Shown: positions 1 to 64,000 of the stretch, in pieces
Numbering within the stretch: position 1 is the stretch's first letter
Layout of the letters: each line of letters starts with the position of its first letter
IMG/VR virus record: IMGVR_UViG_3300046787_000200
Span: 186,001-250,000 of that record
DNA length: 64,000 nt
Reading direction: 5' to 3' (one strand)
Position numbers and translations under genes: made by a program
The notes under the pieces: model-generated
The model's input: only the letters and a program-made list of their open reading frames with translations
What the model was told of the DNA's origin: nothing
Database searches by the model: none

Positions 1-1
1 A

Positions 2-355
2 TTTGAAAAGATGAAGTCTCATCCTGCAGTTAAGCAGTATAAGAACGATATCGGTTTAGATCCAAAGTACGACCAACACTTGAAGACTTACTTTGATACA
101 GCAGTTCGTCAGAATCGTTACTACAGTGAAGACTGGACATTCTGTGAAAACTGGCGTGATATGGGTGGTAAGATTTGGGTTGACAAACGTGTATTGTTAC
201 GTCACTCAGGCTCTTATGTATTCTGTATGGAAAATCAACAACACTTGATGAATACAATTGGACCTATGTATGTTCAGGAACAGCAACAAAAAGCGGCTGC
301 AGAACAGCAAGTTGTCCCGGATGCATCAGGCAACGTAACACTAAAAATCTCTTAA
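2..355 (+). CDS. C-terminal part of a glycosyltransferase-like protein (truncated by window edge)
   Basis: Frame open from the window start; YYSEDWTFC..W...GGKIWVD..V.L.H.G resembles GT-A fold phage glycosyltransferase C-termini. Confidence 0.55.
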   Translation, partial: FEKMKSHPAVKQYKNDIGLDPKYDQHLKTYFDTAVRQNRYYSEDWTFCENWRDMGGKIWVDKRVLLRHSGSYVFCMENQQHLMNTIGPMYVQEQQQKAAAEQQVVPDASGNVTLKIS

Positions 356-361
356 ATGAGT

Positions 362-381
362 AGCCCCGAAAGGGGCTTTTT
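362..381 (+). terminator. Rho-independent terminator
   Basis: AGCCCC-GAAA-GGGGCT followed by a T run. Confidence 0.9.
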
Positions 382-400
382 CATATCTACTGAATAAAGC

Positions 401-406
401 TAAATA
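401..406 (+). promoter_or_regulatory. Putative late promoter core TAAATA (T4 TATAAATA-like)
   Basis: TAAATA 4 nt before ATG 411; same core recurs before many genes. Confidence 0.6.
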
Positions 407-410
407 CTAG

Positions 411-2621
411 ATGGACTTAAAAGAATTAGACTCGTTTAAAATGTCGGATGCGATAACATTCCACGATAAACTTAATCCAAAGTTATTTCGTGGCACTCAC
501 CTACAATCTGATGTATCAGATCAATTAAAAGTTATAGCACAAGATTTCTTAGAAGAATTAGGAATTAAAGGTTTAGATGTTAAAGACATAACTATATCCG
601 GATCTAATGCGGCATATAGTTATACACCTAACAGCGATTTAGACTTACACATATTAGTTGATTTAAGTCAGTATCCAGACGATGAGATATACCAAGAGTT
701 ATTTCACGCTAAAAAGACAATATACAATGATTCACACAATATCAAAGTTCACGGAATTCCAGTAGAATTATATGTGCAAGATAGCAACGAACCTGTAATA
801 AGTTTAGGTGAGTATAGTATATTAAAAGACAAGTGGCTTAGAATTCCTACTAAACGTAGAAGTAATTTAGACCAAACTGCTACTAAACAGAAATACGAAA
901 AGTTATTGAAGCTAGCAGAATATGCGTTAAAGTCAAAGAAATTAAGTAAAGTAAAACAAATATTACAAACTATCAAACGTTATCGTCAAGCTGGACTAGA
1001 TAAAGGTGGAGAGTTTGGTCCTGAGAATCTAGCATTCAAGGCATTACGTAGTCAAGGTATTATTACTAAATTGTATGATTTGCGTGACAAATTACATAGT
1101 CAACATTTGAGTATTGAGAGTATGTATTCTAATGATGTTGATGAAGATTATCATCCAAATGGTAAGCCACCTGGACCTGAGTTTAAACCCACAATGCCAG
1201 CCGGCACTGTTAGAGTAGATGTATCAGATGTATATGATTGGTATAAGTTAGGTCAAAACATCAGTGACCTTGGTAGAGCAGATCCTAATATGTTTGGTAA
1301 AGGACCTCCTAGCACTATTATGTCATTTGGGGACGAAGATACTGAACACAAATATATCAATGACTTAGAGAAGACTGGATTAACTACAACTGACATTGAC
1401 CCAGTTGATCCTAAGCAACCTAAAGGTATGAAGCGTCAGAAGACTGACCCTACTTACAATGTGTCGGAACAAGAAACAATGCAATATGCTGCCGAAAAGA
1501 TACCGGCAACTAATCCATATGGTGGTCTTAAAGATAGACAGTATCGTGGTAGTATATCAGAAATAAGAAAAAATCCAGAACAAAATCTTAAGTCAGAATC
1601 TGGTATGAAAGAATTAGCAAGTATTGCTAAGACTATTAGTGATCCAGAAAACTGGGCTATCAGTATGACCAGTGAACCCAAGTTAGGTATCAACCCACAA
1701 GTAGGTATTAGCGAAGACACCCCTAAAGGCATTTACTTCTATCCATTGAACTATGCATTAGGTAAGACACGCTATGGAAAATTGCCTTGGGGAAATGACT
1801 ATCCCTATATTCAGTTGTTTCAATATGATCGTTCACGTGAAATGACTAAACAAACAAAAGTTGACCCTGCTAAATTAAAACAAGCATTGCTTCAATATTG
1901 TCCTGAAGAAGTAATACAGCAAGCAATTGACGATCCAGAATACGACGGAACACCATACTGGTTCATTTACGATTGTTTAAGCAGACTAGGACAAAACGAC
2001 GAAACTAATATTGTTCGTTGGAATAAAATATTGCGTGATTTAGGCTTTACTAGCGTGTATGATGATGGTGATGGTTGGATTGCTTACAACGAACCAACAC
2101 AAGGTGTTGTATTAGATCCAAGAGTTATTAAACAACACAAGACTATTGTTAATAAGAAGCAATCAGGAGTAGTTACACCTGCCGCAATTGAACAGGCTAT
2201 ATTTGACACACTTGATATAGAGTTAGCCGCTAATAGAGCGTGGCAAGCATATGACCCAGACGGCAGTAAACTCAGATCGGCAGCCAAGGAATATGCCAAG
2301 GATCCTAAATTCAAACCATATTATGGAAAGCCAGGAACAGAAGAAATATTTAATAAAGCAGAAGGCTGGGGCAGGTATGGTGCAAGACAATTATCAGATA
2401 TTGCATACGAATGGTATAAACAACAACAAAGTCAGTCAAAAGTCAATGAAGCAAGTGGATATATCCCGAGCAACGCACAGAAAAATGACCCTAGATTCAA
2501 GACTGCATTAACAGTAGATGTTAAGCCTGATAGTATCAAAAAGAACGCAAAAGCATTTGCTTGGTTGACTGATAGGGCCGGCATTCCTCCCGCAGCCAAA
2601 GCAAACGGCAAAATCTCTTAA
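411..2621 (+). CDS. Pol-beta-superfamily nucleotidyltransferase fused to several additional modules
   Basis: SGSNAAYSYTPNSDLDLHILVD (GS + DxD) and VELYVQD; further blocks after Glu-ending linkers (VDE, VSE, ISE, VNE). Confidence 0.7.
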   Translation: MDLKELDSFKMSDAITFHDKLNPKLFRGTHLQSDVSDQLKVIAQDFLEELGIKGLDVKDITISGSNAAYSYTPNSDLDLHILVDLSQYPDDEIYQELFHAKKTIYNDSHNIKVHGIPVELYVQDSNEPVISLGEYSILKDKWLRIPTKRRSNLDQTATKQKYEKLLKLAEYALKSKKLSKVKQILQTIKRYRQAGLDKGGEFGPENLAFKALRSQGIITKLYDLRDKLHSQHLSIESMYSNDVDEDYHPNGKPPGPEFKPTMPAGTVRVDVSDVYDWYKLGQNISDLGRADPNMFGKGPPSTIMSFGDEDTEHKYINDLEKTGLTTTDIDPVDPKQPKGMKRQKTDPTYNVSEQETMQYAAEKIPATNPYGGLKDRQYRGSISEIRKNPEQNLKSESGMKELASIAKTISDPENWAISMTSEPKLGINPQVGISEDTPKGIYFYPLNYALGKTRYGKLPWGNDYPYIQLFQYDRSREMTKQTKVDPAKLKQALLQYCPEEVIQQAIDDPEYDGTPYWFIYDCLSRLGQNDETNIVRWNKILRDLGFTSVYDDGDGWIAYNEPTQGVVLDPRVIKQHKTIVNKKQSGVVTPAAIEQAIFDTLDIELAANRAWQAYDPDGSKLRSAAKEYAKDPKFKPYYGKPGTEEIFNKAEGWGRYGARQLSDIAYEWYKQQQSQSKVNEASGYIPSNAQKNDPRFKTALTVDVKPDSIKKNAKAFAWLTDRAGIPPAAKANGKIS

Positions 2622-2642
2622 GTTTCCTTTATATAGTATTTT

Positions 2643-2650
2643 GATAAATA
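2643..2650 (+). promoter_or_regulatory. Putative late promoter GATAAATA
   Basis: Motif 21 nt before ATG 2672, inside palindrome 2631-2656. Confidence 0.55.
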
Positions 2651-2671
2651 CTATATCAAACGGGATTCCAT

Positions 2672-4183
2672 ATGAAAATCAGTCAAATTATACAAGAAAC
2701 AACAACGTCAGGGTCAGTAGCACCTGTAGAATTAGGGTTTGTTAAAATGCAAACACGTAATCCAAGTGTATACGGTGACACTAAAGCAGGCAACTTACTA
2801 AAAGGTAAGAAAACAAATAAGCCATTTGCTAATAGCGTAAATGAGTCTAAAATGAAAGATTTAGCTTACGATATGGAAACAATGAAGCCTGCTGAGTTTC
2901 AAAAGAAGTATGGTAAAAGCAGAGAACAAATGAAGGCTTCTCCTATCAATAAGCCTGCTCAACCACAAAAACCAACTCCACTAGTCAACGAAGCTGACTT
3001 ACAAGAAGATGATGTAATATTAGTTCCTGGTCAGGGAAGAAAAACAAAGACTGGTTTTGTACCTCACGGAGAAAGTCGTGTAGACCACGAAGTAGAAATG
3101 GCTGTCAGCGATTTGTTCAGTGCAGGTAAGAATGCTGAGAAAATCTATAACATCGTAAGAAGTATCAGTGAAGAAGAAGGTCTTGAAGGCTGGGTACAAG
3201 AGAAGATTATTAAAGCTAATGACTATCTAAACACAGTCCGTGAATACTTAGAAGGTAAACAAGTTCAAGGTATGGCGGAAGGCTTGAATGATACTGTATA
3301 TCCTAACGCAGAAGTAATCAAAAGTAAAAATGGTAAGCCAGTTGGTGAGATATATCAAGATGGCAATAGTTGGGGTGCTTTTCACTATCGAGCAGACCGT
3401 GGATATGATATGATTGACAGTAGGGAAGATGCGATAGAAGCATTGAAAGATTTACATCAAGAAACAGGTCGCAGTCGTCCAGACTATACTATAAAAGGTG
3501 TGGCGGAAGGCTTACCACAGACTCTACGCAAAGTTGTTCCCGGACACGCCAAGCGTGAAATTGATAAGAAGATGGATGCTGGAAAATTTGGCAAAACTGA
3601 TGCTGATAAAGATGCTAACTTCCAACGCTACAAAAAGATTCAAGACAAGTTAAAAGAGCAAGGTGTGGAAGAAGGCTTTGGATTGAGGGGCACCGGTAAT
3701 CCAGGTATGCCAACTCCATATGACCAAGGACGAGCAGATGCCAAAAAAGGTCGTCCATATGACAATCCATATGACCAGCCAGGCGAAGAACAAGAACATA
3801 GAAACTATCGTAAAGGCTATGAGCAGGGTAAAGAGCAAGGTGTGGCGGAAGGCGCGGAACAAGTTTACAAGGTATTGGCTGTTGACAAGAGCAACGCATT
3901 GTCCAAACAAGTGAAGTTAAAGGTAAAAGCCAGTTCATTAGATGAAGTGTTTGAACGATTGGCAATCAATGATTGGTATCCTTTAGAAATCAACGGTGTA
4001 GAAGTAATCAACGGCAAGCGCCTAAAGCAAGGTGTGGCGGAAGGTGCTAAAGTAGATCGTATGGTTAAGCACATTGAAAAGTCTGAAAAGAAATTAGGCA
4101 AGTCTGAAAAAGAAGCAGAGAACATTGCTTGGGCTACAGCTAACAAACGTGGTATGTTAGATAACAAGAATAAGAAAGCGTAA
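2672..4183 (+). CDS. Modular polyprotein with QGVAEG-delimited cassettes, probable internal head protein
   Basis: Leader MKISQIIQE; five in-frame (Q/K)G(V/M)(A/E)EG linkers between unrelated segments. Confidence 0.75.
   Translation: MKISQIIQETTTSGSVAPVELGFVKMQTRNPSVYGDTKAGNLLKGKKTNKPFANSVNESKMKDLAYDMETMKPAEFQKKYGKSREQMKASPINKPAQPQKPTPLVNEADLQEDDVILVPGQGRKTKTGFVPHGESRVDHEVEMAVSDLFSAGKNAEKIYNIVRSISEEEGLEGWVQEKIIKANDYLNTVREYLEGKQVQGMAEGLNDTVYPNAEVIKSKNGKPVGEIYQDGNSWGAFHYRADRGYDMIDSREDAIEALKDLHQETGRSRPDYTIKGVAEGLPQTLRKVVPGHAKREIDKKMDAGKFGKTDADKDANFQRYKKIQDKLKEQGVEEGFGLRGTGNPGMPTPYDQGRADAKKGRPYDNPYDQPGEEQEHRNYRKGYEQGKEQGVAEGAEQVYKVLAVDKSNALSKQVKLKVKASSLDEVFERLAINDWYPLEINGVEVINGKRLKQGVAEGAKVDRMVKHIEKSEKKLGKSEKEAENIAWATANKRGMLDNKNKKA
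3266..4044 (+). repeat. Array of five 17-bp direct repeats, consensus CAAGGTGTGGCGGAAGG
   Basis: Copies start at 3266, 3494, 3659, 3836, 4028; periods 228, 165, 177, 192 nt, all multiples of 3. Confidence 0.95.
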
Positions 4184-4184
4184 T

Positions 4185-7100
4185 ATGAGCAGTATTCTAA
4201 AAGGTTTAAACGAATCCAATTCAGTATATGGACATAGTGATCCAGATAGAGAATACGGTGCACCTGCAACGTCATACAGTAAACGTGGTCCTTATTCACA
4301 CACAGATGATGACGATGATGGTAATCCATTCGCTGAATATGAACGTCAGCAAAGAATGTTTGCTGTTGGTCGTGCTGAGAAGGCTGCAAGAGAAAAAGCA
4401 CAGCGTGATAGTGACCACGATAGATTAGCAACCGGTACTAATGAAGAACAACTTGACGAACTATCAAATGAGAAGCTAGGTCAATATAAAACAGCCGCCG
4501 CTGCCGATGCAGGTAAAGCTGATTTAGCCGGTGACTATAAGAAAGCCGATAAACGTTTTAGTGGTATCGTAAAAGCGACTAAGAAACAGTTTGCTAATGA
4601 TGCTAAAACTGTCAAAGAAGATATTAATGCAGTATATAAAGAAGCTAAATCATTACTTACTCAATTAGATGAATCTACACAGCAACAAGTTATCAATGCT
4701 CTAAAAAAGAATGTGGATGCTGAAAAAGATAAACAAAAGAGCAAATATCCAAGACTTGATAATCCTAAAATTTTAGGAACAAATAATAAAGCTAAATCAA
4801 TATACTATCCACCAAGCAAACCTAATGTAAAGAAGTTAGATAAGCCATTACCAGAAAGCTTGGGTGATCAGCTTAAATCTAAATCATTAGATGCATTGCA
4901 ACAAGTTAAACAAAATATCGAACAAAAACGTATGGCTGATTTAGAGCAGTGGGAAAAAGATTTCAAACAAAATACTGTTTCTAAGTTTACAGCAAGACAA
5001 CCAAGTTTTATGCAACAACCTAAGCAAGTTGCAAGACCACTAGAGAAGCATTCAGTATTGAAAGCAAGATTAGCACAACTTGATAAAGCTATTGAGAAGC
5101 AAGCTGTATTAGACAAGATGTTGCAACGCCTTGATGCTAAAGGTCTATTAACACCTGCAATACAATCTGATACAGATACAAGTATGTTAGTGCGTGATGG
5201 TGCAAATGATAATTATGTTTCATTAAATCAGAAGTTGGACAAAGCATTAGAGTTCGTTAAGAACAGATTAATGACTAACAAAACCGCTTTTGCTAAACCA
5301 AAAGCGATTGATGAAAATGAAGAACTAGATGAAAATCTACACAAGTGGTTCAAAGAGAAGTGGGTTCGTTTCGGTCCAGATGGTAAGATTCGCGGTGACT
5401 GCGCTAGAGGTGATGATAGTGAAGGTAAACCAAAATGCTTACCACAAAGTAAAGCACATAGTCTAGGCAAGAAGGGTCGTGCTAGTGCGGCAAGTCGTAA
5501 GCGTAGAGAAGATCCTAATCCAGAGCGTAGTGGCAAGGCTATCAATGTCAATACTAAGAAAAATAGTAATGAAAGTGTGGTCCTTGGGCGAGATGAAGGT
5601 AACTTTGTAAGTGATACACCAGTCAATCTAGGTGGTGTAGTAGTTAAGAATTTAGGTATCGGTGATATTGTAAGTTACTTCGGACAAAAAGCAAAAATAA
5701 TTGCTATGTCTAAAACAGGAAATACATCTCGCATTACAATACCAAGTGGTATGGGTGGTGTTACTAAAGATGTTCTTACTAAAGATTTGAAACGCACAAG
5801 TTTATCTGAGGAAGAGTTAGACGAAGCCTGTTGGAAAGGTTATCACAAAGAGGGTAACAAGAAAATGTTTGGCAATCCATATCCTAACTGTGTAAAGAAT
5901 ACTAACGAAGAATTAGATATGACAGAAGGCTGGAAAGAAGAAGCACAAGATTTAGAAGACTGGTCTAAAGAAGTCAACATGAGACTGTACAGAGCGCATG
6001 AGAGTCAGCGCCCTGCACTAGCAAGACAACTAAGCAAATTAGAACAAAAACACTTTGGTAGTGAATTTACACATCCAAACTTAACTAATGTAGTTTGGTC
6101 AGCATTACGAGCATTACAAAAAGGTGAGATGGTTCACTATGATCCACAACGTGTAGGTCAAATGCCATTTGGTAATATAGTAGGTGATGATGCTAAAATC
6201 ATTGCACAGTATAATATAACTCGTGATGAACTTGCCGGTTATCGTATGTTACACGATAAAGGTATGGTAGATAATCTTGAACAATTTTTAAAGTTACGCC
6301 GTTTAGTACGTGCAAAATCATGGCCACTAGAGTATTATGAAGAATTAGAGAAGTTATCAACAGAAGAAGCATGGTTAAAAATGGCCAATGATTTGAATTG
6401 GTCCAAAGATGATATGAACGAATCAGTTCAAGCCAAAACTGATGACAACTTACGAGCATACTACGCACAACGTAAAGCAGAAAAAGAAAAGCAACATAGC
6501 GAAAGTTGCCCACATTGCGGTGGCGAAATGGTTAGTGAAGAACTAATGAATGAAAAGAAAGATGCTTGCTACTATAAAGTAAAGAGCCGTTACAAGGTAT
6601 GGCCAAGTGCTTATGCTAGTGGTGCGTTAGTTAAGTGCCGTAAGAAGGGCGCAAGCAACTGGGGCAACGGTGGTAAGAGTAATGAAAGTGTTGCGGAAGA
6701 CGATGCCGGTGATGTTGAACAGCGTATGATTGCTAAAATAGAAAAAGAAAAACAGCGTCTAGCAAAACTAAAGCAGACAGATCCAGAAGCATACAAGCGT
6801 GAAATAGAAAAGCGTAAAACTTCATCTAGAGTTCCTCCTGTGTCTACATTTGAAGATCAAGGTGTGGCGGAAGGGCCTGGTTTTGATAAATGGGCAGATG
6901 ATAGAGCGGCATCACAACTACACAAACTAAAACCCGGGATGGTTCAAGACCGCAAGACCGGCAAGTGGTATGATCCTAACAAAGAGTTTGACAAGAAGAT
7001 GAACAGTCCTGAAGTCATGGCTCAAATGAAGCGTATGGCACAGAAAGAAAGCATCGAAGAAGACCAACTTGATGAAAAGTGGACTAAGAAATACAAAGAT

Positions 7101-7199
7101 AGCATCAACTGTAGTAATCCAAAAGGCTTTAGTCAAAAAGCACATTGTGCTGGTAAACAGAAAAATGAAAGTGCAATATTGAAAGGGCTTAAATTATGA
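4185..7199 (+). CDS. 1004-aa modular polyprotein, probable internal head protein
   Basis: Short basic or Cys-containing modules separated by LDE/NES/MNE/VAE linkers; one exact 17-bp repeat. Confidence 0.7.
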   Translation: MSSILKGLNESNSVYGHSDPDREYGAPATSYSKRGPYSHTDDDDDGNPFAEYERQQRMFAVGRAEKAAREKAQRDSDHDRLATGTNEEQLDELSNEKLGQYKTAAAADAGKADLAGDYKKADKRFSGIVKATKKQFANDAKTVKEDINAVYKEAKSLLTQLDESTQQQVINALKKNVDAEKDKQKSKYPRLDNPKILGTNNKAKSIYYPPSKPNVKKLDKPLPESLGDQLKSKSLDALQQVKQNIEQKRMADLEQWEKDFKQNTVSKFTARQPSFMQQPKQVARPLEKHSVLKARLAQLDKAIEKQAVLDKMLQRLDAKGLLTPAIQSDTDTSMLVRDGANDNYVSLNQKLDKALEFVKNRLMTNKTAFAKPKAIDENEELDENLHKWFKEKWVRFGPDGKIRGDCARGDDSEGKPKCLPQSKAHSLGKKGRASAASRKRREDPNPERSGKAINVNTKKNSNESVVLGRDEGNFVSDTPVNLGGVVVKNLGIGDIVSYFGQKAKIIAMSKTGNTSRITIPSGMGGVTKDVLTKDLKRTSLSEEELDEACWKGYHKEGNKKMFGNPYPNCVKNTNEELDMTEGWKEEAQDLEDWSKEVNMRLYRAHESQRPALARQLSKLEQKHFGSEFTHPNLTNVVWSALRALQKGEMVHYDPQRVGQMPFGNIVGDDAKIIAQYNITRDELAGYRMLHDKGMVDNLEQFLKLRRLVRAKSWPLEYYEELEKLSTEEAWLKMANDLNWSKDDMNESVQAKTDDNLRAYYAQRKAEKEKQHSESCPHCGGEMVSEELMNEKKDACYYKVKSRYKVWPSAYASGALVKCRKKGASNWGNGGKSNESVAEDDAGDVEQRMIAKIEKEKQRLAKLKQTDPEAYKREIEKRKTSSRVPPVSTFEDQGVAEGPGFDKWADDRAASQLHKLKPGMVQDRKTGKWYDPNKEFDKKMNSPEVMAQMKRMAQKESIEEDQLDEKWTKKYKDSINCSNPKGFSQKAHCAGKQKNESAILKGLKL
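6858..6874 (+). repeat. Sixth copy of the 17-bp repeat, exact consensus
   Basis: CAAGGTGTGGCGGAAGG, in frame as QGVAEG. Confidence 0.95.
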
Positions 7200-7315
7200 G
7201 AGATTACACATTTACAGCAGAATGCAACAGCGGTCAGGTAAAGACCTTTACATTTCAGGCTGCCAACTACAGAGCCGCTAGAACTAAACTAGAAGAATTA
7301 ATAGCGGCAAACTAA
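7196..7315 (+). CDS. 39-aa hypothetical protein (not in ORF track)
   Basis: ATGA overlap with upstream stop; MRDYTFTAECNSGQVKTFTFQAANYRAARTKLEELIAAN. Confidence 0.6.
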   Translation: MRDYTFTAECNSGQVKTFTFQAANYRAARTKLEELIAAN

Positions 7316-7359
7316 AATGAAAGACTATGACTTCTATTGGAATAGGTTAGGTTACCCTA

Positions 7360-7800
7360 ATGGCACTAAGTTGGCGAGATAAACAAAAACAATTTTTAGT
7401 TGATTCAATAGAATTCGACCAAGATGCTAGGATTTTAAATTGGATTGATAATAAACCAACATACTTTTTAGGTGACTCTAATTATTTCAAACAACATGCC
7501 TCCGAAACTAATATCAATAGTGCAACACAAGCAATATTGATATTCAATCATCAAATACTAACCAGTGATTTAGAAAATATATTAAAAGCAACAATACATA
7601 TTCCTAAATTATGTATTGCTATTAATAAGTTTTTAATCATACCGGACAAAACATTTGAATGTAATGACAATTATGATATTGCATTATTTGATTTTGTGCA
7701 GAACATTTTTCCCGACAGGCATATAGATTATTATTATAACAAAAACGTTAAAGATACTAATTTTAATTTTGCAAGCCCCACAACACAATTTTACCTATGA
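7360..7800 (+). CDS. Hypothetical protein (AT-rich)
   Basis: 146-aa ORF. Confidence 0.6.
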   Translation: MALSWRDKQKQFLVDSIEFDQDARILNWIDNKPTYFLGDSNYFKQHASETNINSATQAILIFNHQILTSDLENILKATIHIPKLCIAINKFLIIPDKTFECNDNYDIALFDFVQNIFPDRHIDYYYNKNVKDTNFNFASPTTQFYL

Positions 7801-8375
7801 TATTGAAATCTGATATCAGAACTAATTACCTACTATATAAAAACTCTCAACCATTGTTTAAAAAATGGATTAAAGAGAAACACAAGACAATACTCACTGA
7901 TAAGTATTCAAAGTTTATATTAGGCAATTTACCTCAGGGTAGAAGTGTATGGTTTGATTCATTTGGTTATTGCTTCAAAACATTCAATAAAGACATATAT
8001 TCGGTTGAACTAAGGATGCGTGAATCGTTTTTAAAGAATTTACCGGATATTCTATGTGAGGATGATTTCTATGAAAACATGGATGCACACAGATATTATG
8101 CTAATACATTGAATCCAAAATCAATAGTGTTATATGATTCAGGAATGTTAAAGTATTATAATATTGACGAATATGTGTCGTTCTTTAAAAATATGCAAGA
8201 AATATATAACGTTCCTATTTTTATTAAAATTAATTTAGTATTTTTAGATTTTAACAGACTAAAATACAGATACAGTGACATTGGTAATATCATAGAAAAT
8301 ATGATTCCTAATTCAAAAATAGAGTTTAAAGTCAATAATTTGAATAGGACAGCACTACATTATTGGGAACCCTAA
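7797..8375 (+). CDS. Hypothetical protein (AT-rich)
   Basis: 192-aa ORF, ATGA-coupled. Confidence 0.65.
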   Translation: MILKSDIRTNYLLYKNSQPLFKKWIKEKHKTILTDKYSKFILGNLPQGRSVWFDSFGYCFKTFNKDIYSVELRMRESFLKNLPDILCEDDFYENMDAHRYYANTLNPKSIVLYDSGMLKYYNIDEYVSFFKNMQEIYNVPIFIKINLVFLDFNRLKYRYSDIGNIIENMIPNSKIEFKVNNLNRTALHYWEP

Positions 8376-8428
8376 TCAATTTATAAAAGATAGATTTGTT
8401 GATAAATACTATGATATAGAGGCATATT

Positions 8429-8869
8429 ATGTTATCGGACAATTTAAAAGTATTATTAGCAAGTACACAAAGTTTTGCAATCAAGTCACAGAACTTCCAT
8501 TGGAATGTTGAAGGTAGTAACTTTCCCCAATACCATGAATTTTTTGATACACTATACAGTGACATAAGTGGTACCATTGATCGTATAGCTGAATACATCA
8601 GAATACTAGGTCACTACACACCTGGTAGCTTAAAACGCTACTCAGAACTAAGTGTCATTGAAGACCAAATAAAAATTCCACGTGCTGAATTAATGTTTGC
8701 TGAATCATTACAAGACTGTGAAACAATGCTTCAGTTAGTAACCGCAATGTTTGATGAAGCGGCAGACGAAAAGCAACACGGTATAGAAAACTATATGGCT
8801 GAATTACAAGATTTGTACGGCAAGAAAGCTTGGTTCATTCGTTCAGTATTGAAGAAAGAACGTGAATGA
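8429..8869 (+). CDS. dps: Dps/ferritin-like DNA protection protein
   Basis: NFHWNVEG..F..YHEFF and D.IAE.IR.LG ferroxidase signatures; TAAATA at 8403. Confidence 0.9.
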   Translation: MLSDNLKVLLASTQSFAIKSQNFHWNVEGSNFPQYHEFFDTLYSDISGTIDRIAEYIRILGHYTPGSLKRYSELSVIEDQIKIPRAELMFAESLQDCETMLQLVTAMFDEAADEKQHGIENYMAELQDLYGKKAWFIRSVLKKERE

Positions 8870-9735
8870 GAGCAAATGAATTTTTAATTGAACGTGCAAC
8901 TAGTGTAGTGTTTCATTACACCGGTACTAATGCCGCATTAAAGATTCTAAAATCAGGTAACTTTGAATTAGCAAGCACAACAGGTAATCGTAGCGAAGAA
9001 CAATATGCACCAAAAGGTTATCCATACTTCTTAAGCTTAACACGCACACCAACTGGTGATTATCATAGATATGTTGGTACAGGTGGCGTTATGTTTAAGA
9101 TTGACGGTGATTGGCTAAACAATAGATATGTTGTAAAGCCAATAGACTATTGGGATCGTGCTTGGTTACATAGTGATGGTACACGTTCACGTGAATCAGA
9201 AGATAGATTGTTTAGTAAACAACCCACAGTTCCAGTTACACCTGTAACAGAAGTTCACGTATTGTTAAAAGAACAAGATGAGTTTCGTAGTCCACAAACA
9301 CGACAAATAATGATATCCGCTAAACAAAGAGGTATCCCGGTATATCTTTATACCGATGAGAAAGCTTGGAGACTATTAGATACACGTAAGAGTATTCAAC
9401 CAAGCCAAGCTAAAGATGTATTAAAAGGTCAACAAGGTCCTGGCTACAGTCGTAAGCCAACTGATTTTGTTAAACCCTGGATTGAGTTGATTGAAAAGGA
9501 TCGTGAAGAATATCTAAGCGATAGAGCTAAAAGACAACTAAAGAACTTATTATGGTATCCTGATGCGTCCGGAGATCATAACATAGGTGTAGATTTATCT
9601 AACGCACGTAAGCCAGACGCAGGAGATAGAGCGAGTGCCGTGAAGTTGATTAAATATATGAACGACAATAATATTAAGAATACAGTAGAACTTAAAAACG
9701 CTATTGTCGATAAATGGAATAAGATAAAAAAATGA
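8866..9735 (+). CDS. Putative ADP-ribosyltransferase-fold protein with capsid-targeting-like leader
   Basis: MRANEFLIE; FHYT ... LSLTR ... ESEDR (H-S-ExE arrangement). Confidence 0.5.
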   Translation: MRANEFLIERATSVVFHYTGTNAALKILKSGNFELASTTGNRSEEQYAPKGYPYFLSLTRTPTGDYHRYVGTGGVMFKIDGDWLNNRYVVKPIDYWDRAWLHSDGTRSRESEDRLFSKQPTVPVTPVTEVHVLLKEQDEFRSPQTRQIMISAKQRGIPVYLYTDEKAWRLLDTRKSIQPSQAKDVLKGQQGPGYSRKPTDFVKPWIELIEKDREEYLSDRAKRQLKNLLWYPDASGDHNIGVDLSNARKPDAGDRASAVKLIKYMNDNNIKNTVELKNAIVDKWNKIKK

Positions 9736-10604
9736 GATTAGTTGAGTTTGTTACTGAAGCCGTCGGAGGTGATTACATTTATCATAGTGTAGCACAGCCT
9801 AACCAGATCTGGAACATACTTAGAAAAGGTGTAATACAACCACAAATATCTGAAACAGATGAAGAAGGTGGTTGGGAGATACCAGTTATCAGTGCAAGTA
9901 GAAGTCAATATTATAGATACCCATATGGTGGTGGTAGTATTCAACTTGTTTTAGATAGAAATGCATTACGTCAAGCCGGTTTCAAAGTATTGCCATTCTC
10001 TTATATGCAGTTTTACAATCAAGCTGATGGCAGTGGCCCTACAGCAAGTAATCCAATGTATAAACAAGAAACAGAAGAACGTATCTATCATCCAAAAGGT
10101 ATAGGTATTCCTGTTAAGAAACCATATGTCGTGGGTATACAGATACGTAAAGAGCTAATGGATAAAGTTCCAGAAGGTCTATTGAAGTTGATTAGTGATG
10201 CTGGATTAACATTAACACCAATGAAAGATGATCCTACTAACAGAGAAAAGTTTTCACGTAAGTTAGCTAAACCACCATTGAATCCGGCACACTATTACAA
10301 ACCAAATGAAGTTCAAATAGTAGCAAGGCGAGACAATCCAAATGGATATACATTATGGAGTGTTAAACCTGATGGCTACATCTTGCCGATTGGTGATACC
10401 GGTGAGTTTAATAAGGGCGGTTTGACAAAACAAAAAGCAATAGATGCATTTAAGAGACTTACCGGTGCCAATCCAAAAGAAGTTCAAAACGTTATTAAAT
10501 ATGATGGTACGTTTAACCCAAATTATTACCACGATGAATCCGGCGGTCCAAGCAGAGAACTATACAACTGGGTTCCTCAGATAGTAAATAGTAATACACA
10601 ATGA
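9732..10604 (+). CDS. Second putative ADP-ribosyltransferase-fold protein with capsid-targeting-like leader
   Basis: MRLVEFVTE; IYHS ... ISASRS ... ETEERI. Confidence 0.5.
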   Translation: MRLVEFVTEAVGGDYIYHSVAQPNQIWNILRKGVIQPQISETDEEGGWEIPVISASRSQYYRYPYGGGSIQLVLDRNALRQAGFKVLPFSYMQFYNQADGSGPTASNPMYKQETEERIYHPKGIGIPVKKPYVVGIQIRKELMDKVPEGLLKLISDAGLTLTPMKDDPTNREKFSRKLAKPPLNPAHYYKPNEVQIVARRDNPNGYTLWSVKPDGYILPIGDTGEFNKGGLTKQKAIDAFKRLTGANPKEVQNVIKYDGTFNPNYYHDESGGPSRELYNWVPQIVNSNTQ

Positions 10605-10614
10605 GATATTTAAA

Positions 10615-12993
10615 ATGAGAGCATTAGACTTTATATTAGAAAATACAGAGGTACTTGACGAAGTAGCGATGAATCCTACTCGTTTAAAGCAAGAAGCTGC
10701 CAAGACTGGTGCTCAAGCTGGTATGGAATTCGAAATGATTGTTCCAAACGTTAAATCAGAGGACGTAGATAACGATCCAGAACCAGACTATGATAGTGAT
10801 GAATCTGCACGTGATATAGATGATATAGCTAGGTTCTTTCGTGACGGCGAATATAACAGTCGTAGACAAATAGATGAGTTAGTAGACCAACTACGTGATG
10901 GTTACTATGAGTGGGCTGACGAACAACGTAGCGAACAATGGGATCGTGAAGGAAAAGATTATTTACGTGAATACATTGAAAATGAAGGCGAGTTTGATGA
11001 AGATGCTGCCTTAGATGAAGCTTATGACCAATTAGGTTTTACTGATGAACAAAAAGAAGCGGCAAGTAAAGCCGGTGCAACAATAACAAAACGCTCAGAT
11101 GCAGTAGGTAATGAAGATTGGGAGCATTGGAAAGAAGCACAAGATTTAGTTGGCGAAAAGTTAGACCAGTTTGTTGAAGAACAATGGGATGAGAGAGGTC
11201 GCCTATACGACAATGCATATGAAAAGTGGACTGATGAAGCTGATTGGCCTGATGAAAGTGATTGGTTAGACAGTCAAAACCTTCAGACAATGCAAGACAT
11301 TGAAAGTAACTATGATGTTACTTGGCCACATTGGCAATATCCTGATTCAGGTGGCGAATTGAGTATTGACGATGTTGCTGATGAGTTCAGCAGAATGATC
11401 GGTAAGCCAATCAATTCAAGTGAGCGTTATCACGGTGCTCGTAGAGAAGCAGGCCATTATGTTGTTGAACCTGATGGTAGCTTAGAACCAGATGATAGTG
11501 ATGATGCTGGATTAGAGTTTGTAAGCCCACCAATGCCCATAGATGAAATGTTAAGTGACTTCAATAAAGTTGTTGCTTGGGCAAAAAGTAAAGGTTGCTA
11601 TACTAATGATAGTACTGGATTGCACATAAATGTAAGCGTACCTGATTTTAGTAGAGATAAACTTGACTATGTTAAGTTAGCAATATTATTAGGTGATGAG
11701 TATGTTCTAAAAGAGTTTGGTCGTGAAGGTAATACTTACACTAAGAGCGCATTGAAACGAGTTAAAGATAACATTAGAAGTCGCCCAGAAGATGCCAAAC
11801 GTTTGTTAGACAGTATGAAGGCAGGCTTAAATGATATTGCTAGTAAAGCTGTTCATAGCGGTGCTACAGACAAATATACAAGTATCAACACTAAAGATGG
11901 TTATATTGAGTTTCGTAGTCCCGGTGGTGATTGGTTAGATGCTGATATCCCTAAGATTGAGAATACATTGTTACGATTTGTTGTAGCATTAGATGCCGCA
12001 GTTGATCCACAGAAGTATAGAAAAGAATATCTAACAAAGCTTTATAAGTTGTTGTCACCGAGCAAAGACGCTACTGATACTATTCAATACTTTACTAAGT
12101 ATGCCGCAGGTGAGTTACCAAAGGCTGCATTACGTAGCTTTGTTAAACAAGCACAGTTAGAACGTAAGATTAAATCTGATAAAGAACAAGGTAAGAAGTA
12201 TTGGTGGCGTGTTGATAAAGAAGGTCAAGGACGTTCTGGTGCAAGCTTAGAAGTTGTTGCTACAAGTAAAGAAGAAGCATTAGAAAAAGCAGCCAGTGAA
12301 TGGAATATTCGTTTAGGTGCATTGACACAAGCTGATGCTTATCCTATTCGTAAGTTTGAAGAACCTGCAAGCAATACACCAAGATATGAAATCTTCAACT
12401 TGAATACAAACAATAGTGTAGAAGATGCTGAAGGAATTACCAATGATAGAGACGCATTGATTCGATTAAATGATTATTTACAACATGGTCCACATAGATT
12501 ATCGGCTGATCAGGCTAGAAATACATTTGGAATTAGACGTGTAGGTGATAGTGAACCTATACTAGCACAACCAATTAGTCGAGGTGGTAATGAACCACAG
12601 TCAAGGTTTGAAATCTATCGTATCAGTGACGGTCGATCATTAACAAGACGAGGAGAACCATTACAAATCGTTGCTAATGGTGTTGAGGGTGCTGAACGTC
12701 AGATGATAGAAATAATACGCAGTCTCGATTTTGGCGCACCTGAACTATTTGCAGTTCGTAGTGTAATAGAACCTCCGGCGCAGCCGGGCAGCACAACTGA
12801 CATACAACAACAACGTGCGGCAGGTGGTGCATTCACTGGTGCTTGGAAAGTATTAGCTGATGGACGTGAAGTATATCGTTTCAGTGGCGTAGGCAATCAA
12901 CAAAGTGATGCTAATCGTGTAGCTATTCAATGGCTAAGAAACAACGGGTACGATCAAAGTACCGAAGTTGAAGTTGTACCTATAATGAGCTAA
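10615..12993 (+). CDS. Putative amidoligase (COOH-NH2 ligase family) with acidic insert and C-terminal repeated domains
   Basis: GMEFE, EPDGSL, GLEFVSPP, STGLHINVS, YIEFRSPGG; leader MRALDFILE. Confidence 0.8.
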   Translation: MRALDFILENTEVLDEVAMNPTRLKQEAAKTGAQAGMEFEMIVPNVKSEDVDNDPEPDYDSDESARDIDDIARFFRDGEYNSRRQIDELVDQLRDGYYEWADEQRSEQWDREGKDYLREYIENEGEFDEDAALDEAYDQLGFTDEQKEAASKAGATITKRSDAVGNEDWEHWKEAQDLVGEKLDQFVEEQWDERGRLYDNAYEKWTDEADWPDESDWLDSQNLQTMQDIESNYDVTWPHWQYPDSGGELSIDDVADEFSRMIGKPINSSERYHGARREAGHYVVEPDGSLEPDDSDDAGLEFVSPPMPIDEMLSDFNKVVAWAKSKGCYTNDSTGLHINVSVPDFSRDKLDYVKLAILLGDEYVLKEFGREGNTYTKSALKRVKDNIRSRPEDAKRLLDSMKAGLNDIASKAVHSGATDKYTSINTKDGYIEFRSPGGDWLDADIPKIENTLLRFVVALDAAVDPQKYRKEYLTKLYKLLSPSKDATDTIQYFTKYAAGELPKAALRSFVKQAQLERKIKSDKEQGKKYWWRVDKEGQGRSGASLEVVATSKEEALEKAASEWNIRLGALTQADAYPIRKFEEPASNTPRYEIFNLNTNNSVEDAEGITNDRDALIRLNDYLQHGPHRLSADQARNTFGIRRVGDSEPILAQPISRGGNEPQSRFEIYRISDGRSLTRRGEPLQIVANGVEGAERQMIEIIRSLDFGAPELFAVRSVIEPPAQPGSTTDIQQQRAAGGAFTGAWKVLADGREVYRFSGVGNQQSDANRVAIQWLRNNGYDQSTEVEVVPIMS

Positions 12994-12994
12994 T

Positions 12995-13861
12995 ATGAGA
13001 GCAACAGATTTCATAATCGAACAAGAAAATCCTAAAGTAGATTTGACACCTAACTATCCTAACTATCAAGTATTAGTAGGTGAGTATGTTGGTGTAAAGA
13101 AGAATAGATTACTATTCAAAATACTTTCAGCAGAACTAAAGCCAGGACAAGGTGCAACAGATAAGATTGTTAAATCATTAGCAACTGGATTACCATTTGG
13201 TATTGATATTGAACGTGTTAGAAATCGTAAAGTATTAGAAGATTTAACTCGTAGGGGCTTCTTAGGTGGATTAGGCGCAGCCGCATTAGGTGCCACAGGA
13301 GTAGCACAAGCTAAACCAACACAGCCTGCACAACAAAAATCTGAGCCAGTTAATATGTTGAGTAATCATCCTCAACACGAAGCACTATTGCAACGTGCGG
13401 CTAAAGCTGCCGGCATTAAAGGCACGGAGTTAGCACAGTTCATGGCACAAACCAACCATGAATCATGGGACTTTAGTAGATTAAAAGAAAAAGGTATGGG
13501 TAAAGGTTACTTTGCTAAAAAGTATGACCCTAAGTTTGCCCCACAGACAGCTAAGATATTAGGCAATAAACAAGTAGGTGACGGGGAGAAGTATCGCGGT
13601 AGAGGATTCATTCAATTGACAGGACGTGATAATTATCGTATGGCACAACAAGCATTAAAGATACCGTTGTTACAACAGCCCGAGTTAGCAGAGCGTCCAG
13701 ATGTTGCGGCAAAGATTGCTGTATGGTATTGGAATACACGAGTTAAGCCCCATATACAAAACTTTAACGACACTAAAGCAGTAACGCAAAAGATTAATCC
13801 AGCAATGCGTGGCTTACAAGATAGACACGCAAAGTTTATTGATTACAAGAATATTTTATAA
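12995..13861 (+). CDS. GH19 lysozyme/chitinase-family hydrolase with leader and internal twin-arginine segment
   Basis: FMAQTNHES and YRGRGFIQLTGRDNY; MRATDFIIE; TRRGFLGG at residue ~85. Confidence 0.85.
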   Translation: MRATDFIIEQENPKVDLTPNYPNYQVLVGEYVGVKKNRLLFKILSAELKPGQGATDKIVKSLATGLPFGIDIERVRNRKVLEDLTRRGFLGGLGAAALGATGVAQAKPTQPAQQKSEPVNMLSNHPQHEALLQRAAKAAGIKGTELAQFMAQTNHESWDFSRLKEKGMGKGYFAKKYDPKFAPQTAKILGNKQVGDGEKYRGRGFIQLTGRDNYRMAQQALKIPLLQQPELAERPDVAAKIAVWYWNTRVKPHIQNFNDTKAVTQKINPAMRGLQDRHAKFIDYKNIL

Positions 13862-13871
13862 AGAGAGTTAG

Positions 13872-14309
13872 ATGAGAAAAATAATAACAATAGCATTACT
13901 AGCAATATCAACAGTTGCGTTCGCACAAAAACAAAAGCCAATGAATATCTATGATTTCCCAATCACCAGAGTTATTGACGGCGATACAGTAGCGTTTCAA
14001 GCACCGTTCTTACCACCACCATTAAAGCAAGAGTTAAGTATACGTGTATTTGGTGTTGATACACCTGAAAAGGGTCATAGAGCAATGTGTCCACAAGAAG
14101 ACCAACGTGGTCAGGCAGCTACTGCATTTACAAAAAATGCAATTACCAAGGCACAAAAACGTCAAGTAGCTATTGCTGATTGGGATAAATATGGCGGTCG
14201 TGTTTTGGGTGACGTATTATTAGATGGACAAAGTTTAAGAATGATGTTAATACAGAACGGATTTGCAAGAGAATATTACGGAGAAGCTAAGACTTCTTGG
14301 TGTAATTAA
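13872..14309 (+). CDS. Thermonuclease (SNase-like) with signal peptide
   Basis: RVIDGDT, IRVFGVDTPE, DKYGGRVLG; hydrophobic N-terminus ending AFA. Confidence 0.9.
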   Translation: MRKIITIALLAISTVAFAQKQKPMNIYDFPITRVIDGDTVAFQAPFLPPPLKQELSIRVFGVDTPEKGHRAMCPQEDQRGQAATAFTKNAITKAQKRQVAIADWDKYGGRVLGDVLLDGQSLRMMLIQNGFAREYYGEAKTSWCN

Positions 14310-14354
14310 TAATATAACGATTTTTAGATAAATACTTACTATAAGGAGACTATT

Positions 14355-14642
14355 ATGTCAGAAACAGTTCAAAAAACGATTGATCCTATTCAGCCAGACG
14401 CTGAAGGAAGATTGCATACATTTAAGTATGAAGCGGATACTTTTATTCCGTTACTTGATTGGATACAAGCTAACAAAACAGCAGAAGAATATGCTAGTTG
14501 GATGGCAAATGATCAAGTCGGTACACATACTGATGCAGGCGCAGAGTATTATATTGAGTGGCTTCTTGCTCAAAAGATGGTACATATTATAAATCGCCCA
14601 GACGGTATCGTTGTAACAAACGATTATAAAGACTATCTATAA
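14355..14642 (+). CDS. Hypothetical protein
   Basis: AAGGAG RBS; TAAATA at 14329. Confidence 0.75.
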   Translation: MSETVQKTIDPIQPDAEGRLHTFKYEADTFIPLLDWIQANKTAEEYASWMANDQVGTHTDAGAEYYIEWLLAQKMVHIINRPDGIVVTNDYKDYL

Positions 14643-14647
14643 TCTAA

Positions 14648-15220
14648 ATGCGATTTAATCAGATACTATCAGAATCCGCTGCCACTGAACTAGCTAAAAA
14701 ATTGCCTAGTTTAGAAAAGCATAATTACAATACCATTGACAAATTAATGCGTGGTATTGCGAAGAAGCACAGCATTACCGGCAAAGCTTTACATGATTTA
14801 TTCATACGAAAATATCATAGAAGCCCTGATAGTTGGATTAAAAATAAACTAGATGAAACTGGGGATAGTGAGTTACAGCAAGAAGTTGATAAATTTGCTG
14901 AATGGGCAAGTAGTAAATTACACTTGCAACAAGTCCCCAAAATTGAACTAAGTATGGATACAGAAGAGGCTCAGAATAATCATCACACCGGCGGACATAA
15001 AATGGGTGATGATAAGATTTGGGTCTATGTCAACAACCGCAACTTAGTAGATATATTACGAACAGTATTCCATGAATTAGTTCATGTACGCCAAGGTGAA
15101 CTAAATATGATTGAACCAGGCGATAGCTATCCCGGTAGTCCAATCGAAGCAATGGCGGATATGCTAGCTGGTAAATATATCAAAATATATGGTGAGCAAA
15201 ATCATCATATATTTCAATAA
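14648..15220 (+). CDS. Zincin-like (HExxH) metallopeptidase-domain protein with capsid-targeting-like leader
   Basis: MRFNQILSE; RTVFHELVH ... E. Confidence 0.65.
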   Translation: MRFNQILSESAATELAKKLPSLEKHNYNTIDKLMRGIAKKHSITGKALHDLFIRKYHRSPDSWIKNKLDETGDSELQQEVDKFAEWASSKLHLQQVPKIELSMDTEEAQNNHHTGGHKMGDDKIWVYVNNRNLVDILRTVFHELVHVRQGELNMIEPGDSYPGSPIEAMADMLAGKYIKIYGEQNHHIFQ

Positions 15221-15221
15221 A

Positions 15222-16163
15222 ATGCTGACATACAATACACTTTACAAAAATCAACCAATCGCAATCAAAATAAAATTACTTAATAATTCATTTGTAACAA
15301 CATGGAAAGATTATGTAATACGAACTTCACAACGTTTACCTAACCTACATTGGTCAGTGCATCCTCATCATGTTATCGAACAGTTATCAAAGGATGTAAA
15401 TTATAAGATTTTTATCACTAATTTATTAAAGTCTTTTATATTATTAGGCAAACATTATAATATTGATTATAGTAAAGAAATTTCAGAGCTTAAAAATTTC
15501 TTAATAGATTATAGTAATTTAACACAGCAAGATTTAAATAGATGGCATAGGCATTTTACTTCATTAGGTAAATTACTTAATCCATTCACTACTGTTGAAA
15601 CATTTACCGAATTACCTCAACATATAATTCATCATTCCGTACATGAACTAAACAATAATACACATTTATTAGAAACATTAACTTACCCAAAATTATCAAG
15701 GTTAACTAAGTTTTCACCTAATCATTTGAATTATGGTATACATGCAACATCTACTAATCAAATGAGTGATAAAGAATCAATATGGGGTTCCGAAACAGTT
15801 GAATATATTAACGAAGAATTTGATTTTAATAACAGTTCATATGACCACGATGTTTGGTTAACCGATGATATTCTGGGCAAAGACCATTTTAAATGTTGGT
15901 TTGAAGAAGATGATCCTATCAATGATGATATAACCGGAAATCTATTACTAACACCAAACATAACATTGGATCCTAATAAGATATTTAAACAAACAATAGA
16001 TGATATTGAATTTCAAAAATTTGTAACCAATTCAAACAAGAAACTTAATAGATTTCCATTAGGTGATATTTTAAACATAAATGAAATTCCTTGGCAGAAT
16101 ATCACTGAATGTCAATTGAAAAATATTGAACTAGATGGTAATATATTATGGAACAATGCATGA
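15222..16163 (+). CDS. Hypothetical protein (AT-rich)
   Basis: Long ORF; start moved to the ATG just after the upstream stop. Confidence 0.65.
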   Translation: MLTYNTLYKNQPIAIKIKLLNNSFVTTWKDYVIRTSQRLPNLHWSVHPHHVIEQLSKDVNYKIFITNLLKSFILLGKHYNIDYSKEISELKNFLIDYSNLTQQDLNRWHRHFTSLGKLLNPFTTVETFTELPQHIIHHSVHELNNNTHLLETLTYPKLSRLTKFSPNHLNYGIHATSTNQMSDKESIWGSETVEYINEEFDFNNSSYDHDVWLTDDILGKDHFKCWFEEDDPINDDITGNLLLTPNITLDPNKIFKQTIDDIEFQKFVTNSNKKLNRFPLGDILNINEIPWQNITECQLKNIELDGNILWNNA

Positions 16164-16207
16164 CCAAATAACTTTCAATCATTAAATGAATGTGATATAA
16201 TCTATAA

Positions 16208-16804
16208 ATGATTAAAATCACTGTACCCTTACCCAAACAAATCACAATCGCATGTAGTGGTGGTGTAGATAGTATGGCTATCGTTGACTTTCTAAGTCGC
16301 AAACATGATGTTACTATTGCCCATTTTAATCACGGTACACAACACGGTAAGAAGGCGGCTGAGTTTGTTGCTAAATATTGTACCGATAATAACATCCCTA
16401 TGATTGTAGGTCATTGTGTTACCGAAAAATGTAATACATTATCACAAGAAGAATATTGGCGTAATGAACGCTATAGATTTTTCAAGGGATTAGGACCGGT
16501 CATTACCTGTCATCACTTAGACGATTGTGTTGAAACATATATTTGGTCAGCATTAAACGGTACGCCTAAGGTTATTCCGTTAACACGTAACAATGTGTTA
16601 CGCCCATTCTTAACTACACGTAAACAAGATTTTGTTTATTGGTGTGAAAGTCACAATGTGCCTTGGATTGAGGATGAATCAAACAAAAACTCACGCTATA
16701 CAAGAAATTACATTCGCAATGAATTGATGCCACATGCACTACGAGTTAACCCAGGATTGCATACTTTGGTCAAGAAGATTGTAGAAGGTAAGCAAAATAC
16801 TTGA
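16208..16804 (+). CDS. tilS: tRNA(Ile)-lysidine synthetase-like PP-loop ATPase (minimal)
   Basis: CSGGVDS, HFNHG, HHLDDCVET, RPFL, DESN...YTRNYIR. Confidence 0.8.
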   Translation: MIKITVPLPKQITIACSGGVDSMAIVDFLSRKHDVTIAHFNHGTQHGKKAAEFVAKYCTDNNIPMIVGHCVTEKCNTLSQEEYWRNERYRFFKGLGPVITCHHLDDCVETYIWSALNGTPKVIPLTRNNVLRPFLTTRKQDFVYWCESHNVPWIEDESNKNSRYTRNYIRNELMPHALRVNPGLHTLVKKIVEGKQNT

Positions 16805-16829
16805 CTTCTCTACGCAGTTCAAGTACACT
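16801..16829 (+). promoter_or_regulatory. Sigma70-type promoter
   Basis: TTGACT-17-TACACT. Confidence 0.65.
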
Positions 16830-16852
16830 AACTAATTATTTAAGGAGAACCT

Positions 16853-17119
16853 ATGTCAGACTATAACCGTTCGTTTAACAACGAAGCTAAAATCAAACTA
16901 ACACAATTGGTAAATGAGGGCATGACAGTCCTACATGAAATCGATACATTGAATGGTGGTTTGAATGATACTATCAAAGCAGTTGCAGAAGAACTTGAAA
17001 TTAAAGCAAGTACTTTGAAGAAAGCAATTAAGATTGCTCACAAAGCAAGTCTCGGTCAGACTAACAAAGACCACGATGAACTCAACACTATCTTGGAAAC
17101 TGTGGGCAAAACACTTTGA
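16853..17119 (+). CDS. Small helical protein, possibly T4 DsbA-like dsDNA-binding protein
   Basis: AAGGAG RBS; size, helical pattern, position before the polymerase. Confidence 0.45.
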   Translation: MSDYNRSFNNEAKIKLTQLVNEGMTVLHEIDTLNGGLNDTIKAVAEELEIKASTLKKAIKIAHKASLGQTNKDHDELNTILETVGKTL

Positions 17120-19824
17120 GCTACATTGACGCTATTCACAGCAGGGATGAAGATCGTATCTATGTTGTAGAACGAGATAAAGACGGTAAGCGCCAATACA
17201 AAGAATTCCCTACGAATTACGTATTCTATTATCCTGATCCTAAGGGTAAACAACGTAGTATTTTCAATGAACCAGTAAGTCGTTTTAGCACACGCAGACG
17301 ACAAGAATTTGAAAAGGAACGAAGAATTCATGGCAATAAGAAGTTGTATGAAAGCGATGTGAATGTAGTATTCCGTTGTCTTTCAGAAAACTATCTTGGT
17401 GTTGATGCACCTAAGCTTCATACATGCTTTTTCGACATTGAAGTAGACTTTGATCCTGTCAAAGGATTTAGTCCTACAAGTGATCCATTCAATCCAGTAA
17501 CTGCTATCAGTTGCTACTTAGATTGGCTAGATCAATGTATCACTCTGGTCATTGCACCCAAGCATATGACAAGTGAAACAGCAAATGAAATCGTAAGTGA
17601 GTTTGAAAACACAATGTTGTTTGAAAACGAAAAGGATATGTTTGATGTTTTCTTTCAACTAATTGAAGATGCTGATGTGTTGACTGGTTGGAACTCAGAG
17701 GGCTATGATATTCCCTACATGGTCAATCGTGTTACACGTGTTATGAGCAAAGATGATACACGCAAGTTCTGCTTGATGGGTCAATTGCCTAAACCACGAG
17801 AATACGAACGATTCGGCAAAAGTGAAACAACATATGACCTAGTAGGTCGTATTCACATGGACTATTTGCAATTGTATAAGAAATACAATTACGAATCACG
17901 CCACAGTTACAAACTAGATTCTATCGGCGAGATGGAAGTAGGCGAGAACAAAACACAATATGAAGGTACACTTGATCAATTGTATAACAAAGACTTTAAA
18001 AAGTTCATTGAATACAACAGACAAGATACCATGTTGTTGGTGAAGATTCACAACAAATTAAAATTCTTAGACTTGGCAAATGCTTTGGCACATGAGAATA
18101 CAGTATTATTACCCACTGTGATGGGTTCAGTAGCTATGATTGAAATGGCTATTATGAATGAAGCACACGAACGTGGATTAGTTGTTCCCGATAAAAAACG
18201 AAAGGTTGAAAATGCAGAAGAAGTCCAGCAAGCGGCAGGTGCCTTTGTTGCTACGCCGAAAAGAGGAATGCACGAATGGGTTGGTGCAGTTGACATTAAC
18301 TCGCTCTACCCCTCGGTTATTCGTGCCCTCAACATGGGTGGAGAAACAATTGTCGCACAAGTCAGACAGACACTAACGGATCAGTACATGAAAGAAAAAG
18401 GTGCTAAACTAGCACGTGAAAAGAAGTACTACAAAGAAGGTGACGATGACGTAACAGGCGCAATTCTATGGGAAGGACTGTTTGGTGCACTAGAGTACAC
18501 CGCAATTATGAACCAAGAACGTGGTACTATTTTATATGTTGATTTTGAAGATGGTCGTACTGAAGAAATGAGTGCGGCAGAGATTTGGAAGATGATCTTT
18601 GATAGTCATAAGCCCTGGATGTTAAGTGCAAATGGCACAATCTTTACTTATGAAAAAGAAGGAATCGTACCTGGTCTACTTACTCGCTGGTATACTGAAC
18701 GTAAAGCTATTCAGAAACAGGCTAAGGAAGCATATGGTACTGATATGTTTGAGTATTATGATAAGCGACAACTTGTTAGAAAGATTTTGCTTAACTCAGC
18801 ATACGGTGCATTGTTGAATGAACATTGCCGTTTTTATGACAAGCGTATCGGTCAATCTGTTACCCTAAGTGGTCGTCAGATTGTTAAACATATGATGAGT
18901 ATCATCAACGAAACAGTTGAAGGTATATACTCACATGAAGGCAATGCGATTGTTTATGGTGATACTGACTCATGTTATTTTACAGCATATACAACACTTA
19001 AAAAACAAATCGAAGACGGTGAATTAGAGTGGGACAAAGAAACCTGCATTGGTTTATATGATGGTATAGCTGAACAAGCGAACGATAGTTTTCCTGGTTT
19101 CTTAGAAAAGGCATTTCATGCCCCTAGAAAGAACGGTGCTATCATTAAAGCTGGTCGAGAACTGATTGGTGATCGTAGTATCTTTATCACTAAAAAACGT
19201 TATGCTATTAACATCTTTGATAAAGAAGGTAAGCGTAAAGACAAAGACGGACAACTAGGTGATATCAAAGCTATGGGTCTTGACTTGAAACGTGCTGATA
19301 CTCCTAAATATGTACAAGAGTTTTTGATGGACGTACTAAGTATGGTTCTTCAGCGTGGTAAGGATCGTACTGATGTTATTGAACGTGTCAAGGAATTCAA
19401 GCGTGTCATGGTTGCACAAGATAGTTGGACTAAAGGTTCACCTAAGTCAGTAAACAACTTGACTAAACATACACAAGTATTTGATAAAACAGGTAAGTGT
19501 GGTGTTGGTCATGCTAGAGCCGCTATCAATTGGAACTATCTACGTAAAATGAATAGTGATAATTACAGTCAACAAATTGTTGACGGCATGAAGATTATTG
19601 TTTGTAAACTTAAACCAAATCCTTTAGGCTTTACAAGCGTAGCTTATCCAGTTGACGAACTTAGACTTCCTCAATGGTTCAAAGAACTACCATTTGATGA
19701 TGAAGCAATGGAATCGACATTGGTTGATGAAAAGATTGACAACTTACTTGGTGTGCTTGATTGGGATATAAAGAGCAACATTGACGTTAAGTCTACATTC
19801 GATGATTTATTCAGCTTTGGGTAA
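17116..19824 (+). CDS. Family B DNA polymerase
   Basis: FFDIEV exo I, GWNSEGYD exo II, DINSLYPS, KILLNSAYG, YGDTDS, KKRYA; TTG start. Confidence 0.97.
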   Translation: MSYIDAIHSRDEDRIYVVERDKDGKRQYKEFPTNYVFYYPDPKGKQRSIFNEPVSRFSTRRRQEFEKERRIHGNKKLYESDVNVVFRCLSENYLGVDAPKLHTCFFDIEVDFDPVKGFSPTSDPFNPVTAISCYLDWLDQCITLVIAPKHMTSETANEIVSEFENTMLFENEKDMFDVFFQLIEDADVLTGWNSEGYDIPYMVNRVTRVMSKDDTRKFCLMGQLPKPREYERFGKSETTYDLVGRIHMDYLQLYKKYNYESRHSYKLDSIGEMEVGENKTQYEGTLDQLYNKDFKKFIEYNRQDTMLLVKIHNKLKFLDLANALAHENTVLLPTVMGSVAMIEMAIMNEAHERGLVVPDKKRKVENAEEVQQAAGAFVATPKRGMHEWVGAVDINSLYPSVIRALNMGGETIVAQVRQTLTDQYMKEKGAKLAREKKYYKEGDDDVTGAILWEGLFGALEYTAIMNQERGTILYVDFEDGRTEEMSAAEIWKMIFDSHKPWMLSANGTIFTYEKEGIVPGLLTRWYTERKAIQKQAKEAYGTDMFEYYDKRQLVRKILLNSAYGALLNEHCRFYDKRIGQSVTLSGRQIVKHMMSIINETVEGIYSHEGNAIVYGDTDSCYFTAYTTLKKQIEDGELEWDKETCIGLYDGIAEQANDSFPGFLEKAFHAPRKNGAIIKAGRELIGDRSIFITKKRYAINIFDKEGKRKDKDGQLGDIKAMGLDLKRADTPKYVQEFLMDVLSMVLQRGKDRTDVIERVKEFKRVMVAQDSWTKGSPKSVNNLTKHTQVFDKTGKCGVGHARAAINWNYLRKMNSDNYSQQIVDGMKIIVCKLKPNPLGFTSVAYPVDELRLPQWFKELPFDDEAMESTLVDEKIDNLLGVLDWDIKSNIDVKSTFDDLFSFG

Positions 19825-19831
19825 ATTGATG

Positions 19832-19860
19832 TTGCTTTATGCAATAAACTCCACTATAAT
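19832..19860 (+). promoter_or_regulatory. Sigma70-type promoter (late TAAATA also at 19878)
   Basis: TTGCTT-17-TATAAT. Confidence 0.65.
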
Positions 19861-19901
19861 ACATAACATAAACTGCCTAAATAGGTATACAAAGGAAAAA
19901 C

Positions 19902-20633
19902 ATGAAAGATTATTTACAAGATTTAATTACACACACTAATGGTCTAGGCAACGTAGACTTGATTAAAGTATCAGGTACTGATACTGAAACTAGTATCAAT
20001 GCAATCGCAGAGAACAAATCTGTTATTGTGTCAGGTACATTGAATAACCCTATCGCTGATTTCATCGGTGTCTTTGGTATGCCTAACTTAGGTAAACTAA
20101 AAACAATTCTAGGTTTTGACGACTATGATGAGAATGCTAAAATCTCAGTAGTACGTACTGACCGTGATGGTGTTAGTGTCCCATCTACAATTCACTTTGA
20201 AACTAAAGATGGATCTTTTGTCAATGATTATCGATTGATGACTAAATCAATCGTTGAAGAAAAAGTTAAAAGTGTCACATTCAAAGGTACTAGCTGGAAC
20301 GTTGAATTTGAGCCTACTATCGCAGGTATTCAACGACTGAAAAAGCAAGCAAGTGCAAATAGTGAAGAAGAACATTTCACATTCACAACAGTTAACGGTG
20401 ACTTGAAGATTAACTTCGGTGACCCGTCAACTCACTCAGGTAACTTTGTGTTTCAGCCGGGTGTTACTGGCTCATTGAGCAAAGCTTGGAACTGGCCTGT
20501 TAAGGTGTTCTTGGCTATCATGGACTTGCCGGGTGATAAGAAGGTTCGTATCGCTGATGCAGGTGCAACAGAGATTATTGTTGATAGTGGCTTAGCTACT
20601 TACACATATCTATTACCAGCTAATTCAAAATGA
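19902..20633 (+). CDS. Putative sliding clamp (gp45/PCNA-like)
   Basis: 243 aa, beta-rich, follows polB, ends in YLLPA like PCNA-type clamps. Confidence 0.55.
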   Translation: MKDYLQDLITHTNGLGNVDLIKVSGTDTETSINAIAENKSVIVSGTLNNPIADFIGVFGMPNLGKLKTILGFDDYDENAKISVVRTDRDGVSVPSTIHFETKDGSFVNDYRLMTKSIVEEKVKSVTFKGTSWNVEFEPTIAGIQRLKKQASANSEEEHFTFTTVNGDLKINFGDPSTHSGNFVFQPGVTGSLSKAWNWPVKVFLAIMDLPGDKKVRIADAGATEIIVDSGLATYTYLLPANSK

Positions 20634-20992
20634 TTGACTACGTATACGGAGGTGAGTTCCTAATCATTAATAGTAATAGGGGTTCATCACCTTATATTAA
20701 CAATAGTAACCCTATTACAGGTACTGTAGCATACGACTCTAGTAGTCAGACGTTGAAAGTCTATGATGGTAGTAGTTTTCAAACATTAGGTGGTGGAAGT
20801 GCTCATATCAATCTAACACCTAATGCTATCGACATCTTAAGGTGGGCTGAACAGAAAATGCTAGAAGAAGCCGAGCGCAACAAATTAGCAGAAACAAATC
20901 CCGCTATTAAAGATTTGATGGAACAGATTAAACAAAAAGAAGAACAAATTAAAATTGTTCAAGCATTGATTAAAGAAGAAGTAAAAGTTTAA
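20630..20992 (+). CDS. Hypothetical protein
   Basis: Coupled 120-aa ORF. Confidence 0.75.
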   Translation: MIDYVYGGEFLIINSNRGSSPYINNSNPITGTVAYDSSSQTLKVYDGSSFQTLGGGSAHINLTPNAIDILRWAEQKMLEEAERNKLAETNPAIKDLMEQIKQKEEQIKIVQALIKEEVKV

Positions 20993-22545
20993 TGGAACAA
21001 GTTAATCTATCAGCCGAACACAAGCCCGATTGGGCATTGTTTCTACCCGCAGTCAGTAGTTTCTACATTGCTGGCTTGGGCAAACAACGTAAGGGAGAAA
21101 ACTATTTCCCACCTGAACGTATTCCTGCAGGCTTTAACGGTGATGTAGAAAAACTAAACTTTCTTAATAGTAAAGAAGGTCTATACACTTATAAGTGGGG
21201 CTTGTATTCTGCAGGTCACGCTAACTTAGATACTACCAAAGACGATTCTAGTGAATCAATCATTAGAGAACGTGAAGAAGGTACATTCATGTTGGGTGAC
21301 AGTGGTGGATTTCAGATTCTTAAATGTCAATGGCCTGCTGACTGGAAAGATCCTAACTGCCCACGTGCTATGGTAAAGCGTAAAGCTGTATTGAACTGGA
21401 TGGACACATACATGGACTATGGTATGTGTTTAGATATCCCATCACAATCTCTCACAACTTATCATATCAAGGATCCTAAGACAGGTAAGAGTGCTCACGG
21501 TATCTCAACTATTGAAGAAGCTATTACTGCAACTCACATCAACAACGAATACTTTATTCAAAATCGTAATGGCAAATGCAAGTTCTTAAACGTACTGCAA
21601 GGTCGTAATCATACACAAAGTGATGATTGGTATGAAGAAATGAAGAAGTATTGTGACCCTAATATTTATCCAGATAATCACTTTAATGGTTGGGCGTTCG
21701 GTGGTCAGAACAAGATTGATGTACATTTGATGTTGCGTAGATTAGTGGGTATCATCCATGATGGACTATTGCAACCAGGCAAACATGATTTGATTCACTG
21801 TTTGGGTGTAAGTATTATGGAATATGCCGTATTGTTTAGCGATATTCAAAAAGCTATTCGTAAGTATCACAACCCAAATCTACAGATTACGTTTGACTGT
21901 GCAAGCCCATTCTTTAGTGCGGCTAAAGGATTAGCTTATTTTAACAACAGCATTGAACACGATAAGAAGTGGGCATACAGTATGGAAAAGACGGCTGAAA
22001 ACAAAGATTATGCTAATGATAATCGGAAATTCAGTGATGCTGTATTAGCTGATGGTATACATGACAAGTTTACAGACAGCCCGGTAACGGACCGTATGTT
22101 GATAAAGGACCTTTGCTATCGAGGTAAAGGCTTCATCGGTCAGCATGGTAAAGAAACTAAAACAAGTTGGGATACACTAAGCTACACCTTACTACAAAGT
22201 CATAATGTTTATATGCATATGACTGCTGTACAAGAAGCTAATCGTCAATATGATAACGGTATCATGCCCAAAATGGTTATGAGCAAGTTTGATGATGAGC
22301 ATTTCGGTCAAATTGTTGATAAGATATTTGCACAAAAAGATAGACAAAAGAGCCTAGATATGATAGAATCACATAGTAGCTTCTGGATGCAAATGAAGTC
22401 AGGTAGTCAGGGCTTAAGTGGTAAGAAAGCAATGAATGCTATGACTATGTTTGATCAATTATTTGAAGTAGCTGATAGTGAGCCGGAAGTTGAAGAAATT
22501 ATTGAAGATAGTGATGATGCTATCAATGAAGTTTTAGGAGACTAA
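20992..22545 (+). CDS. dpdA: TGT-fold guanine transglycosylase, DpdA-like
   Basis: MLGDSGGFQ, CLDIP, LNVLQG, GWAFGG, IHCLG, ITFDCAS; clustered with folE/queD/queE. Confidence 0.75.
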   Translation: MEQVNLSAEHKPDWALFLPAVSSFYIAGLGKQRKGENYFPPERIPAGFNGDVEKLNFLNSKEGLYTYKWGLYSAGHANLDTTKDDSSESIIREREEGTFMLGDSGGFQILKCQWPADWKDPNCPRAMVKRKAVLNWMDTYMDYGMCLDIPSQSLTTYHIKDPKTGKSAHGISTIEEAITATHINNEYFIQNRNGKCKFLNVLQGRNHTQSDDWYEEMKKYCDPNIYPDNHFNGWAFGGQNKIDVHLMLRRLVGIIHDGLLQPGKHDLIHCLGVSIMEYAVLFSDIQKAIRKYHNPNLQITFDCASPFFSAAKGLAYFNNSIEHDKKWAYSMEKTAENKDYANDNRKFSDAVLADGIHDKFTDSPVTDRMLIKDLCYRGKGFIGQHGKETKTSWDTLSYTLLQSHNVYMHMTAVQEANRQYDNGIMPKMVMSKFDDEHFGQIVDKIFAQKDRQKSLDMIESHSSFWMQMKSGSQGLSGKKAMNAMTMFDQLFEVADSEPEVEEIIEDSDDAINEVLGD

Positions 22546-22546
22546 T

Positions 22547-22759
22547 ATGCCATATAAAAATCGTATTAAGACATTAGAAGAATCAGTTAGATTACTAGAT
22601 AATCAAATCTTTCAATTAGAGAAAGCCGGTAATAGTGATCCTGAGAAAATTAAAAAGTTGAGAGAGACTAAAGATAAGTATTTTACCGAATTGCGATTAA
22701 TGAATAGAGCGCAATGGGACAATGACCATAACACAGTAGATTTCGGAGATGACCGATGA
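22547..22759 (+). CDS. Hypothetical coiled-coil protein
   Basis: AGGAG RBS; 70 aa. Confidence 0.7.
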   Translation: MPYKNRIKTLEESVRLLDNQIFQLEKAGNSDPEKIKKLRETKDKYFTELRLMNRAQWDNDHNTVDFGDDR

Positions 22760-23211
22760 ACGAACAAGTATCACAAGCATTAGCTGAAAAACGTCAGCGT
22801 ATTAAAGATAAAGCAATTCGTACAATTTTTGTACGTTTTCAAAAAGAAGGTATTCATAAGTACCCAGCGGCTGCAACAGACCCTAACTTGGCAACAGGTG
22901 ATGAGTATGATGTTAGCTTTCTAGCAACTCCACATCGACACATCTTTCACTTTGAGGTGTCGATTGAAGTGTTTCACAACGACCGTGATATCGAGTTTAT
23001 TCAATTCAAGCGATGGTTAGAGAATCAATATTCTCAAGGCATTCTTGCATTGGATTACAAAAGTTGTGAAATGATTAGTGATGACCTCTATGAAGTTATT
23101 GCAACTCGATATCCAGATCGTAATATCGTTATTCAAGTATCAGAAGATAATGAAAACGGTGCTACGATTGTTTATAACACAACACAACCTTATCAACATC
23201 TAGCTATTTAA
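22756..23211 (+). CDS. dpdL: QueD paralogue, DpdL-like putative CDG decarboxylase
   Basis: LATPHRHIF (LxxxHRHxF instead of CxxxHGH), DRDIEF, SCEM, VSEDNENGA T-fold tail. Confidence 0.7.
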   Translation: MNEQVSQALAEKRQRIKDKAIRTIFVRFQKEGIHKYPAAATDPNLATGDEYDVSFLATPHRHIFHFEVSIEVFHNDRDIEFIQFKRWLENQYSQGILALDYKSCEMISDDLYEVIATRYPDRNIVIQVSEDNENGATIVYNTTQPYQHLAI

Positions 23212-23224
23212 AGGAATTAATAAA

Positions 23225-23431
23225 ATGGCAAAACAACAATATCAATCTAACCCTCGTGTTAATCAAATTTTCGAGGACCTTGAGAACTACTTGGCATTCT
23301 GCCAAGACTTTGGTTACAAGTTTGACGAATCAACCTTGTACGATATGCGTAGTTTCGCATATCGCCAGTTCACTAAAGCAGTGGTAGGCAAGTGGGCTAA
23401 AGATCAATGGGCTGAGGATACTCGTCCATGA
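23225..23431 (+). CDS. Hypothetical protein
   Basis: AAGGA RBS; 68 aa. Confidence 0.7.
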   Translation: MAKQQYQSNPRVNQIFEDLENYLAFCQDFGYKFDESTLYDMRSFAYRQFTKAVVGKWAKDQWAEDTRP

Positions 23432-24195
23432 ACATTGTCTTAGTCACAGGCGGCTTTGACCCACTACATACAGGTCATATCGCTTATTTTAATGCCGCAA
23501 GACAACTAGGCGACAAGCTTATCGTTGGCATCAATAGTGACGAATGGTTGGCTCGCAAGAAGGGTCAACCTTTTATGCCTTATGATGAACGTGCAGGAAT
23601 CATTTGGGCGTTACAAGATGTAGACGGTATCATTAAGTTTGATGATAGTGATAACAGTAGCCGTGATGCTATTGTTAAATTACGTGAACAATGTCCCGAT
23701 GATACTATTATCTTTGCTAATGGTGGCGATAGAAATCAAACAAATATCCCTGAAATGCAAGGATTTGAAGAAGATGCAAACATTCTATTCGCTTTCAATG
23801 TAGGCGGTGATGACAAAAAGAACAGTAGTTCTTGGATTCTACAAGAATGGAAAGCACCCAAAACAGAACGAGATTGGGGATACTATCGTGTTCTACACGA
23901 AGTAGATGGTACTAAAGTAAAAGAACTTACAGTAGAACCAAAACAATCTCTTAGTATGCAGAAACATTCAAAGCGTAGTGAACATTGGATCGTTACTGAA
24001 GGCAAATGCAAGATACGCCGTTATGCTGAAACGGGTGAATTGACTGAGACAGTTCTAAGCAAACATGATACAATCACTATTCAACCTGATGAATGGCATC
24101 AGCTAGTTAACACGTTTAGCAAACCATGTAAAATCGTAGAGATTCAATATGGTAAGAAATGTGTAGAAGAAGATATTAAGAGACAAAATGCGTAA
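23428..24195 (+). CDS. Cytidylyltransferase fused to a mannose-6-phosphate-isomerase-like cupin
   Basis: TGGFDPLHTGH, ANGGDR, NSSS; WGYY, LSMQKH..RSEHW, IVEIQYG. Confidence 0.85.
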   Translation: MNIVLVTGGFDPLHTGHIAYFNAARQLGDKLIVGINSDEWLARKKGQPFMPYDERAGIIWALQDVDGIIKFDDSDNSSRDAIVKLREQCPDDTIIFANGGDRNQTNIPEMQGFEEDANILFAFNVGGDDKKNSSSWILQEWKAPKTERDWGYYRVLHEVDGTKVKELTVEPKQSLSMQKHSKRSEHWIVTEGKCKIRRYAETGELTETVLSKHDTITIQPDEWHQLVNTFSKPCKIVEIQYGKKCVEEDIKRQNA

Positions 24196-25387
24196 ACTAT
24201 TTTACATGGGCCTTGAGCCTTACAAAGCACGATATACATTGCAGTTACAAGACTGGAATGAAGCTGTATTCAAACGCAGGGGCATTGACTATGTTATTGT
24301 TCCGGGCGAAACATTATCTAATGACCAAGCTATTGTTACAGGTCAAGTACTAGACGCACATGGTCGCACATACTTTGGTATGAGTCAACTTATGAATCTA
24401 GTTAAGATGATGAAGCAAGGTGATGTAGGCGCAGGTGATATAGTTTATTTTGAAGATATGTTTCAGCCGGGCATTGAATCATTGCCCTACATTATGAAAC
24501 AGATTCCGATCACAAGTCGTCCTAAGATTTTTGTTCGATGTCTAGCACAATCTATTGACCCTGATGATTTCGTACACGTATGGGGTATGAGTGAGTTCAT
24601 GGGTCACTATGAGAAGATGGTTGATAGTTTTGCTGATGGTGTGCTTGCTAGTAACGAAGAAATGGTCATGCATATGAAGATTGCGGGTTGGAAGGCACCG
24701 ATCTACAATATCTCAGGCTTAGCGTTTGGTAAGAGTGAAGTACGAGGACGTGTCGGTAATGCTATCAAACCATTCAATGAGCGTAAGATGCGTATTGCAT
24801 TCAGTGCTCGTTGGGATCAGGAAAAGCAACCAGACTTCTACATGGATGTGATTGAAGAATTCTTTGACCGTTATGGTTATAAGGATCGTTATGGTGTACC
24901 TCGCAATGTAGAATTCTGTGTATTCAGTGGCAGTGCTTTAAAAAGCAACAATGATAGTTACATGAAGCGCACCAAAGAAATGCAAAGTCGTGGTATGTTA
25001 CGTATATACGAAGACCTAGATAAGAATGCATATTATGGGTTGTTGAATGATACTAGAATATTGTTTAACTGTGCTTTGCAAGATTGGGTAAGTAACACAG
25101 TAAGTGAAGCAGATGCATTGGGTTGTAATGTATTGTATCCCGCATATCGTAGTTTCCCTGAAACATTTGCGAATGACTATACAAGACTTTATACGCCCTG
25201 GAGTGTTGAAGATGCGGCAATTAAGTTGTATAATATGTTACATCAGCCGCATATGAATCAAGGAAAGATTAGTGATTGGACTGATGGTACAATCGATAGA
25301 ATTTGCGATATCCTAGAAGGTAACGGACAACAATGGTTGCGTATGGATAGTGATTATCGTAAACACACCCGTGAAGCAAAATATTAA
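24188..25387 (+). CDS. GT-B fold glycosyltransferase
   Basis: ARWDQEKQP; QDWVSNTVSEADALGC; YRSFPE. Confidence 0.75.
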   Translation: MRKLFYMGLEPYKARYTLQLQDWNEAVFKRRGIDYVIVPGETLSNDQAIVTGQVLDAHGRTYFGMSQLMNLVKMMKQGDVGAGDIVYFEDMFQPGIESLPYIMKQIPITSRPKIFVRCLAQSIDPDDFVHVWGMSEFMGHYEKMVDSFADGVLASNEEMVMHMKIAGWKAPIYNISGLAFGKSEVRGRVGNAIKPFNERKMRIAFSARWDQEKQPDFYMDVIEEFFDRYGYKDRYGVPRNVEFCVFSGSALKSNNDSYMKRTKEMQSRGMLRIYEDLDKNAYYGLLNDTRILFNCALQDWVSNTVSEADALGCNVLYPAYRSFPETFANDYTRLYTPWSVEDAAIKLYNMLHQPHMNQGKISDWTDGTIDRICDILEGNGQQWLRMDSDYRKHTREAKY

Positions 25388-25397
25388 GGAGAAAATT

Positions 25398-25592
25398 ATG
25401 AGCGCACAAAATGATATTGAAACAAGCTTGGCAGCATACAATGCTGAGAATGATAAGTTTAACAAAGGTAATGCAGCCGCTGGCACTCGTGCTCGTAAAG
25501 CATTAGCAGAGTTAGCTAAAGCAGTTAAGGCTCGCCGTAATGAAATTACAGCAGAAAAAGCCGCACGTGCTGAAGCAAAAGCTAAGGCTTAA
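25398..25592 (+). CDS. Histone H1-like (Hc1/HctA family) protein
   Basis: KFNKGNAAAGTRARKAL.EL; AAGGAG RBS. Confidence 0.75.
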   Translation: MSAQNDIETSLAAYNAENDKFNKGNAAAGTRARKALAELAKAVKARRNEITAEKAARAEAKAKA

Positions 25593-25594
25593 TC

Positions 25595-25825
25595 ATGGCA
25601 ACCAGCAAGAAGAAATCAGGTAATGTTCCTTCTGGTGGTTGGCCCAAGATAGTTCAGGGTACTCATCTCACTGTGAAAACATTTGAAGATGGGCACACTG
25701 AATTAGTTTGGGATTGGGACGCATTAGTTAATGAAGTCCGTGAAGCTTGTGCTAATGTAGAACTTGCTAACATGAAGCCTGCAGTTCGGGCTAAATCTAA
25801 AAAATCAGTTACTAAATCAAAGTGA
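25595..25825 (+). CDS. Hypothetical protein
   Basis: 76-aa ORF in the operon. Confidence 0.65.
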   Translation: MATSKKKSGNVPSGGWPKIVQGTHLTVKTFEDGHTELVWDWDALVNEVREACANVELANMKPAVRAKSKKSVTKSK

Positions 25826-25857
25826 TAAATAATTGTGCTACACAACGGTAGCACAAT
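25826..25857 (+). promoter_or_regulatory. Late promoter core plus perfect 10-bp leader hairpin before folE
   Basis: TAAATA then ATTGTGCTAC-ACAACG-GTAGCACAAT. Confidence 0.55.
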
Positions 25858-25891
25858 GTCAAAACAAAACCATCACAAAGGAAGGTTATCT

Positions 25892-26572
25892 ATGAGTTAT
25901 AATAAAACAAAAACAGATCCAGAGTTGGGTCAACAAGTGCATGAGCACTTAGTAAAAATGGGTGTTGAGACACCCACAAAACCAAACAAACTTATTCGCA
26001 CAGATAAGATTCATATCATTGAAGGTCATTTCAAATCTATCATGGAAACTCTAGGGTTAGACTTAGAAGATGATAGTCTTATGGATACACCTAAGCGTGT
26101 TGCTAAGATGTATGTAAATGAAATCTTTTGGGGACTTGATTACGAAGCATTCCCTAAATGTACAACAGTTGACAACAAGATGCAATACAACGAAATGGTT
26201 GTAGAGCGTAATGTTAATGTTCAATCTAACTGTGAACATCATTTTGTAGTAATCGATGGATTGGCTACTGTAGCTTATGTCCCTAAGCAAAAAGTTTTAG
26301 GGCTTAGTAAGATTAACCGTATCGTAGAATATTTCAGTAAACGTCCTCAAATTCAGGAACGCTTAACAGAGCAGATATTTCACACCTTACAGTTCATCCT
26401 TGATACAGAAGATGTTGCAGTTATGATTGATGCACAACACTATTGCGTGAAATCACGTGGTGTAGAAGATACAGGTAGCTCTACTGTTACATGTCGTTTA
26501 GGTGGTGGATTCAAAACTGACCCAGCCGCAAGACAAGAATTCTTGCAAATTGCTAATAAAGGTTGCAAATGA
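25892..26572 (+). CDS. folE: GTP cyclohydrolase I
   Basis: TPKRVAKM, SNCEHHF, GLSKINR, RPQIQERLT, HYCVKSRGV. Confidence 0.97.
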   Translation: MSYNKTKTDPELGQQVHEHLVKMGVETPTKPNKLIRTDKIHIIEGHFKSIMETLGLDLEDDSLMDTPKRVAKMYVNEIFWGLDYEAFPKCTTVDNKMQYNEMVVERNVNVQSNCEHHFVVIDGLATVAYVPKQKVLGLSKINRIVEYFSKRPQIQERLTEQIFHTLQFILDTEDVAVMIDAQHYCVKSRGVEDTGSSTVTCRLGGGFKTDPAARQEFLQIANKGCK

Positions 26573-26700
26573 TTCTCACTCTACTAATCTCAATCGCAGT
26601 AGTGGTTGGTGTTGTAGTGTTGTTTGCTACAATGCCAAATAATAGTAAATGTAACGGCAATTGCAATCAAGGTCGTAATTGCACATGTAAGGATCAATAA
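26569..26700 (+). CDS. 43-aa membrane peptide with CxxxCNQGRxCxC motif (not in ORF track)
   Basis: ATGA-coupled; hydrophobic N-terminus, Cys-rich tail. Confidence 0.65.
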   Translation: MILTLLISIAVVVGVVVLFATMPNNSKCNGNCNQGRNCTCKDQ

Positions 26701-26918
26701 TGGGACTAGTATATAAAGAAGTTGAAGTTGATGTTGATTTAGAAGATTTTGACACTGACGAACTGATTGAAGAATTAGAACGCCGAGGTACTGGTGCTGT
26801 AGATTATGGTAATGGTACAGAAGTGTTACAAACAATCTATGAAAAGCGTAGACTAGGATTAGATTATCAACGAGAACTAGACCAATTAATATGGCTAGGT
26901 TTAGGGAGAGTTGTATAA
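26700..26918 (+). CDS. Hypothetical protein
   Basis: EVEVDVDLEDFDTDELIEELERRG; coupled. Confidence 0.7.
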   Translation: MGLVYKEVEVDVDLEDFDTDELIEELERRGTGAVDYGNGTEVLQTIYEKRRLGLDYQRELDQLIWLGLGRVV

Positions 26919-27154
26919 TGGGGTATCGTAAACAAATGGATTATAACGCAGTACATCATCAAATCTATATGAGTGGTGTAGAATTGCATAGCAACTACAA
27001 TGATGGTTTCAATCAATTTGAAATCAAAAAAGACCTACATCGCATCAAGTGGTTGTTAGATGAGATTCTAGTAGACAGTCCTACATTCGTTGGTGAAGAA
27101 GAATTCTTAAAAGAACACGAACAAACTAAAATGTGGAGGACTCTTTCAAAATGA
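26918..27154 (+). CDS. Hypothetical protein
   Basis: TAATG coupling; GGAG RBS. Confidence 0.7.
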   Translation: MGYRKQMDYNAVHHQIYMSGVELHSNYNDGFNQFEIKKDLHRIKWLLDEILVDSPTFVGEEEFLKEHEQTKMWRTLSK

Positions 27155-27624
27155 TTTTCAATCACATTAAAGAATTAAAAGCACAAGGAAAGAAGATCGG
27201 TATTACTTTTAGTACATTTGATCTTTTACATGCCGGTCATGTAGCTATGTTGAGTGAAGCAAAGAATCATTGTGATTACTTAATTTGTGGACTGCAAACT
27301 GACCCTACAATTGATCGACCTGATACTAAGAACAAACCAATTCAAAGTATTGTAGAACGACAGATTCAATTAGCGGCTTGTCGCTATGTTGATGAAGTAG
27401 TTGTATATCAAACTGAACAGGACCTCATTGACCTACTGCTTATTCTACCATTAGATGTTCGCATTTTGGGCGTAGAGTATGCAGATAAAGAGTTTACCGG
27501 AAGATGGGAAGGTAGTGAGCGCGGCATTGAACTTGTGTTCAATGGTCGTGACCATAGTTTCAGTAGTAGTAGTTTAAGAAAACGAGTAGCAGATGCTCAA
27601 ATTATAAATACACTTAATAAATAA
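27151..27624 (+). CDS. Glycerol-3-phosphate cytidylyltransferase-like (TagD family)
   Basis: TFDLLHAGH, CRYVDEV, RDHSFSSSSLR. Confidence 0.85.
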   Translation: MIFNHIKELKAQGKKIGITFSTFDLLHAGHVAMLSEAKNHCDYLICGLQTDPTIDRPDTKNKPIQSIVERQIQLAACRYVDEVVVYQTEQDLIDLLLILPLDVRILGVEYADKEFTGRWEGSERGIELVFNGRDHSFSSSSLRKRVADAQIINTLNK

Positions 27625-27625
27625 T

Positions 27626-28420
27626 ATGCCAAAAAGAATACTAATAATGGGTCTTCCAGGATCCGGAAAAACATACCTAGCACAGCACATTGTAGACCAT
27701 CTACAAGCTGAAAAGAAAAAAGTTGGTTGGTTAAATGCCGATGACGTTCGTAAAAAGTACAACGATTGGGACTTTAGTACTGAAGGTCGTATTCGTCAAA
27801 GCCATCGTATGCGTGAATTAGCAGATGCAATGACTAATGTTGATTATGTGATATGTGACTTTGTTGCACCACTTGTTGAAATGCGTAACAACTTCAAAGC
27901 AGACTGGACTATTTGGGTTGATACCATTGACAAAGGTCGTTTTGAAGATACTAATAAAGCCTTTATTCCACCTGATGTATATGACTTTAGAATCACAGAA
28001 CAACATGGTGAAAAGTGGGGTGAGTTCATTGCCGCACATATCTTAGATAATAGACGCAGACCGATATTTGATTGGCAAAAAGAAACAGTACAGATGTTAG
28101 GCCGCTGGCAACCATGGCATGAAGGACATCGTAAATTATTTGAACGATCTATTGCCAAGACAGGACAGGTTGTAATACAGATACGTGATTGTCAAGGATG
28201 GAATGGTTCTAATCCATTTGCCATCGAACAAGTAAAGAACTTTATTAAACGTGATTTAGATATGTTATATCAAGGTCAATATGAAATTCAAATTGTTCCA
28301 AATATTGTTAATATTACATATGGTCGTGATGTTGGATATAAGATTGAACAAGAAACTTTTGATGATGCTACACATTCTATTAGTGCCACAAAGATTCGCA
28401 AGGAGATGGGCCTTAAGTAA
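27626..28420 (+). CDS. Adenylylsulfate-kinase-like P-loop domain fused to an HxGH nucleotidyltransferase
   Basis: GLPGSGKT, LNADDVRK, DFSTEGR; GRWQPWHEGH, ISATKIR. Confidence 0.8.
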   Translation: MPKRILIMGLPGSGKTYLAQHIVDHLQAEKKKVGWLNADDVRKKYNDWDFSTEGRIRQSHRMRELADAMTNVDYVICDFVAPLVEMRNNFKADWTIWVDTIDKGRFEDTNKAFIPPDVYDFRITEQHGEKWGEFIAAHILDNRRRPIFDWQKETVQMLGRWQPWHEGHRKLFERSIAKTGQVVIQIRDCQGWNGSNPFAIEQVKNFIKRDLDMLYQGQYEIQIVPNIVNITYGRDVGYKIEQETFDDATHSISATKIRKEMGLK

Positions 28421-29010
28421 TGTTTTCTGATTTGAAGTTACCTATAGTAATTATTTCATCAATACGTACAGGATCTACCGGCCTTCTTTTTGAATTAGAA
28501 AAGATATTTTTAGAAAAGGGTATCAGTCCTGTAGTATTAAATGAACCTATAGTATATAACAACAAATCAGATTCAGTTATACCATTTTTAAAATCTATCA
28601 ATACTAATCAATTTATTCTTAAAGTACATGCATATGATTTACAATATTACCCAAAATATTTTATTAAAAAACTAGAAAATAATTCATATAATATTATAAG
28701 ATTGCGTAGAAAATCAATAATTGATCAATGCTTAAGTTTATATATTAGTCTATATACAAAAATTTGGATTAATACTACTGAAACAAATAAACAGTTAGAA
28801 AATACTACTATTGAAATATCTGAACAATTATTACATAAAACAATTGAGGATGTTAAAAAATTTAATAAAGCTATTGATAATTGTGCATATAAATTTTCAT
28901 TAGATTTAATCTATGAGGATTTGGAATTAACAAAAACGTTTACGGTAAAAAGAAAAACGTCAATAACATACGAAGAACTAAGAAGTCGTATTTCCAAAAT
29001 GATTACATGA
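28420..29010 (+). CDS. Sulfotransferase-like protein (AT-rich)
   Basis: SSIRTGSTGL 5'-PSB-like loop; LRRKSIIDQCLS 3'-PB-like; YEDL. Confidence 0.6.
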   Translation: MFSDLKLPIVIISSIRTGSTGLLFELEKIFLEKGISPVVLNEPIVYNNKSDSVIPFLKSINTNQFILKVHAYDLQYYPKYFIKKLENNSYNIIRLRRKSIIDQCLSLYISLYTKIWINTTETNKQLENTTIEISEQLLHKTIEDVKKFNKAIDNCAYKFSLDLIYEDLELTKTFTVKRKTSITYEELRSRISKMIT

Positions 29011-29023
29011 GTTAAATATCACA

Positions 29024-29089
29024 ACCGGTCTCTTTGGGCTCACCCCGGTATACAAATTCTGCGTCCTATGCTATAATCTAACATAGGAG
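29024..29089 (+). ncRNA. Candidate preQ1-I-like riboswitch variant with anti-SD hairpin
   Basis: ACCGG/CCGGT stem, loop U...CACC, A-rich tail; TCCTATG/CATAGGA stem covers the SD; TAAATA at 29013. Confidence 0.5.
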
Positions 29090-29095
29090 AAATCA

Positions 29096-29578
29096 ATGGC
29101 AAATAAAAAATTCTTTTCAACAAAAACATACAGACAAATAGGTCCTGTCGCATACCGTCAATGGCGTGCTGATAGTCATTGTAATTTGATTCATGGCTAT
29201 GCTATGAGTTTTCACTTTGAGTTTGAAGCCGACACACTAGATGCTCGTAATTGGGTAACTGACTTCGGTGGACTACGCCCACTTAAAGATAAACTAGAAG
29301 AATGGTTTGACCATACTCTATTAGTCGCACAAGATGATCCTATGCGTGATGAACTATTGCGTTTAGGTGAATTGAAACTAGCAAAGATTACAGAAGTAGA
29401 ACGCACTGGCTGTGAAGGTATTGCTGACTTCTTGTATGAATACATTAACACAATCTTCTTGCCCAATTGCGGTAGTGAAGAAGCTAAACGTGTATGGTGC
29501 TGTAGAGTAGAGGTCCGTGAGACTGATAGTAATATGGCAGGGCGTGGTGGTCACCGAGAAGATAGAGAGTTTGAATGA
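29096..29578 (+). CDS. queD: 6-carboxy-5,6,7,8-tetrahydropterin synthase
   Basis: SHCNLIHGY (CxxxHG), WVTDFGGL, FDHT, VEVRET. Confidence 0.9.
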   Translation: MANKKFFSTKTYRQIGPVAYRQWRADSHCNLIHGYAMSFHFEFEADTLDARNWVTDFGGLRPLKDKLEEWFDHTLLVAQDDPMRDELLRLGELKLAKITEVERTGCEGIADFLYEYINTIFLPNCGSEEAKRVWCCRVEVRETDSNMAGRGGHREDREFE

Positions 29579-30750
29579 GCAAAAGAGTAGCAGTAATCGG
29601 TGCAGGCATTACCGGCATCACAACAGCATATTACCTTGCTAAACAAGGTTATCAAGTACACGTGTACGAACAAGAGCCTTACCCCGCAATGCGTACTAGC
29701 TTTGCTAACGGGGGTCAGGTCTCTGTAAGTAACAGCGAAGTATGGACTACATGGAGTAACGTCAAGAAGGGCATCAAGTGGCTCTTTAAGAAAGATGCTC
29801 CACTACTCATTCGCCCTCGTTTAGATTTCAAACAATGGAAGTGGATCGCAAAGTTCTTATACAATACTGCCACCAATCAGTATGAAAAGAACACTAGCGA
29901 AACAATTAAAATGGGCCTAGAATCTAGTAAGTTGTACAAAGAGATTATTTACACAGAGAAACTATCGTTCGACCAATCACCTAGTGGCATCTTGCACTTC
30001 TACAAAGACGACCAATACTTTGAAGCCGCTAAACAAGCACAAACTATCTATCGTAGTAATGGTTGCGAGTGGGATATTGTTAGTACACAAAAAGTTAAAG
30101 AACTAGAAAGTAAACTAGAATCTGTTAAAGGTATTGTAGGTGGTGCTTGGACATTAAGTGATTGGACCGGAGACATTCACAAGTTTTGTATTGAACTAGA
30201 GAAAGTATTAAAGAAGAAATACGGTGTAGCCTTCATTTACAATACAACAGTTACCAAAGAGTATATGCAACAGCTAGTTAATTTGTATGATAGTGTTGTT
30301 GTGTCAGCGGGTGTAGGTAGCGTTGAAATTGCTAAGTATGTCGGTGATAACCTTGATATATATCCAGTCAAGGGTTATAGTATCACTATTAACAACGTAG
30401 ATAAGAAACACTTACCTATCGTTAGTCTATTAGATGACCAGGCAAAGATTGTTACATCAACATTGGGCAACAAGTTCCGTGTTGCAGGTACTGCTGAACT
30501 TGCAGGTGAGAACTACGATATCAGACACGATAGAGTTAAACCACTATTAGATTGGGTAAGAACTAACTTCCCGAATATCAATACGCATGATTACAGTAGT
30601 TGGGCTTGCTTGCGACCAATGACTCCTAATATGATGCCTATTACCAAATGTAGTGACAAGAATAGTAAAGTGTACTATAATACAGGACACGGTCACTTAG
30701 GCTGGACATTAGCACCATACACAGCAAAACTTATTTCGGAACAAATATGA
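29575..30750 (+). CDS. dadA: D-amino acid dehydrogenase (FAD-dependent)
   Basis: GAGITG, TSFANGGQ, YPVKGYS, RVAGTAE, LRPMTP, NTGHGHLGWT. Confidence 0.88.
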   Translation: MSKRVAVIGAGITGITTAYYLAKQGYQVHVYEQEPYPAMRTSFANGGQVSVSNSEVWTTWSNVKKGIKWLFKKDAPLLIRPRLDFKQWKWIAKFLYNTATNQYEKNTSETIKMGLESSKLYKEIIYTEKLSFDQSPSGILHFYKDDQYFEAAKQAQTIYRSNGCEWDIVSTQKVKELESKLESVKGIVGGAWTLSDWTGDIHKFCIELEKVLKKKYGVAFIYNTTVTKEYMQQLVNLYDSVVVSAGVGSVEIAKYVGDNLDIYPVKGYSITINNVDKKHLPIVSLLDDQAKIVTSTLGNKFRVAGTAELAGENYDIRHDRVKPLLDWVRTNFPNINTHDYSSWACLRPMTPNMMPITKCSDKNSKVYYNTGHGHLGWTLAPYTAKLISEQI

Positions 30751-31595
30751 GTCATTTAAAAGTATCAGAGTTATTTTACAGCATTCAAGGTGAGGGTAGA
30801 TACATGGGTGTTCCCTCCGTGTTCTTACGAACATATGGATGTAATTTTACATGCGGTGGATTCGGCATGTCTAAGGGAGAAGTTAGTAGTGAGAGAGATG
30901 TTATTGCGATTAAAGCAGAAGATTATACAGATTATAAATCCCTACCGCTTGTCAGTACGGGATGTGATAGTTACGCAAGTTGGGACCCTAGGTTTAAACA
31001 TCTTAGTCCTGTGCTCACTACCGATGCTATTGCTAGTAGCATTATGGATATACTTCCTCATGGGCGTTGGATGGATGAGCATCTTGTTATTACAGGTGGT
31101 GAACCTCTTCTCGGTTGGCAAAGAGCGTATCCAGAATTACTTTCGCATGAAAAAATGAAGGCATTGAAAGAGATTACATTTGAAACTAACGGCACACAAG
31201 AACTGAGTCAAGACCTTAAAGTATATCTACAACAATGGAAGATCAACAGAGAAAAGAATGCATTAACATTTAGTGTAAGCCCTAAATTAAGCATTAGCGG
31301 TGAGAAGTGGGAAGAAGCAATTCGTCCTGAGATTATTCATCAATATGAAAGTATAGGCTTTGTATATTTGAAGTTTGTTATTGCTACGAGTGAGGATGCA
31401 CTTGAAGCAGATAAGGCAGTTAAAGAATATCGTCACAGAGGATTTAGAGGGCCAGTATACTTTATGCCATGCGGTGGTGTAGAATCACTTTACAATCTAA
31501 ATGCTAAGAATGTAGCTATTGAAGCAATGAATCGAGGATATAGATACAGTGATAGATTGCAAGTGCCGTTGTTTAAAAATGAATGGGGAACATAA
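30747..31595 (+). CDS. queE: 7-carboxy-7-deazaguanine synthase (radical SAM)
   Basis: ELFYSIQGEG, FLRTYGCNFTC...CDS (insert in the Cys motif), TGGEP, ETNGT, SPKL. Confidence 0.92.
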   Translation: MSHLKVSELFYSIQGEGRYMGVPSVFLRTYGCNFTCGGFGMSKGEVSSERDVIAIKAEDYTDYKSLPLVSTGCDSYASWDPRFKHLSPVLTTDAIASSIMDILPHGRWMDEHLVITGGEPLLGWQRAYPELLSHEKMKALKEITFETNGTQELSQDLKVYLQQWKINREKNALTFSVSPKLSISGEKWEEAIRPEIIHQYESIGFVYLKFVIATSEDALEADKAVKEYRHRGFRGPVYFMPCGGVESLYNLNAKNVAIEAMNRGYRYSDRLQVPLFKNEWGT

Positions 31596-31777
31596 TGAAA
31601 GAAATAGTAATAACAAGAAATCAATTTGAGAAATTAAAAGAAGTTTTTGAAATGTACGACCTTGATAGAGTTGTTTGGAAAGAAAATTCATCTAGTGGCA
31701 TCGGTCCCACAGTTACAATTGAATTTGATCCAAAGAGCACAATGAAGATGGACATCACCGATGTTGATAGTTGGTAA
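31595..31777 (+). CDS. Hypothetical protein
   Basis: TAATG coupling; SSGIG...DITDVDSW. Confidence 0.7.
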   Translation: MKEIVITRNQFEKLKEVFEMYDLDRVVWKENSSSGIGPTVTIEFDPKSTMKMDITDVDSW

Positions 31778-31794
31778 TAATATAAAGGAAATTA

Positions 31795-32895
31795 ATGAGT
31801 TATTTATTTACAAGTGAGAGCGTATCGGAGGGACACCCTGATAAAATTGCAGATGCAATTAGTGATAAAGTATTAGATTTAGTAATGACACATGAGGATC
31901 GAGCATTACGTTGTGCATGTGAAACATTGGTTACTACTAATCGTGTTATTGTTGCAGGTGAGTATAAAGGAGTATTGCACAACGAAGCCGTAGAAAATGC
32001 TGTACGTGATGTTATTAAAGATGTAGGTTATGAACAATTAGGTTTTGATTGGCGTACAGTAGAGATTACTAATCTATTGCACGGACAAAGTGCTGATATT
32101 GCGTTAGGTACAGATACGTTTGGTGCAGGTGATCAAGGATTAATGTTTGGCTATGCATGCAATGAAACAGATGTACATATGCCCTCAGCTATCTATTGGG
32201 CGCATCGTATTGTAGAAGAACTAACACAGATTCGTAAGTCAGGGTCAGTTGAATGGTTAGGTCCAGATGCTAAAAGTCAAGTAACATTTGAATATAACGA
32301 TGACAATACACCTAAGCGTATTAGTAAAGTAGTGTGTTCAACGCAACACAGTGAAGGTATTGATATCAATTCAGTTAGAATGGGTGTTGAGAATATCATT
32401 CGAGGAATACTACCGGAACAATATTTAGACAATGAAACTGAATTCTTTATTAACCCAACTGGTCGATTTGTTATCGGTGGTCCTGATGGTGACACTGGGC
32501 TTACTGGCCGTAAGATTATCGTTGATACTTATGGTGGGTATAGCCCTCATGGTGGCGGAGCCTTCAGTGGCAAAGATCCTACTAAAGTGGATAGGTCTGC
32601 TGCCTACATGATGCGATATATTGCTAAAAATATTGTAGCAAGCGGACAAGCAAACTGGGCTACTTGTCAGATTAGTTATGCTATTGGTATGGCACAACCT
32701 ATGAGTTTCTACATTGAAACTGCACATACTGAACAAAGTCGCACACTAACAAAATGGGTACAAGACAATGTTGATTTGACACCTAACGGTATCATTGATC
32801 GTTTTGATTTGTTTAGACCGATCTATAGTAGCACAACTAACTATGGTCACTTTGGTAAGCCAGACTTGCCTTGGGAAAAAGTAGATTTGTTCTAA
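31795..32895 (+). CDS. metK: S-adenosylmethionine synthetase
   Basis: FTSESVSEGHPDK, GAGDQG, GGGAFSGKDPTKVDRS. Confidence 0.98.
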   Translation: MSYLFTSESVSEGHPDKIADAISDKVLDLVMTHEDRALRCACETLVTTNRVIVAGEYKGVLHNEAVENAVRDVIKDVGYEQLGFDWRTVEITNLLHGQSADIALGTDTFGAGDQGLMFGYACNETDVHMPSAIYWAHRIVEELTQIRKSGSVEWLGPDAKSQVTFEYNDDNTPKRISKVVCSTQHSEGIDINSVRMGVENIIRGILPEQYLDNETEFFINPTGRFVIGGPDGDTGLTGRKIIVDTYGGYSPHGGGAFSGKDPTKVDRSAAYMMRYIAKNIVASGQANWATCQISYAIGMAQPMSFYIETAHTEQSRTLTKWVQDNVDLTPNGIIDRFDLFRPIYSSTTNYGHFGKPDLPWEKVDLF

Positions 32896-32896
32896 A

Positions 32897-33127
32897 ATGC
32901 CACTAGACGAGTTTATATCACAGGCAGATGATTATTTCTATAAGAGATGTTTGGGGGCCGAGCTTAAATTTGCTTGGTTGCCCAAGACTTGTTATATATC
33001 CGGTAAAACTATTTGGTTGAAATACGGGTACAAAATGACAGCCATGTGGACTGGCCCTGATGATCCTGTCTTTGAACACAGATGGCACGATAAGAATACC
33101 CATATTATATGGAAACTAACGAGGTAA
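32897..33127 (+). CDS. Hypothetical protein
   Basis: FAWLP..C..SGK.IWL. Confidence 0.65.
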   Translation: MPLDEFISQADDYFYKRCLGAELKFAWLPKTCYISGKTIWLKYGYKMTAMWTGPDDPVFEHRWHDKNTHIIWKLTR

Positions 33128-33131
33128 ATAC

Positions 33132-33311
33132 ATGTATGAGTTAAGATATCTTGTCCGTCCTGGTTGGGATGGACCTGAAAAAGTGTTACAATATAGAACA
33201 CAGATTGAAGTTTCTGATTATAGTGCAGTAAATCCTAGAACTAGTGACTATATTAGAAAACTTGAATGGACAGAATGGCGTGACGTGCCAGTAGTAGATG
33301 AAACAAAATGA
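33132..33311 (+). CDS. 59-aa hypothetical protein (not in ORF track)
   Basis: GAGG RBS; VLQYR...EWRDVPVV; ATGA-coupled to the next gene. Confidence 0.65.
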   Translation: MYELRYLVRPGWDGPEKVLQYRTQIEVSDYSAVNPRTSDYIRKLEWTEWRDVPVVDETK

Positions 33312-34639
33312 GAACATACGATAAACGCATTGGATTTTTAGTAAGCTATCAAACACTAATACCGCATGGTGGTATTGGACAATTTACAAAAAGTTTTTGT
33401 GAGTTGATGGATAGTCATAACATTAAAGTAGATATCATTACTGATAAGTTACCCCAAGACAATGAGTTTATTAAATCTATTCCGACTAATATTATAGCAC
33501 CAGCAGAATCATTACGATATACTGAGCATAGTAATATTTTTATGTATGGTGATACTTTCTGTTATGAACGTATGGCTAACTTCCGTAATAGTATTATTAA
33601 AGCATTGAGTAGTAATTTATATGATGCATTAGTTTGCAATACATACGAGACTGTTCAAGTGGCTAGCACTATGGGTCTTGATGATTGCATTCAAATCATC
33701 GCATATACTCATTTAGAAAGTCAAATCTTTAAAGATACAAAGAACCCTTTCTTATACAATACAAATGCAATGATGCGACAGCAATTAGATACACCGGGAG
33801 TATATGTAGGGACTCAAAGTAAATTTAATCAATTGAATATCAGTGATACTGCGTATCATCTTCCTATCCCTATTACAGAGAAATCATTATTAGAAGAATA
33901 TCACGGACCACGTGAAGGTGTATTATTCGTTGGTCGTTGGGAAGAAGGCAAGAACCCTGAATTGTTTATTGACTTAATTGAACAGACTGGGTTGCCTGCT
34001 AAGGTTATGACTAGTCCTAATGGTGTAAAGAAGTTTGAAGATAGACTAGCAAAAATTGGTGCTGTGTTTGATGTTCGTTCTAGTATCATTGGTCAAGAGA
34101 AAGTTGATTTCATCAAGTCAAGTCGTATTGCATTTAATCCTAGTGTAGTCGAAAGTTATGGCATGGCATTCTATGAACAACACATTCAATTGCCTACGTT
34201 AGTATTAGAGAGCCAACGATGGACTAAAAACTTCAATGAAGATTTCTTTTACAAATGCACAAAGAAAGACATGGCTAAGAGTGCACAAGAGTTATATGAT
34301 AGTTTTGAGAAACCAGAAACTTGGTATAACTTAGGATCATTGGATCATGCTAAACAGCAAGAAGATAGTGTATTTCACAAGTGGAATAGTTGCTTCCGTG
34401 AATTTCAGCCTAAGTTATCTAACAGTAATACAGCTAAAATTTGTAATGAAACAACTATTACACATTCTGACTTCATTGAAAATCTAGGTCGTAGTGTAAT
34501 TTGTATTGATGATGTTCGTAGCGTGTTGACCAACAAACATAAGTTTAGAGTTATCTATACAGACAATGACACTTATTTAACTAAAGATCCAGTCTTTGAA
34601 CCAGCAGAAGAAACTAGTGAGGAATTATTTCAGTGGTAA
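33308..34639 (+). CDS. GT4-like glycosyltransferase
   Basis: HGGIGQF, LFVGRWEEGKNP, PSVVESYGMAFYE. Confidence 0.8.
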   Translation: MRTYDKRIGFLVSYQTLIPHGGIGQFTKSFCELMDSHNIKVDIITDKLPQDNEFIKSIPTNIIAPAESLRYTEHSNIFMYGDTFCYERMANFRNSIIKALSSNLYDALVCNTYETVQVASTMGLDDCIQIIAYTHLESQIFKDTKNPFLYNTNAMMRQQLDTPGVYVGTQSKFNQLNISDTAYHLPIPITEKSLLEEYHGPREGVLFVGRWEEGKNPELFIDLIEQTGLPAKVMTSPNGVKKFEDRLAKIGAVFDVRSSIIGQEKVDFIKSSRIAFNPSVVESYGMAFYEQHIQLPTLVLESQRWTKNFNEDFFYKCTKKDMAKSAQELYDSFEKPETWYNLGSLDHAKQQEDSVFHKWNSCFREFQPKLSNSNTAKICNETTITHSDFIENLGRSVICIDDVRSVLTNKHKFRVIYTDNDTYLTKDPVFEPAEETSEELFQW

Positions 34640-35466
34640 AAAAAGTTTTAATTACAGGTAACAGTGGTTACATAGGTTCACATCTTACTAAGATGTTAAA
34701 GAATGATTATGAAGTTTATGGATTAGATAAAGTAGAGCCACAAGAGTCACCTCATACATTCTATCATTGTGATATCAATCGTCAGTTTAGTTTAGAAGAT
34801 GAGTTTGATTGTGTGATTCATTTAGCCGCATTGGTTAATGTAGGTGAAAGCGAAATCAAACCTATTCCATATTACATTACTAATTTGAATGGCACAATGA
34901 ATGTGTTGAATAAAATTAAAACAAAGAACTTTATCTTTGCAAGCACAGGAGCCGCACAAGATTGTTGTAGTGCATACGGAATTAGTAAACGTGCGGCAGA
35001 AGATGTAGTTAGAGAATATTGTATCACCCATCGTCCAACACCATATACAATCTTTAGATTTTATAATGTTATTGGAAGCGAAGGCTTTGCTCCCACTAAC
35101 CCCGATGGATTGATGTATAATCTAATTATGGCTATGCAATCAAAACAGTTTACTATATTCGGTAATGATTATGATGTATCACCTGATGGCACTTGTATTA
35201 GAGATTATGTTCATGTAAATGAAATATGTGATGCATTAAAACAAGCTATTGAGAAACCTAGTAATAGTGTAGAATGTTTGGGTCACGGAGTAGGATATAC
35301 TGTAAAAGAGATTGTTGATGAGTTTCAAAAAGTCAATAATATCAACTTCAACGTGAAATACGGTTCAAGAAGAAAGGGTGATGTGGCCAGTAGTGTATTA
35401 GAAGATGTATCTCCTTATATGCGTAATTTGTATACAATAGACGAGTTGCTAAAGGTTGACAAATAA
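34633..35466 (+). CDS. NAD-dependent epimerase/dehydratase (GalE-like)
   Basis: TGNSGYIG, HLAA, YGISK, RFYNV, DGTCIRDYVHV. Confidence 0.9.
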   Translation: MVKKVLITGNSGYIGSHLTKMLKNDYEVYGLDKVEPQESPHTFYHCDINRQFSLEDEFDCVIHLAALVNVGESEIKPIPYYITNLNGTMNVLNKIKTKNFIFASTGAAQDCCSAYGISKRAAEDVVREYCITHRPTPYTIFRFYNVIGSEGFAPTNPDGLMYNLIMAMQSKQFTIFGNDYDVSPDGTCIRDYVHVNEICDALKQAIEKPSNSVECLGHGVGYTVKEIVDEFQKVNNINFNVKYGSRRKGDVASSVLEDVSPYMRNLYTIDELLKVDK

Positions 35467-35484
35467 TACATTTGGGTATATAAT
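35456..35484 (+). promoter_or_regulatory. Consensus sigma70 early promoter
   Basis: TTGACA-17-TATAAT. Confidence 0.85.
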
Positions 35485-35518
35485 AGAGTCTTATTCAGTT
35501 GATTTACAGGGTAACAAA

Positions 35519-35680
35519 ATGTCAGAAAAAGTAGAGCTTTATTGCACCCAAAATGACGAAGGTCAATGGCTTGTTTGGTTCCCTCATCCCTTAGGCGGTA
35601 TGAATGTCTTGGAAACATTCGACAATGAAACCGACGCTAGGGCTTTTCACCAAGATCAAATTGATAGTGCTGAAATTTGA
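35519..35680 (+). CDS. Small hypothetical early protein
   Basis: Lies between two promoters; its stop is inside the next -35 box. Confidence 0.65.
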   Translation: MSEKVELYCTQNDEGQWLVWFPHPLGGMNVLETFDNETDARAFHQDQIDSAEI

Positions 35681-35705
35681 CAATAAATGGCAATTGTGCT
35701 ATAAT
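35677..35705 (+). promoter_or_regulatory. Consensus sigma70 early promoter
   Basis: TTGACA-17-TATAAT with extended TG. Confidence 0.85.
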
Positions 35706-35739
35706 ACTTGTATTGAGTTAATTAAAGGAATATAGATAT

Positions 35740-36411
35740 ATGGTTACGCAAACTAAATCGTTCAAATTGCCTAAAAATTTTCCACCAGTGGACAATGGTA
35801 GTGTATACAAAGAAATTACAAAAGTCATTAAAAACAATGAATTTGTATTTGATTTGGATAACCAAATATCAATGTTGGCATTACAAAAAATGTTACCAGA
35901 GTATCCTTTTACTAAGGTTGCTGATTGTGTTTTGAATGTAGCTGAAAACTTTTTAGGTAAAAGTCTCTCTAGAAGAAAATATATTGATAGTATGTCATTT
36001 CAAGGTAATCTAGTTGATTATATTCCGGTAGCTGATATCAAAGCTTTGTGGGACGCTAGTCCTAAAGAATGGGTATACACTATTGTATACAATGGTAAAA
36101 TTGTTAAAATTGGCATGACTAGTTCGGGATTATCATCTAGGTATACTTCATATAAATCCGGAACTACCTTAGCAATGATTAAGGGTAGTTGTGCTACAAC
36201 TAATTTTGTAGTTACACAATGCAATTATCTCGCATTATTGAAGAATATTAAGGTTGAAATTTTTGCATATGAAATTCCTCAGTTGATTACTGAGCAGATT
36301 ATTTTTGGCAAAAAAGAAAAAGTGCTAAATAAAGTAGCACATCAATTTGAATCTACCTTAATCAATATATACAAAGATTCAAAAGGATATATTCCACCTT
36401 TGTGCGGATAA
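35740..36411 (+). CDS. GIY-YIG-family endonuclease, putative restriction enzyme
   Basis: WVYTIVYNGKIVKIGMT...LSSRY; HQFESTLI; adjacent MTase. Confidence 0.6.
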   Translation: MVTQTKSFKLPKNFPPVDNGSVYKEITKVIKNNEFVFDLDNQISMLALQKMLPEYPFTKVADCVLNVAENFLGKSLSRRKYIDSMSFQGNLVDYIPVADIKALWDASPKEWVYTIVYNGKIVKIGMTSSGLSSRYTSYKSGTTLAMIKGSCATTNFVVTQCNYLALLKNIKVEIFAYEIPQLITEQIIFGKKEKVLNKVAHQFESTLINIYKDSKGYIPPLCG

Positions 36412-36424
36412 TTATAAAAACTTA

Positions 36425-37342
36425 ATGAAAACTAAATCTTTAATCAAAGCGCAGACTGTTGCTAAAATAAAAATAAAAAAAGAATTGGATAAGTTTTACA
36501 CACATCCAGACATTGCAAAGAAATTTGTTGATTATATAAATGCGTTAGTACCTTTATCTAACTTCGGCACAGTATTAGAACCTTCTGCCGGCTCAGGAAA
36601 CATATTACAATTTCTACCGAACACTGCAATTGGAATGGACCTATACCCAGAATCAAAGAATATTATTCAACAAGATTTTTTCACATATGAACCGGAAGGG
36701 TACCCCTTTCCAGGGGTACCGATAGCGTGTGTAGGTAATCCACCATTCGGTAACGGTTATATGAATCCGTTGGCTAAAGGATTTTTTAATCATGCGGCTA
36801 AATTCAGTGATGTAATAGCATTTATTGTTCCGGCAAAATGGCACACATCGTGGAAAGTTCATAAACAATTAGATACTAGATTTGGATTATATTTTAGCGA
36901 AATTCTTCCTAAAAATAGTTTTTTATTAAATGATATAGCATATGATGTAAACTGTTGTATGCAAATTTGGAGTAAGAACGCATTAGGTACCAATTTAAGA
37001 ATTATTACGAAACCAAAAACATCGCATGAAGATTTTGATTTCTTTTTGACTTGTGACAATGTTCCCAGAAAAAAAGAAGTTATCCAACAATTAACTAATA
37101 AAGAATATTGGGAATTTGGTTTGAAATACTGGGGAAAGATTGGTTTATGTGAGATCACTGACGTGCCGATAACCACTACAACTCATTACTTGTTTAAATC
37201 TAAAAAGCCCTATGTTAGGTCTATCTTAGAGCAAATTGATTGGATGAAATATGTTTCTAATATGGGAGCCCCTAATATCGGTGGCAAGTCTATTCTTGTC
37301 AAAGCATATGAAGATAAAAAACACGAACTACAAATTAAATAA
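36425..37342 (+). CDS. N6-adenine DNA methyltransferase (gamma order)
   Basis: DKFYT, LEPSAGSG (motif I), GNPPF (motif IV). Confidence 0.85.
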   Translation: MKTKSLIKAQTVAKIKIKKELDKFYTHPDIAKKFVDYINALVPLSNFGTVLEPSAGSGNILQFLPNTAIGMDLYPESKNIIQQDFFTYEPEGYPFPGVPIACVGNPPFGNGYMNPLAKGFFNHAAKFSDVIAFIVPAKWHTSWKVHKQLDTRFGLYFSEILPKNSFLLNDIAYDVNCCMQIWSKNALGTNLRIITKPKTSHEDFDFFLTCDNVPRKKEVIQQLTNKEYWEFGLKYWGKIGLCEITDVPITTTTHYLFKSKKPYVRSILEQIDWMKYVSNMGAPNIGGKSILVKAYEDKKHELQIK

Positions 37343-37771
37343 TTATAATTGATTACGTTTCTTAGCTAAGAACTGTTCAGCAATCATCACCAACTCTTGC
37401 ATTTGCTCAATACTCTCACAGTTCCATCTACGCAAACTCTTGTTAATGTTACTATTTGGATCTCTCGCTGTCTTGGCGCTAGTTCTGCTTTTCTTCATGC
37501 CCTTCATTCTAGCACAGAATGATTTACGGCGTTTAGCGGCTTTACTGCCCTTTTTAAGTTTGCTAGGTTTAGTAGTAACAGCAGTTTGAATCTTGCTACC
37601 AGGATGACTACGACGGTAGCTGGCTACACTCTTTTTACTCATGCCACCAACTCGTTTGTTATTATGCTTTGACCAATTTTCGCCTTCTTCTACATGCTCA
37701 CACTCACATGGATTTTTTCCACAATGTGGACACATGTTGCTTGATTCAGTTAAAATTTCACTTATTCTCAT
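37343..37771 (-). CDS. Basic protein with capsid-targeting-like leader and CPHCG knuckle
   Basis: MRISEILTE; RRKSFCARM...INKSLRRWNC; minus-strand TAAATA at 37828-37833. Confidence 0.75.
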   Translation of the reverse strand: MRISEILTESSNMCPHCGKNPCECEHVEEGENWSKHNNKRVGGMSKKSVASYRRSHPGSKIQTAVTTKPSKLKKGSKAAKRRKSFCARMKGMKKSRTSAKTARDPNSNINKSLRRWNCESIEQMQELVMIAEQFLAKKRNQL

Positions 37772-37789
37772 AGTATCATCCGTAAATAG

Positions 37790-37818
37790 TTGACTTTATT
37801 GCGTAAACGTGTTACAAT
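37790..37818 (+). promoter_or_regulatory. Sigma70-type promoter
   Basis: TTGACT-17-TACAAT. Confidence 0.65.
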
Positions 37819-37848
37819 ATATCTTATTATTTATCACTTCTTATTCTT

Positions 37849-38880
37849 ATGCACTCATTTGACACTACTAACAAACGTATCGGTTTCGCCTGTAAATGGG
37901 CAGAAATCAATAAAAAAGGTGAGATTGTATCTGCCGAAGGTCTTAACACTGGTGGTACTACACAAGCTTGGGCAAAGCGTAATAGTCGTAGTGTAGTAGA
38001 AGAAAAGATTATGGATGTTGCTAAACGTAACATTATGAATACTCACGCATTGGTTAAGAAAGTTGCTACACTTGAACCCGAACTACGAATGTTGCGTCTT
38101 ACTAGTGATATGCTCAGTTTCTATACTATGGATGAATACAAAGACTTTTGGCATTCAACTGATGTTCAGAATTCGCTTGAACGTTGGATGGCTCCTATCG
38201 GTGAAACTGCTCGGGCTAATGACGTTCGCTTGTCATTTCATCCTGACCAATTTGTAGTTTTAGCAAGTGACCGTGAAGAAGTAGTAAATAAGAGTATAGA
38301 TGAATTTGAATATCACGTTGACATGGCTAGATTTATGGGTTATGGTCAGAAGTTTCAGGATATCAAAATCAATGTTCACATTTCTGGTCGTAAAGGTCCT
38401 CAGGGCATCAGGGATGTGTATGGTAGACTTAGCCCTGAGGCACGAAACACACTAACACTAGAGAATGAGGAATACACACATGGACTTACTGACTGCTTAT
38501 CATTATCTGACCTCGTACCTACGGTCATGGACATACATCATCACTGGATTCGTGAGGGAGAATACATCGATTGTAATGACGTACTTGTTAAAAGGGTTAT
38601 TGACAGTTGGCGTGGCGTACGCCCTACTTTACATTATTCTGTCAGTAGGGAAGATTGTCTTGTTGAACACTCCCGAAATGAACGTCCCTCCCATAATGCG
38701 TTGATTGAGGCAGGATACAGTAAACAGAAGCTTAGGGCACACAGTGATTACTATTGGAATGATGCAGTGAACGATTGGGCATTGACATTTATTGATAGTT
38801 TTGATATGATGTGTGAAAGCAAAGCTAAGAACTTAGCTAGCTTTAAATTACTAGAGAGATACAAATGTTTGAAAAATTAA
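37849..38880 (+). CDS. uvsE: UV-damage endonuclease
   Basis: IGFAC, RLTSD, RLSFHPDQF, LENEE, DIHHH, AHSD, MCESKAKNLA. Confidence 0.92.
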   Translation: MHSFDTTNKRIGFACKWAEINKKGEIVSAEGLNTGGTTQAWAKRNSRSVVEEKIMDVAKRNIMNTHALVKKVATLEPELRMLRLTSDMLSFYTMDEYKDFWHSTDVQNSLERWMAPIGETARANDVRLSFHPDQFVVLASDREEVVNKSIDEFEYHVDMARFMGYGQKFQDIKINVHISGRKGPQGIRDVYGRLSPEARNTLTLENEEYTHGLTDCLSLSDLVPTVMDIHHHWIREGEYIDCNDVLVKRVIDSWRGVRPTLHYSVSREDCLVEHSRNERPSHNALIEAGYSKQKLRAHSDYYWNDAVNDWALTFIDSFDMMCESKAKNLASFKLLERYKCLKN

Positions 38881-39275
38881 AAAACTTATTTAAAAAGCCA
38901 GAACCTATCAAGGAACCTGCACCCAAGAAGGTTAAAGAAAAGAAAGTTGTAGCCGAGCTTACTGCTAAAGAGAAAGCTACTCAAGCAGGTGAGCCATACA
39001 TTAACATACTGAGTCTAGAAATTGACCCGGCTGATGTTAACAACGGTGCATTTGAATTAGATTGGAATGATAAGTTTATTCTAAATTTAATTCGTGCAGG
39101 TTACAAACAAAAAGATACTGACACTGATGATGTGATAGTTGATCGGTGGTTTCAAACAGTATGTAGAAATATTGCTTTAGAAGTATATGAGCAACAACAA
39201 GCTGATCCTACGAACCGTGACTTGCGAGTGGTAAGGACCAAGAACTTGGGTGGCGGCCGCACAGAGGTAAGTTGA
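38865..39275 (+). CDS. Conserved phage hypothetical protein
   Basis: GAFELDWNDKFI..L..AGY, IVDRWF. Confidence 0.75.
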   Translation: MFEKLKNLFKKPEPIKEPAPKKVKEKKVVAELTAKEKATQAGEPYINILSLEIDPADVNNGAFELDWNDKFILNLIRAGYKQKDTDTDDVIVDRWFQTVCRNIALEVYEQQQADPTNRDLRVVRTKNLGGGRTEVS

Positions 39276-39697
39276 TGAATAAAGTAGAAATTAATGTACA
39301 TAATGCCTTAGTACGCAATAAACAGCATGTAAATTGTTCATTGATTTTAAAAACGTCATACAAAGATGCATATAATTATGCGTTGTATTGTAGTGACCAT
39401 GATCACTTTTTATGTTGGGCTAGTTATGATGATTTTGATAACTATGCAAAACTAGGTATTAACAAAGTAGAATATACAGATAATGATAATTATTTAGGTG
39501 CATGTATCATACCTAGTAATAATTGGGCATTCGAAGACCATACTCCTAGTGGATTAGTCAAAACAAAAACAACTAAAGTTACTAATTATAAGACAGGCAA
39601 GAAAACTGAAATTTGGGTAGCTTTTAAGGGAAACAAACTCCGAGACCCGTCAATGCCCGAATATTGGGAATTTATTGAAAAAGCACAAAAAGGTTGA
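39275..39697 (+). CDS. Hypothetical protein
   Basis: TGATG coupling. Confidence 0.65.
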   Translation: MNKVEINVHNALVRNKQHVNCSLILKTSYKDAYNYALYCSDHDHFLCWASYDDFDNYAKLGINKVEYTDNDNYLGACIIPSNNWAFEDHTPSGLVKTKTTKVTNYKTGKKTEIWVAFKGNKLRDPSMPEYWEFIEKAQKG

Positions 39698-39722
39698 CAA
39701 CTAATGGTATTTCTGCTATAAT
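39694..39722 (+). promoter_or_regulatory. Consensus sigma70 early promoter
   Basis: TTGACA-17-TATAAT. Confidence 0.85.
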
Positions 39723-39752
39723 TAATCTATTAAATCATATAACGGATTACAA

Positions 39753-40544
39753 ATGGCAGCTATATCGTTCAATCTCTTTAAAAACTCATGTGAAGAACGT
39801 GGGTATACCGAACGGGTATATGAAGAACAAAACAACTGTGTGTTGTATACAAACAACGGTGTAAAGTGTGAGATTAAAAAGAACCACTATACCGTAGGTT
39901 GGTTGGCCCGTCCAGAAGACGTAGCCGAAATGCGTAGCCGCATTTTATCCCAAGGCTTTACTGAAAAAATTGGTAAACGTTCTCCGACCAGAAAAGATGC
40001 TAAAGATTTTATTAACATTAACTTTGACGGTGATGTACTAGAAAACTTTTGGATCATTGTTGGTACCATTGAAGCTATTGAAACCATTGTACGCAAGGTA
40101 CGTGGTCAAGCTATCAAGCCTATTCCACGTGAAGTATCCGAACGTAACATCTTTGAGAAAATCGCAAAACGTTTCAAATACTTTATCGATAATGAAGATG
40201 GGTTTGGTCTAGAAAATACTCGTGCCTTACTTGAAGGGGATAGCATCGACCATTTGATTACTATCGGCGAATCAGTTAAGCGCACCAAAGAAAATACATA
40301 CCGTGAACATATTGTTCCTTGTATTATGATTTACAATCAAGCGGTTACTATGACTATGGAAAAGCGTAGTGTAACTGAAGTAGCACAAATGATTAAAAAC
40401 AATTTGGCTATTGTGTTGATTACTAATGAAGAAGCTACATTGCTTGACAATGAATTAGATATGCAGACTAGTATGCCCGAAGGTTGGGTGTTCGGTGACG
40501 ATGTGTTTGCACGATTGTCAACTGCCCAAATACAATTGAAATAA
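39753..40544 (+). CDS. Hypothetical protein with HNH-like REHIVP motif
   Basis: 263-aa ORF; YREHIVP. Confidence 0.55.
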   Translation: MAAISFNLFKNSCEERGYTERVYEEQNNCVLYTNNGVKCEIKKNHYTVGWLARPEDVAEMRSRILSQGFTEKIGKRSPTRKDAKDFININFDGDVLENFWIIVGTIEAIETIVRKVRGQAIKPIPREVSERNIFEKIAKRFKYFIDNEDGFGLENTRALLEGDSIDHLITIGESVKRTKENTYREHIVPCIMIYNQAVTMTMEKRSVTEVAQMIKNNLAIVLITNEEATLLDNELDMQTSMPEGWVFGDDVFARLSTAQIQLK

Positions 40545-40564
40545 TCTAAATAGTAGTATATAAT
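40536..40564 (+). promoter_or_regulatory. Sigma70-type promoter
   Basis: TTGAAA-17-TATAAT. Confidence 0.6.
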
Positions 40565-40570
40565 AAACAT

Positions 40571-41584
40571 ATGAAATACGCACTAATAGACACAGCTAAC
40601 ACATTCTTTCGTGCCCGTCACGTTGCCTCACGTAACAGTGATCCTTGGGAAAAGGTGGGCATGGCACTACATCTTACACTTGCATCAGTCAATCAAATGG
40701 TGCGTAAGTTTGGAATTGATCACGTAGTATTCTGCTTAGAGGGCCGTAGCTGGCGCAAAGATCATTACGAGCCCTACAAGAAAAATCGTGTAGTTGATGC
40801 ACTATCACAAACTGAAGCAGAACGTGAAGAAAATGAAATGTTTTGGGATACATATGAAAAGTTTACTACGTATCTTAAAGAGAAAACTAATGTTTCAGTA
40901 TTGAGACACGAACGTGCCGAGGCAGATGACTTGATTGCTCGCTTCATTCACTTGCATCCTAATGATGAACATTTTATCATCAGTAGCGATACCGACTATG
41001 TTCAACTTATCAATGAAAATGTTAAACAATATAATGGTGTAGCTGGTCAACTAATTACGCTTGAAGGTTACTTTGATGATAAGGGTAAAGTAGTTAAAGA
41101 CAAGAAAACTAAAGAACCCAAGCTACTCGGTGACCCTCAATGGCATCTATTTATGAAATGTATGCGTGGTGATAGTAGTGACAATGTATTCAGTGCTTAT
41201 CCCGGTGTGCGTGAAAAAGGTACTAAGAATAAAGTTGGCTTGACTGAAGCGTATGCTGATAGACATAAGCAAGGCTTCAATTGGAACAACATGATGTTGC
41301 AACGTTGGGTTGACCACAATGAGGTTGAACACCGTGTTAAAGATGATTACGAGCGCAACCGTGTACTGATTGACTTGACTGCACAACCACAAGAAATCAA
41401 AGATGCAGTTGATGCACGTATTAAGGAGAGTGTTCGTGTAACTACTATACCTCAAGTTGGTATTCACTTTATGAAATTCTGCGGAAAATATGAACTTACT
41501 AAAATTTCTGAACAAGCCGAAACGTATGCTAAATGGCTTAATTCGCCCTATAACGGAGCCCTTCATGTTACCGAACGTACTTAA
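40571..41584 (+). CDS. rnh: T4 RNase H-like 5'-3' exonuclease (FEN family)
   Basis: LIDTAN, SWRK..Y..YKKNR, EADDLI, ISSDTDYVQL, GDSSDNV. Confidence 0.9.
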   Translation: MKYALIDTANTFFRARHVASRNSDPWEKVGMALHLTLASVNQMVRKFGIDHVVFCLEGRSWRKDHYEPYKKNRVVDALSQTEAEREENEMFWDTYEKFTTYLKEKTNVSVLRHERAEADDLIARFIHLHPNDEHFIISSDTDYVQLINENVKQYNGVAGQLITLEGYFDDKGKVVKDKKTKEPKLLGDPQWHLFMKCMRGDSSDNVFSAYPGVREKGTKNKVGLTEAYADRHKQGFNWNNMMLQRWVDHNEVEHRVKDDYERNRVLIDLTAQPQEIKDAVDARIKESVRVTTIPQVGIHFMKFCGKYELTKISEQAETYAKWLNSPYNGALHVTERT

Positions 41585-41801
41585 AAAACAAATTTATGCC
41601 GGTATACTAGAGGTTTTGAAAGATAGACGATGCTATTATCGCAGTACTGTTGGTGGCGGTTCCTATTCTTACTTCACTGAAGAAGGAGAAAAGGCAATTA
41701 TGCATTATATTAAAACAATGGCACCGACTATATTGGACCAGCATGATTATGAGATGAATGAGATTGCTAAGAAGATGGTTTGGGAAGAGTTAAAGAAGTG
41801 A
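41565..41801 (+). CDS. Hypothetical protein
   Basis: GGAG RBS before ATG 41565. Confidence 0.65.
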   Translation: MLPNVLKKQIYAGILEVLKDRRCYYRSTVGGGSYSYFTEEGEKAIMHYIKTMAPTILDQHDYEMNEIAKKMVWEELKK

Positions 41802-41899
41802 ACGATAAAATATTCTTTGGAACTGTCTTAGCATTGTTTGTTGCTATGACTGGACATCCTTGGATCGCATTGATTATATTTTGGTTGAGTATTATATGA
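41798..41899 (+). CDS. 33-aa membrane peptide (not in ORF track)
   Basis: GTGA/ATGA coupling on both sides; hydrophobic. Confidence 0.5.
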   Translation: MNDKIFFGTVLALFVAMTGHPWIALIIFWLSII

Positions 41900-42123
41900 C
41901 ATTCACAACTAATGAAATCAAGTTTAAAAAAATCAAACGAGGTGAGGCAGACTTTTTGATGACTGATGGGATAAAAGTTGTACCACGAGCCACTATCGAA
42001 ATCAGTCAATGTTGTCCAGATAACTATAAAAGTTTGATTAATGAATGCGTTGAGCACGGTTGGATTAGACCAGTAGCATATATGAAAGAATCAGAATTTG
42101 TTTGGGAAAAATTAGGAGAATAA
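41896..42123 (+). CDS. Hypothetical protein
   Basis: Coupled ORF. Confidence 0.7.
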   Translation: MTFTTNEIKFKKIKRGEADFLMTDGIKVVPRATIEISQCCPDNYKSLINECVEHGWIRPVAYMKESEFVWEKLGE

Positions 42124-42124
42124 T

Positions 42125-42370
42125 ATGGATGAAAACGAACGAGAAATAAATATCAATGGATTGACTCCTGAAGAAGTTCAAATGCTTGATATGATGTGGA
42201 GTATTGAATCAATTGAAGATATGGAAGATTGGGTAGCAAGTCTTAATAGAGATGAGCGTCTGATGGTATATCGTCTTAGGATGCTATTGATTGCAGAAAT
42301 GATTGATTACGATAATGTGCAGGATTTGTCACAAGCTAGAAACTATTTGAAAAAATTTCAGTTGAAATGA
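42125..42370 (+). CDS. Hypothetical protein
   Basis: AGGAG RBS. Confidence 0.7.
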   Translation: MDENEREININGLTPEEVQMLDMMWSIESIEDMEDWVASLNRDERLMVYRLRMLLIAEMIDYDNVQDLSQARNYLKKFQLK

Positions 42371-42831
42371 AAAAGCTTTATTACATTAAAGAAGGTAGAA
42401 AATATGTTCCAGTTTCAGAATATGATAACGAACTTTTGGATTCATTTACAAAAGGTAATCACTTGGTGTGCGTATATCCCGGAGGCAGTAGTCGCAGGTA
42501 CAATATTGATCCTAACTATGCCGCGATGATTGCCGCAGGTCGTGTCGCAGAGGATGCTATCTGTGATTCATTGATGAAATCTAGTGAATTACGACCAATG
42601 AAAGCCCCTATAACAGAAGCACAATCTAAAGCTTGGAAGAACTTTGCTAAAGAAATGGGTGATGATATCTGTGCGTTATCTTATGGCAGTACCCGTGACC
42701 ATGCTGAAGCGGCTGTAAAAGCTATGCAGGAAGAAGCACTGAAACTAATGACCAACCCTGCAGTAAAGAAAGCGTATGAACATTTTATGTTAGTATGTGA
42801 ATTAACCAAAGAACATAATGAAAACACGTGA
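42367..42831 (+). CDS. Hypothetical protein
   Basis: YIKEGRKYVPVSEYD; coupled. Confidence 0.75.
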   Translation: MKKLYYIKEGRKYVPVSEYDNELLDSFTKGNHLVCVYPGGSSRRYNIDPNYAAMIAAGRVAEDAICDSLMKSSELRPMKAPITEAQSKAWKNFAKEMGDDICALSYGSTRDHAEAAVKAMQEEALKLMTNPAVKKAYEHFMLVCELTKEHNENT

Positions 42832-43114
42832 AGAAATTATTACTGAGATGTGTTATACATATCGACACGACTATGGTTTAGACAAAGACCCTAACGATCC
42901 GCCTTGGACAGCAGGCATGACACCCGACGAGCGTAACGGCCTATATACTACAATGAGACAAATCTATGAACATAACATTGAACCAATGTTGAATCAATAT
43001 AAAGATTTACAAGAAGGCAATAGCGTTGTTATTCCTAAAGATAAAGAACATGCTGAAGCGATGGTAAGAATTGGTATGTTTTATTTGGAGCAAAAGAATG
43101 GCAAGCCTAGCTGA
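42818..43114 (+). CDS. Hypothetical protein
   Basis: MCYTYRHDYGL. Confidence 0.7.
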   Translation: MKTREEIITEMCYTYRHDYGLDKDPNDPPWTAGMTPDERNGLYTTMRQIYEHNIEPMLNQYKDLQEGNSVVIPKDKEHAEAMVRIGMFYLEQKNGKPS

Positions 43115-43373
43115 GTACTTTGAAAAGAATCGTTACAAGCCTGTATATGAATTCATGGCTAGAGTTACTGGTATGTACGGTAAGATTCGTTGGGTAGGTA
43201 GTGTGGGCAATGATACTGTTATCAGCGAACTACGTGGTCCTGAATTGCATATTCATTTGGATTTACCATTAAAGATTGACGGCAAGTATACTTATGTGTT
43301 AATATGTAAGCATAAGGGTGTAACACGATTAATAAATTTTGATGACGAAATCGTATCAAAGAAAAGGAAATAA
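43098..43373 (+). CDS. Hypothetical protein
   Basis: GGAG RBS before ATG 43098. Confidence 0.7.
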   Translation: MASLAEYFEKNRYKPVYEFMARVTGMYGKIRWVGSVGNDTVISELRGPELHIHLDLPLKIDGKYTYVLICKHKGVTRLINFDDEIVSKKRK

Positions 43374-43376
43374 ACT

Positions 43377-43844
43377 ATGACTAATAAAACACTAATTGCA
43401 AAACCTGTAGTAAAAAATCAATTCTGGATTGTAACTGACGGCAATGAAAAAGTAGGCAATGTACTTGCTGATGGGTCGGGCTTTGAAGTTAAACTTAATG
43501 GCAACAAGACACATTATAAAAATACCAAAGCTATTCAAAAAGTAGCTAACATTGAATTTCAAAATTTCAGTAGTTTTAGTAGTTCTAAAAAAGAAACACC
43601 ATTAAGTGAATATCCAACTACAGGTAAAGTATCTAATTCAGTATTAGATATTAAACGTAAATTGCATTTATTTACTAAAGGAACTAAAAGTAAATGCTAC
43701 TATGCCGCTGGGTGGTATACGTTTAAGCAAGGATCAGAAGAAAAAGTAATTTTTTGTCCAAAATACATCTTTATTCAACGTTATGAATATCGTGGTCCAT
43801 TTAAAACAAAAGACGAAGCAGAAGCATTGATAAATAATATATGA
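43377..43844 (+). CDS. Hypothetical protein
   Basis: AGGA RBS; FCPKYIFIQRY..GPFKT. Confidence 0.75.
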   Translation: MTNKTLIAKPVVKNQFWIVTDGNEKVGNVLADGSGFEVKLNGNKTHYKNTKAIQKVANIEFQNFSSFSSSKKETPLSEYPTTGKVSNSVLDIKRKLHLFTKGTKSKCYYAAGWYTFKQGSEEKVIFCPKYIFIQRYEYRGPFKTKDEAEALINNI

Positions 43845-44035
43845 TTATTATAAAGCGTTTCATTGATAAAGTAGCATCCACCCGTGGTACTAATTTAGTT
43901 TTACCCATAGATGAGGCTAAAATGTTACGAGATGAGATTGCAAAATTACTAGCAGATAATTACGAGTTACTTAATAAAGAAAGTTCACAAGATAATACTG
44001 TTATACAACTAGAAGTTAACGGTGGTAAATTTTAA
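43841..44035 (+). CDS. Hypothetical protein
   Basis: Ends GGKF; TAAATA at 43831. Confidence 0.7.
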   Translation: MIIIKRFIDKVASTRGTNLVLPIDEAKMLRDEIAKLLADNYELLNKESSQDNTVIQLEVNGGKF

Positions 44036-44328
44036 TGAGTAGAACACAACCCAAAGTACTACTAGAATTAGTAGACAAAAATACATATAAATGTGACCAA
44101 ATAGTTGAAGCATCAGGTATATGGGCAGTATTCTATGACGGTCAGCCTATCAATTTAAAAAGTCAGCATTACCAAGATCCAGATGCAACTCCTAAATATA
44201 AAAAGACTAGTTTCAGTAATCCTGGTCATGCAAGAAATCTGTGTCGTAAACTAAACGCACAATTTAAAACTGATAAATTTAGCGTTGTTTTTATGAACAA
44301 CGGCAGTAAAGTATATCCGGACGATTGA
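44035..44328 (+). CDS. Conserved phage hypothetical protein
   Basis: PKYKKTSFSNPGHA.NL. Confidence 0.75.
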   Translation: MSRTQPKVLLELVDKNTYKCDQIVEASGIWAVFYDGQPINLKSQHYQDPDATPKYKKTSFSNPGHARNLCRKLNAQFKTDKFSVVFMNNGSKVYPDD

Positions 44329-44331
44329 TAT

Positions 44332-44928
44332 ATGGCTAATGAGTTTCTTTATAAAATAAATATTCCACCTTTCATTGATATAGTTAGAGATGATTGGAAA
44401 CACAATTTAAATTGGAATTCACTAAAAAAATTGCCAGCTGTGATACCTGCCAATGTTTTGATGCAGGATCAGTATTTGAATTTTAACAATATTGAATGGA
44501 AAAATATTGTTCGTTTGCCTTTAAATCCAACTATAGAAACATTCATCCATTCTGATAACTCCGGTGATTCGATTGATCCAAACTTAGAAAATCCTAAAAT
44601 GATATGGTTTGCAATTAATTTCGTTTTATCAGGCTCAGGTAGAATGGATTATTATTTACCATCGCAGTTAGATCCTGAATCATTCTCTGATCCAGATGAT
44701 CCTTATCAGCAAAAAAATTGGACTACGAAACAACAACCATATAAAAGCTATGAGATGACACCGGGTGCATATTTAGTAAATGCTACAATACCACATAGAG
44801 CTACAGCATACAATGAAAGAATTGTATTGTCAGTAAGACCGAATCGTATGGGGGAACAAGGTATCTTACTTTGGAATAAAAGTTGGGATAATATTGTAGA
44901 TATGTTCAAAGAATACATAGTTGAATGA
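44332..44928 (+). CDS. Putative 2OG-Fe(II) oxygenase / cupin-fold protein
   Basis: IHSD, AINF, IPHRA, RIVLSVR. Confidence 0.55.
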   Translation: MANEFLYKINIPPFIDIVRDDWKHNLNWNSLKKLPAVIPANVLMQDQYLNFNNIEWKNIVRLPLNPTIETFIHSDNSGDSIDPNLENPKMIWFAINFVLSGSGRMDYYLPSQLDPESFSDPDDPYQQKNWTTKQQPYKSYEMTPGAYLVNATIPHRATAYNERIVLSVRPNRMGEQGILLWNKSWDNIVDMFKEYIVE

Positions 44929-45329
44929 CAGAACGTGTTACTAGTAAAAAACATATAACAGAATTAGTACTGGCTGAACTCCCTGACAAACATAAATTAG
45001 ATTCTAGTGCAGATGCACTTATGGTTCGTATATGGGCTAGTGGGAGACAAGAAGGTTTAAGATTGACTGAGTATGGTGATTTTATATTCAGAATGGCTGA
45101 TATTGAATATTACCAATCAGATTTTAAACTACGTGATGGTATATCAGACCATGCATACCTACTAGAAATAAACAAAAAAATCAAATGCCCATACTATTTG
45201 GGTGTAAATAAGATTGAAGGAAAGAAAAAGCAACCATATATAAGATTATATGATAGCAAGATTGCTATGATGATTGAGCTATATGGTGATATTATAACTT
45301 ACTTAGATTCAATAAAGGTAAAAAAATGA
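44925..45329 (+). CDS. Hypothetical protein
   Basis: GLRLTEYG; CPYY. Confidence 0.75.
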   Translation: MTERVTSKKHITELVLAELPDKHKLDSSADALMVRIWASGRQEGLRLTEYGDFIFRMADIEYYQSDFKLRDGISDHAYLLEINKKIKCPYYLGVNKIEGKKKQPYIRLYDSKIAMMIELYGDIITYLDSIKVKK

Positions 45330-45502
45330 CTGAAGAAAAGAAAAGCAAGAACCCGTTTATCAATATGGCTAGAGAAGCAAAAGCACGTGATATGAAATTA
45401 GCCCCAGAGAAAGCTACTCAGATACAAAAAGCTAAAGCACCTAAACCAAGTAAAGGCTTCGGTGGTGCTAGTGTAGTTCGTAGAACCGGTCGTGGTGGTT
45501 AA
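45326..45502 (+). CDS. 58-aa basic peptide ending RRTGRGG (not in ORF track)
   Basis: ATGA-coupled, AAGG RBS. Confidence 0.65.
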   Translation: MTEEKKSKNPFINMAREAKARDMKLAPEKATQIQKAKAPKPSKGFGGASVVRRTGRGG

Positions 45503-45996
45503 TACCAAACACCCTCATTACGCATACGTTTAATATAAGTTAAGAATCCACTACATACCCCGTAGCTTCTTACCTTTACCATAGAATATAAACTACGGTC
45601 GTTTATTTCCGGTAAAAACATAACACTATTATTGTTAATAGGAACTGTTCCGGGCGTTATTAGTTTACCATTACTAGCAGTCACATATGCAGGTGGAGGT
45701 GTAGGGGTTTCAAACCAAAAATAATTTGGATACACACTAATGGATTGGTCTGAAATCCAAGTCTGCATATCTTCATTCTTAGCATTAATCCAGAATCTAG
45801 GACCTTTTATATAGTCAGCACTAACTTCAAATTGCGGTACAGGTTGTCCGTTGCCTACATACAATTTATTATCTATTCTCCAAACATCAATTAAACATGA
45901 ATATCCGGATCCTAGTGCTTTGTTTATTTGTTTGGGTAGATTGGCATCTTGGTAATTGGTACCATCGTAAATTCCCTGGTAAGATATATATAACAT
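45499..45996 (-). CDS. Degenerate phosphodiesterase (GDPD-like) / hypothetical protein
   Basis: ISYQG...N.P..I..AL..GY...IDVW; minus-strand TAAATA at 46003-46008. Confidence 0.55.
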   Translation of the reverse strand: MLYISYQGIYDGTNYQDANLPKQINKALGSGYSCLIDVWRIDNKLYVGNGQPVPQFEVSADYIKGPRFWINAKNEDMQTWISDQSISVYPNYFWFETPTPPPAYVTASNGKLITPGTVPINNNSVMFLPEINDRSLYSMVKVRSYGVCSGFLTYIKRMRNEGVWY

Positions 45997-46087
45997 AATA
46001 TGTATTTATGTCAACGTATATAATAGCTGCCGCGTTATATATATGTAGACAATAAATTCTACTTCATTAACATAAAGGAAACTTAAA

Positions 46088-46348
46088 ATGAAAACATTAG
46101 CAATCGCAACATTAACAGCATTATCTTTCACAGCATTTGCCGCAGAACCAGCTAAAGCCCCTGCAACACCTGCTCCGGCAGTAGTAGCACCGGCTGCACC
46201 TGCTAAAGCAGAAGCACCAAAGACTGAAATGAAGTTGGCTAAGAAGAAAGAAGATAAAAAGGCAGATGCCACTAAAAGTGCCCCTGCCAAGACAGAAGCG
46301 GCTCCAGCAACAACTGCTCCAAAACAAGACGCCAAGCCAACTAAGTGA
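46088..46348 (+). CDS. Secreted Ala/Pro/Lys-rich low-complexity protein
   Basis: Signal peptide ending AFA; AAGGA RBS. Confidence 0.75.
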   Translation: MKTLAIATLTALSFTAFAAEPAKAPATPAPAVVAPAAPAKAEAPKTEMKLAKKKEDKKADATKSAPAKTEAAPATTAPKQDAKPTK

Positions 46349-46547
46349 AGTAGATGATGACGAAAGCTACGATACGGTCGAAATTGACTTACATCGTGGC
46401 TTTAGTCGCCCGAAACTAATCACAGTTAATCTTTGGGATGATGATACTGAACTACCTGAACATATCACAAAAAGACTTGAAAACGCAAGAATTAAAGCAT
46501 TGATGGCATATCATAGTAAATATACAAATGATTTTACCAAAGATTAA
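46266..46547 (+). CDS. Overlapping ORF with uncertain start
   Basis: Protein-like sequence after 46345 fills the gap; no convincing RBS or start. Confidence 0.4.
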   Translation: MPLKVPLPRQKRLQQQLLQNKTPSQLSEVDDDESYDTVEIDLHRGFSRPKLITVNLWDDDTELPEHITKRLENARIKALMAYHSKYTNDFTKD

Positions 46548-47244
46548 GCTTATCACCTTTTCAAATCAATGTTTAGAATATTCAGGGTTAGACACATTAG
46601 AAGATTGTTTTGATAAAGAGCATTTTTTAAACTATCCATATAAAGTTGAATATAAGTACAACTCTAGGGGATTCAGAGGGCCTGAATGGCCTTCTGATTT
46701 AACCAACGTATGTTGGTGTGTGGGAGATAGTTTTACAGCCGGCCTAGGCTCACCATTCAATCATACTTGGCACTATGTATTAGCAGAGAAATCAAATATA
46801 CAAACTGTAAATGTAAGTATGGACGGTGCTAGTAATTCTTGGATTTGTCGTAAAACTTTAGACTTGTTAACAATAAAACCAAAAAATATTATAATACAAT
46901 GGTCATATATTCATCGTAGAGAAACAGATAATATACATGATTTGGATGAAGTAAGGCGCATATATTCAATCAATACAACAACTGAGCAGGATATGCAACA
47001 TATTATTGATTGTATTGATAAAGTAGAATCAAATAAAGAACAAACAAATATAATTCATACATTTATACCAGCATGTGTTCCTGAATCAGAAAAGAAACAT
47101 TTTAAGGCACTAATAGAAAAGATGGATATAAACGTAGTTTTGTTTGACCAAGTAGATCGGGCAAGAGACGGTCATCATTATGATATCCAAACTAGTAGCA
47201 ACTTAGCAGAAAAGTTGATACAATCTAAATATATAAATATTTAA
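46528..47244 (+). CDS. SGNH/GDSL hydrolase-like protein
   Basis: NSRGFR, GDSFT.G, DGASN, RDGHH. Confidence 0.65.
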   Translation: MILPKIKLITFSNQCLEYSGLDTLEDCFDKEHFLNYPYKVEYKYNSRGFRGPEWPSDLTNVCWCVGDSFTAGLGSPFNHTWHYVLAEKSNIQTVNVSMDGASNSWICRKTLDLLTIKPKNIIIQWSYIHRRETDNIHDLDEVRRIYSINTTTEQDMQHIIDCIDKVESNKEQTNIIHTFIPACVPESEKKHFKALIEKMDINVVLFDQVDRARDGHHYDIQTSSNLAEKLIQSKYINI

Positions 47245-47328
47245 CGACATTTTTGTTGTATAAATAATTATGAAGTTAGGGTTCTTCATAAAAACCCAAC
47301 ACTTAAACACACACATAGGAGATATAAA

Positions 47329-47595
47329 ATGTTTAACACAGCAACTCACGCCTTTATCGACGGCGTTTCAGACTTCAAAAAGAAATTCGTAGAACAAACA
47401 GTTCAACACGATGGAATCAAAAATGCATTAAACGGTTTCGTTGATGCACAAACAAAATACACTAAATCAGCCGCAGATGCAGGTATGCAATCAGCAATGG
47501 CTTTGGGTTTGATTTTCTCAAGCAAAGATTTCTATACAGAAATGGGTGACCAGTTCAAATCAATGGTTCCTGCTTTCAACAAGAAAGCAAAGTAA
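47329..47595 (+). CDS. Helical hypothetical protein (phasin-like appearance)
   Basis: TAGGAG RBS; TATAAATA at 47259. Confidence 0.6.
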   Translation: MFNTATHAFIDGVSDFKKKFVEQTVQHDGIKNALNGFVDAQTKYTKSAADAGMQSAMALGLIFSSKDFYTEMGDQFKSMVPAFNKKAK

Positions 47596-47597
47596 TC

Positions 47598-47762
47598 ATG
47601 GTTGATGTATTAATGGCATTTGCCGCACTAATGGTCATCGCCTGTTTTGGTATGTTCATTGCTTTCATGCGCACACATAGTTTTGAGTTATCTAATACTT
47701 TTAACAGTGTTATGGAAGCGATAGAAGATATCAAATCTTACAAAGCGTCTAAGATGAAATGA
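47598..47762 (+). CDS. 54-aa membrane peptide (not in ORF track)
   Basis: Hydrophobic N-terminus; ATGA-coupled to the next gene. Confidence 0.55.
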   Translation: MVDVLMAFAALMVIACFGMFIAFMRTHSFELSNTFNSVMEAIEDIKSYKASKMK

Positions 47763-48334
47763 TTTACACATACCGCACGAACATATATAAGATACTTGAT
47801 TACAGTAGGCATTTAAAAAATCTTACTGACGAAGATAAAATTAGTCGCTTTGGATATCTGATTACAGATCACATGATAGACCAATTGATTTTAAATATGT
47901 GTTATAATCCTAGCGAACATGAATTATGGTATGCTAGAACAGATGATACACGTGTGGGATGGGGACACTTAGCAAGAAATCCCGACGGTAGTTGGGAGCT
48001 TGCTGTCTCGGTTGACCGAGAATTTCAACGACAAGGAATAGGAAACAAACTGATTTCAGAAATGTTAGAGTTTGCTAAATTCCATCATATATCCGAAATC
48101 TATATGCATTGCATTGAAGATAATCGTGTCATACAACATTTAGCATCAAAGCATGATTTGACTACAAGAGAACGAGGTGCAGGTGAGCGTACAGCCGCAT
48201 TGGAAGTTCCCGAGCCTACATTTGTTGAAGCTAATAAACAACTCTGGAAGGAACAAACAGAGATACTAAAAGAAATGGGTAAGTTACGCAGTCGTTTAAC
48301 AAACTTGTGGACTAATCCAATATTACCGAAATAA
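47759..48334 (+). CDS. GNAT-family acetyltransferase
   Basis: ELAVSVDREFQRQGIG acetyl-CoA motif. Confidence 0.85.
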   Translation: MIYTYRTNIYKILDYSRHLKNLTDEDKISRFGYLITDHMIDQLILNMCYNPSEHELWYARTDDTRVGWGHLARNPDGSWELAVSVDREFQRQGIGNKLISEMLEFAKFHHISEIYMHCIEDNRVIQHLASKHDLTTRERGAGERTAALEVPEPTFVEANKQLWKEQTEILKEMGKLRSRLTNLWTNPILPK

Positions 48335-48392
48335 TTGTATAACAATATAAAACTGTTATACTCAATACACATACACTTTTTAAGGAAATAAA

Positions 48393-48662
48393 ATGTCAGA
48401 CTTTACACCAAAAGTACCCGAAGTTAAATTTAACAAAAACGGTTACGAAATCCGATCAGATATCTTAGCTATGGCTAAAGACCTAGTTGGTCAAGAATAT
48501 CAAATGAAATTTCATGGTTGGGAAATGAGCGCCAAACGTGATGAGAAAACAGGTCAACTTGTTTCAACAGTTAACATGCCTGAGTTTCCAGGTCTAGAAA
48601 AGATTTTGGAAACTGCTGAAAAGATGTATGGCTTTGTAAATCAAAGTCAAACTAAAAAATAA
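48393..48662 (+). CDS. Conserved phage hypothetical protein
   Basis: NKNGYEIRSDILAMAK; AAGGA RBS. Confidence 0.75.
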   Translation: MSDFTPKVPEVKFNKNGYEIRSDILAMAKDLVGQEYQMKFHGWEMSAKRDEKTGQLVSTVNMPEFPGLEKILETAEKMYGFVNQSQTKK

Positions 48663-48679
48663 TTTATATTTAATTATTG

Positions 48680-48709
48680 AATAGGGTCTATTTTAGGCCC
48701 TATTTTTTT
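48680..48709 (+). terminator. Rho-independent terminator
   Basis: AATAGGGTCT...AGGCCCTATT plus T run. Confidence 0.8.
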
Positions 48710-48724
48710 GTAGATAAATACCAC

Positions 48725-49828
48725 ATGAATGTATTAATATTAACCCCAGATAGAGTAGGAAGTACCCTATTACAAAGACTGATAACTGTATACATGGCAG
48801 GACACAACTATGATAAACCTGTCATTAACCTACATGAACTCACTAATGGAATTGAGCCTTATTACAGTGATGTGTATAACCGAGAAGTATTAGGTAAACC
48901 AAAAAGCAGAGAATGGGGTTATTACCAAAGCCTAGAAGAAATAACAAATCTATTACATACTTCCGACCATTATAAAACATGTAGATTGGCTAGATATCAT
49001 ATCGTTCAACGTGGTGATAGTATGGCTGATCAAATTCAGTTTTACAAATATATCAATGATAACTTTTATGTTATATCTGCACGTAGAAATAATTTATTTG
49101 AACATGCTATTAGTTGGGGCATAGCAGGTGTCACTAAAAAATTAAATGTGTTTACGCATGAGGAAAAAATTGATACATTTTATAACATATATAAAAACGG
49201 TATAACTATTCATCCAACTAATTTAACCAATCATTTATATAGTTACAAAGAGTATATAAACTGGTGTGATACTTATTTTCAAGTAACATCATACTTTGAT
49301 TATGAAAAAGACTTAAAGAATATTGAACAATATATTTTAGGGTTAGATATATTCCCGGAACAAGAACGTAGAAGTTGGGAAGATATATTTTCAATTCCAT
49401 GGAGTGATTGGAATAAATGTCATAAACTAGTAAGTGATTTCGGTGCTACTGATATGAAATTACTTGCAGATTATAGCAATAAAGAAACATCAAAAGAATT
49501 AACTCCTGCATTATTGCAAACCAATTTAAGTTTAGCCGATCAAAATTATCTAGCCACACACGGTAAAAAATATGTAAGTGCATATAAAGGTATTGAGCAA
49601 TTAGTAAGACAGGGTGCATTAGTTTCAGGTGTACCTATTAAATTACAGACACTAGCAGAAAAGAAAAAAATCATAAAGAACTTTGATGAATGTGTTGAGG
49701 TATATAATAAATGGGTAGATGAAAACAACATGGGTGAGAAGTACACTAATGAGGAAATAAAACTGTTAGCTAATAATGAAGTCAAAGAATGGTATAGTGA
49801 AGTTCCGCAGACATTATTGATATCATAA
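48725..49828 (+). CDS. Sulfotransferase-like P-loop protein
   Basis: LTPDRVGSTLL; RRNNLFEHAISW; TAAATA 4 nt upstream. Confidence 0.55.
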   Translation: MNVLILTPDRVGSTLLQRLITVYMAGHNYDKPVINLHELTNGIEPYYSDVYNREVLGKPKSREWGYYQSLEEITNLLHTSDHYKTCRLARYHIVQRGDSMADQIQFYKYINDNFYVISARRNNLFEHAISWGIAGVTKKLNVFTHEEKIDTFYNIYKNGITIHPTNLTNHLYSYKEYINWCDTYFQVTSYFDYEKDLKNIEQYILGLDIFPEQERRSWEDIFSIPWSDWNKCHKLVSDFGATDMKLLADYSNKETSKELTPALLQTNLSLADQNYLATHGKKYVSAYKGIEQLVRQGALVSGVPIKLQTLAEKKKIIKNFDECVEVYNKWVDENNMGEKYTNEEIKLLANNEVKEWYSEVPQTLLIS

Positions 49829-49893
49829 GTTTTTTTTAGACACAACTAAAATATGATAACTACATGTGTAAAATATATTTTAGAGGAACCAAA

Positions 49894-50097
49894 ATGTCAG
49901 AACAAACGTCTAGTGATTCACTTACATTAACAATGAGCCCGGCTGATTTATCAGTTATGGCTAAAGCAATGGAAAAATCTGTGATTTCAATGCAAATGGA
50001 ATTTGCAGAATTAGAAAAAAAGGCAGTTATACTTAAACAAGATATAGACCGCCAAGTTGCTATGCTTAATATAATTAAATCGTCACTTAAAAGTTGA
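49894..50097 (+). CDS. Small coiled-coil protein
   Basis: GAGG RBS. Confidence 0.6.
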   Translation: MSEQTSSDSLTLTMSPADLSVMAKAMEKSVISMQMEFAELEKKAVILKQDIDRQVAMLNIIKSSLKS

Positions 50098-50125
50098 CAA
50101 TAATTAAACAAAAATACTACTTTTT

Positions 50126-50150
50126 GCCCCGTATCTTATGGGGCTTTTTT
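50126..50150 (+). terminator. Rho-independent terminator
   Basis: GCCCC-N9-GGGGC plus T6. Confidence 0.8.
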
Positions 50151-50161
50151 GTAGCCAAAAT

Positions 50162-50190
50162 TTGACAATAAATCATTTTGGGTCTATAAT
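50162..50190 (+). promoter_or_regulatory. Consensus sigma70 early promoter (repeat cassette)
   Basis: TTGACA-17-TATAAT; near-identical to the 50432 copy. Confidence 0.9.
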
Positions 50191-50219
50191 ACATGTATAG
50201 ATTGATTAAAGGAACTGAT

Positions 50220-50435
50220 ATGAACTTCACACAATACATGCTTGATTTTTATGGTCCAAATGGTATCTATCCACTGGGTTTCAATGCAACACAAATTAGT
50301 TTAGCTACCCAACTTTACAAAACCCGTCTACCCGAGGGTGAAGAATTCTACGGAGATACAGTAGACCGTGAACGTGTCCGTGATATCATCTTGGCCGCAC
50401 GTGAATCAGTGGTTCCCGAATACGCCAAAATTTGA
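50220..50435 (+). CDS. Hypothetical early protein
   Basis: FYGPNGIY...FYGDTVDRERVRDII; AAGGA RBS. Confidence 0.75.
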   Translation: MNFTQYMLDFYGPNGIYPLGFNATQISLATQLYKTRLPEGEEFYGDTVDRERVRDIILAARESVVPEYAKI

Positions 50436-50460
50436 CAATAAATCAGTTTGGGTATATAAT
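50432..50460 (+). promoter_or_regulatory. Consensus sigma70 early promoter (repeat cassette)
   Basis: TTGACA-17-TATAAT. Confidence 0.9.
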
Positions 50461-50492
50461 AGAATCTTAGACAGTCAACTAAAGGACACAAA

Positions 50493-50753
50493 ATGAAAGT
50501 AGAAACAGCATTGAAACAGATCCAAAAAGAAGCACAATTCTTGGGTCTGGGTGTTATGGAAACATTGCAGTTTATTGCACAAAATCCCTTAGCACAACCC
50601 GCTAAGACTTTGGAAGCTTTCAAGGTTCTCAACCCCAACTTTCAGTTCCCAAAGAAAAAGGTCAAGAATTTGATGACCGGCAAGGAAATTGAAATTGATG
50701 CAGATACCCCTAACTGTTGCAACCCTGCATCGGAAACTTATTGGTCAATGTAA
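50493..50753 (+). CDS. Hypothetical early protein
   Basis: VKNLMTG.E.EI..DTP.CC.P.SETYWSM. Confidence 0.75.
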   Translation: MKVETALKQIQKEAQFLGLGVMETLQFIAQNPLAQPAKTLEAFKVLNPNFQFPKKKVKNLMTGKEIEIDADTPNCCNPASETYWSM

Positions 50754-50754
50754 T

Positions 50755-50783
50755 TTGACATTAAATGGGCATTGTGCTATAAT
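50755..50783 (+). promoter_or_regulatory. Consensus sigma70 early promoter (repeat cassette)
   Basis: TTGACA-17-TATAAT. Confidence 0.9.
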
Positions 50784-50815
50784 AGAATCTTAAACAGTCA
50801 ACTAAAGGAAATAAA

Positions 50816-51082
50816 ATGTCAGCATTAACAAAGTATTTGGATCGTAAGAATTCTTTTGCTACACTCTTTGGTAGCAAGGTACTTAGCCTGCAAAATGCTA
50901 AGGATCGTCAAAGTATTGCCGATTCAATTGATTGTGACTTGAGTCCAGAGAATTTGACTTGTGACGGTGAGTTGCCCCGTAGCTTAGTTCAATCACGTTA
51001 TAAGGAATTGACTAAGGCGGCTTTTGAGTTGAAGAAATTGGATCCTTCAGTTAAGTTTTACGAATACGGTACAGAAGTTTAA
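50816..51082 (+). CDS. Hypothetical early protein
   Basis: LSPENLTCDGE. Confidence 0.75.
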   Translation: MSALTKYLDRKNSFATLFGSKVLSLQNAKDRQSIADSIDCDLSPENLTCDGELPRSLVQSRYKELTKAAFELKKLDPSVKFYEYGTEV

Positions 51083-51092
51083 GGAGAGACAC

Positions 51093-51836
51093 ATGCCAGG
51101 ATTTGTTAACGTATCACACATGACCAATCGTCAGATCCAACGCATGGGTCACGCTGATGACGACGGTGGCAATACATATCGCACAAGAACCAACACTAAG
51201 AAAATTGTGTTGAATTACAATGCCGACGATGTATGGGGTGCGGCAGTTCAGGCACAACGTATCAATAATGCTTATGTTAAGTTGAGTATGATTTCAGAGT
51301 CGGATCCTAATCTTACAAAACTATCCAATCGTATGATTGTTGAAAAGTTGTTAGCTGATCCATTCACTATTACCGATGAAGACCGTGAAGAAGGTAAAAA
51401 GGTTCGTGCATACTATCAAGCATTCACTTTCAAAATCTTGCAAGGCAAACGATTGAATGAGTTTGATAATACCGCAATGTTGATTGCCAACAGGGATGCT
51501 ATTACTAGCACTTATGATATTGCAGTTATTGCTAGTTTGCCCTCTGTATACGAGCGTGGTGTTAAACGTCAAACGGTTGATCAACGTATTAGTTTTGCTA
51601 AAGGTGGCTATATTAGTGCAATTGGTAATAAAGTATCACTTACTGTTGAAGTACTGAGGTCAATTTATTCACTTAAGTGGGCTACAACCTATATTACCGG
51701 TATTACAGATGATGACCAAGTTGTATTCTTTGCATATAAGAATGAATTAGAAGTAGGTAAGATGGTTGACATTTACGGTACTGTCAAAGCACATAGAGAT
51801 AATACTACCCAACTTAATCGTGTAAAGGTTATTTAA
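51093..51836 (+). CDS. Hypothetical protein with C-terminal OB-fold-like domain
   Basis: GTVKAH...TQLNRVK. Confidence 0.65.
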   Translation: MPGFVNVSHMTNRQIQRMGHADDDGGNTYRTRTNTKKIVLNYNADDVWGAAVQAQRINNAYVKLSMISESDPNLTKLSNRMIVEKLLADPFTITDEDREEGKKVRAYYQAFTFKILQGKRLNEFDNTAMLIANRDAITSTYDIAVIASLPSVYERGVKRQTVDQRISFAKGGYISAIGNKVSLTVEVLRSIYSLKWATTYITGITDDDQVVFFAYKNELEVGKMVDIYGTVKAHRDNTTQLNRVKVI

Positions 51837-52063
51837 TGAATACAGAATTGATTCAGAAATTGAAGTCGCAATGTATCTTCCGTGAACAACGAGGTACTAC
51901 TGCTTTTAACAGTTATATGGTTGATCGGTTTGATAGTGAAAAGTTTGCAGAACTGATTGTGAGAGAGTGTGACCGTTATGCCCGTAGTGTGTGGGAACAT
52001 GGTCCGTTGTTGGGTAGGGATTTGTTAATCCATTTTGGAGTTGAGGAGATGAGTGATGATTAA
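51836..52063 (+). CDS. KFAELIVREC/HFGVEE family small protein
   Basis: Shared motifs with the 55.5-58.4 kb paralogues. Confidence 0.75.
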   Translation: MNTELIQKLKSQCIFREQRGTTAFNSYMVDRFDSEKFAELIVRECDRYARSVWEHGPLLGRDLLIHFGVEEMSDD

Positions 52064-52184
52064 TTTTATTGTAGGTGTTATTGTAGGTATTGTTATTGCC
52101 ACTGTTGGATTTAGCGGTATCGCTAAAATGGCAGACAAAGGTGTTGACAAAGTTAAAGAAGTAACTATTGAACAGGTGAAATAA
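52056..52184 (+). CDS. 42-aa membrane peptide (not in ORF track)
   Basis: GAGGAG RBS; hydrophobic N-terminus. Confidence 0.6.
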   Translation: MINFIVGVIVGIVIATVGFSGIAKMADKGVDKVKEVTIEQVK

Positions 52185-52637
52185 ATGGGACTTGATATGT
52201 ATGCTTATGTTGCCAGCAAAAAAGGTCAACAAAGTGAGTTTTATGAAACTGCTGAGTTTGATGCAACCACTAGTGAGTTTGTAAGTAAAACAGTTACCAA
52301 GCCATACGAAATTGCTTATTGGCGTAAGCATCCTAACTTGCATGGTTGGATGGAAAAGTTGTGGTTACGCAAGAATGGGTACCCAACAAATTCTAATGAC
52401 CAATTCATTGAGGGTAAAGAACCACCAAGCTTCAATGGTATTGAACTTGAGCTAACGTGGGATGATTTGGATGAACTTGAACGAGTTATTCGTCATGGTC
52501 AACTTCCAAACACAGAAGGTTTCTTTTTTGGTAAGCCTTCTGATAATCGTTACTATGAACAAGACCTTGAGTTTGTAAACAACGCTAAAGCAGAAGTGTT
52601 CTTAGGATTAAAAGTATTTTATAATAGTAGCTGGTGA
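52185..52637 (+). CDS. Conserved phage hypothetical protein
   Basis: MGLDMY, YWRKHPNLHGWM, GFFFG, YNSSW. Confidence 0.8.
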   Translation: MGLDMYAYVASKKGQQSEFYETAEFDATTSEFVSKTVTKPYEIAYWRKHPNLHGWMEKLWLRKNGYPTNSNDQFIEGKEPPSFNGIELELTWDDLDELERVIRHGQLPNTEGFFFGKPSDNRYYEQDLEFVNNAKAEVFLGLKVFYNSSW

Positions 52638-53077
52638 TGCATAAGTTTTATTTCGCATATGGTATGAACACAAACATTGCCGAGATGGCTAATCGTTGCC
52701 CAAAAGCAACCAGTCTCGGTAAGTGTATATTAGAGAACTTTGAGTTAAGGTTCCGTACTCATGCAGATATTGACTTAGTGCCCGGCAGTTGTATGGAAGG
52801 TGTGCTATGGGAGATCACACCTGAATGTGAAGATGCATTGGATAGATTAGAAGGCTATCCTTATTATTACAATAAGATTAATGTAGTGGTCAATGACAAT
52901 ATCATTGCTATGGCTTACATTATGAATCAAAAAGGTAAAGAAGAGCCTCCCGGTTTAAGTTATGAAAAGTGTTTGATTGAAGGATACACATCACACGGAT
53001 TGAATGTTGATTGGTTGACAGAAACTATTGATGATGTTATAATGAATTATGAACTTAACGAAATACAGCAAAAATAG
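52637..53077 (+). CDS. Gamma-glutamylcyclotransferase-like (AIG2/GGCT)
   Basis: YFAYGMN, GVLWEI, LDRLEGYP. Confidence 0.85.
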   Translation: MHKFYFAYGMNTNIAEMANRCPKATSLGKCILENFELRFRTHADIDLVPGSCMEGVLWEITPECEDALDRLEGYPYYYNKINVVVNDNIIAMAYIMNQKGKEEPPGLSYEKCLIEGYTSHGLNVDWLTETIDDVIMNYELNEIQQK

Positions 53078-53444
53078 AGTAATGGAAACGTTTCAGCATT
53101 GGCATGTTCCTCGTGACTTTGCTGAGCCAATGTATAACTACCTTGTGTTTGGATACTATCCGGGTAGTTGTTTTACAAGTGTCCTTGCCAATGATTTTTT
53201 AGGTGCTATGTTCCGTAGTCATCCTAGCAATACTATTGAAGCATTTAAGGCTCTTGCTGGTTGGATGACTGATACTATCCCTAAACAAGCGCAAGGTAGT
53301 TACGGTGCAGTTGAAGATTGGATTAAGTTAGATGATGATGAACGCAGAACTATCCTTGAAAAGCACGATTTGATTTTCACTACTGAAAATGAATCTTGGA
53401 TGATTCTTAAAGATGAACCTATCAATGAAGTTGTATTATATTAA
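53049..53444 (+). CDS. Hypothetical protein
   Basis: PGSCFTSVLANDF. Confidence 0.75.
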   Translation: MNLTKYSKNRVMETFQHWHVPRDFAEPMYNYLVFGYYPGSCFTSVLANDFLGAMFRSHPSNTIEAFKALAGWMTDTIPKQAQGSYGAVEDWIKLDDDERRTILEKHDLIFTTENESWMILKDEPINEVVLY

Positions 53445-53453
53445 GGAAATGTA

Positions 53454-53939
53454 ATGGCTATACTATATCGTATTAAACCTGTAGACAAAAAATCAGTTGA
53501 AGCATTTTATGATGTTTACAAGCAAATGCCTGATGGCACTATCCGTGGTTGGAGTGTGACTGAACTCTATCGGTGGGGGCAAGGCTTTGTTGAAAATGAA
53601 GATGAACTGCCTTTTAGTGATGACCGGTATCATTGTGTCGATCCTACAATTGGTTGGGGATGTGAACTTGATGACCTCTGTGCAGTAGACTTTGAGTTTG
53701 ATGACAGTTTTACAGACGAAGAAAAGGCCGAGATTGAACAACACTGGGAAGACGGTGGTGCTGGATGGCTCTACGACGGGGAGCATGATTGGGAAGTTGA
53801 AGAGGATACATTCACTATTTTGGGTCCGTTCACGGTTGACAAAATAGACGAAGATGTGTATAATGTTAGTATTGAAACAGTAGAACTTAAACAGCGTCCA
53901 CCATTTGTAGCAACAACAGCGTGGCCATTCTCAGGATAA
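53454..53939 (+). CDS. Acidic hypothetical protein
   Basis: AAGGA RBS. Confidence 0.75.
   Translation: MAILYRIKPVDKKSVEAFYDVYKQMPDGTIRGWSVTELYRWGQGFVENEDELPFSDDRYHCVDPTIGWGCELDDLCAVDFEFDDSFTDEEKAEIEQHWEDGGAGWLYDGEHDWEVEEDTFTILGPFTVDKIDEDVYNVSIETVELKQRPPFVATTAWPFSG
53836..53864 (+). promoter_or_regulatory. Consensus sigma70 promoter inside a CDS, upstream of the ligase
   Basis: TTGACA-17-TATAAT with extended TG. Confidence 0.75.
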
Positions 53940-53942
53940 AAT

Positions 53943-54143
53943 ATGACAAATTTAGAAGTAAGAGAGAAGCTTTTGCAGGCACAAGATTTACTATCCGATG
54001 TTTATCATTGGGCTAAGCAACCACATACCAAGTTTACTGGTATGGATATGAATAGTCAGATAGCTAGGTACACAAGCGATGCCGATTCTTCTATTAATGA
54101 TTCCCTTGAGGAATTAAAACATCCCAATGGATGTATGCCTTAA
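53943..54143 (+). CDS. Hypothetical protein
   Basis: AGGA RBS. Confidence 0.65.
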   Translation: MTNLEVREKLLQAQDLLSDVYHWAKQPHTKFTGMDMNSQIARYTSDADSSINDSLEELKHPNGCMP

Positions 54144-54153
54144 GGAGTTAAGA

Positions 54154-55503
54154 ATGAGTGCAAGTTGGATTAATAAACTAAACGAATCAGATAGTCGCCT
54201 TCATAAGGAAGATGTACTCAAACAGGCATTAGAGGCAAGTGTCCTCGGTAGTGACAATGCTATCAAATTTTTGACATTGACTAAACTTACATATAATCCC
54301 TATGTGACATTCGGTGTCAGAAAAGTTCCTGATACTGTGGGCATCGTTGATGCAGAAAATCCTTGGGAAGACTTTGATAAACTATTGTGTGAGTTAGGTT
54401 CACGAGGCTTGTCAGGTAATGCCGCACTTGATGCTATCAATGAAATGAGTGAGCGGTTTAACAGTGACGAATGGAATACATTCTGTGCTCCTGTTATTCG
54501 CAGAGACTTACGAGCAGGTATTAGCGATAAGACAATCAATAAAGTTTGTAAAAAGACTGACTACGAGATTCCTGTATTCGGTTGTCAGTTAGCAACTAAC
54601 TGTGAAGGTCGCCCAGAGATGAAGGGTACTAAGCGTTTAGAGCCTAAACTTGATGGTGTGCGTGTATTGATGTTTGTGATTCCCGGTGCAGATTTCGGCA
54701 TCACTACAGTTTGCTATAGTCGTAATGGTAAAGTGTTTGATAACTTTACACATATTGAACAACAAGTTAGTGATAACTTTGTTAAGATTGTTCGTGCTTG
54801 TAATGGTACCGATCAAGGTCGTAGTTTGATTGATGGCTTTGTATTAGATGGTGAAGTGATTGGTAATACATTCCAAGAACTGATGCGACAGGCACGCCGT
54901 AAGACTGATGTACAAGCCGATGATAGTGTGTTTAATATCTTTGATATTATTCCATTAAGTGATTTCCGTCAAGGTCATTATAATGCACAATTGCGTAAGC
55001 GTATCGCATTACTTGATAGTATGCGCCCAGTCGTTGACGAAATGCCCAATGTAGAGTTGTTGCCACACATCATGGTTGACTTAGATACTGCGGCAGGCAA
55101 GGATCAGTTCAATAGATATTGTAGAGATATGGTAGAAGCTGGTTTTGAAGGTGTGATGATTAAAGAGTTAGAAGCACCATACATCTGTAAGCGTAGCACT
55201 GATTGGATGAAATATAAACCCACATTAACGGTAGATTTGGAGGTCGTATGTGTTGAAGAAGGTACTGGTAGAAACTTGGGAAGACTTGGAGCATTGGTTT
55301 GTCATGGAGTTGACGACGGGAAAGAAATTACAGTCAATGTGGGTAGTGGCTTTAGTGATGGTGATCGAGATGATTACTGGACTAATCGCAATCTGGTCAT
55401 TGGTCGAACTGCTGAAGTATTGTGTGATGTGATTACACAGAACAGGGATGGTACTTACAGTTTGCGTTTCCCTCGCTTTATTAGATTCAGGGATGACAAA
55501 TGA
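54154..55503 (+). CDS. ATP-dependent DNA ligase
   Basis: EPKLDGVR, SRNGK, LDGE, EGVMIK, WMKYK, VGSGFSD, SLRFPRF. Confidence 0.96.
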   Translation: MSASWINKLNESDSRLHKEDVLKQALEASVLGSDNAIKFLTLTKLTYNPYVTFGVRKVPDTVGIVDAENPWEDFDKLLCELGSRGLSGNAALDAINEMSERFNSDEWNTFCAPVIRRDLRAGISDKTINKVCKKTDYEIPVFGCQLATNCEGRPEMKGTKRLEPKLDGVRVLMFVIPGADFGITTVCYSRNGKVFDNFTHIEQQVSDNFVKIVRACNGTDQGRSLIDGFVLDGEVIGNTFQELMRQARRKTDVQADDSVFNIFDIIPLSDFRQGHYNAQLRKRIALLDSMRPVVDEMPNVELLPHIMVDLDTAAGKDQFNRYCRDMVEAGFEGVMIKELEAPYICKRSTDWMKYKPTLTVDLEVVCVEEGTGRNLGRLGALVCHGVDDGKEITVNVGSGFSDGDRDDYWTNRNLVIGRTAEVLCDVITQNRDGTYSLRFPRFIRFRDDK

Positions 55504-55760
55504 ACGAAAAGATTAAACTACTTGCCAAACAGGCTGGAGGCAATCCTAACTATAAAGCATTCAGGGGCCACCCCTTACCTCCCCCACCTGACTACATCGA
55601 TCCTGCTACAGTAGATTTGGCTAAGTTCGCAGAGTTGATTGTTCGGGAATGTGCCAGAGTTATTGATCGTGGCGATGGTGAAATGTCAAGTATGGATGAA
55701 ACCATTTGGTGCAATGTGTGTAGAGACGATATTTTAGAACATTTTGGAGTGGAAGAATGA
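55500..55760 (+). CDS. KFAELIVREC/HFGVEE family small protein
   Basis: Shared motifs. Confidence 0.75.
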   Translation: MNEKIKLLAKQAGGNPNYKAFRGHPLPPPPDYIDPATVDLAKFAELIVRECARVIDRGDGEMSSMDETIWCNVCRDDILEHFGVEE

Positions 55761-55990
55761 CTTATGAAGAAGCAAAAAATCTTAAATCGTTTAAGAACTA
55801 TTGCAACTGTGGTGGTAGTGCTTGGACGATGAATGATCGTAATCCTGCAAGACCACATATGAGTTGGTGCCCACAGATTGAAGAATACAATGAGTGGTAT
55901 GATTTAGTTGGGGCAGAACTTATTGCCAAAGACAGAAAAGAAACTAAAAGTAAGTTGGGTTATAGTAGAATAGGATTGGGGAATGTATGA
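55757..55990 (+). CDS. Hypothetical Cys/His protein
   Basis: CNCGG...PHMSWCPQ; ATGA-coupled. Confidence 0.7.
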   Translation: MTYEEAKNLKSFKNYCNCGGSAWTMNDRNPARPHMSWCPQIEEYNEWYDLVGAELIAKDRKETKSKLGYSRIGLGNV

Positions 55991-56214
55991 AAGTTGAGAT
56001 TTGTCGGCCAGACGGAACACCATATCTAACCCTGCGTAAGGATGATAGGTTAGCTTATATCCAAATACACGATTATGATTTTTTGGGAGATCCCATTGAG
56101 TTTAACTTTGATAGGCGAACTATCCCAGCACTGATTGATGCACTCAGCAGACTTCAGCGTGGAGAAGATAGTTCAACCATTCGCACCCACTACTTTAATC
56201 AGGATATAGAATGA
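55987..56214 (+). CDS. Hypothetical protein
   Basis: ATGA-coupled. Confidence 0.65.
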   Translation: MKVEICRPDGTPYLTLRKDDRLAYIQIHDYDFLGDPIEFNFDRRTIPALIDALSRLQRGEDSSTIRTHYFNQDIE

Positions 56215-56390
56215 TACACATTACTGAAGAAGGCGGAGTGATTCGCAATGGTTTGAATTTTTACCCGCTAACGGATAAAAGCAGTTTTGGGTTTAGGTTT
56301 CGTTATGGATCAAAAATCTTTTGGTTTCGGTATAGCCGAATCACTCAACGCTGGACCATTAAAAACAGCACCAATCTGGTTGATAGTTAA
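56211..56390 (+). CDS. 59-aa hypothetical protein (not in ORF track)
   Basis: AGGA RBS; ATGA-coupled. Confidence 0.6.
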   Translation: MIHITEEGGVIRNGLNFYPLTDKSSFGFRFRYGSKIFWFRYSRITQRWTIKNSTNLVDS

Positions 56391-56432
56391 AAATTTACTT
56401 TGGTATTGCCCTAAAATTTACTTTGGTATTGC
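56390..56432 (+). repeat. Perfect 20-bp direct repeat x2
   Basis: AAAATTTACTTTGGTATTGC at 56390 and 56413. Confidence 0.9.
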
Positions 56433-56462
56433 TCCGGTATAAGAGTAATACTTTTTGCTGAC

Positions 56463-56491
56463 TTGACACAAAATCCATTTGGTTGTATAAT
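56463..56491 (+). promoter_or_regulatory. Consensus sigma70 early promoter
   Basis: TTGACA-17-TATAAT. Confidence 0.88.
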
Positions 56492-56522
56492 ATACACATA
56501 GACAGACAAAAAGGAGAGAAAA

Positions 56523-56726
56523 ATGCGTAGTATCAAAGAAGTCAAAACAGAACTTGAAAAACTCCGTGAAGAATACGAAAGTAAAGTTTCCTTGCTCAAA
56601 ACTGAAATAGTAAGTATCCGTGAAAGTCGTGGATATAAACTCAAAGTACCCAAGTATGAAACTTATTACGAACCAGGACGCTCAACAATGCCCACACCCT
56701 CAGGTGGTATGGGTGCAGGATATTAA
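56523..56726 (+). CDS. Hypothetical early protein
   Basis: AAGGAG RBS. Confidence 0.7.
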   Translation: MRSIKEVKTELEKLREEYESKVSLLKTEIVSIRESRGYKLKVPKYETYYEPGRSTMPTPSGGMGAGY

Positions 56727-56728
56727 GG

Positions 56729-56757
56729 TTGACAATAAATGAGTATTATGTTATAAT
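56729..56757 (+). promoter_or_regulatory. Consensus sigma70 early promoter (repeat cassette)
   Basis: TTGACA-17-TATAAT followed by AGAATCTTAGACAGT as at 50461. Confidence 0.9.
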
Positions 56758-56790
56758 AGAATCTTAGACAGTAAAGAAAAGGACTAACAA

Positions 56791-57030
56791 ATGAACAAAC
56801 GAATTAAAGAACTTGCTGAACAATGTACTACAATCAATGATTCTACAACTATTCCAGTTGATAAGGATTTTGACTATGAAAAGTTCGCCGAGTTGATTAT
56901 TGCTGAATGTATTGATGTATTCAGTAAAGATTTACCGGATACTACAAGCCCGGATTATCAACTAGGTAGCCTTCCAGAAGTCGTCAATCGTATCGCTAAT
57001 GTAGCAGAACATTTCGGAGTTGAACTATGA
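56791..57030 (+). CDS. KFAELIVREC/HFGVEE family small protein
   Basis: Shared motifs. Confidence 0.75.
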   Translation: MNKRIKELAEQCTTINDSTTIPVDKDFDYEKFAELIIAECIDVFSKDLPDTTSPDYQLGSLPEVVNRIANVAEHFGVEL

Positions 57031-57398
57031 TCGTTCCGGATTTAATCAAAGCAGTTGAACAAGGATTCAGGAAACATACTATGATTGCCGCAAAAGAAGC
57101 CAAAGCACTCTACCACTATAGTGGTGCAGAGGTTGAACAGTTTCTAAAAACTGAAGTTGAGCCTCGAGTGACTGAAGCCGCAAAAGGTGGTAAGAGGTCG
57201 GCTATGATTCATCTTGGCTCAAAAGGTCCGTACGAATATCTTAGTCAATTAGTTACTCCACAACAAATGGCAGCGGTAGCCAGATTGATTGAATTGGGCT
57301 ATAGTGCTCAGATTCAATTGTACGATGAAAAGTATGTTCCAGGCGGTCCAGCTGACGGATCTTTTGAAGCATTCTATGGCATTCAAATTGGGTGGTAA
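57027..57398 (+). CDS. Hypothetical protein
   Basis: L.ELGY...IQIGW; ATGA-coupled. Confidence 0.7.
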   Translation: MIVPDLIKAVEQGFRKHTMIAAKEAKALYHYSGAEVEQFLKTEVEPRVTEAAKGGKRSAMIHLGSKGPYEYLSQLVTPQQMAAVARLIELGYSAQIQLYDEKYVPGGPADGSFEAFYGIQIGW

Positions 57399-57401
57399 AT
57401 T

Positions 57402-57545
57402 ATGAATTGGCAAGAAGATCCTGATAATCCATTGAAAGAAAAGTTCGCCGAGTTGATTGTTCGGGAATGTGCGTTAGTTATACAAAAGAAAGTTGGACCA
57501 AAGTCTGCCTTAGATGTATTAGAACATTTCGGAGTTGAAGAATGA
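57402..57545 (+). CDS. 47-aa KFAELIVREC/HFGVEE family protein (not in ORF track)
   Basis: MNWQEDPDNPLKEKFAELIVRECALVIQKKVGPKSALDVLEHFGVEE. Confidence 0.75.
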   Translation: MNWQEDPDNPLKEKFAELIVRECALVIQKKVGPKSALDVLEHFGVEE

Positions 57546-57676
57546 GTTGCGATATTATTCCACCACCACCAAGACAGAGATGTGAAGGTTGTGGGCCGTT
57601 AATTAATGGGAAACATACAAGTGTTGTTTGCAAATTTTTACAATGGGTTGATAAACATTTCGGAGTTAAAGAATGA
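57542..57676 (+). CDS. 44-aa protein ending HFGVKE (not in ORF track)
   Basis: Flanked on both sides by the 23-bp junction repeat. Confidence 0.7.
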   Translation: MSCDIIPPPPRQRCEGCGPLINGKHTSVVCKFLQWVDKHFGVKE

Positions 57677-57903
57677 ACGAACGAATTAGAGAACTTTTTA
57701 AAAAGGCTGGCGGAAAAACATCCACCCGTAATCTCGCAAGCAACCCTGTCCAAGTGGTAAAAACACATGAACTTTGGGATGACCGTATTGAAAAGTTCGC
57801 CGAGTTGATTGTGAAAGAATGTATTGATATTGCTGAACAAACAAGATACGATGGTAAAGTAGTAGCCGAGCGAATCAAGTTTGTTTTCGGAGTTGAAGAA
57901 TGA
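57673..57903 (+). CDS. KFAELIVREC/HFGVEE family small protein
   Basis: Shared motifs. Confidence 0.75.
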   Translation: MNERIRELFKKAGGKTSTRNLASNPVQVVKTHELWDDRIEKFAELIVKECIDIAEQTRYDGKVVAERIKFVFGVEE

Positions 57904-58100
57904 ACGAAAATATAAAGGCAGGGGCAAACATTCACGCAGGTGATGGTGGGTATAGTGAAGGCACACAAGAAGCATACGATGAGTTTGTAAAGATCCGCAA
58001 CTATCAAGTTATTTGCCCTAAGTGTGGAGTAGATAGACTTAAAGTTGATTGTCCCAATATCAATAGATTAGATTGTGGTATTAAGGTAGAAGCACAATGA
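57900..58100 (+). CDS. Small protein with CPKC zinc-ribbon tail
   Basis: CPKCGVDR.K..CP......C....EAQ. Confidence 0.7.
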   Translation: MNENIKAGANIHAGDGGYSEGTQEAYDEFVKIRNYQVICPKCGVDRLKVDCPNINRLDCGIKVEAQ

Positions 58101-58423
58101 AAGAACTGATTAGAAAGTTTGAAAAAGAATCTGGCCTTGAAATCTACGGACTCGGAGCGAGACGAGAAAAGTGGGAACACTGTATGGAAAAGTTCACTGA
58201 GTTGGTTGTTCGGGAATGTGTTTCTATCTGTAAAGATAAAGAACGCCCAAATCTATATGGTATTAAAGAAGTTGAAGTAGCGATTAAACAACATTTTGGT
58301 ATTATTGAACCTAAAGGCTGGGTCTGCCCCAAATGCAAGGCTGATAGAACTAAGATTCCTTGCCCATTAGGTTTTGGAGCACAAGTAGATGGTCGTTGCC
58401 CTATGACTGCGGAGGCACAATGA
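58097..58423 (+). CDS. KFTELVVREC family protein fused to a CPKC zinc-ribbon tail
   Basis: Both motif sets present. Confidence 0.75.
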   Translation: MKELIRKFEKESGLEIYGLGARREKWEHCMEKFTELVVRECVSICKDKERPNLYGIKEVEVAIKQHFGIIEPKGWVCPKCKADRTKIPCPLGFGAQVDGRCPMTAEAQ

Positions 58424-58596
58424 TTAAAGTATTATTTGCATTTGTATTACTATTTGCTGTATTTTATGCGGGTATTACACTTGCCCGAAAAATGACAGGT
58501 AAAGAGGCATTAGCCTTGACAAAAATTGCAGGATACAGTATACTATCTTCATTACTGACACTTGCAGTATTAATCTCAATCGTTGTAATTTTTTAA
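58420..58596 (+). CDS. Two-TM membrane protein
   Basis: GGAGG RBS; hydrophobic; contains internal TTGACA-17-TATACT at 58516-58544. Confidence 0.7.
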   Translation: MIKVLFAFVLLFAVFYAGITLARKMTGKEALALTKIAGYSILSSLLTLAVLISIVVIF

Positions 58597-58604
58597 GGAC
58601 TATA

Positions 58605-58691
58605 ATGTTTCCTGAATTTCTTGTGAGACCATTATATTTTATTCTTGGTTTCGTATTTTGTTTCTTTCTTTTTGTAAAAGGTATTATCTAA
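58605..58691 (+). CDS. 28-aa membrane peptide (not in ORF track)
   Basis: AAGGA RBS; hydrophobic. Confidence 0.5.
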   Translation: MFPEFLVRPLYFILGFVFCFFLFVKGII

Positions 58692-58692
58692 A

Positions 58693-59505
58693 ATGAATCG
58701 TTCTATTAAACTCTCTCTTATCGCTATCGCAGTTGCATTGACTAGTGCTTGCACCCGTATTGAAACTGGTGAGGTCGGTGTTCGTGTTGGCTTTGACAAA
58801 CAAGTCAAGCCCGGTGAACTTGAACCCGGTAGCTTCAACCAAGTGCTTGTCGGTGATGTGTTGACCTTCCCATACAAGGATGTTAATATCACTATTGACA
58901 ATATGACTCCTGTTGCGAAAGACAACAGCACTATGAAAGACCTTGATGCGGTGATTGTTTACAACATCAACAAGAATCAAGCCGCTGAACTGTATTCTAC
59001 CAAGAACCGCAGTTTCCACGCTGACTTCAAAGGCGACACTTACTTGATGTATAACTACATTGTTCAGAATGCCCGTAATGCTATCTACAAGTCTGCACGA
59101 AAGTATGAAGCATTGGATATGGCAGACAATCGCACTGAGATGGAGAATTACATCAAAGATGAAATCACACGCAACCTTGCAGAAGAAAAACTAGATGGTA
59201 GTATCACTATCACACAGGTTATGATTCGTACTGTAGTTCCAAGTGATACAGTTGTTGCAAGTGCAAATGATTTGGTTCGTAGTAAAAACGAATTGAAGCA
59301 AAAAGAAGTTGAAGTTAAAACTGCTGAAGCAGAGGCCCGTCGTATTGCGGCTCTAGCACAAAATGCAGGTGCTATTCAATATATGGATGCTCAGGCTCGT
59401 ATGAAGCAAGCAGATGCGGCACTTGAAACTGCTAAGGCTATTGCATCATTCAAGGGTAATACTCTTGTGATTGGTGCTGGAACTAATGTCAATGTAGGTA
59501 AATAA
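58693..59505 (+). CDS. SPFH/band-7 (prohibitin-like) membrane protein
   Basis: RIETGEVGVRV.F; C-terminal AEAEA coiled coil; lipobox-like TSAC. Confidence 0.85.
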   Translation: MNRSIKLSLIAIAVALTSACTRIETGEVGVRVGFDKQVKPGELEPGSFNQVLVGDVLTFPYKDVNITIDNMTPVAKDNSTMKDLDAVIVYNINKNQAAELYSTKNRSFHADFKGDTYLMYNYIVQNARNAIYKSARKYEALDMADNRTEMENYIKDEITRNLAEEKLDGSITITQVMIRTVVPSDTVVASANDLVRSKNELKQKEVEVKTAEAEARRIAALAQNAGAIQYMDAQARMKQADAALETAKAIASFKGNTLVIGAGTNVNVGK

Positions 59506-59508
59506 ATA

Positions 59509-59613
59509 GCATGTACCGACTATTCTATAAAATAGGATATGAGGTCGGTACATGCCTCTCATTATTATTGAGCAGGCAATCAATCACAATGTGGGCTATG
59601 CTCACAATTTTTT
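59509..59613 (+). ncRNA. Candidate small structured RNA
   Basis: TAAATA at 59503; perfect 12-bp stem, second stem, terminator hairpin plus T run. Confidence 0.45.
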
Positions 59614-59634
59614 ATATTTTAAAAGGAAATTAAA

Positions 59635-59952
59635 ATGGCAACAAGAGTAATGATGAAGAATACTAAAACAGGTATTCGCAAAGAAGGTTATTTTGGATTC
59701 AGTTGGACATACTTGTTCTTTGGATTCTGGGTACCATTGTTTAGAGGTCACTTCCCAATGGCAGGTATTCACCTAGTCATTAGTTTCATCAGTGTCTTTA
59801 TGTTTGGAATTCCACAACTTGTTCTTGCTTTCTTCTTCAATAAGTTTTATACTCTAAGACTCATTGAAGATGGTTATGAATTTGATGATGATGAACAATT
59901 AGTAAAAACTGCATCTACCATCTTAAATATCGCACAACCTACAAAATCATGA
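59635..59952 (+). CDS. Membrane protein (DUF2628/HrgC-like)
   Basis: GFSWTYLFFGFWVPLFRG, FYT..LIEDGY. Confidence 0.7.
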   Translation: MATRVMMKNTKTGIRKEGYFGFSWTYLFFGFWVPLFRGHFPMAGIHLVISFISVFMFGIPQLVLAFFFNKFYTLRLIEDGYEFDDDEQLVKTASTILNIAQPTKS

Positions 59953-60083
59953 TGACCTTGAACGAATTCTCTATGTTTGTCGCTGGAGTTATCTGGGGCA
60001 TCTTTATTATTAAGCCGTTATGGGAAATAGGGGCAAAGATTTACAAGAACGCTAAGGAGGCGCAAAATGGTAACAATCGTTAA
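59949..60083 (+). CDS. 44-aa membrane peptide (not in ORF track)
   Basis: ATGA-coupled; hydrophobic. Confidence 0.5.
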   Translation: MMTLNEFSMFVAGVIWGIFIIKPLWEIGAKIYKNAKEAQNGNNR

Positions 60084-60342
60084 ACATGAGTGGCATCAAC
60101 ATGATCGCCAATACGCAATTGAACTTGATGAGGCACTATTAAGTGAAATCTATCCTGATTTGGATGAAGATGAAATCGCACAGAAACTTGCTGATATTGA
60201 ATCAGGTGAAGTTGATTACGAAGAAGTTATCAACGATGCCTACGAGAATGATGTAGAGATTGAATGGGACTTTCAATATGATGATTGTTGGACTGACCGC
60301 AAAGGTGGTTATGATGTTACATATGAATTGGTCAATAAATGA
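60067..60342 (+). CDS. Acidic hypothetical protein
   Basis: AAGGAGG RBS. Confidence 0.75.
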   Translation: MVTIVKHEWHQHDRQYAIELDEALLSEIYPDLDEDEIAQKLADIESGEVDYEEVINDAYENDVEIEWDFQYDDCWTDRKGGYDVTYELVNK

Positions 60343-60542
60343 CTGACGATCCTAACTTATTAGTTGGTAAATCGTTTGTCTTTGAGGATGGGGCTGAAAT
60401 AACAGTAACACAGGCTAAGTTACGTGATGAAGGTATATATTGGGTAACATATATTACTAAAACAGGTCCCGGTATACCCGTAAGATATGTAATGAGACAT
60501 GAAGAATTTATCAATACATATGGTCATTTGTTTAAAGACTAA
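60339..60542 (+). CDS. Hypothetical protein
   Basis: ATGA-coupled. Confidence 0.7.
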   Translation: MTDDPNLLVGKSFVFEDGAEITVTQAKLRDEGIYWVTYITKTGPGIPVRYVMRHEEFINTYGHLFKD

Positions 60543-60549
60543 ATATTAG

Positions 60550-62118
60550 ATGCGCTTAAAATTCCTATCTTTTTCAAATCTTACATTATTGGTTGCACTA
60601 TCATTAAGTTCAGTAGCAGCCTGGTATAGTATCATTGGCTTAACCGCTATCTTTGCAGGTGCGGTTATTCCTGTTATCATTATGGGTTCTATACTCGAAG
60701 TAGGTAAGATTACTACTACAGTATGGTTACGTAAATACTGGCATCGTGCTAGTTGGGTACTCAAACTATATCTTGTTCCTGCTGTTGTAGCATTAGCATT
60801 ACTCACAAGCATGGGTATCTTTGGCTTCTTAAGTAAAGCGCACATGGACCAAGGTATCACATCAGGTGATGTGCAGGCTAAGTTAGCACTTTATGATGAG
60901 AAGATAAAGACACAAAGAGATAATATTGAGTTAGCACGTAAAGCATTAACTCAAATGGATAACCAAGTTGACCAACGATTAAGTAGAGGTGATAGTGAAA
61001 CTAGTGCTGAACGTGCAGTTGCTATTCGTAGACAACAAGCAGGTGAACGTAGTAAACTACAAAAAGATATTGGTGATGCACAAACACAAATTGCTAAACT
61101 AAACGAAGAACGTGCGCCTATTGCGGCAGAGAATCGTAAAGTAGAAGCAGAAGTAGGTCCTATCAAATATATTGCCGCATTAATTTATGGTGATACTGCT
61201 GATAATAATATGTTAGAAAGTGCGGTAAGATGGGTTATTATATTATTGGTTGTTGTATTTGATCCATTGGCAATTGCACTTGTTCTTGCCGCTAATGCAA
61301 GTAAAGAATGGGATCTTGAAGAACCCGCAGAATATGATAAACCAGATGCATGGGTTGCTGATGTAGGTGAAAAACCTACTGTAGAAGAAATTGAACCAGC
61401 ATACGAGCCAGATGACGGTCCATTAACTGAAGAACAGATTGAACAAATCAAAGAAAGTGTCGATCCTGCTCCACCTGGATGGATGTTTGAGAAAAGTTCT
61501 ATTATAAAAGATGAACCAGAAAAGTCAGTTGCAGAGTTGCATCCATACTTGAATCAGCCGTTCACACACTTTACTGATACTAAGCCAATGGTTGCGCCCA
61601 AAGAAGAAGTAAAAGAAGAACCTATCGTTGAGAAAAAGCTAAAGAAGAAACGTGCTAAGAAAAAGGTTGAGCCAACTATTGAAACAGTAGACGTAACTAC
61701 TGAAGAAGTTGTATTGCCTCCGGTAACAAAGTATAAAGAAATGCCTGGTGGTTATGTTGACTTTGAAGGTAAGCAGATTCAAAAAGATGCATTAAAGAGT
61801 TTGCGTCCGGATTTGTTTATGGTTAAACCAGACAGAACAAATGGGCAAGTTGAAACAGATTTTGGAACAAAGTTCCCCGAAACAGCAAAACGTGGTAATA
61901 TCTTTGTTCGTGTAGATGTTTCTCCCAATCGTGTCTATAAGTTTGATGGCCGTCAATGGATTGAAATGCAAAAGGAACAAACCGATACATACCTTCACAA
62001 CCAAAAGTATATTGAATTCCTAGTAGGAAAAATAGAAAAAGGTGAGTATGATATCGAGTTATTGTCCGATACCGAACGTGAAGAAATTGCCCAATATTTA
62101 GGTAACCAAAAGAGTTGA
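60550..62118 (+). CDS. Multi-TM membrane protein with coiled coil and acidic linker
   Basis: TSMGIFGFLSKAH, EVGPIKY, VFDPLAI; TAAATA 4 nt upstream. Confidence 0.8.
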   Translation: MRLKFLSFSNLTLLVALSLSSVAAWYSIIGLTAIFAGAVIPVIIMGSILEVGKITTTVWLRKYWHRASWVLKLYLVPAVVALALLTSMGIFGFLSKAHMDQGITSGDVQAKLALYDEKIKTQRDNIELARKALTQMDNQVDQRLSRGDSETSAERAVAIRRQQAGERSKLQKDIGDAQTQIAKLNEERAPIAAENRKVEAEVGPIKYIAALIYGDTADNNMLESAVRWVIILLVVVFDPLAIALVLAANASKEWDLEEPAEYDKPDAWVADVGEKPTVEEIEPAYEPDDGPLTEEQIEQIKESVDPAPPGWMFEKSSIIKDEPEKSVAELHPYLNQPFTHFTDTKPMVAPKEEVKEEPIVEKKLKKKRAKKKVEPTIETVDVTTEEVVLPPVTKYKEMPGGYVDFEGKQIQKDALKSLRPDLFMVKPDRTNGQVETDFGTKFPETAKRGNIFVRVDVSPNRVYKFDGRQWIEMQKEQTDTYLHNQKYIEFLVGKIEKGEYDIELLSDTEREEIAQYLGNQKS

Positions 62119-62143
62119 AAACAATTAAGTATTAGTATATAAT
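62115..62143 (+). promoter_or_regulatory. Sigma70-type promoter
   Basis: TTGAAA-17-TATAAT. Confidence 0.65.
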
Positions 62144-62173
62144 ATACATATTGTAACAACTATCGGAGTAATT

Positions 62174-62794
62174 ATGAAGCTCACGCTTATCGCATTGTCT
62201 TGTGTAATCTTTGCAGGATGTGCTAGTAATAAAGGTGAAATTCCTACTATTGAATCACAATCATTCAAAATCAGTAAAAATGAATCAATCAAAATTGATA
62301 AAGCATGTGGTTGGATTCAACGAGATAAATGTACTATTGAAAGAATCGAAGCTGTTGGTGTTCAACCATCAGTAGGTGCAACACGTTCATTGCAAAAATC
62401 AACTACACTTATGGCTTGTGATAACGCTAGAGCCAACGTAGTTAGTTATGTGTTCGGCACTAATGTTAGTGAGAATAGAGTTGCACGAACAAAGAACAAG
62501 CAGAATGAAAATCAAAAAGACCGTGTAAAGTCTAAGACTGAGATTGGTCAAGATGTTGATATGGCAAGTGATGACAATGAGAAAGATACTAATTACAGTA
62601 TCCGAGAAGCATTGATTAACTCTGACATTGATATGGTTCGAACAATCACTACATCTAGTCAAGGTAAATTAGTTGGATTTAGGATTGAAGATGCTAGACC
62701 AATTGATGCTAAAACAATTGCTTGTACTATCACTTGGAGCAAGAATGATAGCCAAGATTTGAAGAAAGTCCGTAGTTTAATTTCAGGACAATAA
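62174..62794 (+). CDS. Lipoprotein
   Basis: Lipobox FAGC after hydrophobic leader. Confidence 0.8.
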   Translation: MKLTLIALSCVIFAGCASNKGEIPTIESQSFKISKNESIKIDKACGWIQRDKCTIERIEAVGVQPSVGATRSLQKSTTLMACDNARANVVSYVFGTNVSENRVARTKNKQNENQKDRVKSKTEIGQDVDMASDDNEKDTNYSIREALINSDIDMVRTITTSSQGKLVGFRIEDARPIDAKTIACTITWSKNDSQDLKKVRSLISGQ

Positions 62795-63762
62795 TGAAAA
62801 AATTACTATCAGGATTGTTATGTCTGGTAGCTACAACTGCAGGTGCTATACAAGTTACTGGCGAAGGTTCTACGTTTGAAGAAGCAAAACAAAATGCTTT
62901 TAAAACAGCAATTGAATTTGAAGCTGGTGCGGTTGTAGTTAGTGAACGTGAAAGCAGTAACTATAAATTAGTAAGGAATGAGATTCTAGTTTATAGTTCT
63001 GGCTACATCACTGATTATAAAATCATTAGTTCCATTAATCAAGGCAATCAATTCAAGGTATTAGTAGATGTTCAAGTTGCTAGTAACAAACTAGCTGATA
63101 GGATATTGGGTGTAGGTAAGGATGCTAAAACTTTTGATACTGACAAACACAGTAATCAATATAATAGTTATTTGCAGGGTAAACAAAACGGTGATAGATT
63201 GTTACAACAACTATTAAATGATTACCCTAAAAAAGCATACAATCTTACACAAGGTGTTCATCAGTTAAAAGTTGATGTTAATCGTAATGGTATCATTGAA
63301 ATCCCATTAGAGTTACGTTGGAACTATAAGTTTATTGAATCATTTAATGAGGCACTTAAAATTTTAGAAGATGGTAGTAATGGTTTATTAAAAGCTAGTC
63401 CGAGTAACGTTACAGTAATGGCGAAGGATCCTAAAGATTGGGTAATAGGTAGTAAAAATCAGTATAAGTTTAATGATATGAATACTGTATCTATGATTAC
63501 GCAAACATTACAGAACAATCAACCTAGAATTTTAGTTAGCATTAAGAATCTTAATAACAAGATTGCATTTCAACAATGTTATATTCCCGACTCAATGTCA
63601 GGAAAGAAGCCGGCATTTTATGATGCTAGCAATCACGTTGTAGTATATGGAAATCGTGTTGAGAAGAATAAAATTTTCTTAAATTTTGTAAACATGCACG
63701 AAGTAATTAAAGAGATTCAAAGCATAGAACTAAACATTGTAGCAGATAATAACTGTCCATAA
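62794..63762 (+). CDS. Secreted protein (LPP20/FlgT-N-like start)
   Basis: Signal peptide; VTGEGSTFEEAKQNAFKTAIE. Confidence 0.65.
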   Translation: MKKLLSGLLCLVATTAGAIQVTGEGSTFEEAKQNAFKTAIEFEAGAVVVSERESSNYKLVRNEILVYSSGYITDYKIISSINQGNQFKVLVDVQVASNKLADRILGVGKDAKTFDTDKHSNQYNSYLQGKQNGDRLLQQLLNDYPKKAYNLTQGVHQLKVDVNRNGIIEIPLELRWNYKFIESFNEALKILEDGSNGLLKASPSNVTVMAKDPKDWVIGSKNQYKFNDMNTVSMITQTLQNNQPRILVSIKNLNNKIAFQQCYIPDSMSGKKPAFYDASNHVVVYGNRVEKNKIFLNFVNMHEVIKEIQSIELNIVADNNCP

Positions 63763-63800
63763 AAAATCATTCACATAAAAAAACACAGATAAGTATTAAT

Positions 63801-64000
63801 ATGTCAACAGAAAACAAACTCAATCATTGCTCATTTTGTGATAAACACAAAGATGATGTTAAGAAACTAATTGTTAGCGAAGAAGTGGCAATTTGTAGTG
63901 ATTGCGTAGAACTATGCAATTCACTTATGTTAGATGATGATGGTAAAAGTGAATTTGTATCGGAAGATACTGTATCATATGATCCAGAATCAATTAAAGA
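63801..64000 (+). CDS. clpX: ClpX ATPase, N-terminal zinc-binding domain (truncated by window edge)
   Basis: CSFCDK.KDDVKKLIV....AICSDCVELC. Confidence 0.8.
   Translation, partial: MSTENKLNHCSFCDKHKDDVKKLIVSEEVAICSDCVELCNSLMLDDDGKSEFVSEDTVSYDPESIK

What the first reader, a model, noticed from the sequence alone, without database searches (positions are those of the whole stretch)
3266..4044. In-frame cassette array: unrelated mini-proteins joined by a nucleotide-conserved 17-bp repeat that also encodes a protease-site-like linker
Seen: CAAGGTGTGGCGGAAGG occurs at 3266, 3494, 3659, 3836 and 4028, and again exactly at 6858 in the next gene. Degenerate versions lie near 1458, 5571 and 6684. Periods are 228/165/177/192 nt, always in frame, and the spacers encode mutually unrelated 55-76 aa units. 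Synonymous positions are held fixed using GTG and GCG codons, whereas the surrounding AT-rich genes mostly use GTA/GTT and GCT/GCA. This points to constraint on, or copying of, the DNA itself. Known: T4 prohead protease gp21 cuts after Glu in hydrophobic-x-E sites and processes internal head proteins. Inference: the repeat serves both as a recombination/insertion site and as a VAE|G cleavage site. That would give an integron- or CRISPR-like expandable array of effector peptides that are packaged as one polyprotein, cut apart in the head and injected. I know of no description of such a system. No integrase is visible in the window.
Basis: partly seen in the sequence, partly recalled or inferred. 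Interest (0 to 1): 0.92.

Follow-up and report, generated by a model that had tools for sequence, protein, structure and literature searches.

The report
In-frame module-swapping junctions in phage proteins
Two adjacent genes of an uncultured giant phage are strings of small unrelated protein modules joined by a junction whose DNA letters are kept fixed, and related phages have gained, lost and reordered whole modules exactly at these junctions, which also look like cutting sites for the phage head protease.

Summary
The repeat is real, but only three of the six copies are exact (3836, 4028, 6858). The copies at 3266 and 3494 have one mismatch and 3659 has two. All are in frame in ORF 2672-4183 and ORF 4185-7199 of a ~352-kb T4-superfamily jumbo phage.

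The same word, AAG CAA GGT GTG GCG GAA GGC, recurs in hundreds of in-frame copies in related viral contigs. It keeps codons that are rare in those genes (GTG 85% vs 19% background, GCG 88% vs 8%), while its flanks are unrelated.

Among 108 orthologues that share the ORF2 leader I found 57 different module arrays built from 52 module families. Nucleotide homology between orthologues breaks within a few bases of the word. The canonical word marks variable junctions. Fixed junctions have decayed and keep only x-x-Glu followed by a small residue.

That residual signature fits the T4-type prohead protease. Protease, scaffold and capsid genes flank array genes in some relatives, and a cyanophage homologue was detected in virions.

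Best reading: these are polyvalent head-internal proteins whose junction serves both as a short-homology recombination site and as a likely cleavage site. Recombination at the junction is well supported. Cleavage, packaging and injection are inferred. It is neither an integron nor a CRISPR array.

The parts
411..2621 (+). ORF1, 736 aa: first of three adjacent modular proteins. N-terminal nucleotidyltransferase-like module followed by further modules.
   Evidence: Weak NTP_transf_2 hit and phrog_36119 on aa 15-234. The syntenic orthologue in L206 is 1166 aa. It has the same first and last modules plus extra DUF5661, TonB_2 and zincin HEIGH modules.
2641..2654 (+). Promoter-like motif TTGATAAATACTAT about 20 nt upstream of ORF2. 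It resembles the T4-type late promoter core.
   Evidence: The same 14-mer lies upstream of the ferritin-like gene at 8399-8412, and GATAAATACT occurs at 14328. Function is inferred only.
2672..4183 (+). ORF2, 503 aa: a conserved leader followed by five small modules joined by junction words.
   Evidence: Translation. 798 homologues of the leader, 279-697 aa long. 57 distinct arrays among 108 orthologues.
2672..3280 (+). ORF2 leader (aa 1-203). It starts with a 9-residue peptide ending I-Q-E, followed by TTTSGSVAPV, and ends in a helical hairpin.
   Evidence: 60-91% identical across orthologues. M1, K2, T11, T12, G14 and A17 are invariant and E9 is >=90% conserved in 52 sequences. The T4 CTS format comes from PMC9026906.
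3266..3282 (+). Junction word copy 1 (1 mismatch; QGMAE|G).
   Evidence: Homology to orthologues L201/L204/L205 stops at 3262 and to L202 at 3285.
3281..3508 (+). Module 1 (76 aa).
   Evidence: The same module lies at other array positions in L036, L085 and L087. A distant version is in L088, L101, L028 and L048.
3494..3510 (+). Junction word copy 2 (1 mismatch; KGVAE|G).
3509..3673 (+). Module 2 (55 aa, Lys-rich).
   Evidence: Found at the ends of other arrays in L006 and L051.
3659..3675 (+). Junction word copy 3 (2 mismatches; QGVEE|G).
3674..3850 (+). Module 3 (59 aa, Gly/Pro-rich, probably disordered).
   Evidence: Family L.
3836..3852 (+). Junction word copy 4 (exact; QGVAE|G).
3851..4042 (+). 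Module 4 (64 aa, small alpha/beta).
   Evidence: Close copy in L044 in a different array.
4028..4044 (+). Junction word copy 5 (exact; QGVAE|G).
   Evidence: Homology to four orthologues resumes at 4025-4026.
4043..4183 (+). Module 5 (46 aa): the usual terminal module of ORF2-type arrays ('A').
   Evidence: Found in 81 pieces in the orthologues. It is preceded by E-G in 52/52 cases, behind 24 different upstream heptads.
4185..7199 (+). ORF3, 1004 aa: a longer modular protein. It starts with a 10-residue peptide ending L-N-E, and several Cys-rich modules are shared with cyanomyovirus T4-GC119 proteins.
   Evidence: The same modules occur in other orders in L080, L084, L102 and L206.
6681..6698 (+). 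Degenerate junction NESVAE|D.
   Evidence: The following module sits behind a canonical QGVAE|D in ORF2 orthologues P0036/P0037.
6699..6872 (+). Module 'Q' (58 aa): the same module occurs in ORF2 orthologues of other phages.
6858..6874 (+). Junction word copy 6 (exact; QGVAE|G) in ORF3.

Best explanation
ORF1-ORF3 are 'beads-on-a-string' polyvalent proteins of a T4-superfamily jumbo phage. They are most likely head-internal proteins.

Small, mostly unrelated modules are joined by a junction that has two layers. At the protein level the only universally retained feature is (aliphatic or small)-x-Glu followed by Gly/Ser/Asn. That is the kind of site cut by T4-type (Peptidase_S77) prohead proteases, so the string is probably cut into separate modules during head maturation.

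At the DNA level, the canonical junction (K/E)QGVAE|G is written with one fixed 17-21-nt word. Because the word is the same, in the same frame, at many junctions in many related genomes, short-homology recombination between any two words removes, inserts or swaps whole modules without breaking the reading frame. Such recombination could be crossover, annealing or template switching during mixed infection or replication.

Modules flanked by intact words stay mobile and spread. Junctions that stop exchanging decay at synonymous and then non-essential residues and keep only the x-x-E|small signature.

Shown: the repeat, its fixed codons, its strict in-frame occurrence, array variation, breakpoints at the word, mosaic identity across words, and the association of the canonical word with variable junctions.

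Inferred: the recombination mechanism, proteolytic cleavage, packaging and ejection.
For: Fixed DNA.
- An unbiased degenerate scan gave 118 KQGVAEG sites in long ORFs. Their codon use, against the background in the same ORFs, is GTG 85% vs 18.6%, GCG 88% vs 7.7%, AAG 84% vs 32.5%, first Gly GGT 95% vs 45%, and last Gly GGC 75% vs 29%.
- The result is unchanged after collapsing to 76 junction clusters with unrelated flanks: 55/76 keep the exact 14-mer.
- At conserved V/A/G residues, the same-codon fraction is 0.38-0.43 in modules of 30-70% aa identity and 0.71-0.76 in junctions.
- Internal control: the N-E-S junction peptide in the same genes uses varied codons.
- All 310 copies of the 14-mer in the viral loci lie in an open G-V-A-E-G frame. 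Flanks carry no information.

Shuffling.
- 57 arrays from 52 module families among 108 orthologues.
- Module order is permuted in L080, L084, L102 and L206.
- Nucleotide homology between the window and four orthologues stops at 3262-3285 and resumes at 4025-4026, which are the first and last words.
- An 81-codon insertion is bounded by GGTG of two junctions.
- Identity jumps across words: 96% vs 88% for L201/L204, and 98% vs 75% for L202/L205.
- The canonical word sits at 57/125 junctions touching rare modules and at 4/85 junctions between common modules.

Cleavage and packaging.
- Glu is invariant at 52/52 junctions before module A, with 24 different upstream heptads.
- ORF3 starts with a 10-residue peptide ending L8-x-E10, and ORF2 with I7-x-E9. 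This matches the T4 CTS and gp21 L/I-X-E rule (PMC9026906).
- Array genes lie beside Peptidase_S77 protease, scaffold and Gp23 capsid genes in L130, L028, L012 and L048.
- Cyanophage T4-GC119, which shares ORF3 modules, was detected in purified S-SM1 virions with 13 peptide counts. Its gene length varies from 276 to 2985 nt among 16 phages.
Against: - No protease, capsid or portal gene lies in the 64-kb window. Here the array genes sit near replication and metabolic genes.
- T4-GC119 was not detected in Syn9 virions.
- No experimental cleavage data exist.
- The AF2 model of ORF2 is poor (mean pLDDT 52), so it cannot show that junctions are exposed.
- 17-21 nt is short for efficient homologous recombination. 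Some crossovers use only 4-7 nt of shared sequence, and one breakpoint (3262) faces a partner with no word at all.
- Close orthologues do carry synonymous variants of the word, such as GTA GCA, so conservation is strong but not absolute.
- The counts come from related sequences and are not independent.
- A reader of the RNA or of the DNA other than the recombination machinery is not excluded.
Confidence: 0.55

Rival explanations
1. The word is read at the RNA level. It could be a translational pause or SD-like element (AGGUG and GGAAGG), made of codons that are rare in these genes, that slows the ribosome between modules for co-translational folding. It could also be a site for an RNA-binding factor or nuclease. 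On this reading the module shuffling is ordinary illegitimate recombination filtered by selection for frame.
For: Conservation is position-specific: the same amino acid uses GGT at one position and GGC at the other. The codons are rare in these genes. All copies are on the coding strand and in frame.
Against: Fixed junctions between common modules have lost the word and keep only x-x-E|small, so the word is not needed for making the protein. There is no conserved secondary structure (z-scores -0.6 to +0.2) and no Rfam match. Homology breakpoints coincide with the word.
Confidence: 0.12
2. An active, enzyme-driven cassette system. The 17-21-nt word is the target of a sequence-specific nuclease or recombinase encoded elsewhere in these genomes, for example a Seg-type homing endonuclease. 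Double-strand-break repair from a co-infecting genome then moves modules.
For: A SegE-like GIY-YIG/NUMOD3 endonuclease gene lies directly upstream of the array gene in L028, L012 and L048. The cyanophage homologue T4-GC119 is described within an endonuclease-flanked mobile cassette (PMC3037559). The word has the length of a homing-endonuclease or guide target, with sharp edges.
Against: No endonuclease or recombinase was found next to ORF1-3 in the window or in syntenic L206. Seg enzymes normally cut near their own insertion site, not a dispersed word. Crossover points vary within the word.
Confidence: 0.13
3. The proteins are processed polyproteins but not head-internal cargo. They would be cut in the cytoplasm by a phage zincin peptidase module, by another Glu-specific protease, or by a host protease, and the modules would act inside the producing cell.
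For: The L206 orthologue of ORF1 carries a zincin HEIGH module with weak M48/U49 hits. The array genes in the window lie among replication and metabolic genes. Polyvalent proteins often carry their own metallopeptidase (PMC5512222).
Against: The window's ORF1-3 have no HExxH motif. The junction signature matches the S77 rule, and S77 genes flank arrays in other loci. N-termini are CTS-like. One homologue was found in virions.
Confidence: 0.12
4. Ordinary multidomain proteins with an uncleaved flexible linker. The repeat would be a by-product of recent internal duplication or concerted evolution within one lineage.
For: Low-complexity, charged linkers are common. Some close orthologues show inherited synonymous variants of the word.
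Against: Flanks of the copies are unrelated. The word is kept across a clade whose DNA polymerase is only 63-88% identical and whose modules are saturated at synonymous sites. Words within one array are not homogenised. Glu is invariant at junctions while every other position varies.
Confidence: 0.08

Closest known systems
Polyvalent proteins of phages and conjugative elements (Iyer, Burroughs, Anand, de Souza, Aravind 2017; PMC5512222)
   Same: Both are single polypeptides with many unrelated domains and highly variable architecture between relatives. Catalytic effector-type domains appear occasionally: NTase, GNAT, zincin peptidase, NT5C and LysM were seen here or in relatives. Delivery with the DNA and proteolytic release are proposed for both.
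   Different: That paper mentions no linker, no conserved junction and no cyanophage or jumbo-phage arrays of this kind. Modules here are mostly tiny (38-130 aa) and without Pfam matches. Junctions are uniform and conserved at the DNA level. Release is more likely by the head protease than by an internal metallopeptidase.
T4 internal head proteins (IPI-III, Alt) with capsid targeting sequence, processed by gp21 (PMC9026906)
   Same: Both have a short N-terminal peptide ending hydrophobic-x-Glu and cleavage-type sites after Glu. The proteins are small, charged and variable between related phages. A gp21-type protease gene neighbours array genes in some relatives.
   Different: T4 encodes each internal protein as a separate gene with its own targeting peptide. 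Here many modules are concatenated in one ORF with internal junctions. Nothing has been shown experimentally.
PeSL / PmSL motifs mediating modular shuffling in T4-like phages (Arbiol et al. 2010, PMC2839356; Comeau et al. 2014, PMC4122927)
   Same: Both are short conserved DNA motifs that flank variable units, lie at indel and replacement breakpoints, and are proposed to act through homologous recombination or mini-circle excision and integration. Degraded copies mark old events.
   Different: PeSLs are intergenic promoter plus stem-loop elements that shuffle whole genes. The word here is 17-21 nt, has no stem-loop, lies inside ORFs in one frame, shuffles protein modules and also encodes a functional peptide.
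Cyanomyovirus T4-GC119 (Syn9 gp114, S-P4 'structural protein', S-PRM1 705-aa protein)
   Same: They share several ORF3 modules. Gene length is highly variable (276-2985 nt), the protein was detected in S-SM1 virions, and the gene sits in a mobile region next to an endonuclease.
   Different: The cyanophage proteins read here (Syn9 gp114, S-PRM1) lack the QGVAEG word. Several of their module boundaries end in Glu followed by a small residue.
Junction motifs of polymorphic toxins (VENN of CdiA, DPxGL of Rhs) and short direct repeats flanking antigenic-variation cassettes (my own knowledge, not tested here)
   Same: A conserved peptide-coding motif demarcates variable modules, supplies homology for cassette replacement and, in Rhs, is also a cleavage site.
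   Different: Those systems swap one C-terminal toxin with its immunity gene, or one expression-site cassette. Here multiple unrelated modules are strung in series, no immunity genes are evident, and the setting is a lytic phage.

Membership tests
Integron | IntI tyrosine recombinase next to the array | tested here: not met
   Pfam and PHROGs scans of ORFs from 11 to 16804 and of larger ORFs across the window found no integrase or recombinase.
Integron | attC sites: imperfect inverted repeats that fold as hairpins | tested here: not met
   The repeat is 17-21 nt with unrelated flanks. Folding of five sites gives z-scores from -0.63 to +0.22 and no common structure.
Integron | Cassettes are separate promoterless ORFs | tested here: not met
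   The units are in-frame parts of one ORF. All 310 copies of the word in viral loci are in an open frame.
CRISPR array | Non-coding repeats, invader-derived spacers, cas genes | tested here: not met
   The repeats are coding. The spacers are protein modules with homologues in other phage proteins. No cas genes were found in the scans listed above.
Polyvalent proteins (Iyer et al. 2017) | 2-15 distinct domains in one phage polypeptide | tested here: met
   ORF2 is a leader plus 5 modules. ORF3 has about 10 modules. ORF1 and its L206 orthologue are multi-module.
Polyvalent proteins (Iyer et al. 2017) | Domain architecture varies freely between relatives | tested here: met
   57 arrays among 108 orthologues. 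Module orders are permuted.
Polyvalent proteins (Iyer et al. 2017) | Effector-type catalytic domains | tested here: inconclusive
   Weak NTP_transf_2 in ORF1. Zincin HEIGH, DUF5661 and TonB_2 in the L206 orthologue. GNAT, LysM and NT5C in other arrays. Most modules have no family.
Polyvalent proteins (Iyer et al. 2017) | Delivered into the host with the DNA | not testable with these tools
   Only indirect evidence: head-gene neighbourhood in L130/L028/L012/L048 and the S-SM1 virion detection of T4-GC119.
T4-type head-internal proteins processed by gp21-type protease | N-terminal ~10-residue targeting peptide ending hydrophobic-x-Glu | tested here: met
   ORF3 has L8-N9-E10. ORF2 has I7-Q8-E9, with E9 >=90% conserved. 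The format comes from PMC9026906. This is a sequence resemblance only.
T4-type head-internal proteins processed by gp21-type protease | Peptidase_S77 prohead protease in the same genome | tested here: inconclusive
   None in the 64-kb window. It is present beside array genes in L028, L130 and L012: Pfam Peptidase_S77 at 2.9e-26 for L028 and 1.5e-37 for L130, and a gp21 tblastn match in L012. The rest of the 352-kb contig could not be read.
T4-type head-internal proteins processed by gp21-type protease | Cleavage after Glu at the junctions | not testable with these tools
   The sequence is consistent: E-G in 52/52 junctions before module A, with P3 mostly V/M/I/L/A.
PeSL-type shuffling motifs | Conserved short DNA motif at indel and replacement breakpoints | tested here: met
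PeSL-type shuffling motifs | Intergenic early promoter plus stem-loop composition | tested here: not met
   The word is intragenic and coding, with no stem-loop.
Polymorphic toxin systems (CdiA VENN / Rhs DPxGL) | Variable C-terminal toxin with adjacent cognate immunity gene | not tested
   No immunity-like small ORFs are obvious after ORF2/ORF3: ORF3 starts 2 nt after ORF2 ends, and the next gene starts at 7360. No search was made.

The most novel reading that the evidence does not exclude
A clade of aquatic jumbo and T4-like phages maintains a dedicated in-frame cassette-exchange system. A 17-21-nt 'junction word' acts as a portable, phase-preserving recombination site for protein modules, the protein-domain analogue of PeSLs or integron cassettes. 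The same word encodes the head-protease cut site that releases each module as a separate ejected effector. Modules flanked by intact words would behave as selfish, horizontally spreading units, giving the phage population a combinatorial, rapidly reshuffled payload of injected mini-proteins.
Probability: 0.35. Interest if true: 0.9.

Novelty: new variant of a known kind. Interest (0 to 1): 0.78.

Why it matters
If correct, this is a natural system of phase-compatible 'exon-like' shuffling in a virus without introns. One short DNA word would solve two problems at once: moving protein modules without breaking the frame, and separating them again after translation.

It would explain how head-internal or polyvalent proteins diversify so fast. 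It would give a simple sequence handle (the word) for cataloguing hundreds of unknown mini-proteins that are candidate host-takeover or anti-defence factors. It would also extend the PeSL idea of recombination-promoting motifs from gene boundaries to domain boundaries.

It is directly testable in laboratory systems by protease co-expression, recoded-word exchange assays and virion N-terminomics.

Tried and rejected
- Rfam scan of 1-9000 at a permissive threshold: only sub-threshold chance hits, none at the junctions.
- RNA folding of five junction contexts: no common or unusually stable structure.
- PDB sequence searches with ORF1-3: nothing.
- Pfam on ORF2/ORF3 and on seven long arrays: almost nothing.
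- AF2 of ORF2 with a 52-sequence alignment: mean pLDDT 52. All five junctions fall in low-confidence stretches, but so does half the protein, so the result is uninformative and no fold search was run.
- Megablast of 25 kb against cultured phages: no close relative.
- Exact 17-mer in 596 Gb of bacterial genomes. The hits are single, mostly in high-GC genomes and in unrelated genes (pheT, malate dehydrogenase, a TonB-dependent receptor, VgrG-like), which is chance level. Only one short MAG contig (L234) looks like a phage array.
- High-GC viral hits (L074, L127, L128, L190, L192) are likewise single, isolated matches in high-GC contigs, probably chance.
- T4 late promoter TATAAATA is not enriched in the window. 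The related motif at 2641 is noted only as a lead.
- Full-text search for the peptide GVAEG found no phage paper.
- I considered similarity of the word to the 3' end of 16S rRNA and to Chi sites from memory and dropped both as unconvincing. Neither was tested.
Full report
**Observation.** The 17-mer CAAGGTGTGGCGGAAGG is exact at 3836, 4028 and 6858. It is present with one mismatch at 3266 and 3494 and with two at 3659. That is six matches where 0.04 are expected. All six are in frame: five in ORF 2672-4183 (503 aa) and one in ORF 4185-7199 (1004 aa). They read Q/K-G-V/M-A/E-E-G, and the sequences on either side of the copies are unrelated. Spacings of 228, 165, 177 and 192 nt give units of 76, 55, 59 and 64 aa. 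In the window's own genes GTG is 9.9% of Val codons and GCG is 7.6% of Ala codons, so the observed spelling of QGVAE has a prior of 0.28% per site.

**What the window is.** All large ORFs are on one strand and GC is about 37%. The family-B DNA polymerase at 17116-19824 is 43-49% identical to those of Atu_ph07, Phosso, CBB and RaK2-type jumbo phages. No cultured phage is close at the DNA level, and the source contig is 352,012 bp. The neighbourhood of the finding holds a ferritin-like gene, an amidoligase, a GH19 endolysin and an SNase. Farther along are MetK, an FAD oxidoreductase, UvdE, a 5'-3' exonuclease and a DNA ligase. No head genes, integrase or recombinase were found in the window.

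**The word is conserved as DNA across a phage clade.**
- 185 distinct contexts show no information outside (A/G)A(G) CAA GGT GTG GCG GAA GGC.
- To remove ascertainment bias I scanned with the degenerate pattern AARCARGGNGTNGCNGARGG. Among 118 sites in ORFs of at least 150 aa, codon use against the background in the same ORFs is GTG 85% vs 18.6%, GCG 88% vs 7.7%, AAG 84% vs 32.5%, first Gly GGT 95% vs 45%, and last Gly GGC 75% vs 29%.
- After collapsing sites that share either flank, 76 junction clusters remain and 55 of them keep the exact 14-mer.
- In alignments between loci, conserved V/A/G residues keep the same codon in 38-43% of cases inside modules of 30-70% aa identity, but in 71-76% of cases inside junctions.
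- The other recurrent junction peptide in these genes, N-E-S, is spelled in several ways.
- All 310 copies of the 14-mer in the viral loci lie in an open G-V-A-E-G frame, and 125 of 136 successive spacings are multiples of three.
- 137 of the viral loci share a non-array gene with the window, for example the polymerase at 63-88% aa identity. So this is a family-level clade, not one species.
- Bacterial genomes give only chance-type single hits.

**The arrays are shuffled at the word.**
- The ORF2 leader (aa 1-200) has 798 homologues at 60-91% identity whose total lengths run from 279 to 697 aa.
- Behind the leader, 108 of them carry 57 different arrays made from 52 module families.
- Close relatives differ by whole modules. 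P0002, P0005 and P0006 carry 0, 1 and 2 extra modules between the same two neighbours.
- At the nucleotide level the window is 87-90% identical to four orthologues up to 3262-3285, which is the first word at 3266-3282. It then has no homology until 4025-4026, which is the last word at 4028-4044.
- An 81-codon insertion in L207 relative to L206 is bounded by the GGTG of two junctions.
- Identity jumps across words: 96% vs 88% for L201/L204, and 98% vs 75% for L202/L205. That is the signature of recombination between diverged lineages.
- ORF3 modules occur in permuted order in L080, L084, L102 and L206.
- The 58-aa module at 6699-6872 of ORF3 is found in ORF2 orthologues P0036 and P0037.
- ORF1 is modular too. 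Its L206 orthologue has the same ends but extra DUF5661, TonB_2 and zincin HEIGH modules.

**Two layers of constraint.** Junctions between the common, fixed modules are degenerate (RSVTE|N, KGAME|S, QGATE|S, KDANE|S, EMGE|G). Junctions touching rare modules are canonical. The counts are 57/125 canonical versus 4/85 (odds ratio 17), with the caveat that the sequences are related. Before the usual terminal module, 52 of 52 junctions are E-G behind 24 different heptads, and P3 is mostly V, M, I, L or A. The protein therefore needs only (aliphatic or small)-x-Glu|small. The full word is a property of junctions that are still exchanging. This argues that the synonymous conservation reflects a DNA-level process (recombination or copying) rather than translation or protein function.

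**Why a head protease.**
- T4 gp21 cuts after Glu in L/I-X-E, and T4 internal proteins carry a 10-residue targeting peptide whose processing depends on residues 8 and 10 (PMC9026906).
- ORF3 begins with a 10-residue peptide with L8 and E10. ORF2 begins with a 9-residue peptide with I7 and E9, and E9 is at least 90% conserved.
- Using T4 head proteins fetched from its GenBank record, I found array genes inside head-gene clusters in several word-bearing loci.
- In L130 the order is array protein (an ORF2-leader relative), a 135-aa ORF, Peptidase_S77 protease, scaffold, Gp23 capsid protein.
- In L028, L012 and L048 the array gene follows the Gp23 capsid gene and a SegE-like endonuclease gene. In L028 and L012 the protease and scaffold genes lie just upstream of the capsid gene.
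- ORF3 shares modules with cyanomyovirus T4-GC119 (Syn9 gp114, S-P4 'structural protein'). Sullivan et al. 2010 list T4-GC119 as detected in purified S-SM1 virions (13 counts) but not in Syn9. Its gene length ranges from 276 to 2985 nt.
- A late-promoter-like motif precedes ORF2.
- None of this is direct evidence of cleavage or packaging for the window's proteins.

**Comparison with known systems.** Integron and CRISPR membership fail on every defining feature tested. The proteins meet the descriptive definition of polyvalent proteins (PMC5512222), whose authors do not mention linkers or these phages. The DNA word behaves like the PeSL motifs that mediate gene-level shuffling in T4-like phages (PMC2839356, PMC4122927), but it is intragenic, in frame, lacks a promoter and stem-loop, and also codes for a functional peptide. 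From my own knowledge, the VENN and DPxGL junctions of polymorphic toxins are functional analogues. I found no paper describing the QGVAEG junction.

**Verdict.** In-frame cassette exchange at a DNA-conserved junction is well supported. The recombination mechanism is likely short-homology rather than site-specific. The cleavage, packaging and injection half is plausible and now has contextual support, but it remains inference. I rate it a new variant of known kinds (polyvalent or internal head proteins, and motif-mediated modular shuffling), with high interest.

Noticed in passing
L028:7870-8592, L012:3241-3987, L048:1956-2678: A SegE-like GIY-YIG/NUMOD3 homing endonuclease gene sits between the Gp23 capsid gene and the word-bearing array gene in three separate contigs. 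The cyanophage homologue T4-GC119 is also reported next to an endonuclease in a mobile cassette.
   Followed up: partly
window 2641-2654, 8399-8412, 14328-14337: A repeated promoter-like motif TTGATAAATACTAT (GATAAATACT at the third site) lies just upstream of ORF2, of the ferritin-like gene and of a small ORF. It resembles the T4-type late promoter core.
   Followed up: partly
window 4185-4217 and 7164-7199: ORF3 starts MSSILKGLNE|S and ends ...NESAILKGLKL. The same peptide occurs at both ends, and SILEGIE-type versions occur inside arrays of relatives. This looks like a second junction type, and it is not fixed at the DNA level.
   Followed up: partly
window 2696-2730; L028:6534-7751: The conserved stretch right after ORF2's putative targeting peptide (TTTSGSVAPV; TTAGSVATV in relatives) resembles the N-terminal arm of the L028 Gp23 capsid protein (ASAGSTVSGNIATL). 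It may be mimicry of a scaffold- or protease-binding segment. The resemblance is weak.
   Followed up: no
L206:4699-8199: The 1166-aa orthologue of ORF1 contains a twin-arginine-like signal stretch (RRGFLKGMGAAAVAGAAG), a TonB_2-like module and a zincin HEIGH module that the window's ORF1 lacks.
   Followed up: partly
window 8429-8869, 10615-12993, 12995-13861, 13872-14309, 29575-30750, 31795-32895, 37849-38880, 54127-55503: Auxiliary genes of the phage: ferritin-like protein, amidoligase-domain protein, GH19 endolysin, SNase, FAD oxidoreductase (DAO), S-adenosylmethionine synthetase, UvdE UV-endonuclease and ATP-dependent DNA ligase.
   Followed up: partly
window 16853-17116: An 88-aa ORF ending where the TTG-started DNA polymerase ORF begins is conserved in 82 of the viral loci at 74-91% identity among the best matches. 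Its function is unknown.
   Followed up: no
window 338-382: A GC-rich hairpin followed by a T run (gtagccccgaaaggggcttttt) lies between the first ORF and ORF1. It is probably an intrinsic terminator, so ORF1 probably starts a new transcription unit.
   Followed up: no

What the first reader, a model, noticed from the sequence alone, without database searches (positions are those of the whole stretch)
2672..15220. Family of proteins sharing a T4-like capsid-targeting leader and carrying enzymatic cargo
Seen: N-termini MKISQIIQE (2672), MRANEFLIE (8866), MRLVEFVTE (9732), MRALDFILE (10615), MRATDFIIE (12995), MRFNQILSE (14648) and MRISEILTE (37771, minus strand) sit on otherwise unrelated proteins. 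Known: the T4 internal-protein capsid targeting sequence is MKTYQEFIAE, removed after Glu. Inference: the phage loads an unusually large enzyme kit (ART-like x2, amidoligase, GH19, zincin) into the head for delivery before gene expression.
Basis: partly seen in the sequence, partly recalled or inferred. Interest (0 to 1): 0.72.

Follow-up and report, generated by a model that had tools for sequence, protein, structure and literature searches.

The report
Capsid-targeting leader on phage enzyme cargo
An uncultivated 352-kb T4-related jumbo phage puts the same 9-residue, T4-like "pack me into the head" tag on nine otherwise different proteins, several of them enzymes, so it probably injects an enzyme kit with its DNA; this still needs virion proteomics.

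Summary
All seven N-termini sit at the stated coordinates. Genome-wide, 10 of 485 ORFs match M-[KR]-x3-h-h-x-E (0.2 expected, P about 2e-14). A matrix trained only on relatives separates nine of them cleanly.

The phage is a T4-superfamily jumbo myovirus with a Gp23 capsid protein and an S77 prohead protease. The leader MRAxEF[ILV]xE aligns with the E-F-I-x-E core of the T4 capsid targeting sequence MKTYQEFIAE. M1 and E9 are invariant in the sampled alignments of three cargo families. AlphaFold2 leaves residues 1-8 unstructured.

Every leader gene lies behind a T4-type late promoter, GATAAATAC, as the head genes do. A conserved small head-core protein carries a leader-like N-terminus, and its PA5oct homologue is virion-associated.

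The cargo calls hold: two ART-fold proteins, which are distant paralogs; an amidoligase; a GH19; and an HTH plus minimal zincin.

Two things are new:
- Repeated GVAEG linkers in multi-module cargo.
- Canonical Tat signals directly behind h-x-E sites, suggesting that protease cleavage unmasks an export signal.

No cultured relative carries these genes, so packaging and cleavage remain inferred. Best reading: a new variant of the T4 CTS system. Confidence is about 0.7.

The parts
400..407 (+). T4-type late-promoter-like motif (CTAAATAC), 11 nt upstream of ORF 411
   Evidence: [AC]TAAATA[CA] is among the most enriched upstream 8-mer groups. Site listed.
411..2621 (+). 736-aa late protein with a weak Pol-beta nucleotidyltransferase match. 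It has no canonical leader (starts MDLKELDSF). In relatives it is fused to the amidoligase protein.
   Evidence: Pfam NTP_transf_2 at E 0.007, below the cut-off, and phrog_36119. Fused 1354-1548-aa homologues in L014-L016 and L028.
2644..2651 (+). Late-promoter-like motif (within TGATAAATACT), 28 nt upstream of the leader gene at 2672
2672..4183 (+). Leader protein 1 (503 aa). Leader MKISQIIQE at 2672-2698. A conserved N-domain of about 190 aa is followed by five short modules, each ending in G[VM][AE]EG (aa 200, 276, 331, 390, 454). Candidate multiply-cleaved polyprotein.
   Evidence: No Pfam or PHROG family.
4185..7199 (+). 1004-aa protein that starts one base after the stop of 2672-4183. 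N-terminus MSSILKGLNE; one GVAEG at aa 893. The C-terminal part matches phrog_727, which also covers DUF6321. Candidate further cargo.
8402..8409 (+). Late-promoter-like motif (within TGATAAATACT) heading the run of genes 8429-13861
8429..8869 (+). Ferritin/Dps-like protein, first gene of the leader run. Its end overlaps the start of 8866 by 4 bases.
   Evidence: Pfam Ferritin E 7e-19. Found near the leader genes in L018, L026 and L028.
8866..9735 (+). Leader protein 2 (289 aa). Leader MRANEFLIE at 8866-8892; ADP-ribosyltransferase-fold domain at aa about 10-170; helical C-domain.
   Evidence: AF2 pLDDT 82, residues 1-8 below 50. Tpt1 Z 11.8, DarT Z 8.7-9.1, Foldseek E 2e-4. 427 homologues; among 24 aligned, M1, E9, H17, Y18 and E110/E112 are invariant.
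9732..10604 (+). Leader protein 3 (290 aa). Leader MRLVEFVTE at 9732-9758. Divergent paralog of the ART-fold protein.
   Evidence: hhalign against the 8866 family: 95%, E 2e-8. Some homologues add an h-x-E site, a Tat-like signal and an M48-like zincin at the C-terminus.
10615..12993 (+). Leader protein 4 (792 aa). Leader MRALDFILE at 10615-10641; Amidoligase_2 domain at aa 249-444.
   Evidence: Pfam PF12224, E 7e-10, 39.5 bits against a cut-off of 22. 27 related viral loci.
12995..13861 (+). Leader protein 5 (288 aa). Leader MRATDFIIE at 12995-13021; a mobile module of about 75 aa (aa 10-82); the site VLE|D; a Tat-like signal; then GH19.
   Evidence: Pfam GH19 E 1e-12. The module is found inside more than 20 unrelated multi-module proteins.
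13244..13312 (+). Internal twin-arginine (Tat) signal-like segment, aa 84-106: T-RR-GFL, a Gly/Ala-rich hydrophobic stretch, then AQA
   Evidence: TIGR01409: 19.7 bits against a cut-off of 16.7. 18 related segments all have Glu 3-5 residues before the RR.
13872..14309 (+). Staphylococcal-nuclease-like protein with a hydrophobic, signal-peptide-like N-terminus. No leader; lies between leader genes.
   Evidence: Pfam SNase E 4e-12. N-terminus.
14328..14335 (+). Late-promoter-like motif (within AGATAAATACT) heading genes 14355-15220
14355..14642 (+). 95-aa protein of unknown function. No leader and no family match; it lies directly after the late-promoter-like motif at 14328 and directly before the leader gene at 14648.
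   Evidence: ORF and N-terminus. No Pfam family. Promoter motif 27 nt upstream.
14648..15220 (+). Leader protein 6 (190 aa). Leader MRFNQILSE at 14648-14674; HTH-like helical domain (aa 10-70); invariant L68-x-E70; minimal zincin (aa 72-190) with HELVH and E167.
   Evidence: 1717 homologues; among 19 aligned, M1, E9, L68, E70, H142, E143, H146 and E167 are invariant. AF2 pLDDT 79. Top fold hits are zincins (Wss1 Z 7.7, ERAP1, SPRTN, BepA, minigluzincins) plus AraC/Ada-type HTH for aa 3-72.
37343..37771 (-). Leader protein 7 (142 aa). Leader MRISEILTE at 37745-37771; Cys-rich zinc-ribbon-like segment; DUF6321.
   Evidence: Pfam DUF6321 E 2e-11. Several PHROGs in which this domain is the C-terminus of large phage proteins.
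37827..37834 (-). Late-promoter-like motif (within TGATAAATAA), 63 nt upstream of the leader gene at 37771

Best explanation
The shared N-terminus is a divergent, 9-residue version of the T4 capsid targeting sequence (CTS).

Proposed course of events:
1. The tagged proteins are made late, together with the head proteins.
2. The leader, M-R-A-x-E-F-[ILV]-x-E, docks them onto the scaffolding core of the prohead.
3. The T4-type S77 prohead protease cuts after Glu9. It probably also cuts at further h-x-E sites, such as the GVAE|G linkers, L68-x-E70 in the zincin protein and VLE|D in the GH19 protein.
4. The mature proteins stay in the head with the DNA and are ejected into the next host.

The cargo is an enzyme kit: two ART-fold proteins (analogous to T4 Alt), an amidoligase, a GH19 muramidase or chitinase-type hydrolase, an HTH plus minimal zincin, a DUF6321 zinc-ribbon protein, a polyprotein of small modules, and two small proteins outside the window.

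Shown here: the motif and its enrichment, its conservation across families, the presence of the T4-type machinery, the promoter context and the domain assignments.

Inferred: docking, cleavage, presence in virions and ejection.
For: 1. Enrichment and clean separation of the leader.

2. T4 machinery. Gp23 capsid protein (E 1e-99) and Peptidase_S77 (E 9e-28) in the same genome, with scaffold-like genes beside them. The capsid protein, scaffold and protease each begin with a short peptide ending in h-x-E. The capsid propeptide ends LAE|S just before the conserved mature N-terminus.

3. Likeness to T4. ipII and ipIII start MKTYQEFIAE. The literature places targeting at residues 4 and 7 and processing at residues 8 and 10 (PMC9026906). 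F, I and E align with F6, [ILV]7 and E9 here.

4. Conservation. M1 and E9 are invariant in the sampled alignments of the ART-like (24 sequences of 427 homologues), ART-paralog (19 sequences) and zincin (19 of 1717) families. Insertions fall immediately after the leader and bring a second h-x-E.

5. Leader residues 1-8 have pLDDT below 50 in both AF2 models, so they are not part of the folds.

6. Codons vary synonymously between leaders (TTT/TTC, GAA/GAG, ATA/ATT/GTA/TTA), which points to selection on the peptide.

7. Late promoters. [AC]TAAATA[CA] lies within 70 nt upstream of 56 of 485 genes. Those include the portal and core genes and the first gene of all six same-strand gene runs that hold leader genes (P about 2e-6).

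8. The small core protein between the portal and scaffold genes has a leader-like N-terminus across the clade: G000 MKLFEMFDQ, Vibrio 2.275.O MKLVELFEA, GAP32 MLDEIFEA and PA5oct gp150 MKINDIITE. The PA5oct record marks gp150 as a structural protein found by ESI-MS/MS.

9. Clade-wide use on many different cargoes. Seven consecutive tagged genes in L025. The strict DNA pattern gives 6, 2, 7 and 6 hits in four of five related viral genomes, with 0 control hits.

10. T4 precedent for enzyme cargo: Alt, an ART packaged through a short propeptide (PMC9026906 and PMC5694885).
Against: - There is no direct evidence that any of these proteins is in a virion or loses its N-terminus.
- The cultured relatives checked (PA5oct, Vibrio 2.275.O, GAP32) have no hit to the strict leader pattern. 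PA5oct and Vibrio 2.275.O also have no homologue of any of the ten proteins and no leader family. No published proteome can therefore be borrowed.
- The leader is one residue shorter than the T4 CTS and lacks Tyr4, one of the two residues reported as important for targeting.
- The protease-plus-leader complex prediction gave no answer.
- A generic h-x-E near the N-terminus is common (54 ORFs against 38 in a positional control), so that motif alone proves little.
- The position matrix was trained on sequences selected by regular expression, so it is partly circular.
Confidence: 0.72

Rival explanations
1. The leader is a shared N-terminal cassette kept for another reason. It could be a recombination or translation-initiation module that lets genes be swapped into late operons. 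It could be a degron or regulatory tag. Or it could target a non-capsid assembly, for example the ferritin/Dps-like protein encoded at the head of the operon.
For: - The first 10 nucleotides (ATGAGAGCAA) are strikingly similar between genes and between genomes.
- Many tagged genes overlap their neighbours by 4 bases and may be translationally coupled.
- Cargo modules are clearly shuffled between relatives.
- A Dps-like gene lies near the leader genes in this phage and in three relatives.
Against: - Synonymous variation at positions 5-9 with a preserved peptide pattern.
- Invariant Glu9 and hydrophobic 6-7, matching a protease site.
- Likeness to the experimentally defined T4 CTS core.
- A T4-type protease and scaffold are present.
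- Recombination at conserved CTS ends is compatible with CTS function and does not replace it.
Confidence: 0.15
2. The leader is the N-region of an export signal. On this view the tagged proteins are exported to the envelope of the producing cell, for lysis or superinfection exclusion, rather than packaged.
For: - The GH19 protein and several relatives carry canonical Tat-like signals.
- In P0293 the leader is fused directly to one (MRAIEFISE-DIS-RRGFL...), which would be a normal Tat N-region.
Against: - Most tagged proteins have no hydrophobic region at all: both ART-fold proteins, the amidoligase, the zincin, DUF6321 and the polyprotein.
- In the window's GH19 the Tat-like segment starts at residue 84, behind a folded module. 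That is atypical for a working signal unless it is cleaved free.
- ART and amidoligase enzymes use cytoplasmic co-substrates (NAD, ATP).
Confidence: 0.06
3. The similarity reflects chance or simple paralogy from recent gene duplication, and has no function.
For: 8866 and 9732 are paralogs. 102342 and 102740 share a C-terminal motif.
Against: - P about 2e-14 for the motif count.
- The cargoes have different folds and families: ART, Amidoligase_2, GH19, zincin, DUF6321.
- The leader is kept in the sampled divergent homologues (down to 53% identity in the ART-like family) of cargo families that number hundreds of members.
Confidence: 0.02

Closest known systems
Phage T4 internal proteins IPI, IPII, IPIII and Alt, with their capsid targeting sequence (Mullaney and Black 1996; reviewed in PMC9026906 and PMC3012670)
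   Same: - A short N-terminal propeptide shared by unrelated cargo proteins.
- An E-F-I-x-E core that ends in the gp21 L/I-x-E cleavage motif.
- The phage has a homologous S77 protease, a scaffold and a Gp23 capsid protein.
- Late expression.
- The cargo includes an ADP-ribosyltransferase-fold enzyme, as Alt is.
   Different: - Nine residues instead of ten; Arg2 and Ala3 instead of Lys-Thr-Tyr, so no Tyr4.
- Nine or ten tagged genes instead of about four, most of them with enzyme folds or domains rather than small basic proteins.
- Extra internal h-x-E or GVAEG junctions in multi-module precursors.
- Some cargo carries a Tat signal behind the cleavage site.
- No experimental evidence for any of it.
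Ejection (E) proteins of phiKZ-like giant phages such as SPN3US (PMC5694885, PMC7411985)
   Same: Many proteins are packaged in a jumbo-phage head. They are processed by a gp21-related protease after Glu, and their propeptides are thought to target them to the prohead.
   Different: Those propeptides are mostly 80-130 residues long and not a shared short tag. That phage lineage is different (chimalliviruses with a virion RNA polymerase). The motif there is written as ALE or SLE rather than a conserved leader.
Polyvalent proteins of phages and conjugative elements (Iyer et al. 2017, PMC5512222)
   Same: The domain repertoire overlaps: ART, zincin-like metallopeptidase, lysozyme-type hydrolase, Pol-beta NTase. 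Both are proposed to be delivered with the DNA, with proteolytic release of modules.
   Different: - There the domains are strung on one giant polypeptide, thought to be processed by its own zincins.
- Here most domains are separate genes, each with its own CTS-like tag.
- The multi-module relatives here are joined by h-x-E or GVAEG sites that fit the prohead protease.
- That paper's text contains no occurrence of 'amidoligase'.
Bacterial twin-arginine (Tat) signal peptides (TIGR01409, PF10518)
   Same: The S/T-R-R-x-F-L-K/G consensus, a Gly/Ala-rich hydrophobic region and an A-x-A end. Scores are at or above the curated cut-offs.
   Different: The signals are internal, at residue 84 in the window's protein and up to residue 325 in relatives. 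They always follow a Glu 3-5 residues upstream, and they sit in phage late proteins that mostly start with the CTS-like leader.

Membership tests
T4-type CTS-tagged internal head proteins | A short conserved N-terminal propeptide shared by otherwise unrelated proteins of one phage | tested here: met
   10 of 485 ORFs against 0.2 expected. Nine separate cleanly by position matrix. Cargoes are unrelated except one paralog pair.
T4-type CTS-tagged internal head proteins | The propeptide ends in the prohead-protease motif (L/I-x-E, cut after Glu) | tested here: met
   [ILVF]-x-E at positions 7-9 in all ten. E9 is invariant in the three family alignments. The capsid protein's own propeptide ends LAE|S.
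T4-type CTS-tagged internal head proteins | Sequence likeness to the T4 CTS at the residues shown to matter (4 and 7 for targeting, 8 and 10 for processing) | tested here: inconclusive
   F7, I8 and E10 of T4 align with F6, [ILV]7 and E9 here. Tyr4 has no counterpart, and the leader is one residue shorter.
T4-type CTS-tagged internal head proteins | The phage encodes the T4-type prohead protease, scaffold core and Gp23 shell | tested here: met
   PF03420 at E 9e-28 and PF07068 at E 1e-99, with adjacent coiled-coil and acidic scaffold-like genes.
T4-type CTS-tagged internal head proteins | Late expression together with the head genes | tested here: met
   By sequence only. A TATAAATA-like motif stands in front of all six leader gene runs and in front of the portal and core genes. 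No transcript data.
T4-type CTS-tagged internal head proteins | The protein is present in purified virions with the propeptide removed | not testable with these tools
   The phage is uncultivated. PA5oct and Vibrio 2.275.O lack homologues. Only the leader-like small core protein has a virion-detected homologue, PA5oct gp150.
T4-type CTS-tagged internal head proteins | The leader is sufficient to package a foreign protein | not testable with these tools
   Needs a packaging assay.
ADP-ribosyltransferase superfamily (8866 and 9732 proteins) | The ART fold | tested here: met
   AF2 pLDDT 82. Tpt1 Z 11.8, DarT Z 8.7-9.1, Foldseek probability 1.0. 9732 is linked by hhalign at E 2e-8.
ADP-ribosyltransferase superfamily (8866 and 9732 proteins) | Catalytic motif (H-Y-E or R-S-E) and NAD-dependent activity | tested here: inconclusive
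   Invariant H17-Y18, S57/R60 and E110-x-E112 are compatible with an H-Y-E-type site. They were not mapped residue by residue onto a solved active site, and no activity data exist.
Amidoligase_2 (PF12224) | Profile match above the curated cut-off | tested here: met
   39.5 bits against a cut-off of 22, aa 249-444.
Glycoside hydrolase family 19 | Profile match above the curated cut-off | tested here: met
   48.8 bits against a cut-off of 25.5, aa 142-253. phrog_181 endolysin at E 4e-39.
Zincin metallopeptidases (14648 protein) | HExxH plus a downstream Glu ligand on the zincin fold | tested here: met
   H142, E143, H146 and E167 are invariant in the 19-sequence alignment. Most of the top fold matches are zincins, but Z is only 7.7 and lower. 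No Pfam or PDB sequence hit.
Tat signal peptides | Twin-arginine consensus with a hydrophobic region, scoring above the model cut-off | tested here: met
   TIGR01409: 19.7 against 16.7 for aa 84-104 of the 12995 protein. PF10518: 21.5-22.7 against 22.7 in relatives.
Tat signal peptides | Located at the N-terminus of the exported protein | tested here: not met
   It is internal in the precursor, at residue 84. It would become N-terminal only after the proposed cleavage at VLE|D.
Polyvalent proteins (Iyer et al. 2017) | Several effector domains in one polypeptide | tested here: not met
   In this window the effector domains are separate genes. Only 2672-4183 and some relatives (P0273, P0276, P0281, P0285) are multi-module.

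The most novel reading that the evidence does not exclude
Cleavage by the prohead protease unmasks a host export signal.

In the GH19 protein of this phage the order is: leader, an adaptor module, h-x-E, three residues, then a canonical twin-arginine signal, then the enzyme. At least 17 related segments follow the same plan, placed in front of GH19 or M48-like zincin domains.

The uncut precursor in the producing cell would keep the Tat signal buried. Only copies processed inside the capsid would carry it at their N-terminus. After ejection into the next host, that host's own Tat system would move them to the periplasm.

This would be a two-step address code (capsid first, then periplasm) for injected phage effectors. 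It would also make the leader a sequence tag for finding injected proteins in uncultivated phages.
Probability: 0.3. Interest if true: 0.85.

Novelty: new variant of a known kind. Interest (0 to 1): 0.7.

Why it matters
Which phage proteins travel with the DNA is hard to learn without virion proteomics, and that is impossible for uncultivated phages. If this 9-residue leader is a working CTS, injected effectors could be read directly from metagenomic sequence for an abundant clade of jumbo phages. The zincin family alone has 1717 homologues in the protein collection searched.

The tagged set would then be a list of candidate early host-takeover or counter-defence enzymes: ART-fold proteins, an amidoligase, a DNA-binding zincin and a muramidase.

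The leader could also serve as a packaging tag for this capsid type, as the T4 CTS does for T4.

The Tat-behind-cleavage-site arrangement, if functional, would be a new way for an injected protein to reach the periplasm of the newly infected cell.

Tried and rejected
- Megablast of the region and tblastn of the 9732 protein against 50,697 phage records found nothing. tblastn of the 14648 protein found only partial matches in cyanophages.
- The strict leader DNA pattern has no hit in Vibrio phage 2.275.O, PA5oct or GAP32.
- The full genomes of PA5oct and 2.275.O were fetched. They hold no homologue of any of the ten tagged proteins, and only 1-2 leader-like N-termini in PA5oct. No published virion proteome can therefore be transferred.
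- The PA5oct, CBB and phAPEC6 papers do not discuss a CTS or cleavage sites.
- Complex prediction with the S77 protease and residues 1-30 of the 8866 protein gave no answer (score 0.00, controls not run). It is neither support nor evidence against.
- A profile of the 14648 family against PDB sequences gave nothing.
- NCBIfam added only the Tat hit.
- A generic test for h-x-E ending at positions 6-10 is not specific (54 ORFs against 38 in a control window). It is not used as evidence.
- My first guess that 16208 is QueC was wrong. Pfam calls it a PP-loop (ATP_bind_3) protein.

Full report
**What the window is.** The window is bases 186001-250000 of a 352,012-bp IMG/VR virus record with 36.6% G+C, rated complete by CheckV. 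The genome encodes a Gp23-family major capsid protein (PF07068, E 1e-99) and a T4-type prohead protease (Peptidase_S77, E 9e-28). These sit next to a portal gene, an acidic scaffold-like gene and a coiled-coil scaffold-like gene. By capsid protein, the nearest isolates are Sinorhizobium phage Phosso (73%), Vibrio phage 2.275.O (70%), Pseudomonas phage PA5oct (69%) and the GAP32/CBB/Serratia BF group (67%). It is therefore an uncultivated T4-superfamily jumbo myovirus.

**The observation.** All seven N-termini are at the stated coordinates. Genome-wide, 10 of 485 gene-like ORFs begin M-[KR]-x3-[FILVM]2-x-E. Amino-acid composition predicts 0.2 (P about 2e-14), and the pattern occurs only three times inside proteins. 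Three members lie outside the window, at genome 102342, 102740 and 109311. A position matrix built only from leaders of related metagenomic phages scores nine G000 proteins at 15-23 bits; the next ORF scores 1.8 and the median is -24.5. On that measure 109311 is borderline. The matrix is partly circular, because its training leaders were selected with the same regular expression. A degenerate DNA pattern for MRxx[DE]F-h-x-E hits six times in G000 and never in the reversed control.

With the nine residues removed, BLASTP finds no relation between cargoes apart from a short C-terminal motif shared by the two small proteins at 102342 and 102740.

**Comparison with T4.** In the T4 record, ipII and ipIII both start MKTYQEFIAE. 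Three points from the literature matter here:
- The first ten residues of IPIII suffice for packaging.
- Residues 4 and 7 matter most for targeting, and residues 8 and 10 for processing.
- gp21 removes such propeptides after Glu in an L/I-x-E context, including a 7-residue propeptide from Alt, the packaged ADP-ribosyltransferase (PMC9026906 and PMC5694885).

The consensus here is MRANEFITE. It aligns with T4 as E-F-I-x-E, so the T4 positions 7, 8 and 10 are kept. It is one residue shorter and lacks Tyr4. The G000 capsid protein, scaffold and protease each start with a short peptide ending in h-x-E. The capsid propeptide ends LAE|S in front of the conserved mature N-terminus, as in the relatives.

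**Conservation of the leader.** The 8866 protein has 427 homologues, the 9732 protein 30, and the 14648 protein 1717. All are metagenomic and none has a Pfam family. In the sampled alignments (24, 19 and 19 sequences), M1 and E9 are invariant. Positions 5-7 keep the pattern [EDQ]-[FI]-[ILV]. Insertions fall directly behind the leader and add a second h-x-E, for example leader-EIVTE-G.... AlphaFold2 models of the 8866 and 14648 proteins (pLDDT 82 and 79) leave residues 1-8 below pLDDT 50, so the leader is not part of either fold. Leader codons vary synonymously between genes and between genomes, which argues for selection on the peptide.

**Expression context.** The most enriched upstream 8-mers include GATAAATA, TATAAATA and ATAAATAC. 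These resemble the T4 late promoter TATAAATA (established knowledge), alongside sigma-70-like TTGACA and TATAAT words. The motif [AC]TAAATA[CA] lies within 70 nt upstream of 56 of 485 genes. Those include the portal gene, the small core protein, the acidic scaffold gene and the lysozyme-bearing head-proximal gene. They also include the first gene of all six same-strand gene runs that contain leader genes, which lie at window 2644, 8402, 14328 and 37834(-) and at genome 101497 and 107686. That gives P about 2e-6 if the six are independent.

**A link to the head core.** A protein of about 74 aa is encoded between the portal and scaffold genes throughout the clade. It has a leader-like N-terminus in G000 (MKLFEMFDQ), Vibrio 2.275.O (MKLVELFEA), GAP32 (MLDEIFEA) and PA5oct gp150 (MKINDIITE). 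The PA5oct record marks gp150 as a structural protein detected by ESI-MS/MS. This is the only experimental anchor, and it is indirect.

**Distribution.** Related viral contigs carry the same leader on many different cargoes. L025 has seven consecutive tagged genes. The strict DNA pattern gives 6, 2, 7 and 6 hits in four of five related viral genomes, with zero control hits. The strict pattern has no hit in Vibrio 2.275.O, PA5oct or GAP32. PA5oct and Vibrio 2.275.O have no homologue of any of the ten proteins. The expansion is therefore specific to an uncultivated subclade.

**Cargo.**
- **8866:** ART fold. VIA-align gives Tpt1 Z 11.8 and DarT Z 8.7-9.1; Foldseek gives DarT and Tpt1 at E 2e-4 to 8e-4. 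H17, Y18, S57, R60, E110 and E112 are invariant.
- **9732:** paralog of 8866.
- **10615:** Amidoligase_2, above the cut-off.
- **12995:** GH19, above the cut-off.
- **14648:** an AraC/Ada-like helical domain followed by a minimal zincin. H142, E143, H146 and E167 are invariant. The best fold matches are Wss1, ERAP1, SPRTN, BepA and minigluzincins, with Z no higher than 7.7.
- **37343-37771(-):** a zinc-ribbon-like segment plus DUF6321.
- **2672:** a conserved N-domain of about 190 aa followed by five short modules.

**Candidate internal cleavage sites.** G[VM][AE]EG occurs five times in the 2672 protein. It occurs once in the adjacent 4185 protein and once in the 714-aa protein just upstream of the window (genome 183249-185393). 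All six exact copies of GVAEG in the genome lie in these three proteins; by my own rough estimate, not a tool result, about 0.1 would be expected by chance. The same linker recurs in multi-module proteins of relatives, most of which begin with a leader-like N-terminus. In the 2672 family the N-domain is conserved while the modules behind the first linker differ between relatives. In the zincin family, L68-x-E70 is invariant at the junction between the two domains. All of this fits multiple cuts by an h-x-E protease, but it is inference.

**Tat signals.** Residues 84-104 of the 12995 protein match the twin-arginine signal model above its curated cut-off (TIGR01409, 19.7 against 16.7). The local order is VLE, then DLT, then RR-GFL, a Gly/Ala-rich stretch, and AQA. 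Eighteen distinct such segments were found in this protein and its relatives.
- All 18 have Glu 3-5 residues before the RR (12 of them at -4), mostly with a hydrophobic residue two positions earlier.
- 14 of the 18 sit in proteins that start with the leader.
- The minimal case, P0293, is leader-DIS-RRGFL....
- Pfam's TAT_signal model scores them 21.5-22.7 against a cut-off of 22.7.
- Behind them come GH19 domains or an M48-like zincin.
- The module of about 75 aa between the leader and the Tat signal recurs inside more than 20 otherwise different proteins.

G000 also has a plain 207-aa GH19-like ORF with neither leader nor Tat signal (genome 167454-168077; 16.7 bits, below the Pfam cut-off). 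A T4-lysozyme domain sits in a 916-aa protein next to the portal gene. The tagged GH19 therefore need not be the lysis endolysin. The reading I consider most novel, and not excluded, is that prohead-protease cleavage unmasks the Tat signal, so that the ejected enzyme is re-exported to the periplasm of the next host.

**Verdict.** The best-supported explanation is a divergent T4-type capsid targeting sequence that has been spread over an enlarged, largely enzymatic cargo set (confidence about 0.7). It works like the T4 CTS. Membership in that system is met for the sequence-level features and for the machinery, inconclusive for residue-level likeness, and untestable for the two defining experiments: presence in virions with the leader removed, and sufficiency for packaging. 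The closest other concepts are the long-propeptide ejection proteins of phiKZ-like phages and the polyvalent proteins of Iyer et al.. I found no paper describing a CTS-like leader in the Rak2/GAP32/PA5oct-related jumbo phages. That search covered only the held library. I rate it a new variant of a known kind, with interest 0.7.

Noticed in passing
window 13244-13312 (aa 84-106 of the 12995-13861 protein); relatives P0123, P0271-P0273, P0276, P0281, P0293, P0295-P0297, L013, L015, L018: Canonical twin-arginine signal-like segments lie inside phage late proteins. Each is preceded by Glu 3-5 residues before the RR. Most are in leader-tagged proteins and stand in front of GH19 or M48-like zincin domains.
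   Followed up: partly
window 2672-4183, 4185-7199; genome 183249-185393 (just upstream of the window): All six exact copies of the pentapeptide GVAEG in the genome lie in three adjacent late proteins. With variants such as GMAEG and GVEEG it delimits modules of 50-75 aa. The same linker recurs in multi-module proteins of related phages.
   Followed up: partly
window 13022-13240 (aa 10-82 of the 12995 protein): A module of about 75 aa (containing ...DLTPNYPNY... and ending V-x-E) recurs at internal positions in more than 20 otherwise different metagenomic proteins of up to 1106 aa. Its function is unknown; it may be a packaging adaptor.
   Followed up: partly
window 8429-8869: A ferritin/Dps-like protein is the first gene of the late run that holds four leader genes. 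A homologue lies near the leader genes in relatives L018, L026 and L028.
   Followed up: no
window 13872-14309: A staphylococcal-nuclease-like protein with a hydrophobic, signal-peptide-like N-terminus sits between leader genes. It has no leader.
   Followed up: no
genome 7216-7440 (-), outside the window; L031:2913-3134, L030:2854-3096, L032:2729-2959: The small protein between the portal and scaffold genes has a leader-like N-terminus across the whole clade. Its PA5oct homologue, gp150, is virion-associated by mass spectrometry. It may be where the leader originated.
   Followed up: partly
genome 167454-168077 and 9275-12025 (-), outside the window: The genome holds a second, plain GH19-like ORF (207 aa, below the Pfam cut-off, no leader and no Tat signal) that is probably the endolysin. 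A T4-lysozyme domain sits inside a 916-aa protein next to the portal gene.
   Followed up: partly
window 411-2621 and relatives L014-L016, L028: The 736-aa late protein, with a weak Pol-beta nucleotidyltransferase match, is fused to the amidoligase protein in relatives, giving proteins of 1354-1548 aa. In those relatives the amidoligase therefore lacks its own leader.
   Followed up: no
window 23428-35466: A block of metabolic genes that may serve sugar, nucleotide or DNA modification: cytidylyltransferase plus cupin, PTPS (QueD-like), FAD oxidoreductase, SAM synthetase and an NAD-dependent epimerase. The ORF at 30747, with a radical-SAM-like N-terminus, has no Pfam hit.
   Followed up: no
genome 134131-139714, outside the window: Several ORFs begin with a related N-terminus that lacks Glu9 (VKLNEFKES, MKLTDFDKN, MRLYEFTNS). 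They may form a second leader class. L018 uses a similar variant (M-[KR]-[LI]-x-E-L...) on many consecutive genes.
   Followed up: no

Follow-up and report, generated by a model that had tools for sequence, protein, structure and literature searches.

The 1004-residue product of a single open reading frame in a 352-kb T4-like giant phage is a string of about a dozen small interchangeable modules joined at conserved Glu-ended junctions that fit the cleavage rule of the T4 prohead protease. The protein is most likely packed into the phage head, cut into pieces there and injected with the DNA, although cleavage is inferred rather than shown and the module functions are unknown. The ORF, hereafter P0001, occupies positions 4185–7199 (+ strand) of a 64,000-nt window that covers positions 186,001–250,000 of IMG/VR record IMGVR_UViG_3300046787_000200.

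Modular organization of P0001

P0001 has an ATG start, which lies 1 nt after the stop of the upstream gene, and a stop codon. A preliminary description of the sequence reported a 1004-residue string of basic and Cys-containing units separated by acidic linkers, each unit beginning directly after LDE, NE, TE or AE, and these observations are confirmed with one exception. LSNEKLGQY follows LDE92, NLHKWFKEKWV follows LDE383, SVVLG follows SNE465, ACWKGY follows LDE547, GWKEE follows MTE581, KKDACYY follows MNE790, GPGFDKW follows VAE896 and KWTKKYKDSINC follows LDE964, whereas CPHCGG follows HSES rather than a Glu. The N-terminus MSSILKGL and the C-terminus SAILKGL(KL) match, as described. The protein contains 10 Cys in five pairs and has a pI of 9.1; most predicted pieces have pI 9–10, and the linkers are acidic.

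The ORF begins with a 10-residue leader, MSSILKGLNE (4185–4214), followed by an acidic N-terminal region (4215–4460, residues 11–92, pI 4.7) that is always N-terminal where present and ends in EEQLDE. The first module, LSNEKLGQY… (4461–4619, residues 93–145, pI 9.6), matches phrog_26930. Residues 164–377 (4674–5315) form one or two helical basic modules ending in AIDE. Module A, NLHKWFKEKWV…CX11C… (5334–5579, residues 384–465), follows the linker NEELDE, ends in SNE and matches phrog_23735. A Gly/Val-rich module (5580–5810, residues 466–542), found at other positions in homologues, precedes module B, ACWKGY…PNCVK (5826–5927, residues 548–581), which follows EELDE. The largest module (5928–6485, residues 582–767) is helical, with near-neutral pI and unknown function. 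Module C, CPHCGG plus KKDACYYKVKSRYKVWPSAYASGALVKC (6486–6698, residues 768–838), matches phrog_727 and phrog_3477 and is 73% identical to the cyanophage virion protein S-SM1 gp115. A helical charged module (6699–6872, residues 839–896) ends in QGVAE; this end and the next residue are encoded by a 17-nt junction, CAAGGTGTGGCGGAAGG (6858–6874, QGVAE|G). The module GPGFDKW… (6873–7061, residues 897–959) is followed by the linker DQLDE, module D, KWTKKYKDSINC..PKGFSQKAHC (7077–7169, residues 965–995), and a C-terminal tail, SAILKGLKL (7170–7196), which repeats the leader peptide after KNE.

The preliminary description had proposed as a test whether the units recur in other proteins and other orders, and they do: modules are rearranged, duplicated, lost and encoded as separate genes in other phages. 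More than 1600 metagenome proteins of 557–1530 aa carry them in different orders, as do the cyanophage proteins S-PRM1 704 aa, Bellamy gp123 and the 'gp114' proteins. Modules also occur in thousands of stand-alone proteins of 40–120 aa; 196 and 1964 small proteins carry module D or module C, respectively, alone or in pairs. No module of P0001 has a paralogue elsewhere in the genome. DNA similarity to other contigs starts and stops at the junctions, with matches at 4458–4606, 5320–5580, 5817–5910, 6501–6689 and 7074–7170.

Homology and structure searches gave no indication of function. Pfam searches with the whole protein and with nine separate pieces returned nothing above cut-off, the best hit being DUF5872 on module C (E 0.011), and PHROGs matched only families of unknown function. 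A near-identity DNA search of cultured phages found no match. An AlphaFold2 model of residues 582–767 built from 18 sequences had a pLDDT of 60, with only a helical part of about 70 residues confident; Foldseek against the PDB found nothing with E below 3, and a feature-based ESM Atlas search with the same residues returned only unnamed viral clusters with scores below 0.8. A model of residues 384–838 from a three-row alignment had a pLDDT of 39.5 and is unusable. Even the claim that the modules fold on their own thus rests on sequence evidence alone. Read data, complex prediction and large profile searches were not used in this analysis.

Junction motifs and the 17-nt element

The plain count of [LIVM]xE in P0001 is not above chance (17, against 14.3 in shuffled sequences; p 0.24). 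What exceeds chance is where these sites lie and how well they are kept. First, 59% of alignment breakpoints with 119 homologues fall within 6 residues of such a site, compared with 19% for random positions (highest of 2000 trials, 24%). If the sites are placed on random Glu residues, however, the figure is 42% (p 0.07); the link is only marginally better than for Glu in general, so an acidic flexible linker explains much of the pattern. Second, Glu at P1 and an aliphatic residue at P3 are kept before modules A, B, D and LSNEKL whatever lies upstream. In 120 small proteins with module D, the residue two before the Trp (P1) is Glu in 118 and the residue four before it (P3) is L/I/V/M/F in 117. 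This corresponds to the cleavage rule of T4 gp21, which cuts after Glu, for example at ITE-6 and LTE-619 in Alt and in the capsid targeting sequence (CTS) at residues 8 and 10 (PMC5694885, PMC9026906); in T4, a change of the Glu to Asp blocks processing but not targeting. Where the cyanophage gene is split, the internal junction AVLE|GNKSGDSS of S-SM1 becomes the gene start MATNEIIE|KNKSGDSS in P-RSM4. The frequent (S/K)NE|S boundaries, by contrast, lack an aliphatic P3.

The 17-mer at 6858 is real, with 8 more copies with up to 3 mismatches, all on the + strand within 183.8–192.9 kb of the record and nowhere else in the 352 kb. The preliminary description took it to be a fresh junction among older, eroded ones, which is not supported. 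The LDE junctions are a separate type, kept at the peptide level with free synonymous variation, so they are not decayed copies of the 17-mer. Nor is the 17-mer fresh: it is exact in at least 120 viral contigs, where it stands in 259 different 47-nt contexts, while the cassettes it bounds have drifted to 70–93% identity. It is an ancient junction, kept letter for letter in hundreds of unrelated contexts, at which DNA cassettes begin and end, and 161 of 162 exact 17-mers are in frame in long ORFs. Internal Shine-Dalgarno or RNA-structure roles were considered but not pursued in depth; the flanks are random beyond −5 and +14, so there is no conserved pairing partner. The nucleotide-level conservation is unexplained and is the most novel part of this system.

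Leader peptides and genomic context

The genome is T4-like. It encodes Gp23 (E 1e-99), which groups with the PA5oct/Vibrio 2.275.O capsid lineage, and a gp21-type prohead protease (Peptidase_S77, PF03420; E 9e-28, 94.8 bits). Between them lies a scaffold gene whose 366-aa product has 28 [LIVM]xE sites, by far the highest density in the genome (7.7 per 100 aa, against a mean of 1.6, SD 1.1). P0001 lies about 185 kb from this head gene cluster, next to Dps, nuclease and replication genes, which counts against the capsid-internal reading set out below.

The small stand-alone proteins start with a 9–11-aa leader, M(K/R)xxE(F/I/V)(I/V)xE, such as MRASEFIAE, MKIAEVVLE or MRANEFMTE, directly followed by the module; the modal leader is 9 aa with consensus M-(R/K)-x-x-E-(I/V/F)-(I/V)-x-E. 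These leaders resemble the CTS MKTYQEFIAE at the start of T4 IPII and IPIII. The leader of P0001 itself does not resemble this sequence apart from its length and its LxE end, with L8 and E10 at the T4 CTS processing positions (PMC9026906). It is nevertheless conserved: MS(K/N/S)ILKG(L/I)..NE heads about 100 of 119 long homologues, and the same first module is headed by MKPSDFLTE in two others. Of the long homologues, 95% have [LIVMF]xE ending at residues 6–13, compared with 15% of all ORFs in the genome. The tail peptide ends about 17 homologues, and internal copies are flanked by NE| and DE|.

P0001 sits among at least seven genes with CTS-like leaders. Ten of 451 ORFs in the genome start with the CTS-like pattern, against 0.09 expected, and six of them lie in the 14 kb around P0001 (p 3e-7). 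The upstream partner gene, P0121 (2672–4183, +, 503 aa), is a second protein of the same build, with the leader MKISQIIQE and five QGVAEG-type junctions (17-mers at 3266, 3494, 3659, 3836 and 4028); a tblastn search with P0121 found no match in cultured phages. Downstream, at 8866–13861 (+), are four consecutive genes with the leaders MRANEFLIE (289 aa), MRLVEFVTE (290 aa), MRALDFILE (792 aa, amidoligase) and MRATDFIIE (288 aa, glycoside hydrolase 19). A 190-aa gene at 14648–15220 (+) has the leader MRFNQILSE, and its homologue in a 356-kb relative starts MKTYQIVLE. Further away, a 142-aa gene at 37343–37771 (−) combines the leader MRISEILTE with CPHCG and a DUF6321 module, the C-terminal module of cyanophage T4-GC119 proteins. 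The exact T4 late promoter, TATAAATA, is not near P0001. A related ATAAATAC(TA) motif is, but at window level its count is not above chance. TAAATACTA (2645–2653, +), a motif like the T4 late promoter, lies 19 nt before the P0121 start; this evidence is weak.

A putative capsid-internal polyprotein

We consider it more likely than not that P0001 is a capsid-internal (ejected) polyprotein. In this view, the leader, and perhaps its internal and C-terminal repeats, would take the precursor into the scaffolding core of the prohead, where the gp21-type protease would cut after Glu in exposed aliphatic-x-Glu sites within the acidic linkers (LNE10, LDE92, LDE383, LDE547, MTE581, MNE790, VAE838, VAE896, LDE964 and possibly the (S/K)NE|S sites). 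The short acidic linker peptides would leave the head, whereas about ten to twelve small, mostly basic, Cys-pair modules would stay with the packaged DNA and enter the host with it, acting there like T4 internal proteins in charge neutralization and/or counter-defense. The genes evolve by cassette exchange at the junctions. The analysis shows the modular build and its permutation, the conserved junction motifs, the leaders and the presence of gp21, gp22 and gp23 in the same genome, and virion detection of a cyanophage relative is on record; that this protein is packaged, that it is cleaved, and what the pieces do are inferences. The virion evidence comes from S-SM1 gp115 (T4-GC119), which shares modules C (73% identity, E 2e-19), A (E 2e-10) and B (E 2e-6) with P0001 by BLASTP and is listed as a structural protein with 13 peptides in purified S-SM1 virions (PMC3037559, Table S8). 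No proteomic or biochemical data exist for the phage studied here, neither packaging nor cleavage has been observed, and T4-GC119 was not detected in Syn9 virions although the gene is present. The interpretation in the preliminary description, a second polyprotein yielding a dozen or more DNA-binding or effector peptides, is partly supported: the modular build, the conserved junctions and the similar upstream gene bear it out, but no fold, family or assay supports DNA binding or effector activity.

Of the alternatives, an uncleaved multi-domain protein of the 'polyvalent' type, in the virion or ejected, survives best but appears unlikely. The modules would then remain on one chain as beads on a string, with the LDE stretches serving only as flexible linkers and helix caps. 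The chance-level count of [LIVM]xE and the tracking of breakpoints with acidic linkers in general are consistent with this, virion detection of the cyanophage relative says nothing about cleavage, polyvalent proteins with 2–15 domains are common in phages (PMC5512222), and some homologues carry a ParBc domain (PF02195). However, the P3 and P1 residues before module D are kept behind leaders of quite different sequence, internal junctions turn into gene-start leaders when genes split, leader-like peptides inside homologues are flanked by Glu sites on both sides, and the genome has a gp21 protease and a scaffold rich in such sites. Much less likely is an unpackaged, intracellular string of small basic domains that coats or organizes phage or host DNA during infection. 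The neighboring Dps/ferritin-like DNA-binding protein, nuclease and, further on, DNA polymerase, and the basic character of the protein, would fit this reading, but the conserved LxE-ended leaders, the cluster of CTS-like leaders on neighboring genes, the virion detection of the cyanophage relative and, weakly, the late-promoter-like motif speak against it. Similarly improbable is an accretion of self-spreading junction elements and their cargo without joint function, which would suit the cassette borders, the synonymous-site conservation of the 17-mer and the variation in gene length from 276 to 2985 nt among 16 cyanophages, but not the reading frame kept through all junctions, the gene position and leader conserved in relatives, or the conservation of the modules as proteins.

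More tentatively, the 17-mer may be an in-frame recombination junction, kept at the nucleotide level because cassette exchange needs its identity, that also encodes the protease site (V-A-E|G) later separating the products of the cassettes. Aquatic T4-like phages would thus assemble and reshuffle packaged effector polyproteins from a shared pool of hundreds of modules, a kind of exon shuffling or integron inside an open reading frame.

T4 internal proteins are the textbook case of proteins injected with phage DNA, and one of them, IPI, is a counter-defense factor, but until now they looked like a small peculiarity of the T-even phages. These results suggest that the same targeting-and-cleavage device serves very large families of small proteins in marine and freshwater T4-like phages, including the abundant cyanomyoviruses, that jumbo phages string these proteins into polyproteins, and that a single letter-perfect junction element marks the cassette borders. 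If so, thousands of 'hypothetical' small phage proteins gain a testable location inside the head and a delivery route by injection, a simple sequence rule (leader plus aliphatic-x-Glu) could predict ejected proteins from metagenomes, and the junction would be a natural system of in-frame module shuffling. In the literature searched, no paper links the CTS to cyanophage small proteins, none mentions DUF6321, and QGVAEG has no relevant mention.

Relationship to known systems

The closest systems are the T4 internal proteins IPI, IPII and IPIII and Alt. These share a short N-terminal leader ending in (L/I)xE, basic products, a hypervariable locus and the gp21, gp22 and gp23 background, and stand-alone modules and a neighboring-gene homologue carry leaders nearly identical to the T4 CTS (MRASEFIAE and MKTYQIVLE, compared with MKTYQEFIAE). 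However, T4 internal proteins are single small proteins cut once, and Alt is cut at both ends, whereas P0001 joins about 12 modules in one precursor with about 10–17 candidate internal sites. Its leader is a different sequence type that is repeated inside homologues and at the C-terminus, and there is no sequence similarity to IPI–III beyond the leader.

The cyanomyovirus T4-GC119 or 'gp114' proteins, such as S-SM1 gp115, a virion structural protein of unknown role, share modules A, B and C (and D in S-PRM1, S-CAM9 and Bellamy gp122), Glu-ended junctions and variable order and length; the module motifs DWF..GW, KDACY..WPSAYASGALVKC and CWxGY occur on one chain in P0001 as well. They differ in ending with a DUF6321 module, which is absent from P0001, and in lacking the MSxILKGL leader, the N-terminal 380 residues and the 17-nt QGVAEG junction. 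S-SM1, S-CAM9, Bellamy and S-PRM1 are in culture collections. Sullivan et al. treated the gene only as a hypothetical protein within a mobile cassette, and no CTS or polyprotein reading of it was found in the literature searched.

Polyvalent proteins of phages and conjugative elements (Iyer, Burroughs, Anand, de Souza and Aravind 2017) likewise place many unrelated domains with highly variable content on one chain, delivered with the DNA and proposed to be released by proteolysis. Those proteins are defined by enzymatic and anti-restriction domains and usually by their own zincin-like peptidase (MPTase), whereas P0001 has no Pfam domain, only a few of its homologues carry ParBc or other domains, and release would depend on the prohead protease. 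The absence of a peptidase family also separates P0001 from classical viral polyproteins, which carry their own protease. The inner-body or ejection proteins of phiKZ, 201phi2-1 and SPN3US are giant-phage head proteins cut at several sites after Glu by a gp21-related protease, with propeptides holding redundant sites. However, their motif is (S/A/G)xE, whereas the junction P3 here is L/I/V/M, there is no sequence relation, they lose propeptides rather than being split into a dozen independent modules, and the capsid protein of this phage does not group with phiKZ. Finally, the PeSL-type mobile cassettes of T4-type phages (Arbiol et al. 2010) are likewise flanked by short conserved DNA elements thought to drive modular shuffling in hyperplastic regions, but PeSLs are intergenic promoter/stem-loop elements, whereas the 17-mer is in frame, lies inside ORFs and encodes a likely protease site.

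Gene structure and genome of origin

The window corresponds to bases 186001–250000 of a 352,012-bp virus record that CheckV rates as complete. The ORF at 4185–7199 on the + strand encodes a protein of 1004 residues, P0001 (no alternative genetic code was used, and no reads were analyzed). The observation in the preliminary description is confirmed: every unit that it quoted is present, and each follows a Glu-ended stretch, with the one exception of CPHCGG, which follows HSES. The two ends of the protein do share the peptide S(S/A)ILKGL. P0001 has a pI of 9.1 and ten Cys residues in five local pairs, and cutting at every [LIVM]xE generates mostly basic pieces (pI 9–10) separated by 5–6-residue acidic peptides such as EELDE and DQLDE. 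Although the bare number of [LIVM]xE sites is at chance level (17 against 14.3, p 0.24), the signal lies in where these sites sit and how well they are conserved.

The genome contains a T4-family major capsid protein (PF07068, E 1e-99) and a gp21-family prohead protease (PF03420, 94.8 bits), with a scaffold-like gene between them. The scaffold (G000 4562–5662, - strand, where G000 denotes whole-genome coordinates) has 28 [LIVM]xE sites in 366 residues, the highest density in the genome (7.7 per 100 aa against 1.6 ± 1.1), as expected for a core protein that is chopped up by a T4-type protease. This gp22-like protein ends in IKRLAGL and contains LVAEG, whereas P0001 ends in ILKGLKL; the resemblance is faint and was not tested. 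The closest cultured capsid proteins are those of Vibrio phage 2.275.O (349 kb) and the Pseudomonas PA5oct group, at 66% identity.

Modules are rearranged among homologues

Pfam searches identify nothing in P0001 or in its pieces, and PHROGs identifies six families of unknown function, each matching one stretch. A tblastn search against cultured phages hits 367 records, nearly all of them cyanomyoviruses, and always only through single modules. The proteins of S-PRM1 (704 aa) and Bellamy (gp123, 618 aa), and the ‘gp114’ proteins of S-RIM8, S-CAM22, and S-CAM9, are strings of the same modules in other orders, and in Bellamy the last module is a separate 51-aa gene. In metagenomes, more than 1600 proteins of 557–1530 aa match, and blocks of P0001 (residues 1–87, 83–145, 198–382, 379–465, 470–537, 538–576, 579–767, 768–838, and 955–1003) appear in many different orders. 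The preliminary description had proposed that its reading would fail if the modules were never found rearranged; they are rearranged, and the reading survives this test.

Alignment breakpoints pile up at residues 83–92, 141–148, 376–383, 463–470, 537–547, 572–582, 765–768, 835–839, 890, and 955–964. Of these breakpoints, 59% lie within 6 residues of a [LIVM]xE site, compared to 19% for random positions. However, the figure is 42% when the sites are placed on random Glu residues (p 0.07), and the acidic linkers as such therefore carry much of this signal.

Junctions and leaders resemble T4 processing and targeting sequences

In the long homologues, the residues preceding module A (NLHKW), module B (ACWKGY), module D (the last module), and the LSNEKL module are (E/D/Q)xLDE, or VDE, IDE, VAE, LKE, or LNE, whatever module lies upstream. 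Searches with modules D and C (the CPHCGG module) alone, as required by the length window of the word search, found 196 and 1964 small proteins, respectively. In 120 small proteins with module D, the residue two before the Trp is Glu in 118, and the residue four before it is L/I/V/M/F in 117. T4 gp21 and its giant-phage relatives all cut after Glu in a short motif, such as ITE-6 and LTE-619 in Alt and LIE-9 in gp21 (PMC5694885, PMC9026906).

T4 IPII and IPIII begin MKTYQEFIAE (NC_000866). This 10-residue capsid targeting sequence (CTS) is enough for packaging, with residues 4 and 7 important for targeting and residues 8 and 10 for processing (PMC9026906). The small module-D and module-C proteins begin with MRASEFIAE, MRAQEFVTE, MKIAEVVLE, MRANEFMTE, and the like, directly followed by the module; the modal leader has 9 residues, with consensus M-(R/K)-x-x-E-(I/V/F)-(I/V)-x-E. 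P0001 has a different leader, MSSILKGLNE, but with L at position 8 and E at position 10, and it is conserved at the N-terminus of about 100 of 119 long homologues. Two homologues carry MKPSDFLTE before the same first module, so the two leader types are interchangeable. The leader peptide recurs inside homologues as KNE|SSILEGIE(R/Q)ADE|, with Glu sites on both sides, and also at the C-terminus, as in P0001. Where the cyanophage gene is split in two (P-RSM4 genes 119 and 120), the internal junction AVLE|GNKSGDSS of S-SM1 corresponds to the gene start MATNEIIE|KNKSGDSS.

A conserved locus of leader-bearing genes

Ten of the 451 ORFs of 80 aa or more in the genome start with the CTS-like pattern, against 0.09 expected from shuffles, and six of them lie in the 14 kb around P0001 (hypergeometric p 3e-7). 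The leader-bearing genes start at window positions 2672 (P0121, the 503-aa upstream protein, leader MKISQIIQE), 8866 (289 aa, MRANEFLIE), 9732 (290 aa, MRLVEFVTE), 10615 (a 792-aa amidoligase, PF12224, MRALDFILE), 12995 (a 288-aa glycoside hydrolase 19/lysozyme-like protein, MRATDFIIE), and 14648 (190 aa, MRFNQILSE). The five genes at 8866–13861 and 14648–15220 have T4-CTS-like leaders of the form MRxxEF(I/V)xE, and the two with recognizable enzyme domains are candidate packaged and injected enzymes. A further gene of this kind, at 37343–37771 (-), codes for 142 aa with leader MRISEILTE, a CPHCG zinc-ribbon-like start, and a DUF6321 module (E 2e-11), which in cyanophages is the C-terminal module of the T4-GC119 proteins but here is a separate gene. 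Two adjacent small genes (133 and 122 aa; leaders MRAKEFIVE and MRATEFVFE) form a second small cluster far from the window, at G000 102342–103108.

In relatives fetched by protein identity, the homologue of P0001 (713–1068 aa) always follows a P0121-like gene with leader MKINQI..E and precedes the ferritin/Dps gene. The 190-aa gene of a 356-kb relative starts MKTYQIVLE, sharing its first five residues with the T4 CTS. A Dps/ferritin-like protein (8429–8869; PF00210, E 7e-19) and a staphylococcal nuclease homologue with a signal-peptide-like start (13872–14309; PF00565, E 4e-12) are conserved neighbors of the P0001 homologue in relatives, and the block between these two genes is missing or replaced there. 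P0001 therefore sits in a conserved locus of leader-bearing genes whose content varies.

Upstream, window 411–2621 codes for a 736-aa protein with a weak N-terminal nucleotidyltransferase match (PF01909, E 0.007; phrog_36119, E 1e-40) and a long unknown C-terminal part, preceded by a terminator-like hairpin (about 362–380) and the TAAATACTA motif at 401. All three window copies of TAAATACTA (401–409, 2645–2653, and 8403–8411) lie just before genes 411, 2672, and 8429, and genome-wide ATAAATAC(TA) occurs 38 times, 28 of them with an ORF start within 45 nt downstream. It resembles the T4 late promoter, TATAAATA. DnaJ-like (266 aa) and ClpA/B-like AAA+ (758 aa) chaperone genes lie a few kb upstream of the leader-gene locus (G000 178876–181976; positions 10876–13976 of the upstream stretch L004), and the ClpB-like gene is also upstream in a 126-kb relative (L135).

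A virion-borne relative

S-SM1 gp115 (T4-GC119) shares three modules with P0001: module C (73% over 51 aa, E 2e-19), module A (E 2e-10), and module B (E 2e-6). Table S8 of Sullivan et al. 2010 (PMC3037559) lists T4-GC119 as a structural protein with 13 peptides in purified S-SM1 virions; it was absent from S-PM2, and in Syn9 it was present in the genome but undetected in virions. Gene lengths range from 276 to 2985 nt among 16 cyanophages. The same table lists the cyanophage cytidylyltransferase (T4-GC190) as a virion protein in S-SM1. The 714-aa protein just upstream of the window (L004 15249–17393; G000 183249–185393) starts with a cytidylyltransferase-like domain (E 2e-5) followed by modules joined by three QGVAE-type junctions (QGLAE, QGVKE, and QGVAE), although this is a lead only, as it was not compared with T4-GC190.

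Two types of junction

The 17-nt junction CAAGGTGTGGCGGAAGG (QGVAE|G) at 6858 has four exact copies in the genome and five more with 1–3 mismatches. All nine are in frame on the + strand, in three proteins between G000 183.8 and 192.9 kb (window 3266, 3494, 3659, 3836, 4028, and 6858; G000 183834, 184092, and 184410), and none lies elsewhere in the genome. All differences among the nine copies change the amino acid; none is synonymous. The exact 17-mer occurs in at least 120 IMG/VR contigs. In these loci, 161 of 162 copies are in frame within ORFs of 100 codons or more, and the motif stands in 259 different 47-nt contexts, whose flanks are random beyond -5 and +14. The contigs carrying it (loci L007–L126 and L133–L136) have 30–52% G+C, plus one at 66% that may be a chance match.

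The junction is kept at synonymous sites in hundreds of unrelated contexts, and it uses the rare GTG and GCG codons. In the same ORFs, GTG makes up 17% of Val codons and GCG 7% of Ala codons; GGT-GTG-GCG-GAA is therefore expected in about 0.4% of GVAE peptides, yet in four loci chosen by protein and not by the motif it is used in 14 of 18. DNA similarity between the window and other contigs starts and ends at these junctions (3266–3512 in three loci, 3495–3616, 3830–4045 at 92.6%, and 4040–4188), whereas in P0001 it starts and ends at the LDE linkers. The cassettes themselves are only 70–93% identical. The LDE junctions show free synonymous variation, and the cyanophage genes examined lack the 17-mer. 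So there are two junction types, one conserved as a peptide and the other also conserved as DNA; the latter conservation is unexplained, and our best guess is identity-dependent cassette exchange.

Interpretation and comparison with known systems

The interpretation offered in the preliminary description, that P0001 is a polyprotein, is partly supported, being well motivated but unproven. The analysis itself demonstrates the module mosaic, the conserved junctions and leaders, the matching protease in the genome, and a virion-borne relative, whereas packaging, cleavage, and the role of the pieces are inferences. No description of such a system was found in the literature searched. The nearest known systems are the T4 internal proteins with their CTS, the cyanophage T4-GC119 structural protein, polyvalent proteins (PMC5512222), and the multiply cleaved inner-body proteins of phiKZ-like phages. 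P0001 differs from each of these in that it joins about a dozen internal-protein-like modules in one precursor, repeats its leader peptide, and belongs to a cassette system with a letter-perfect in-frame junction.
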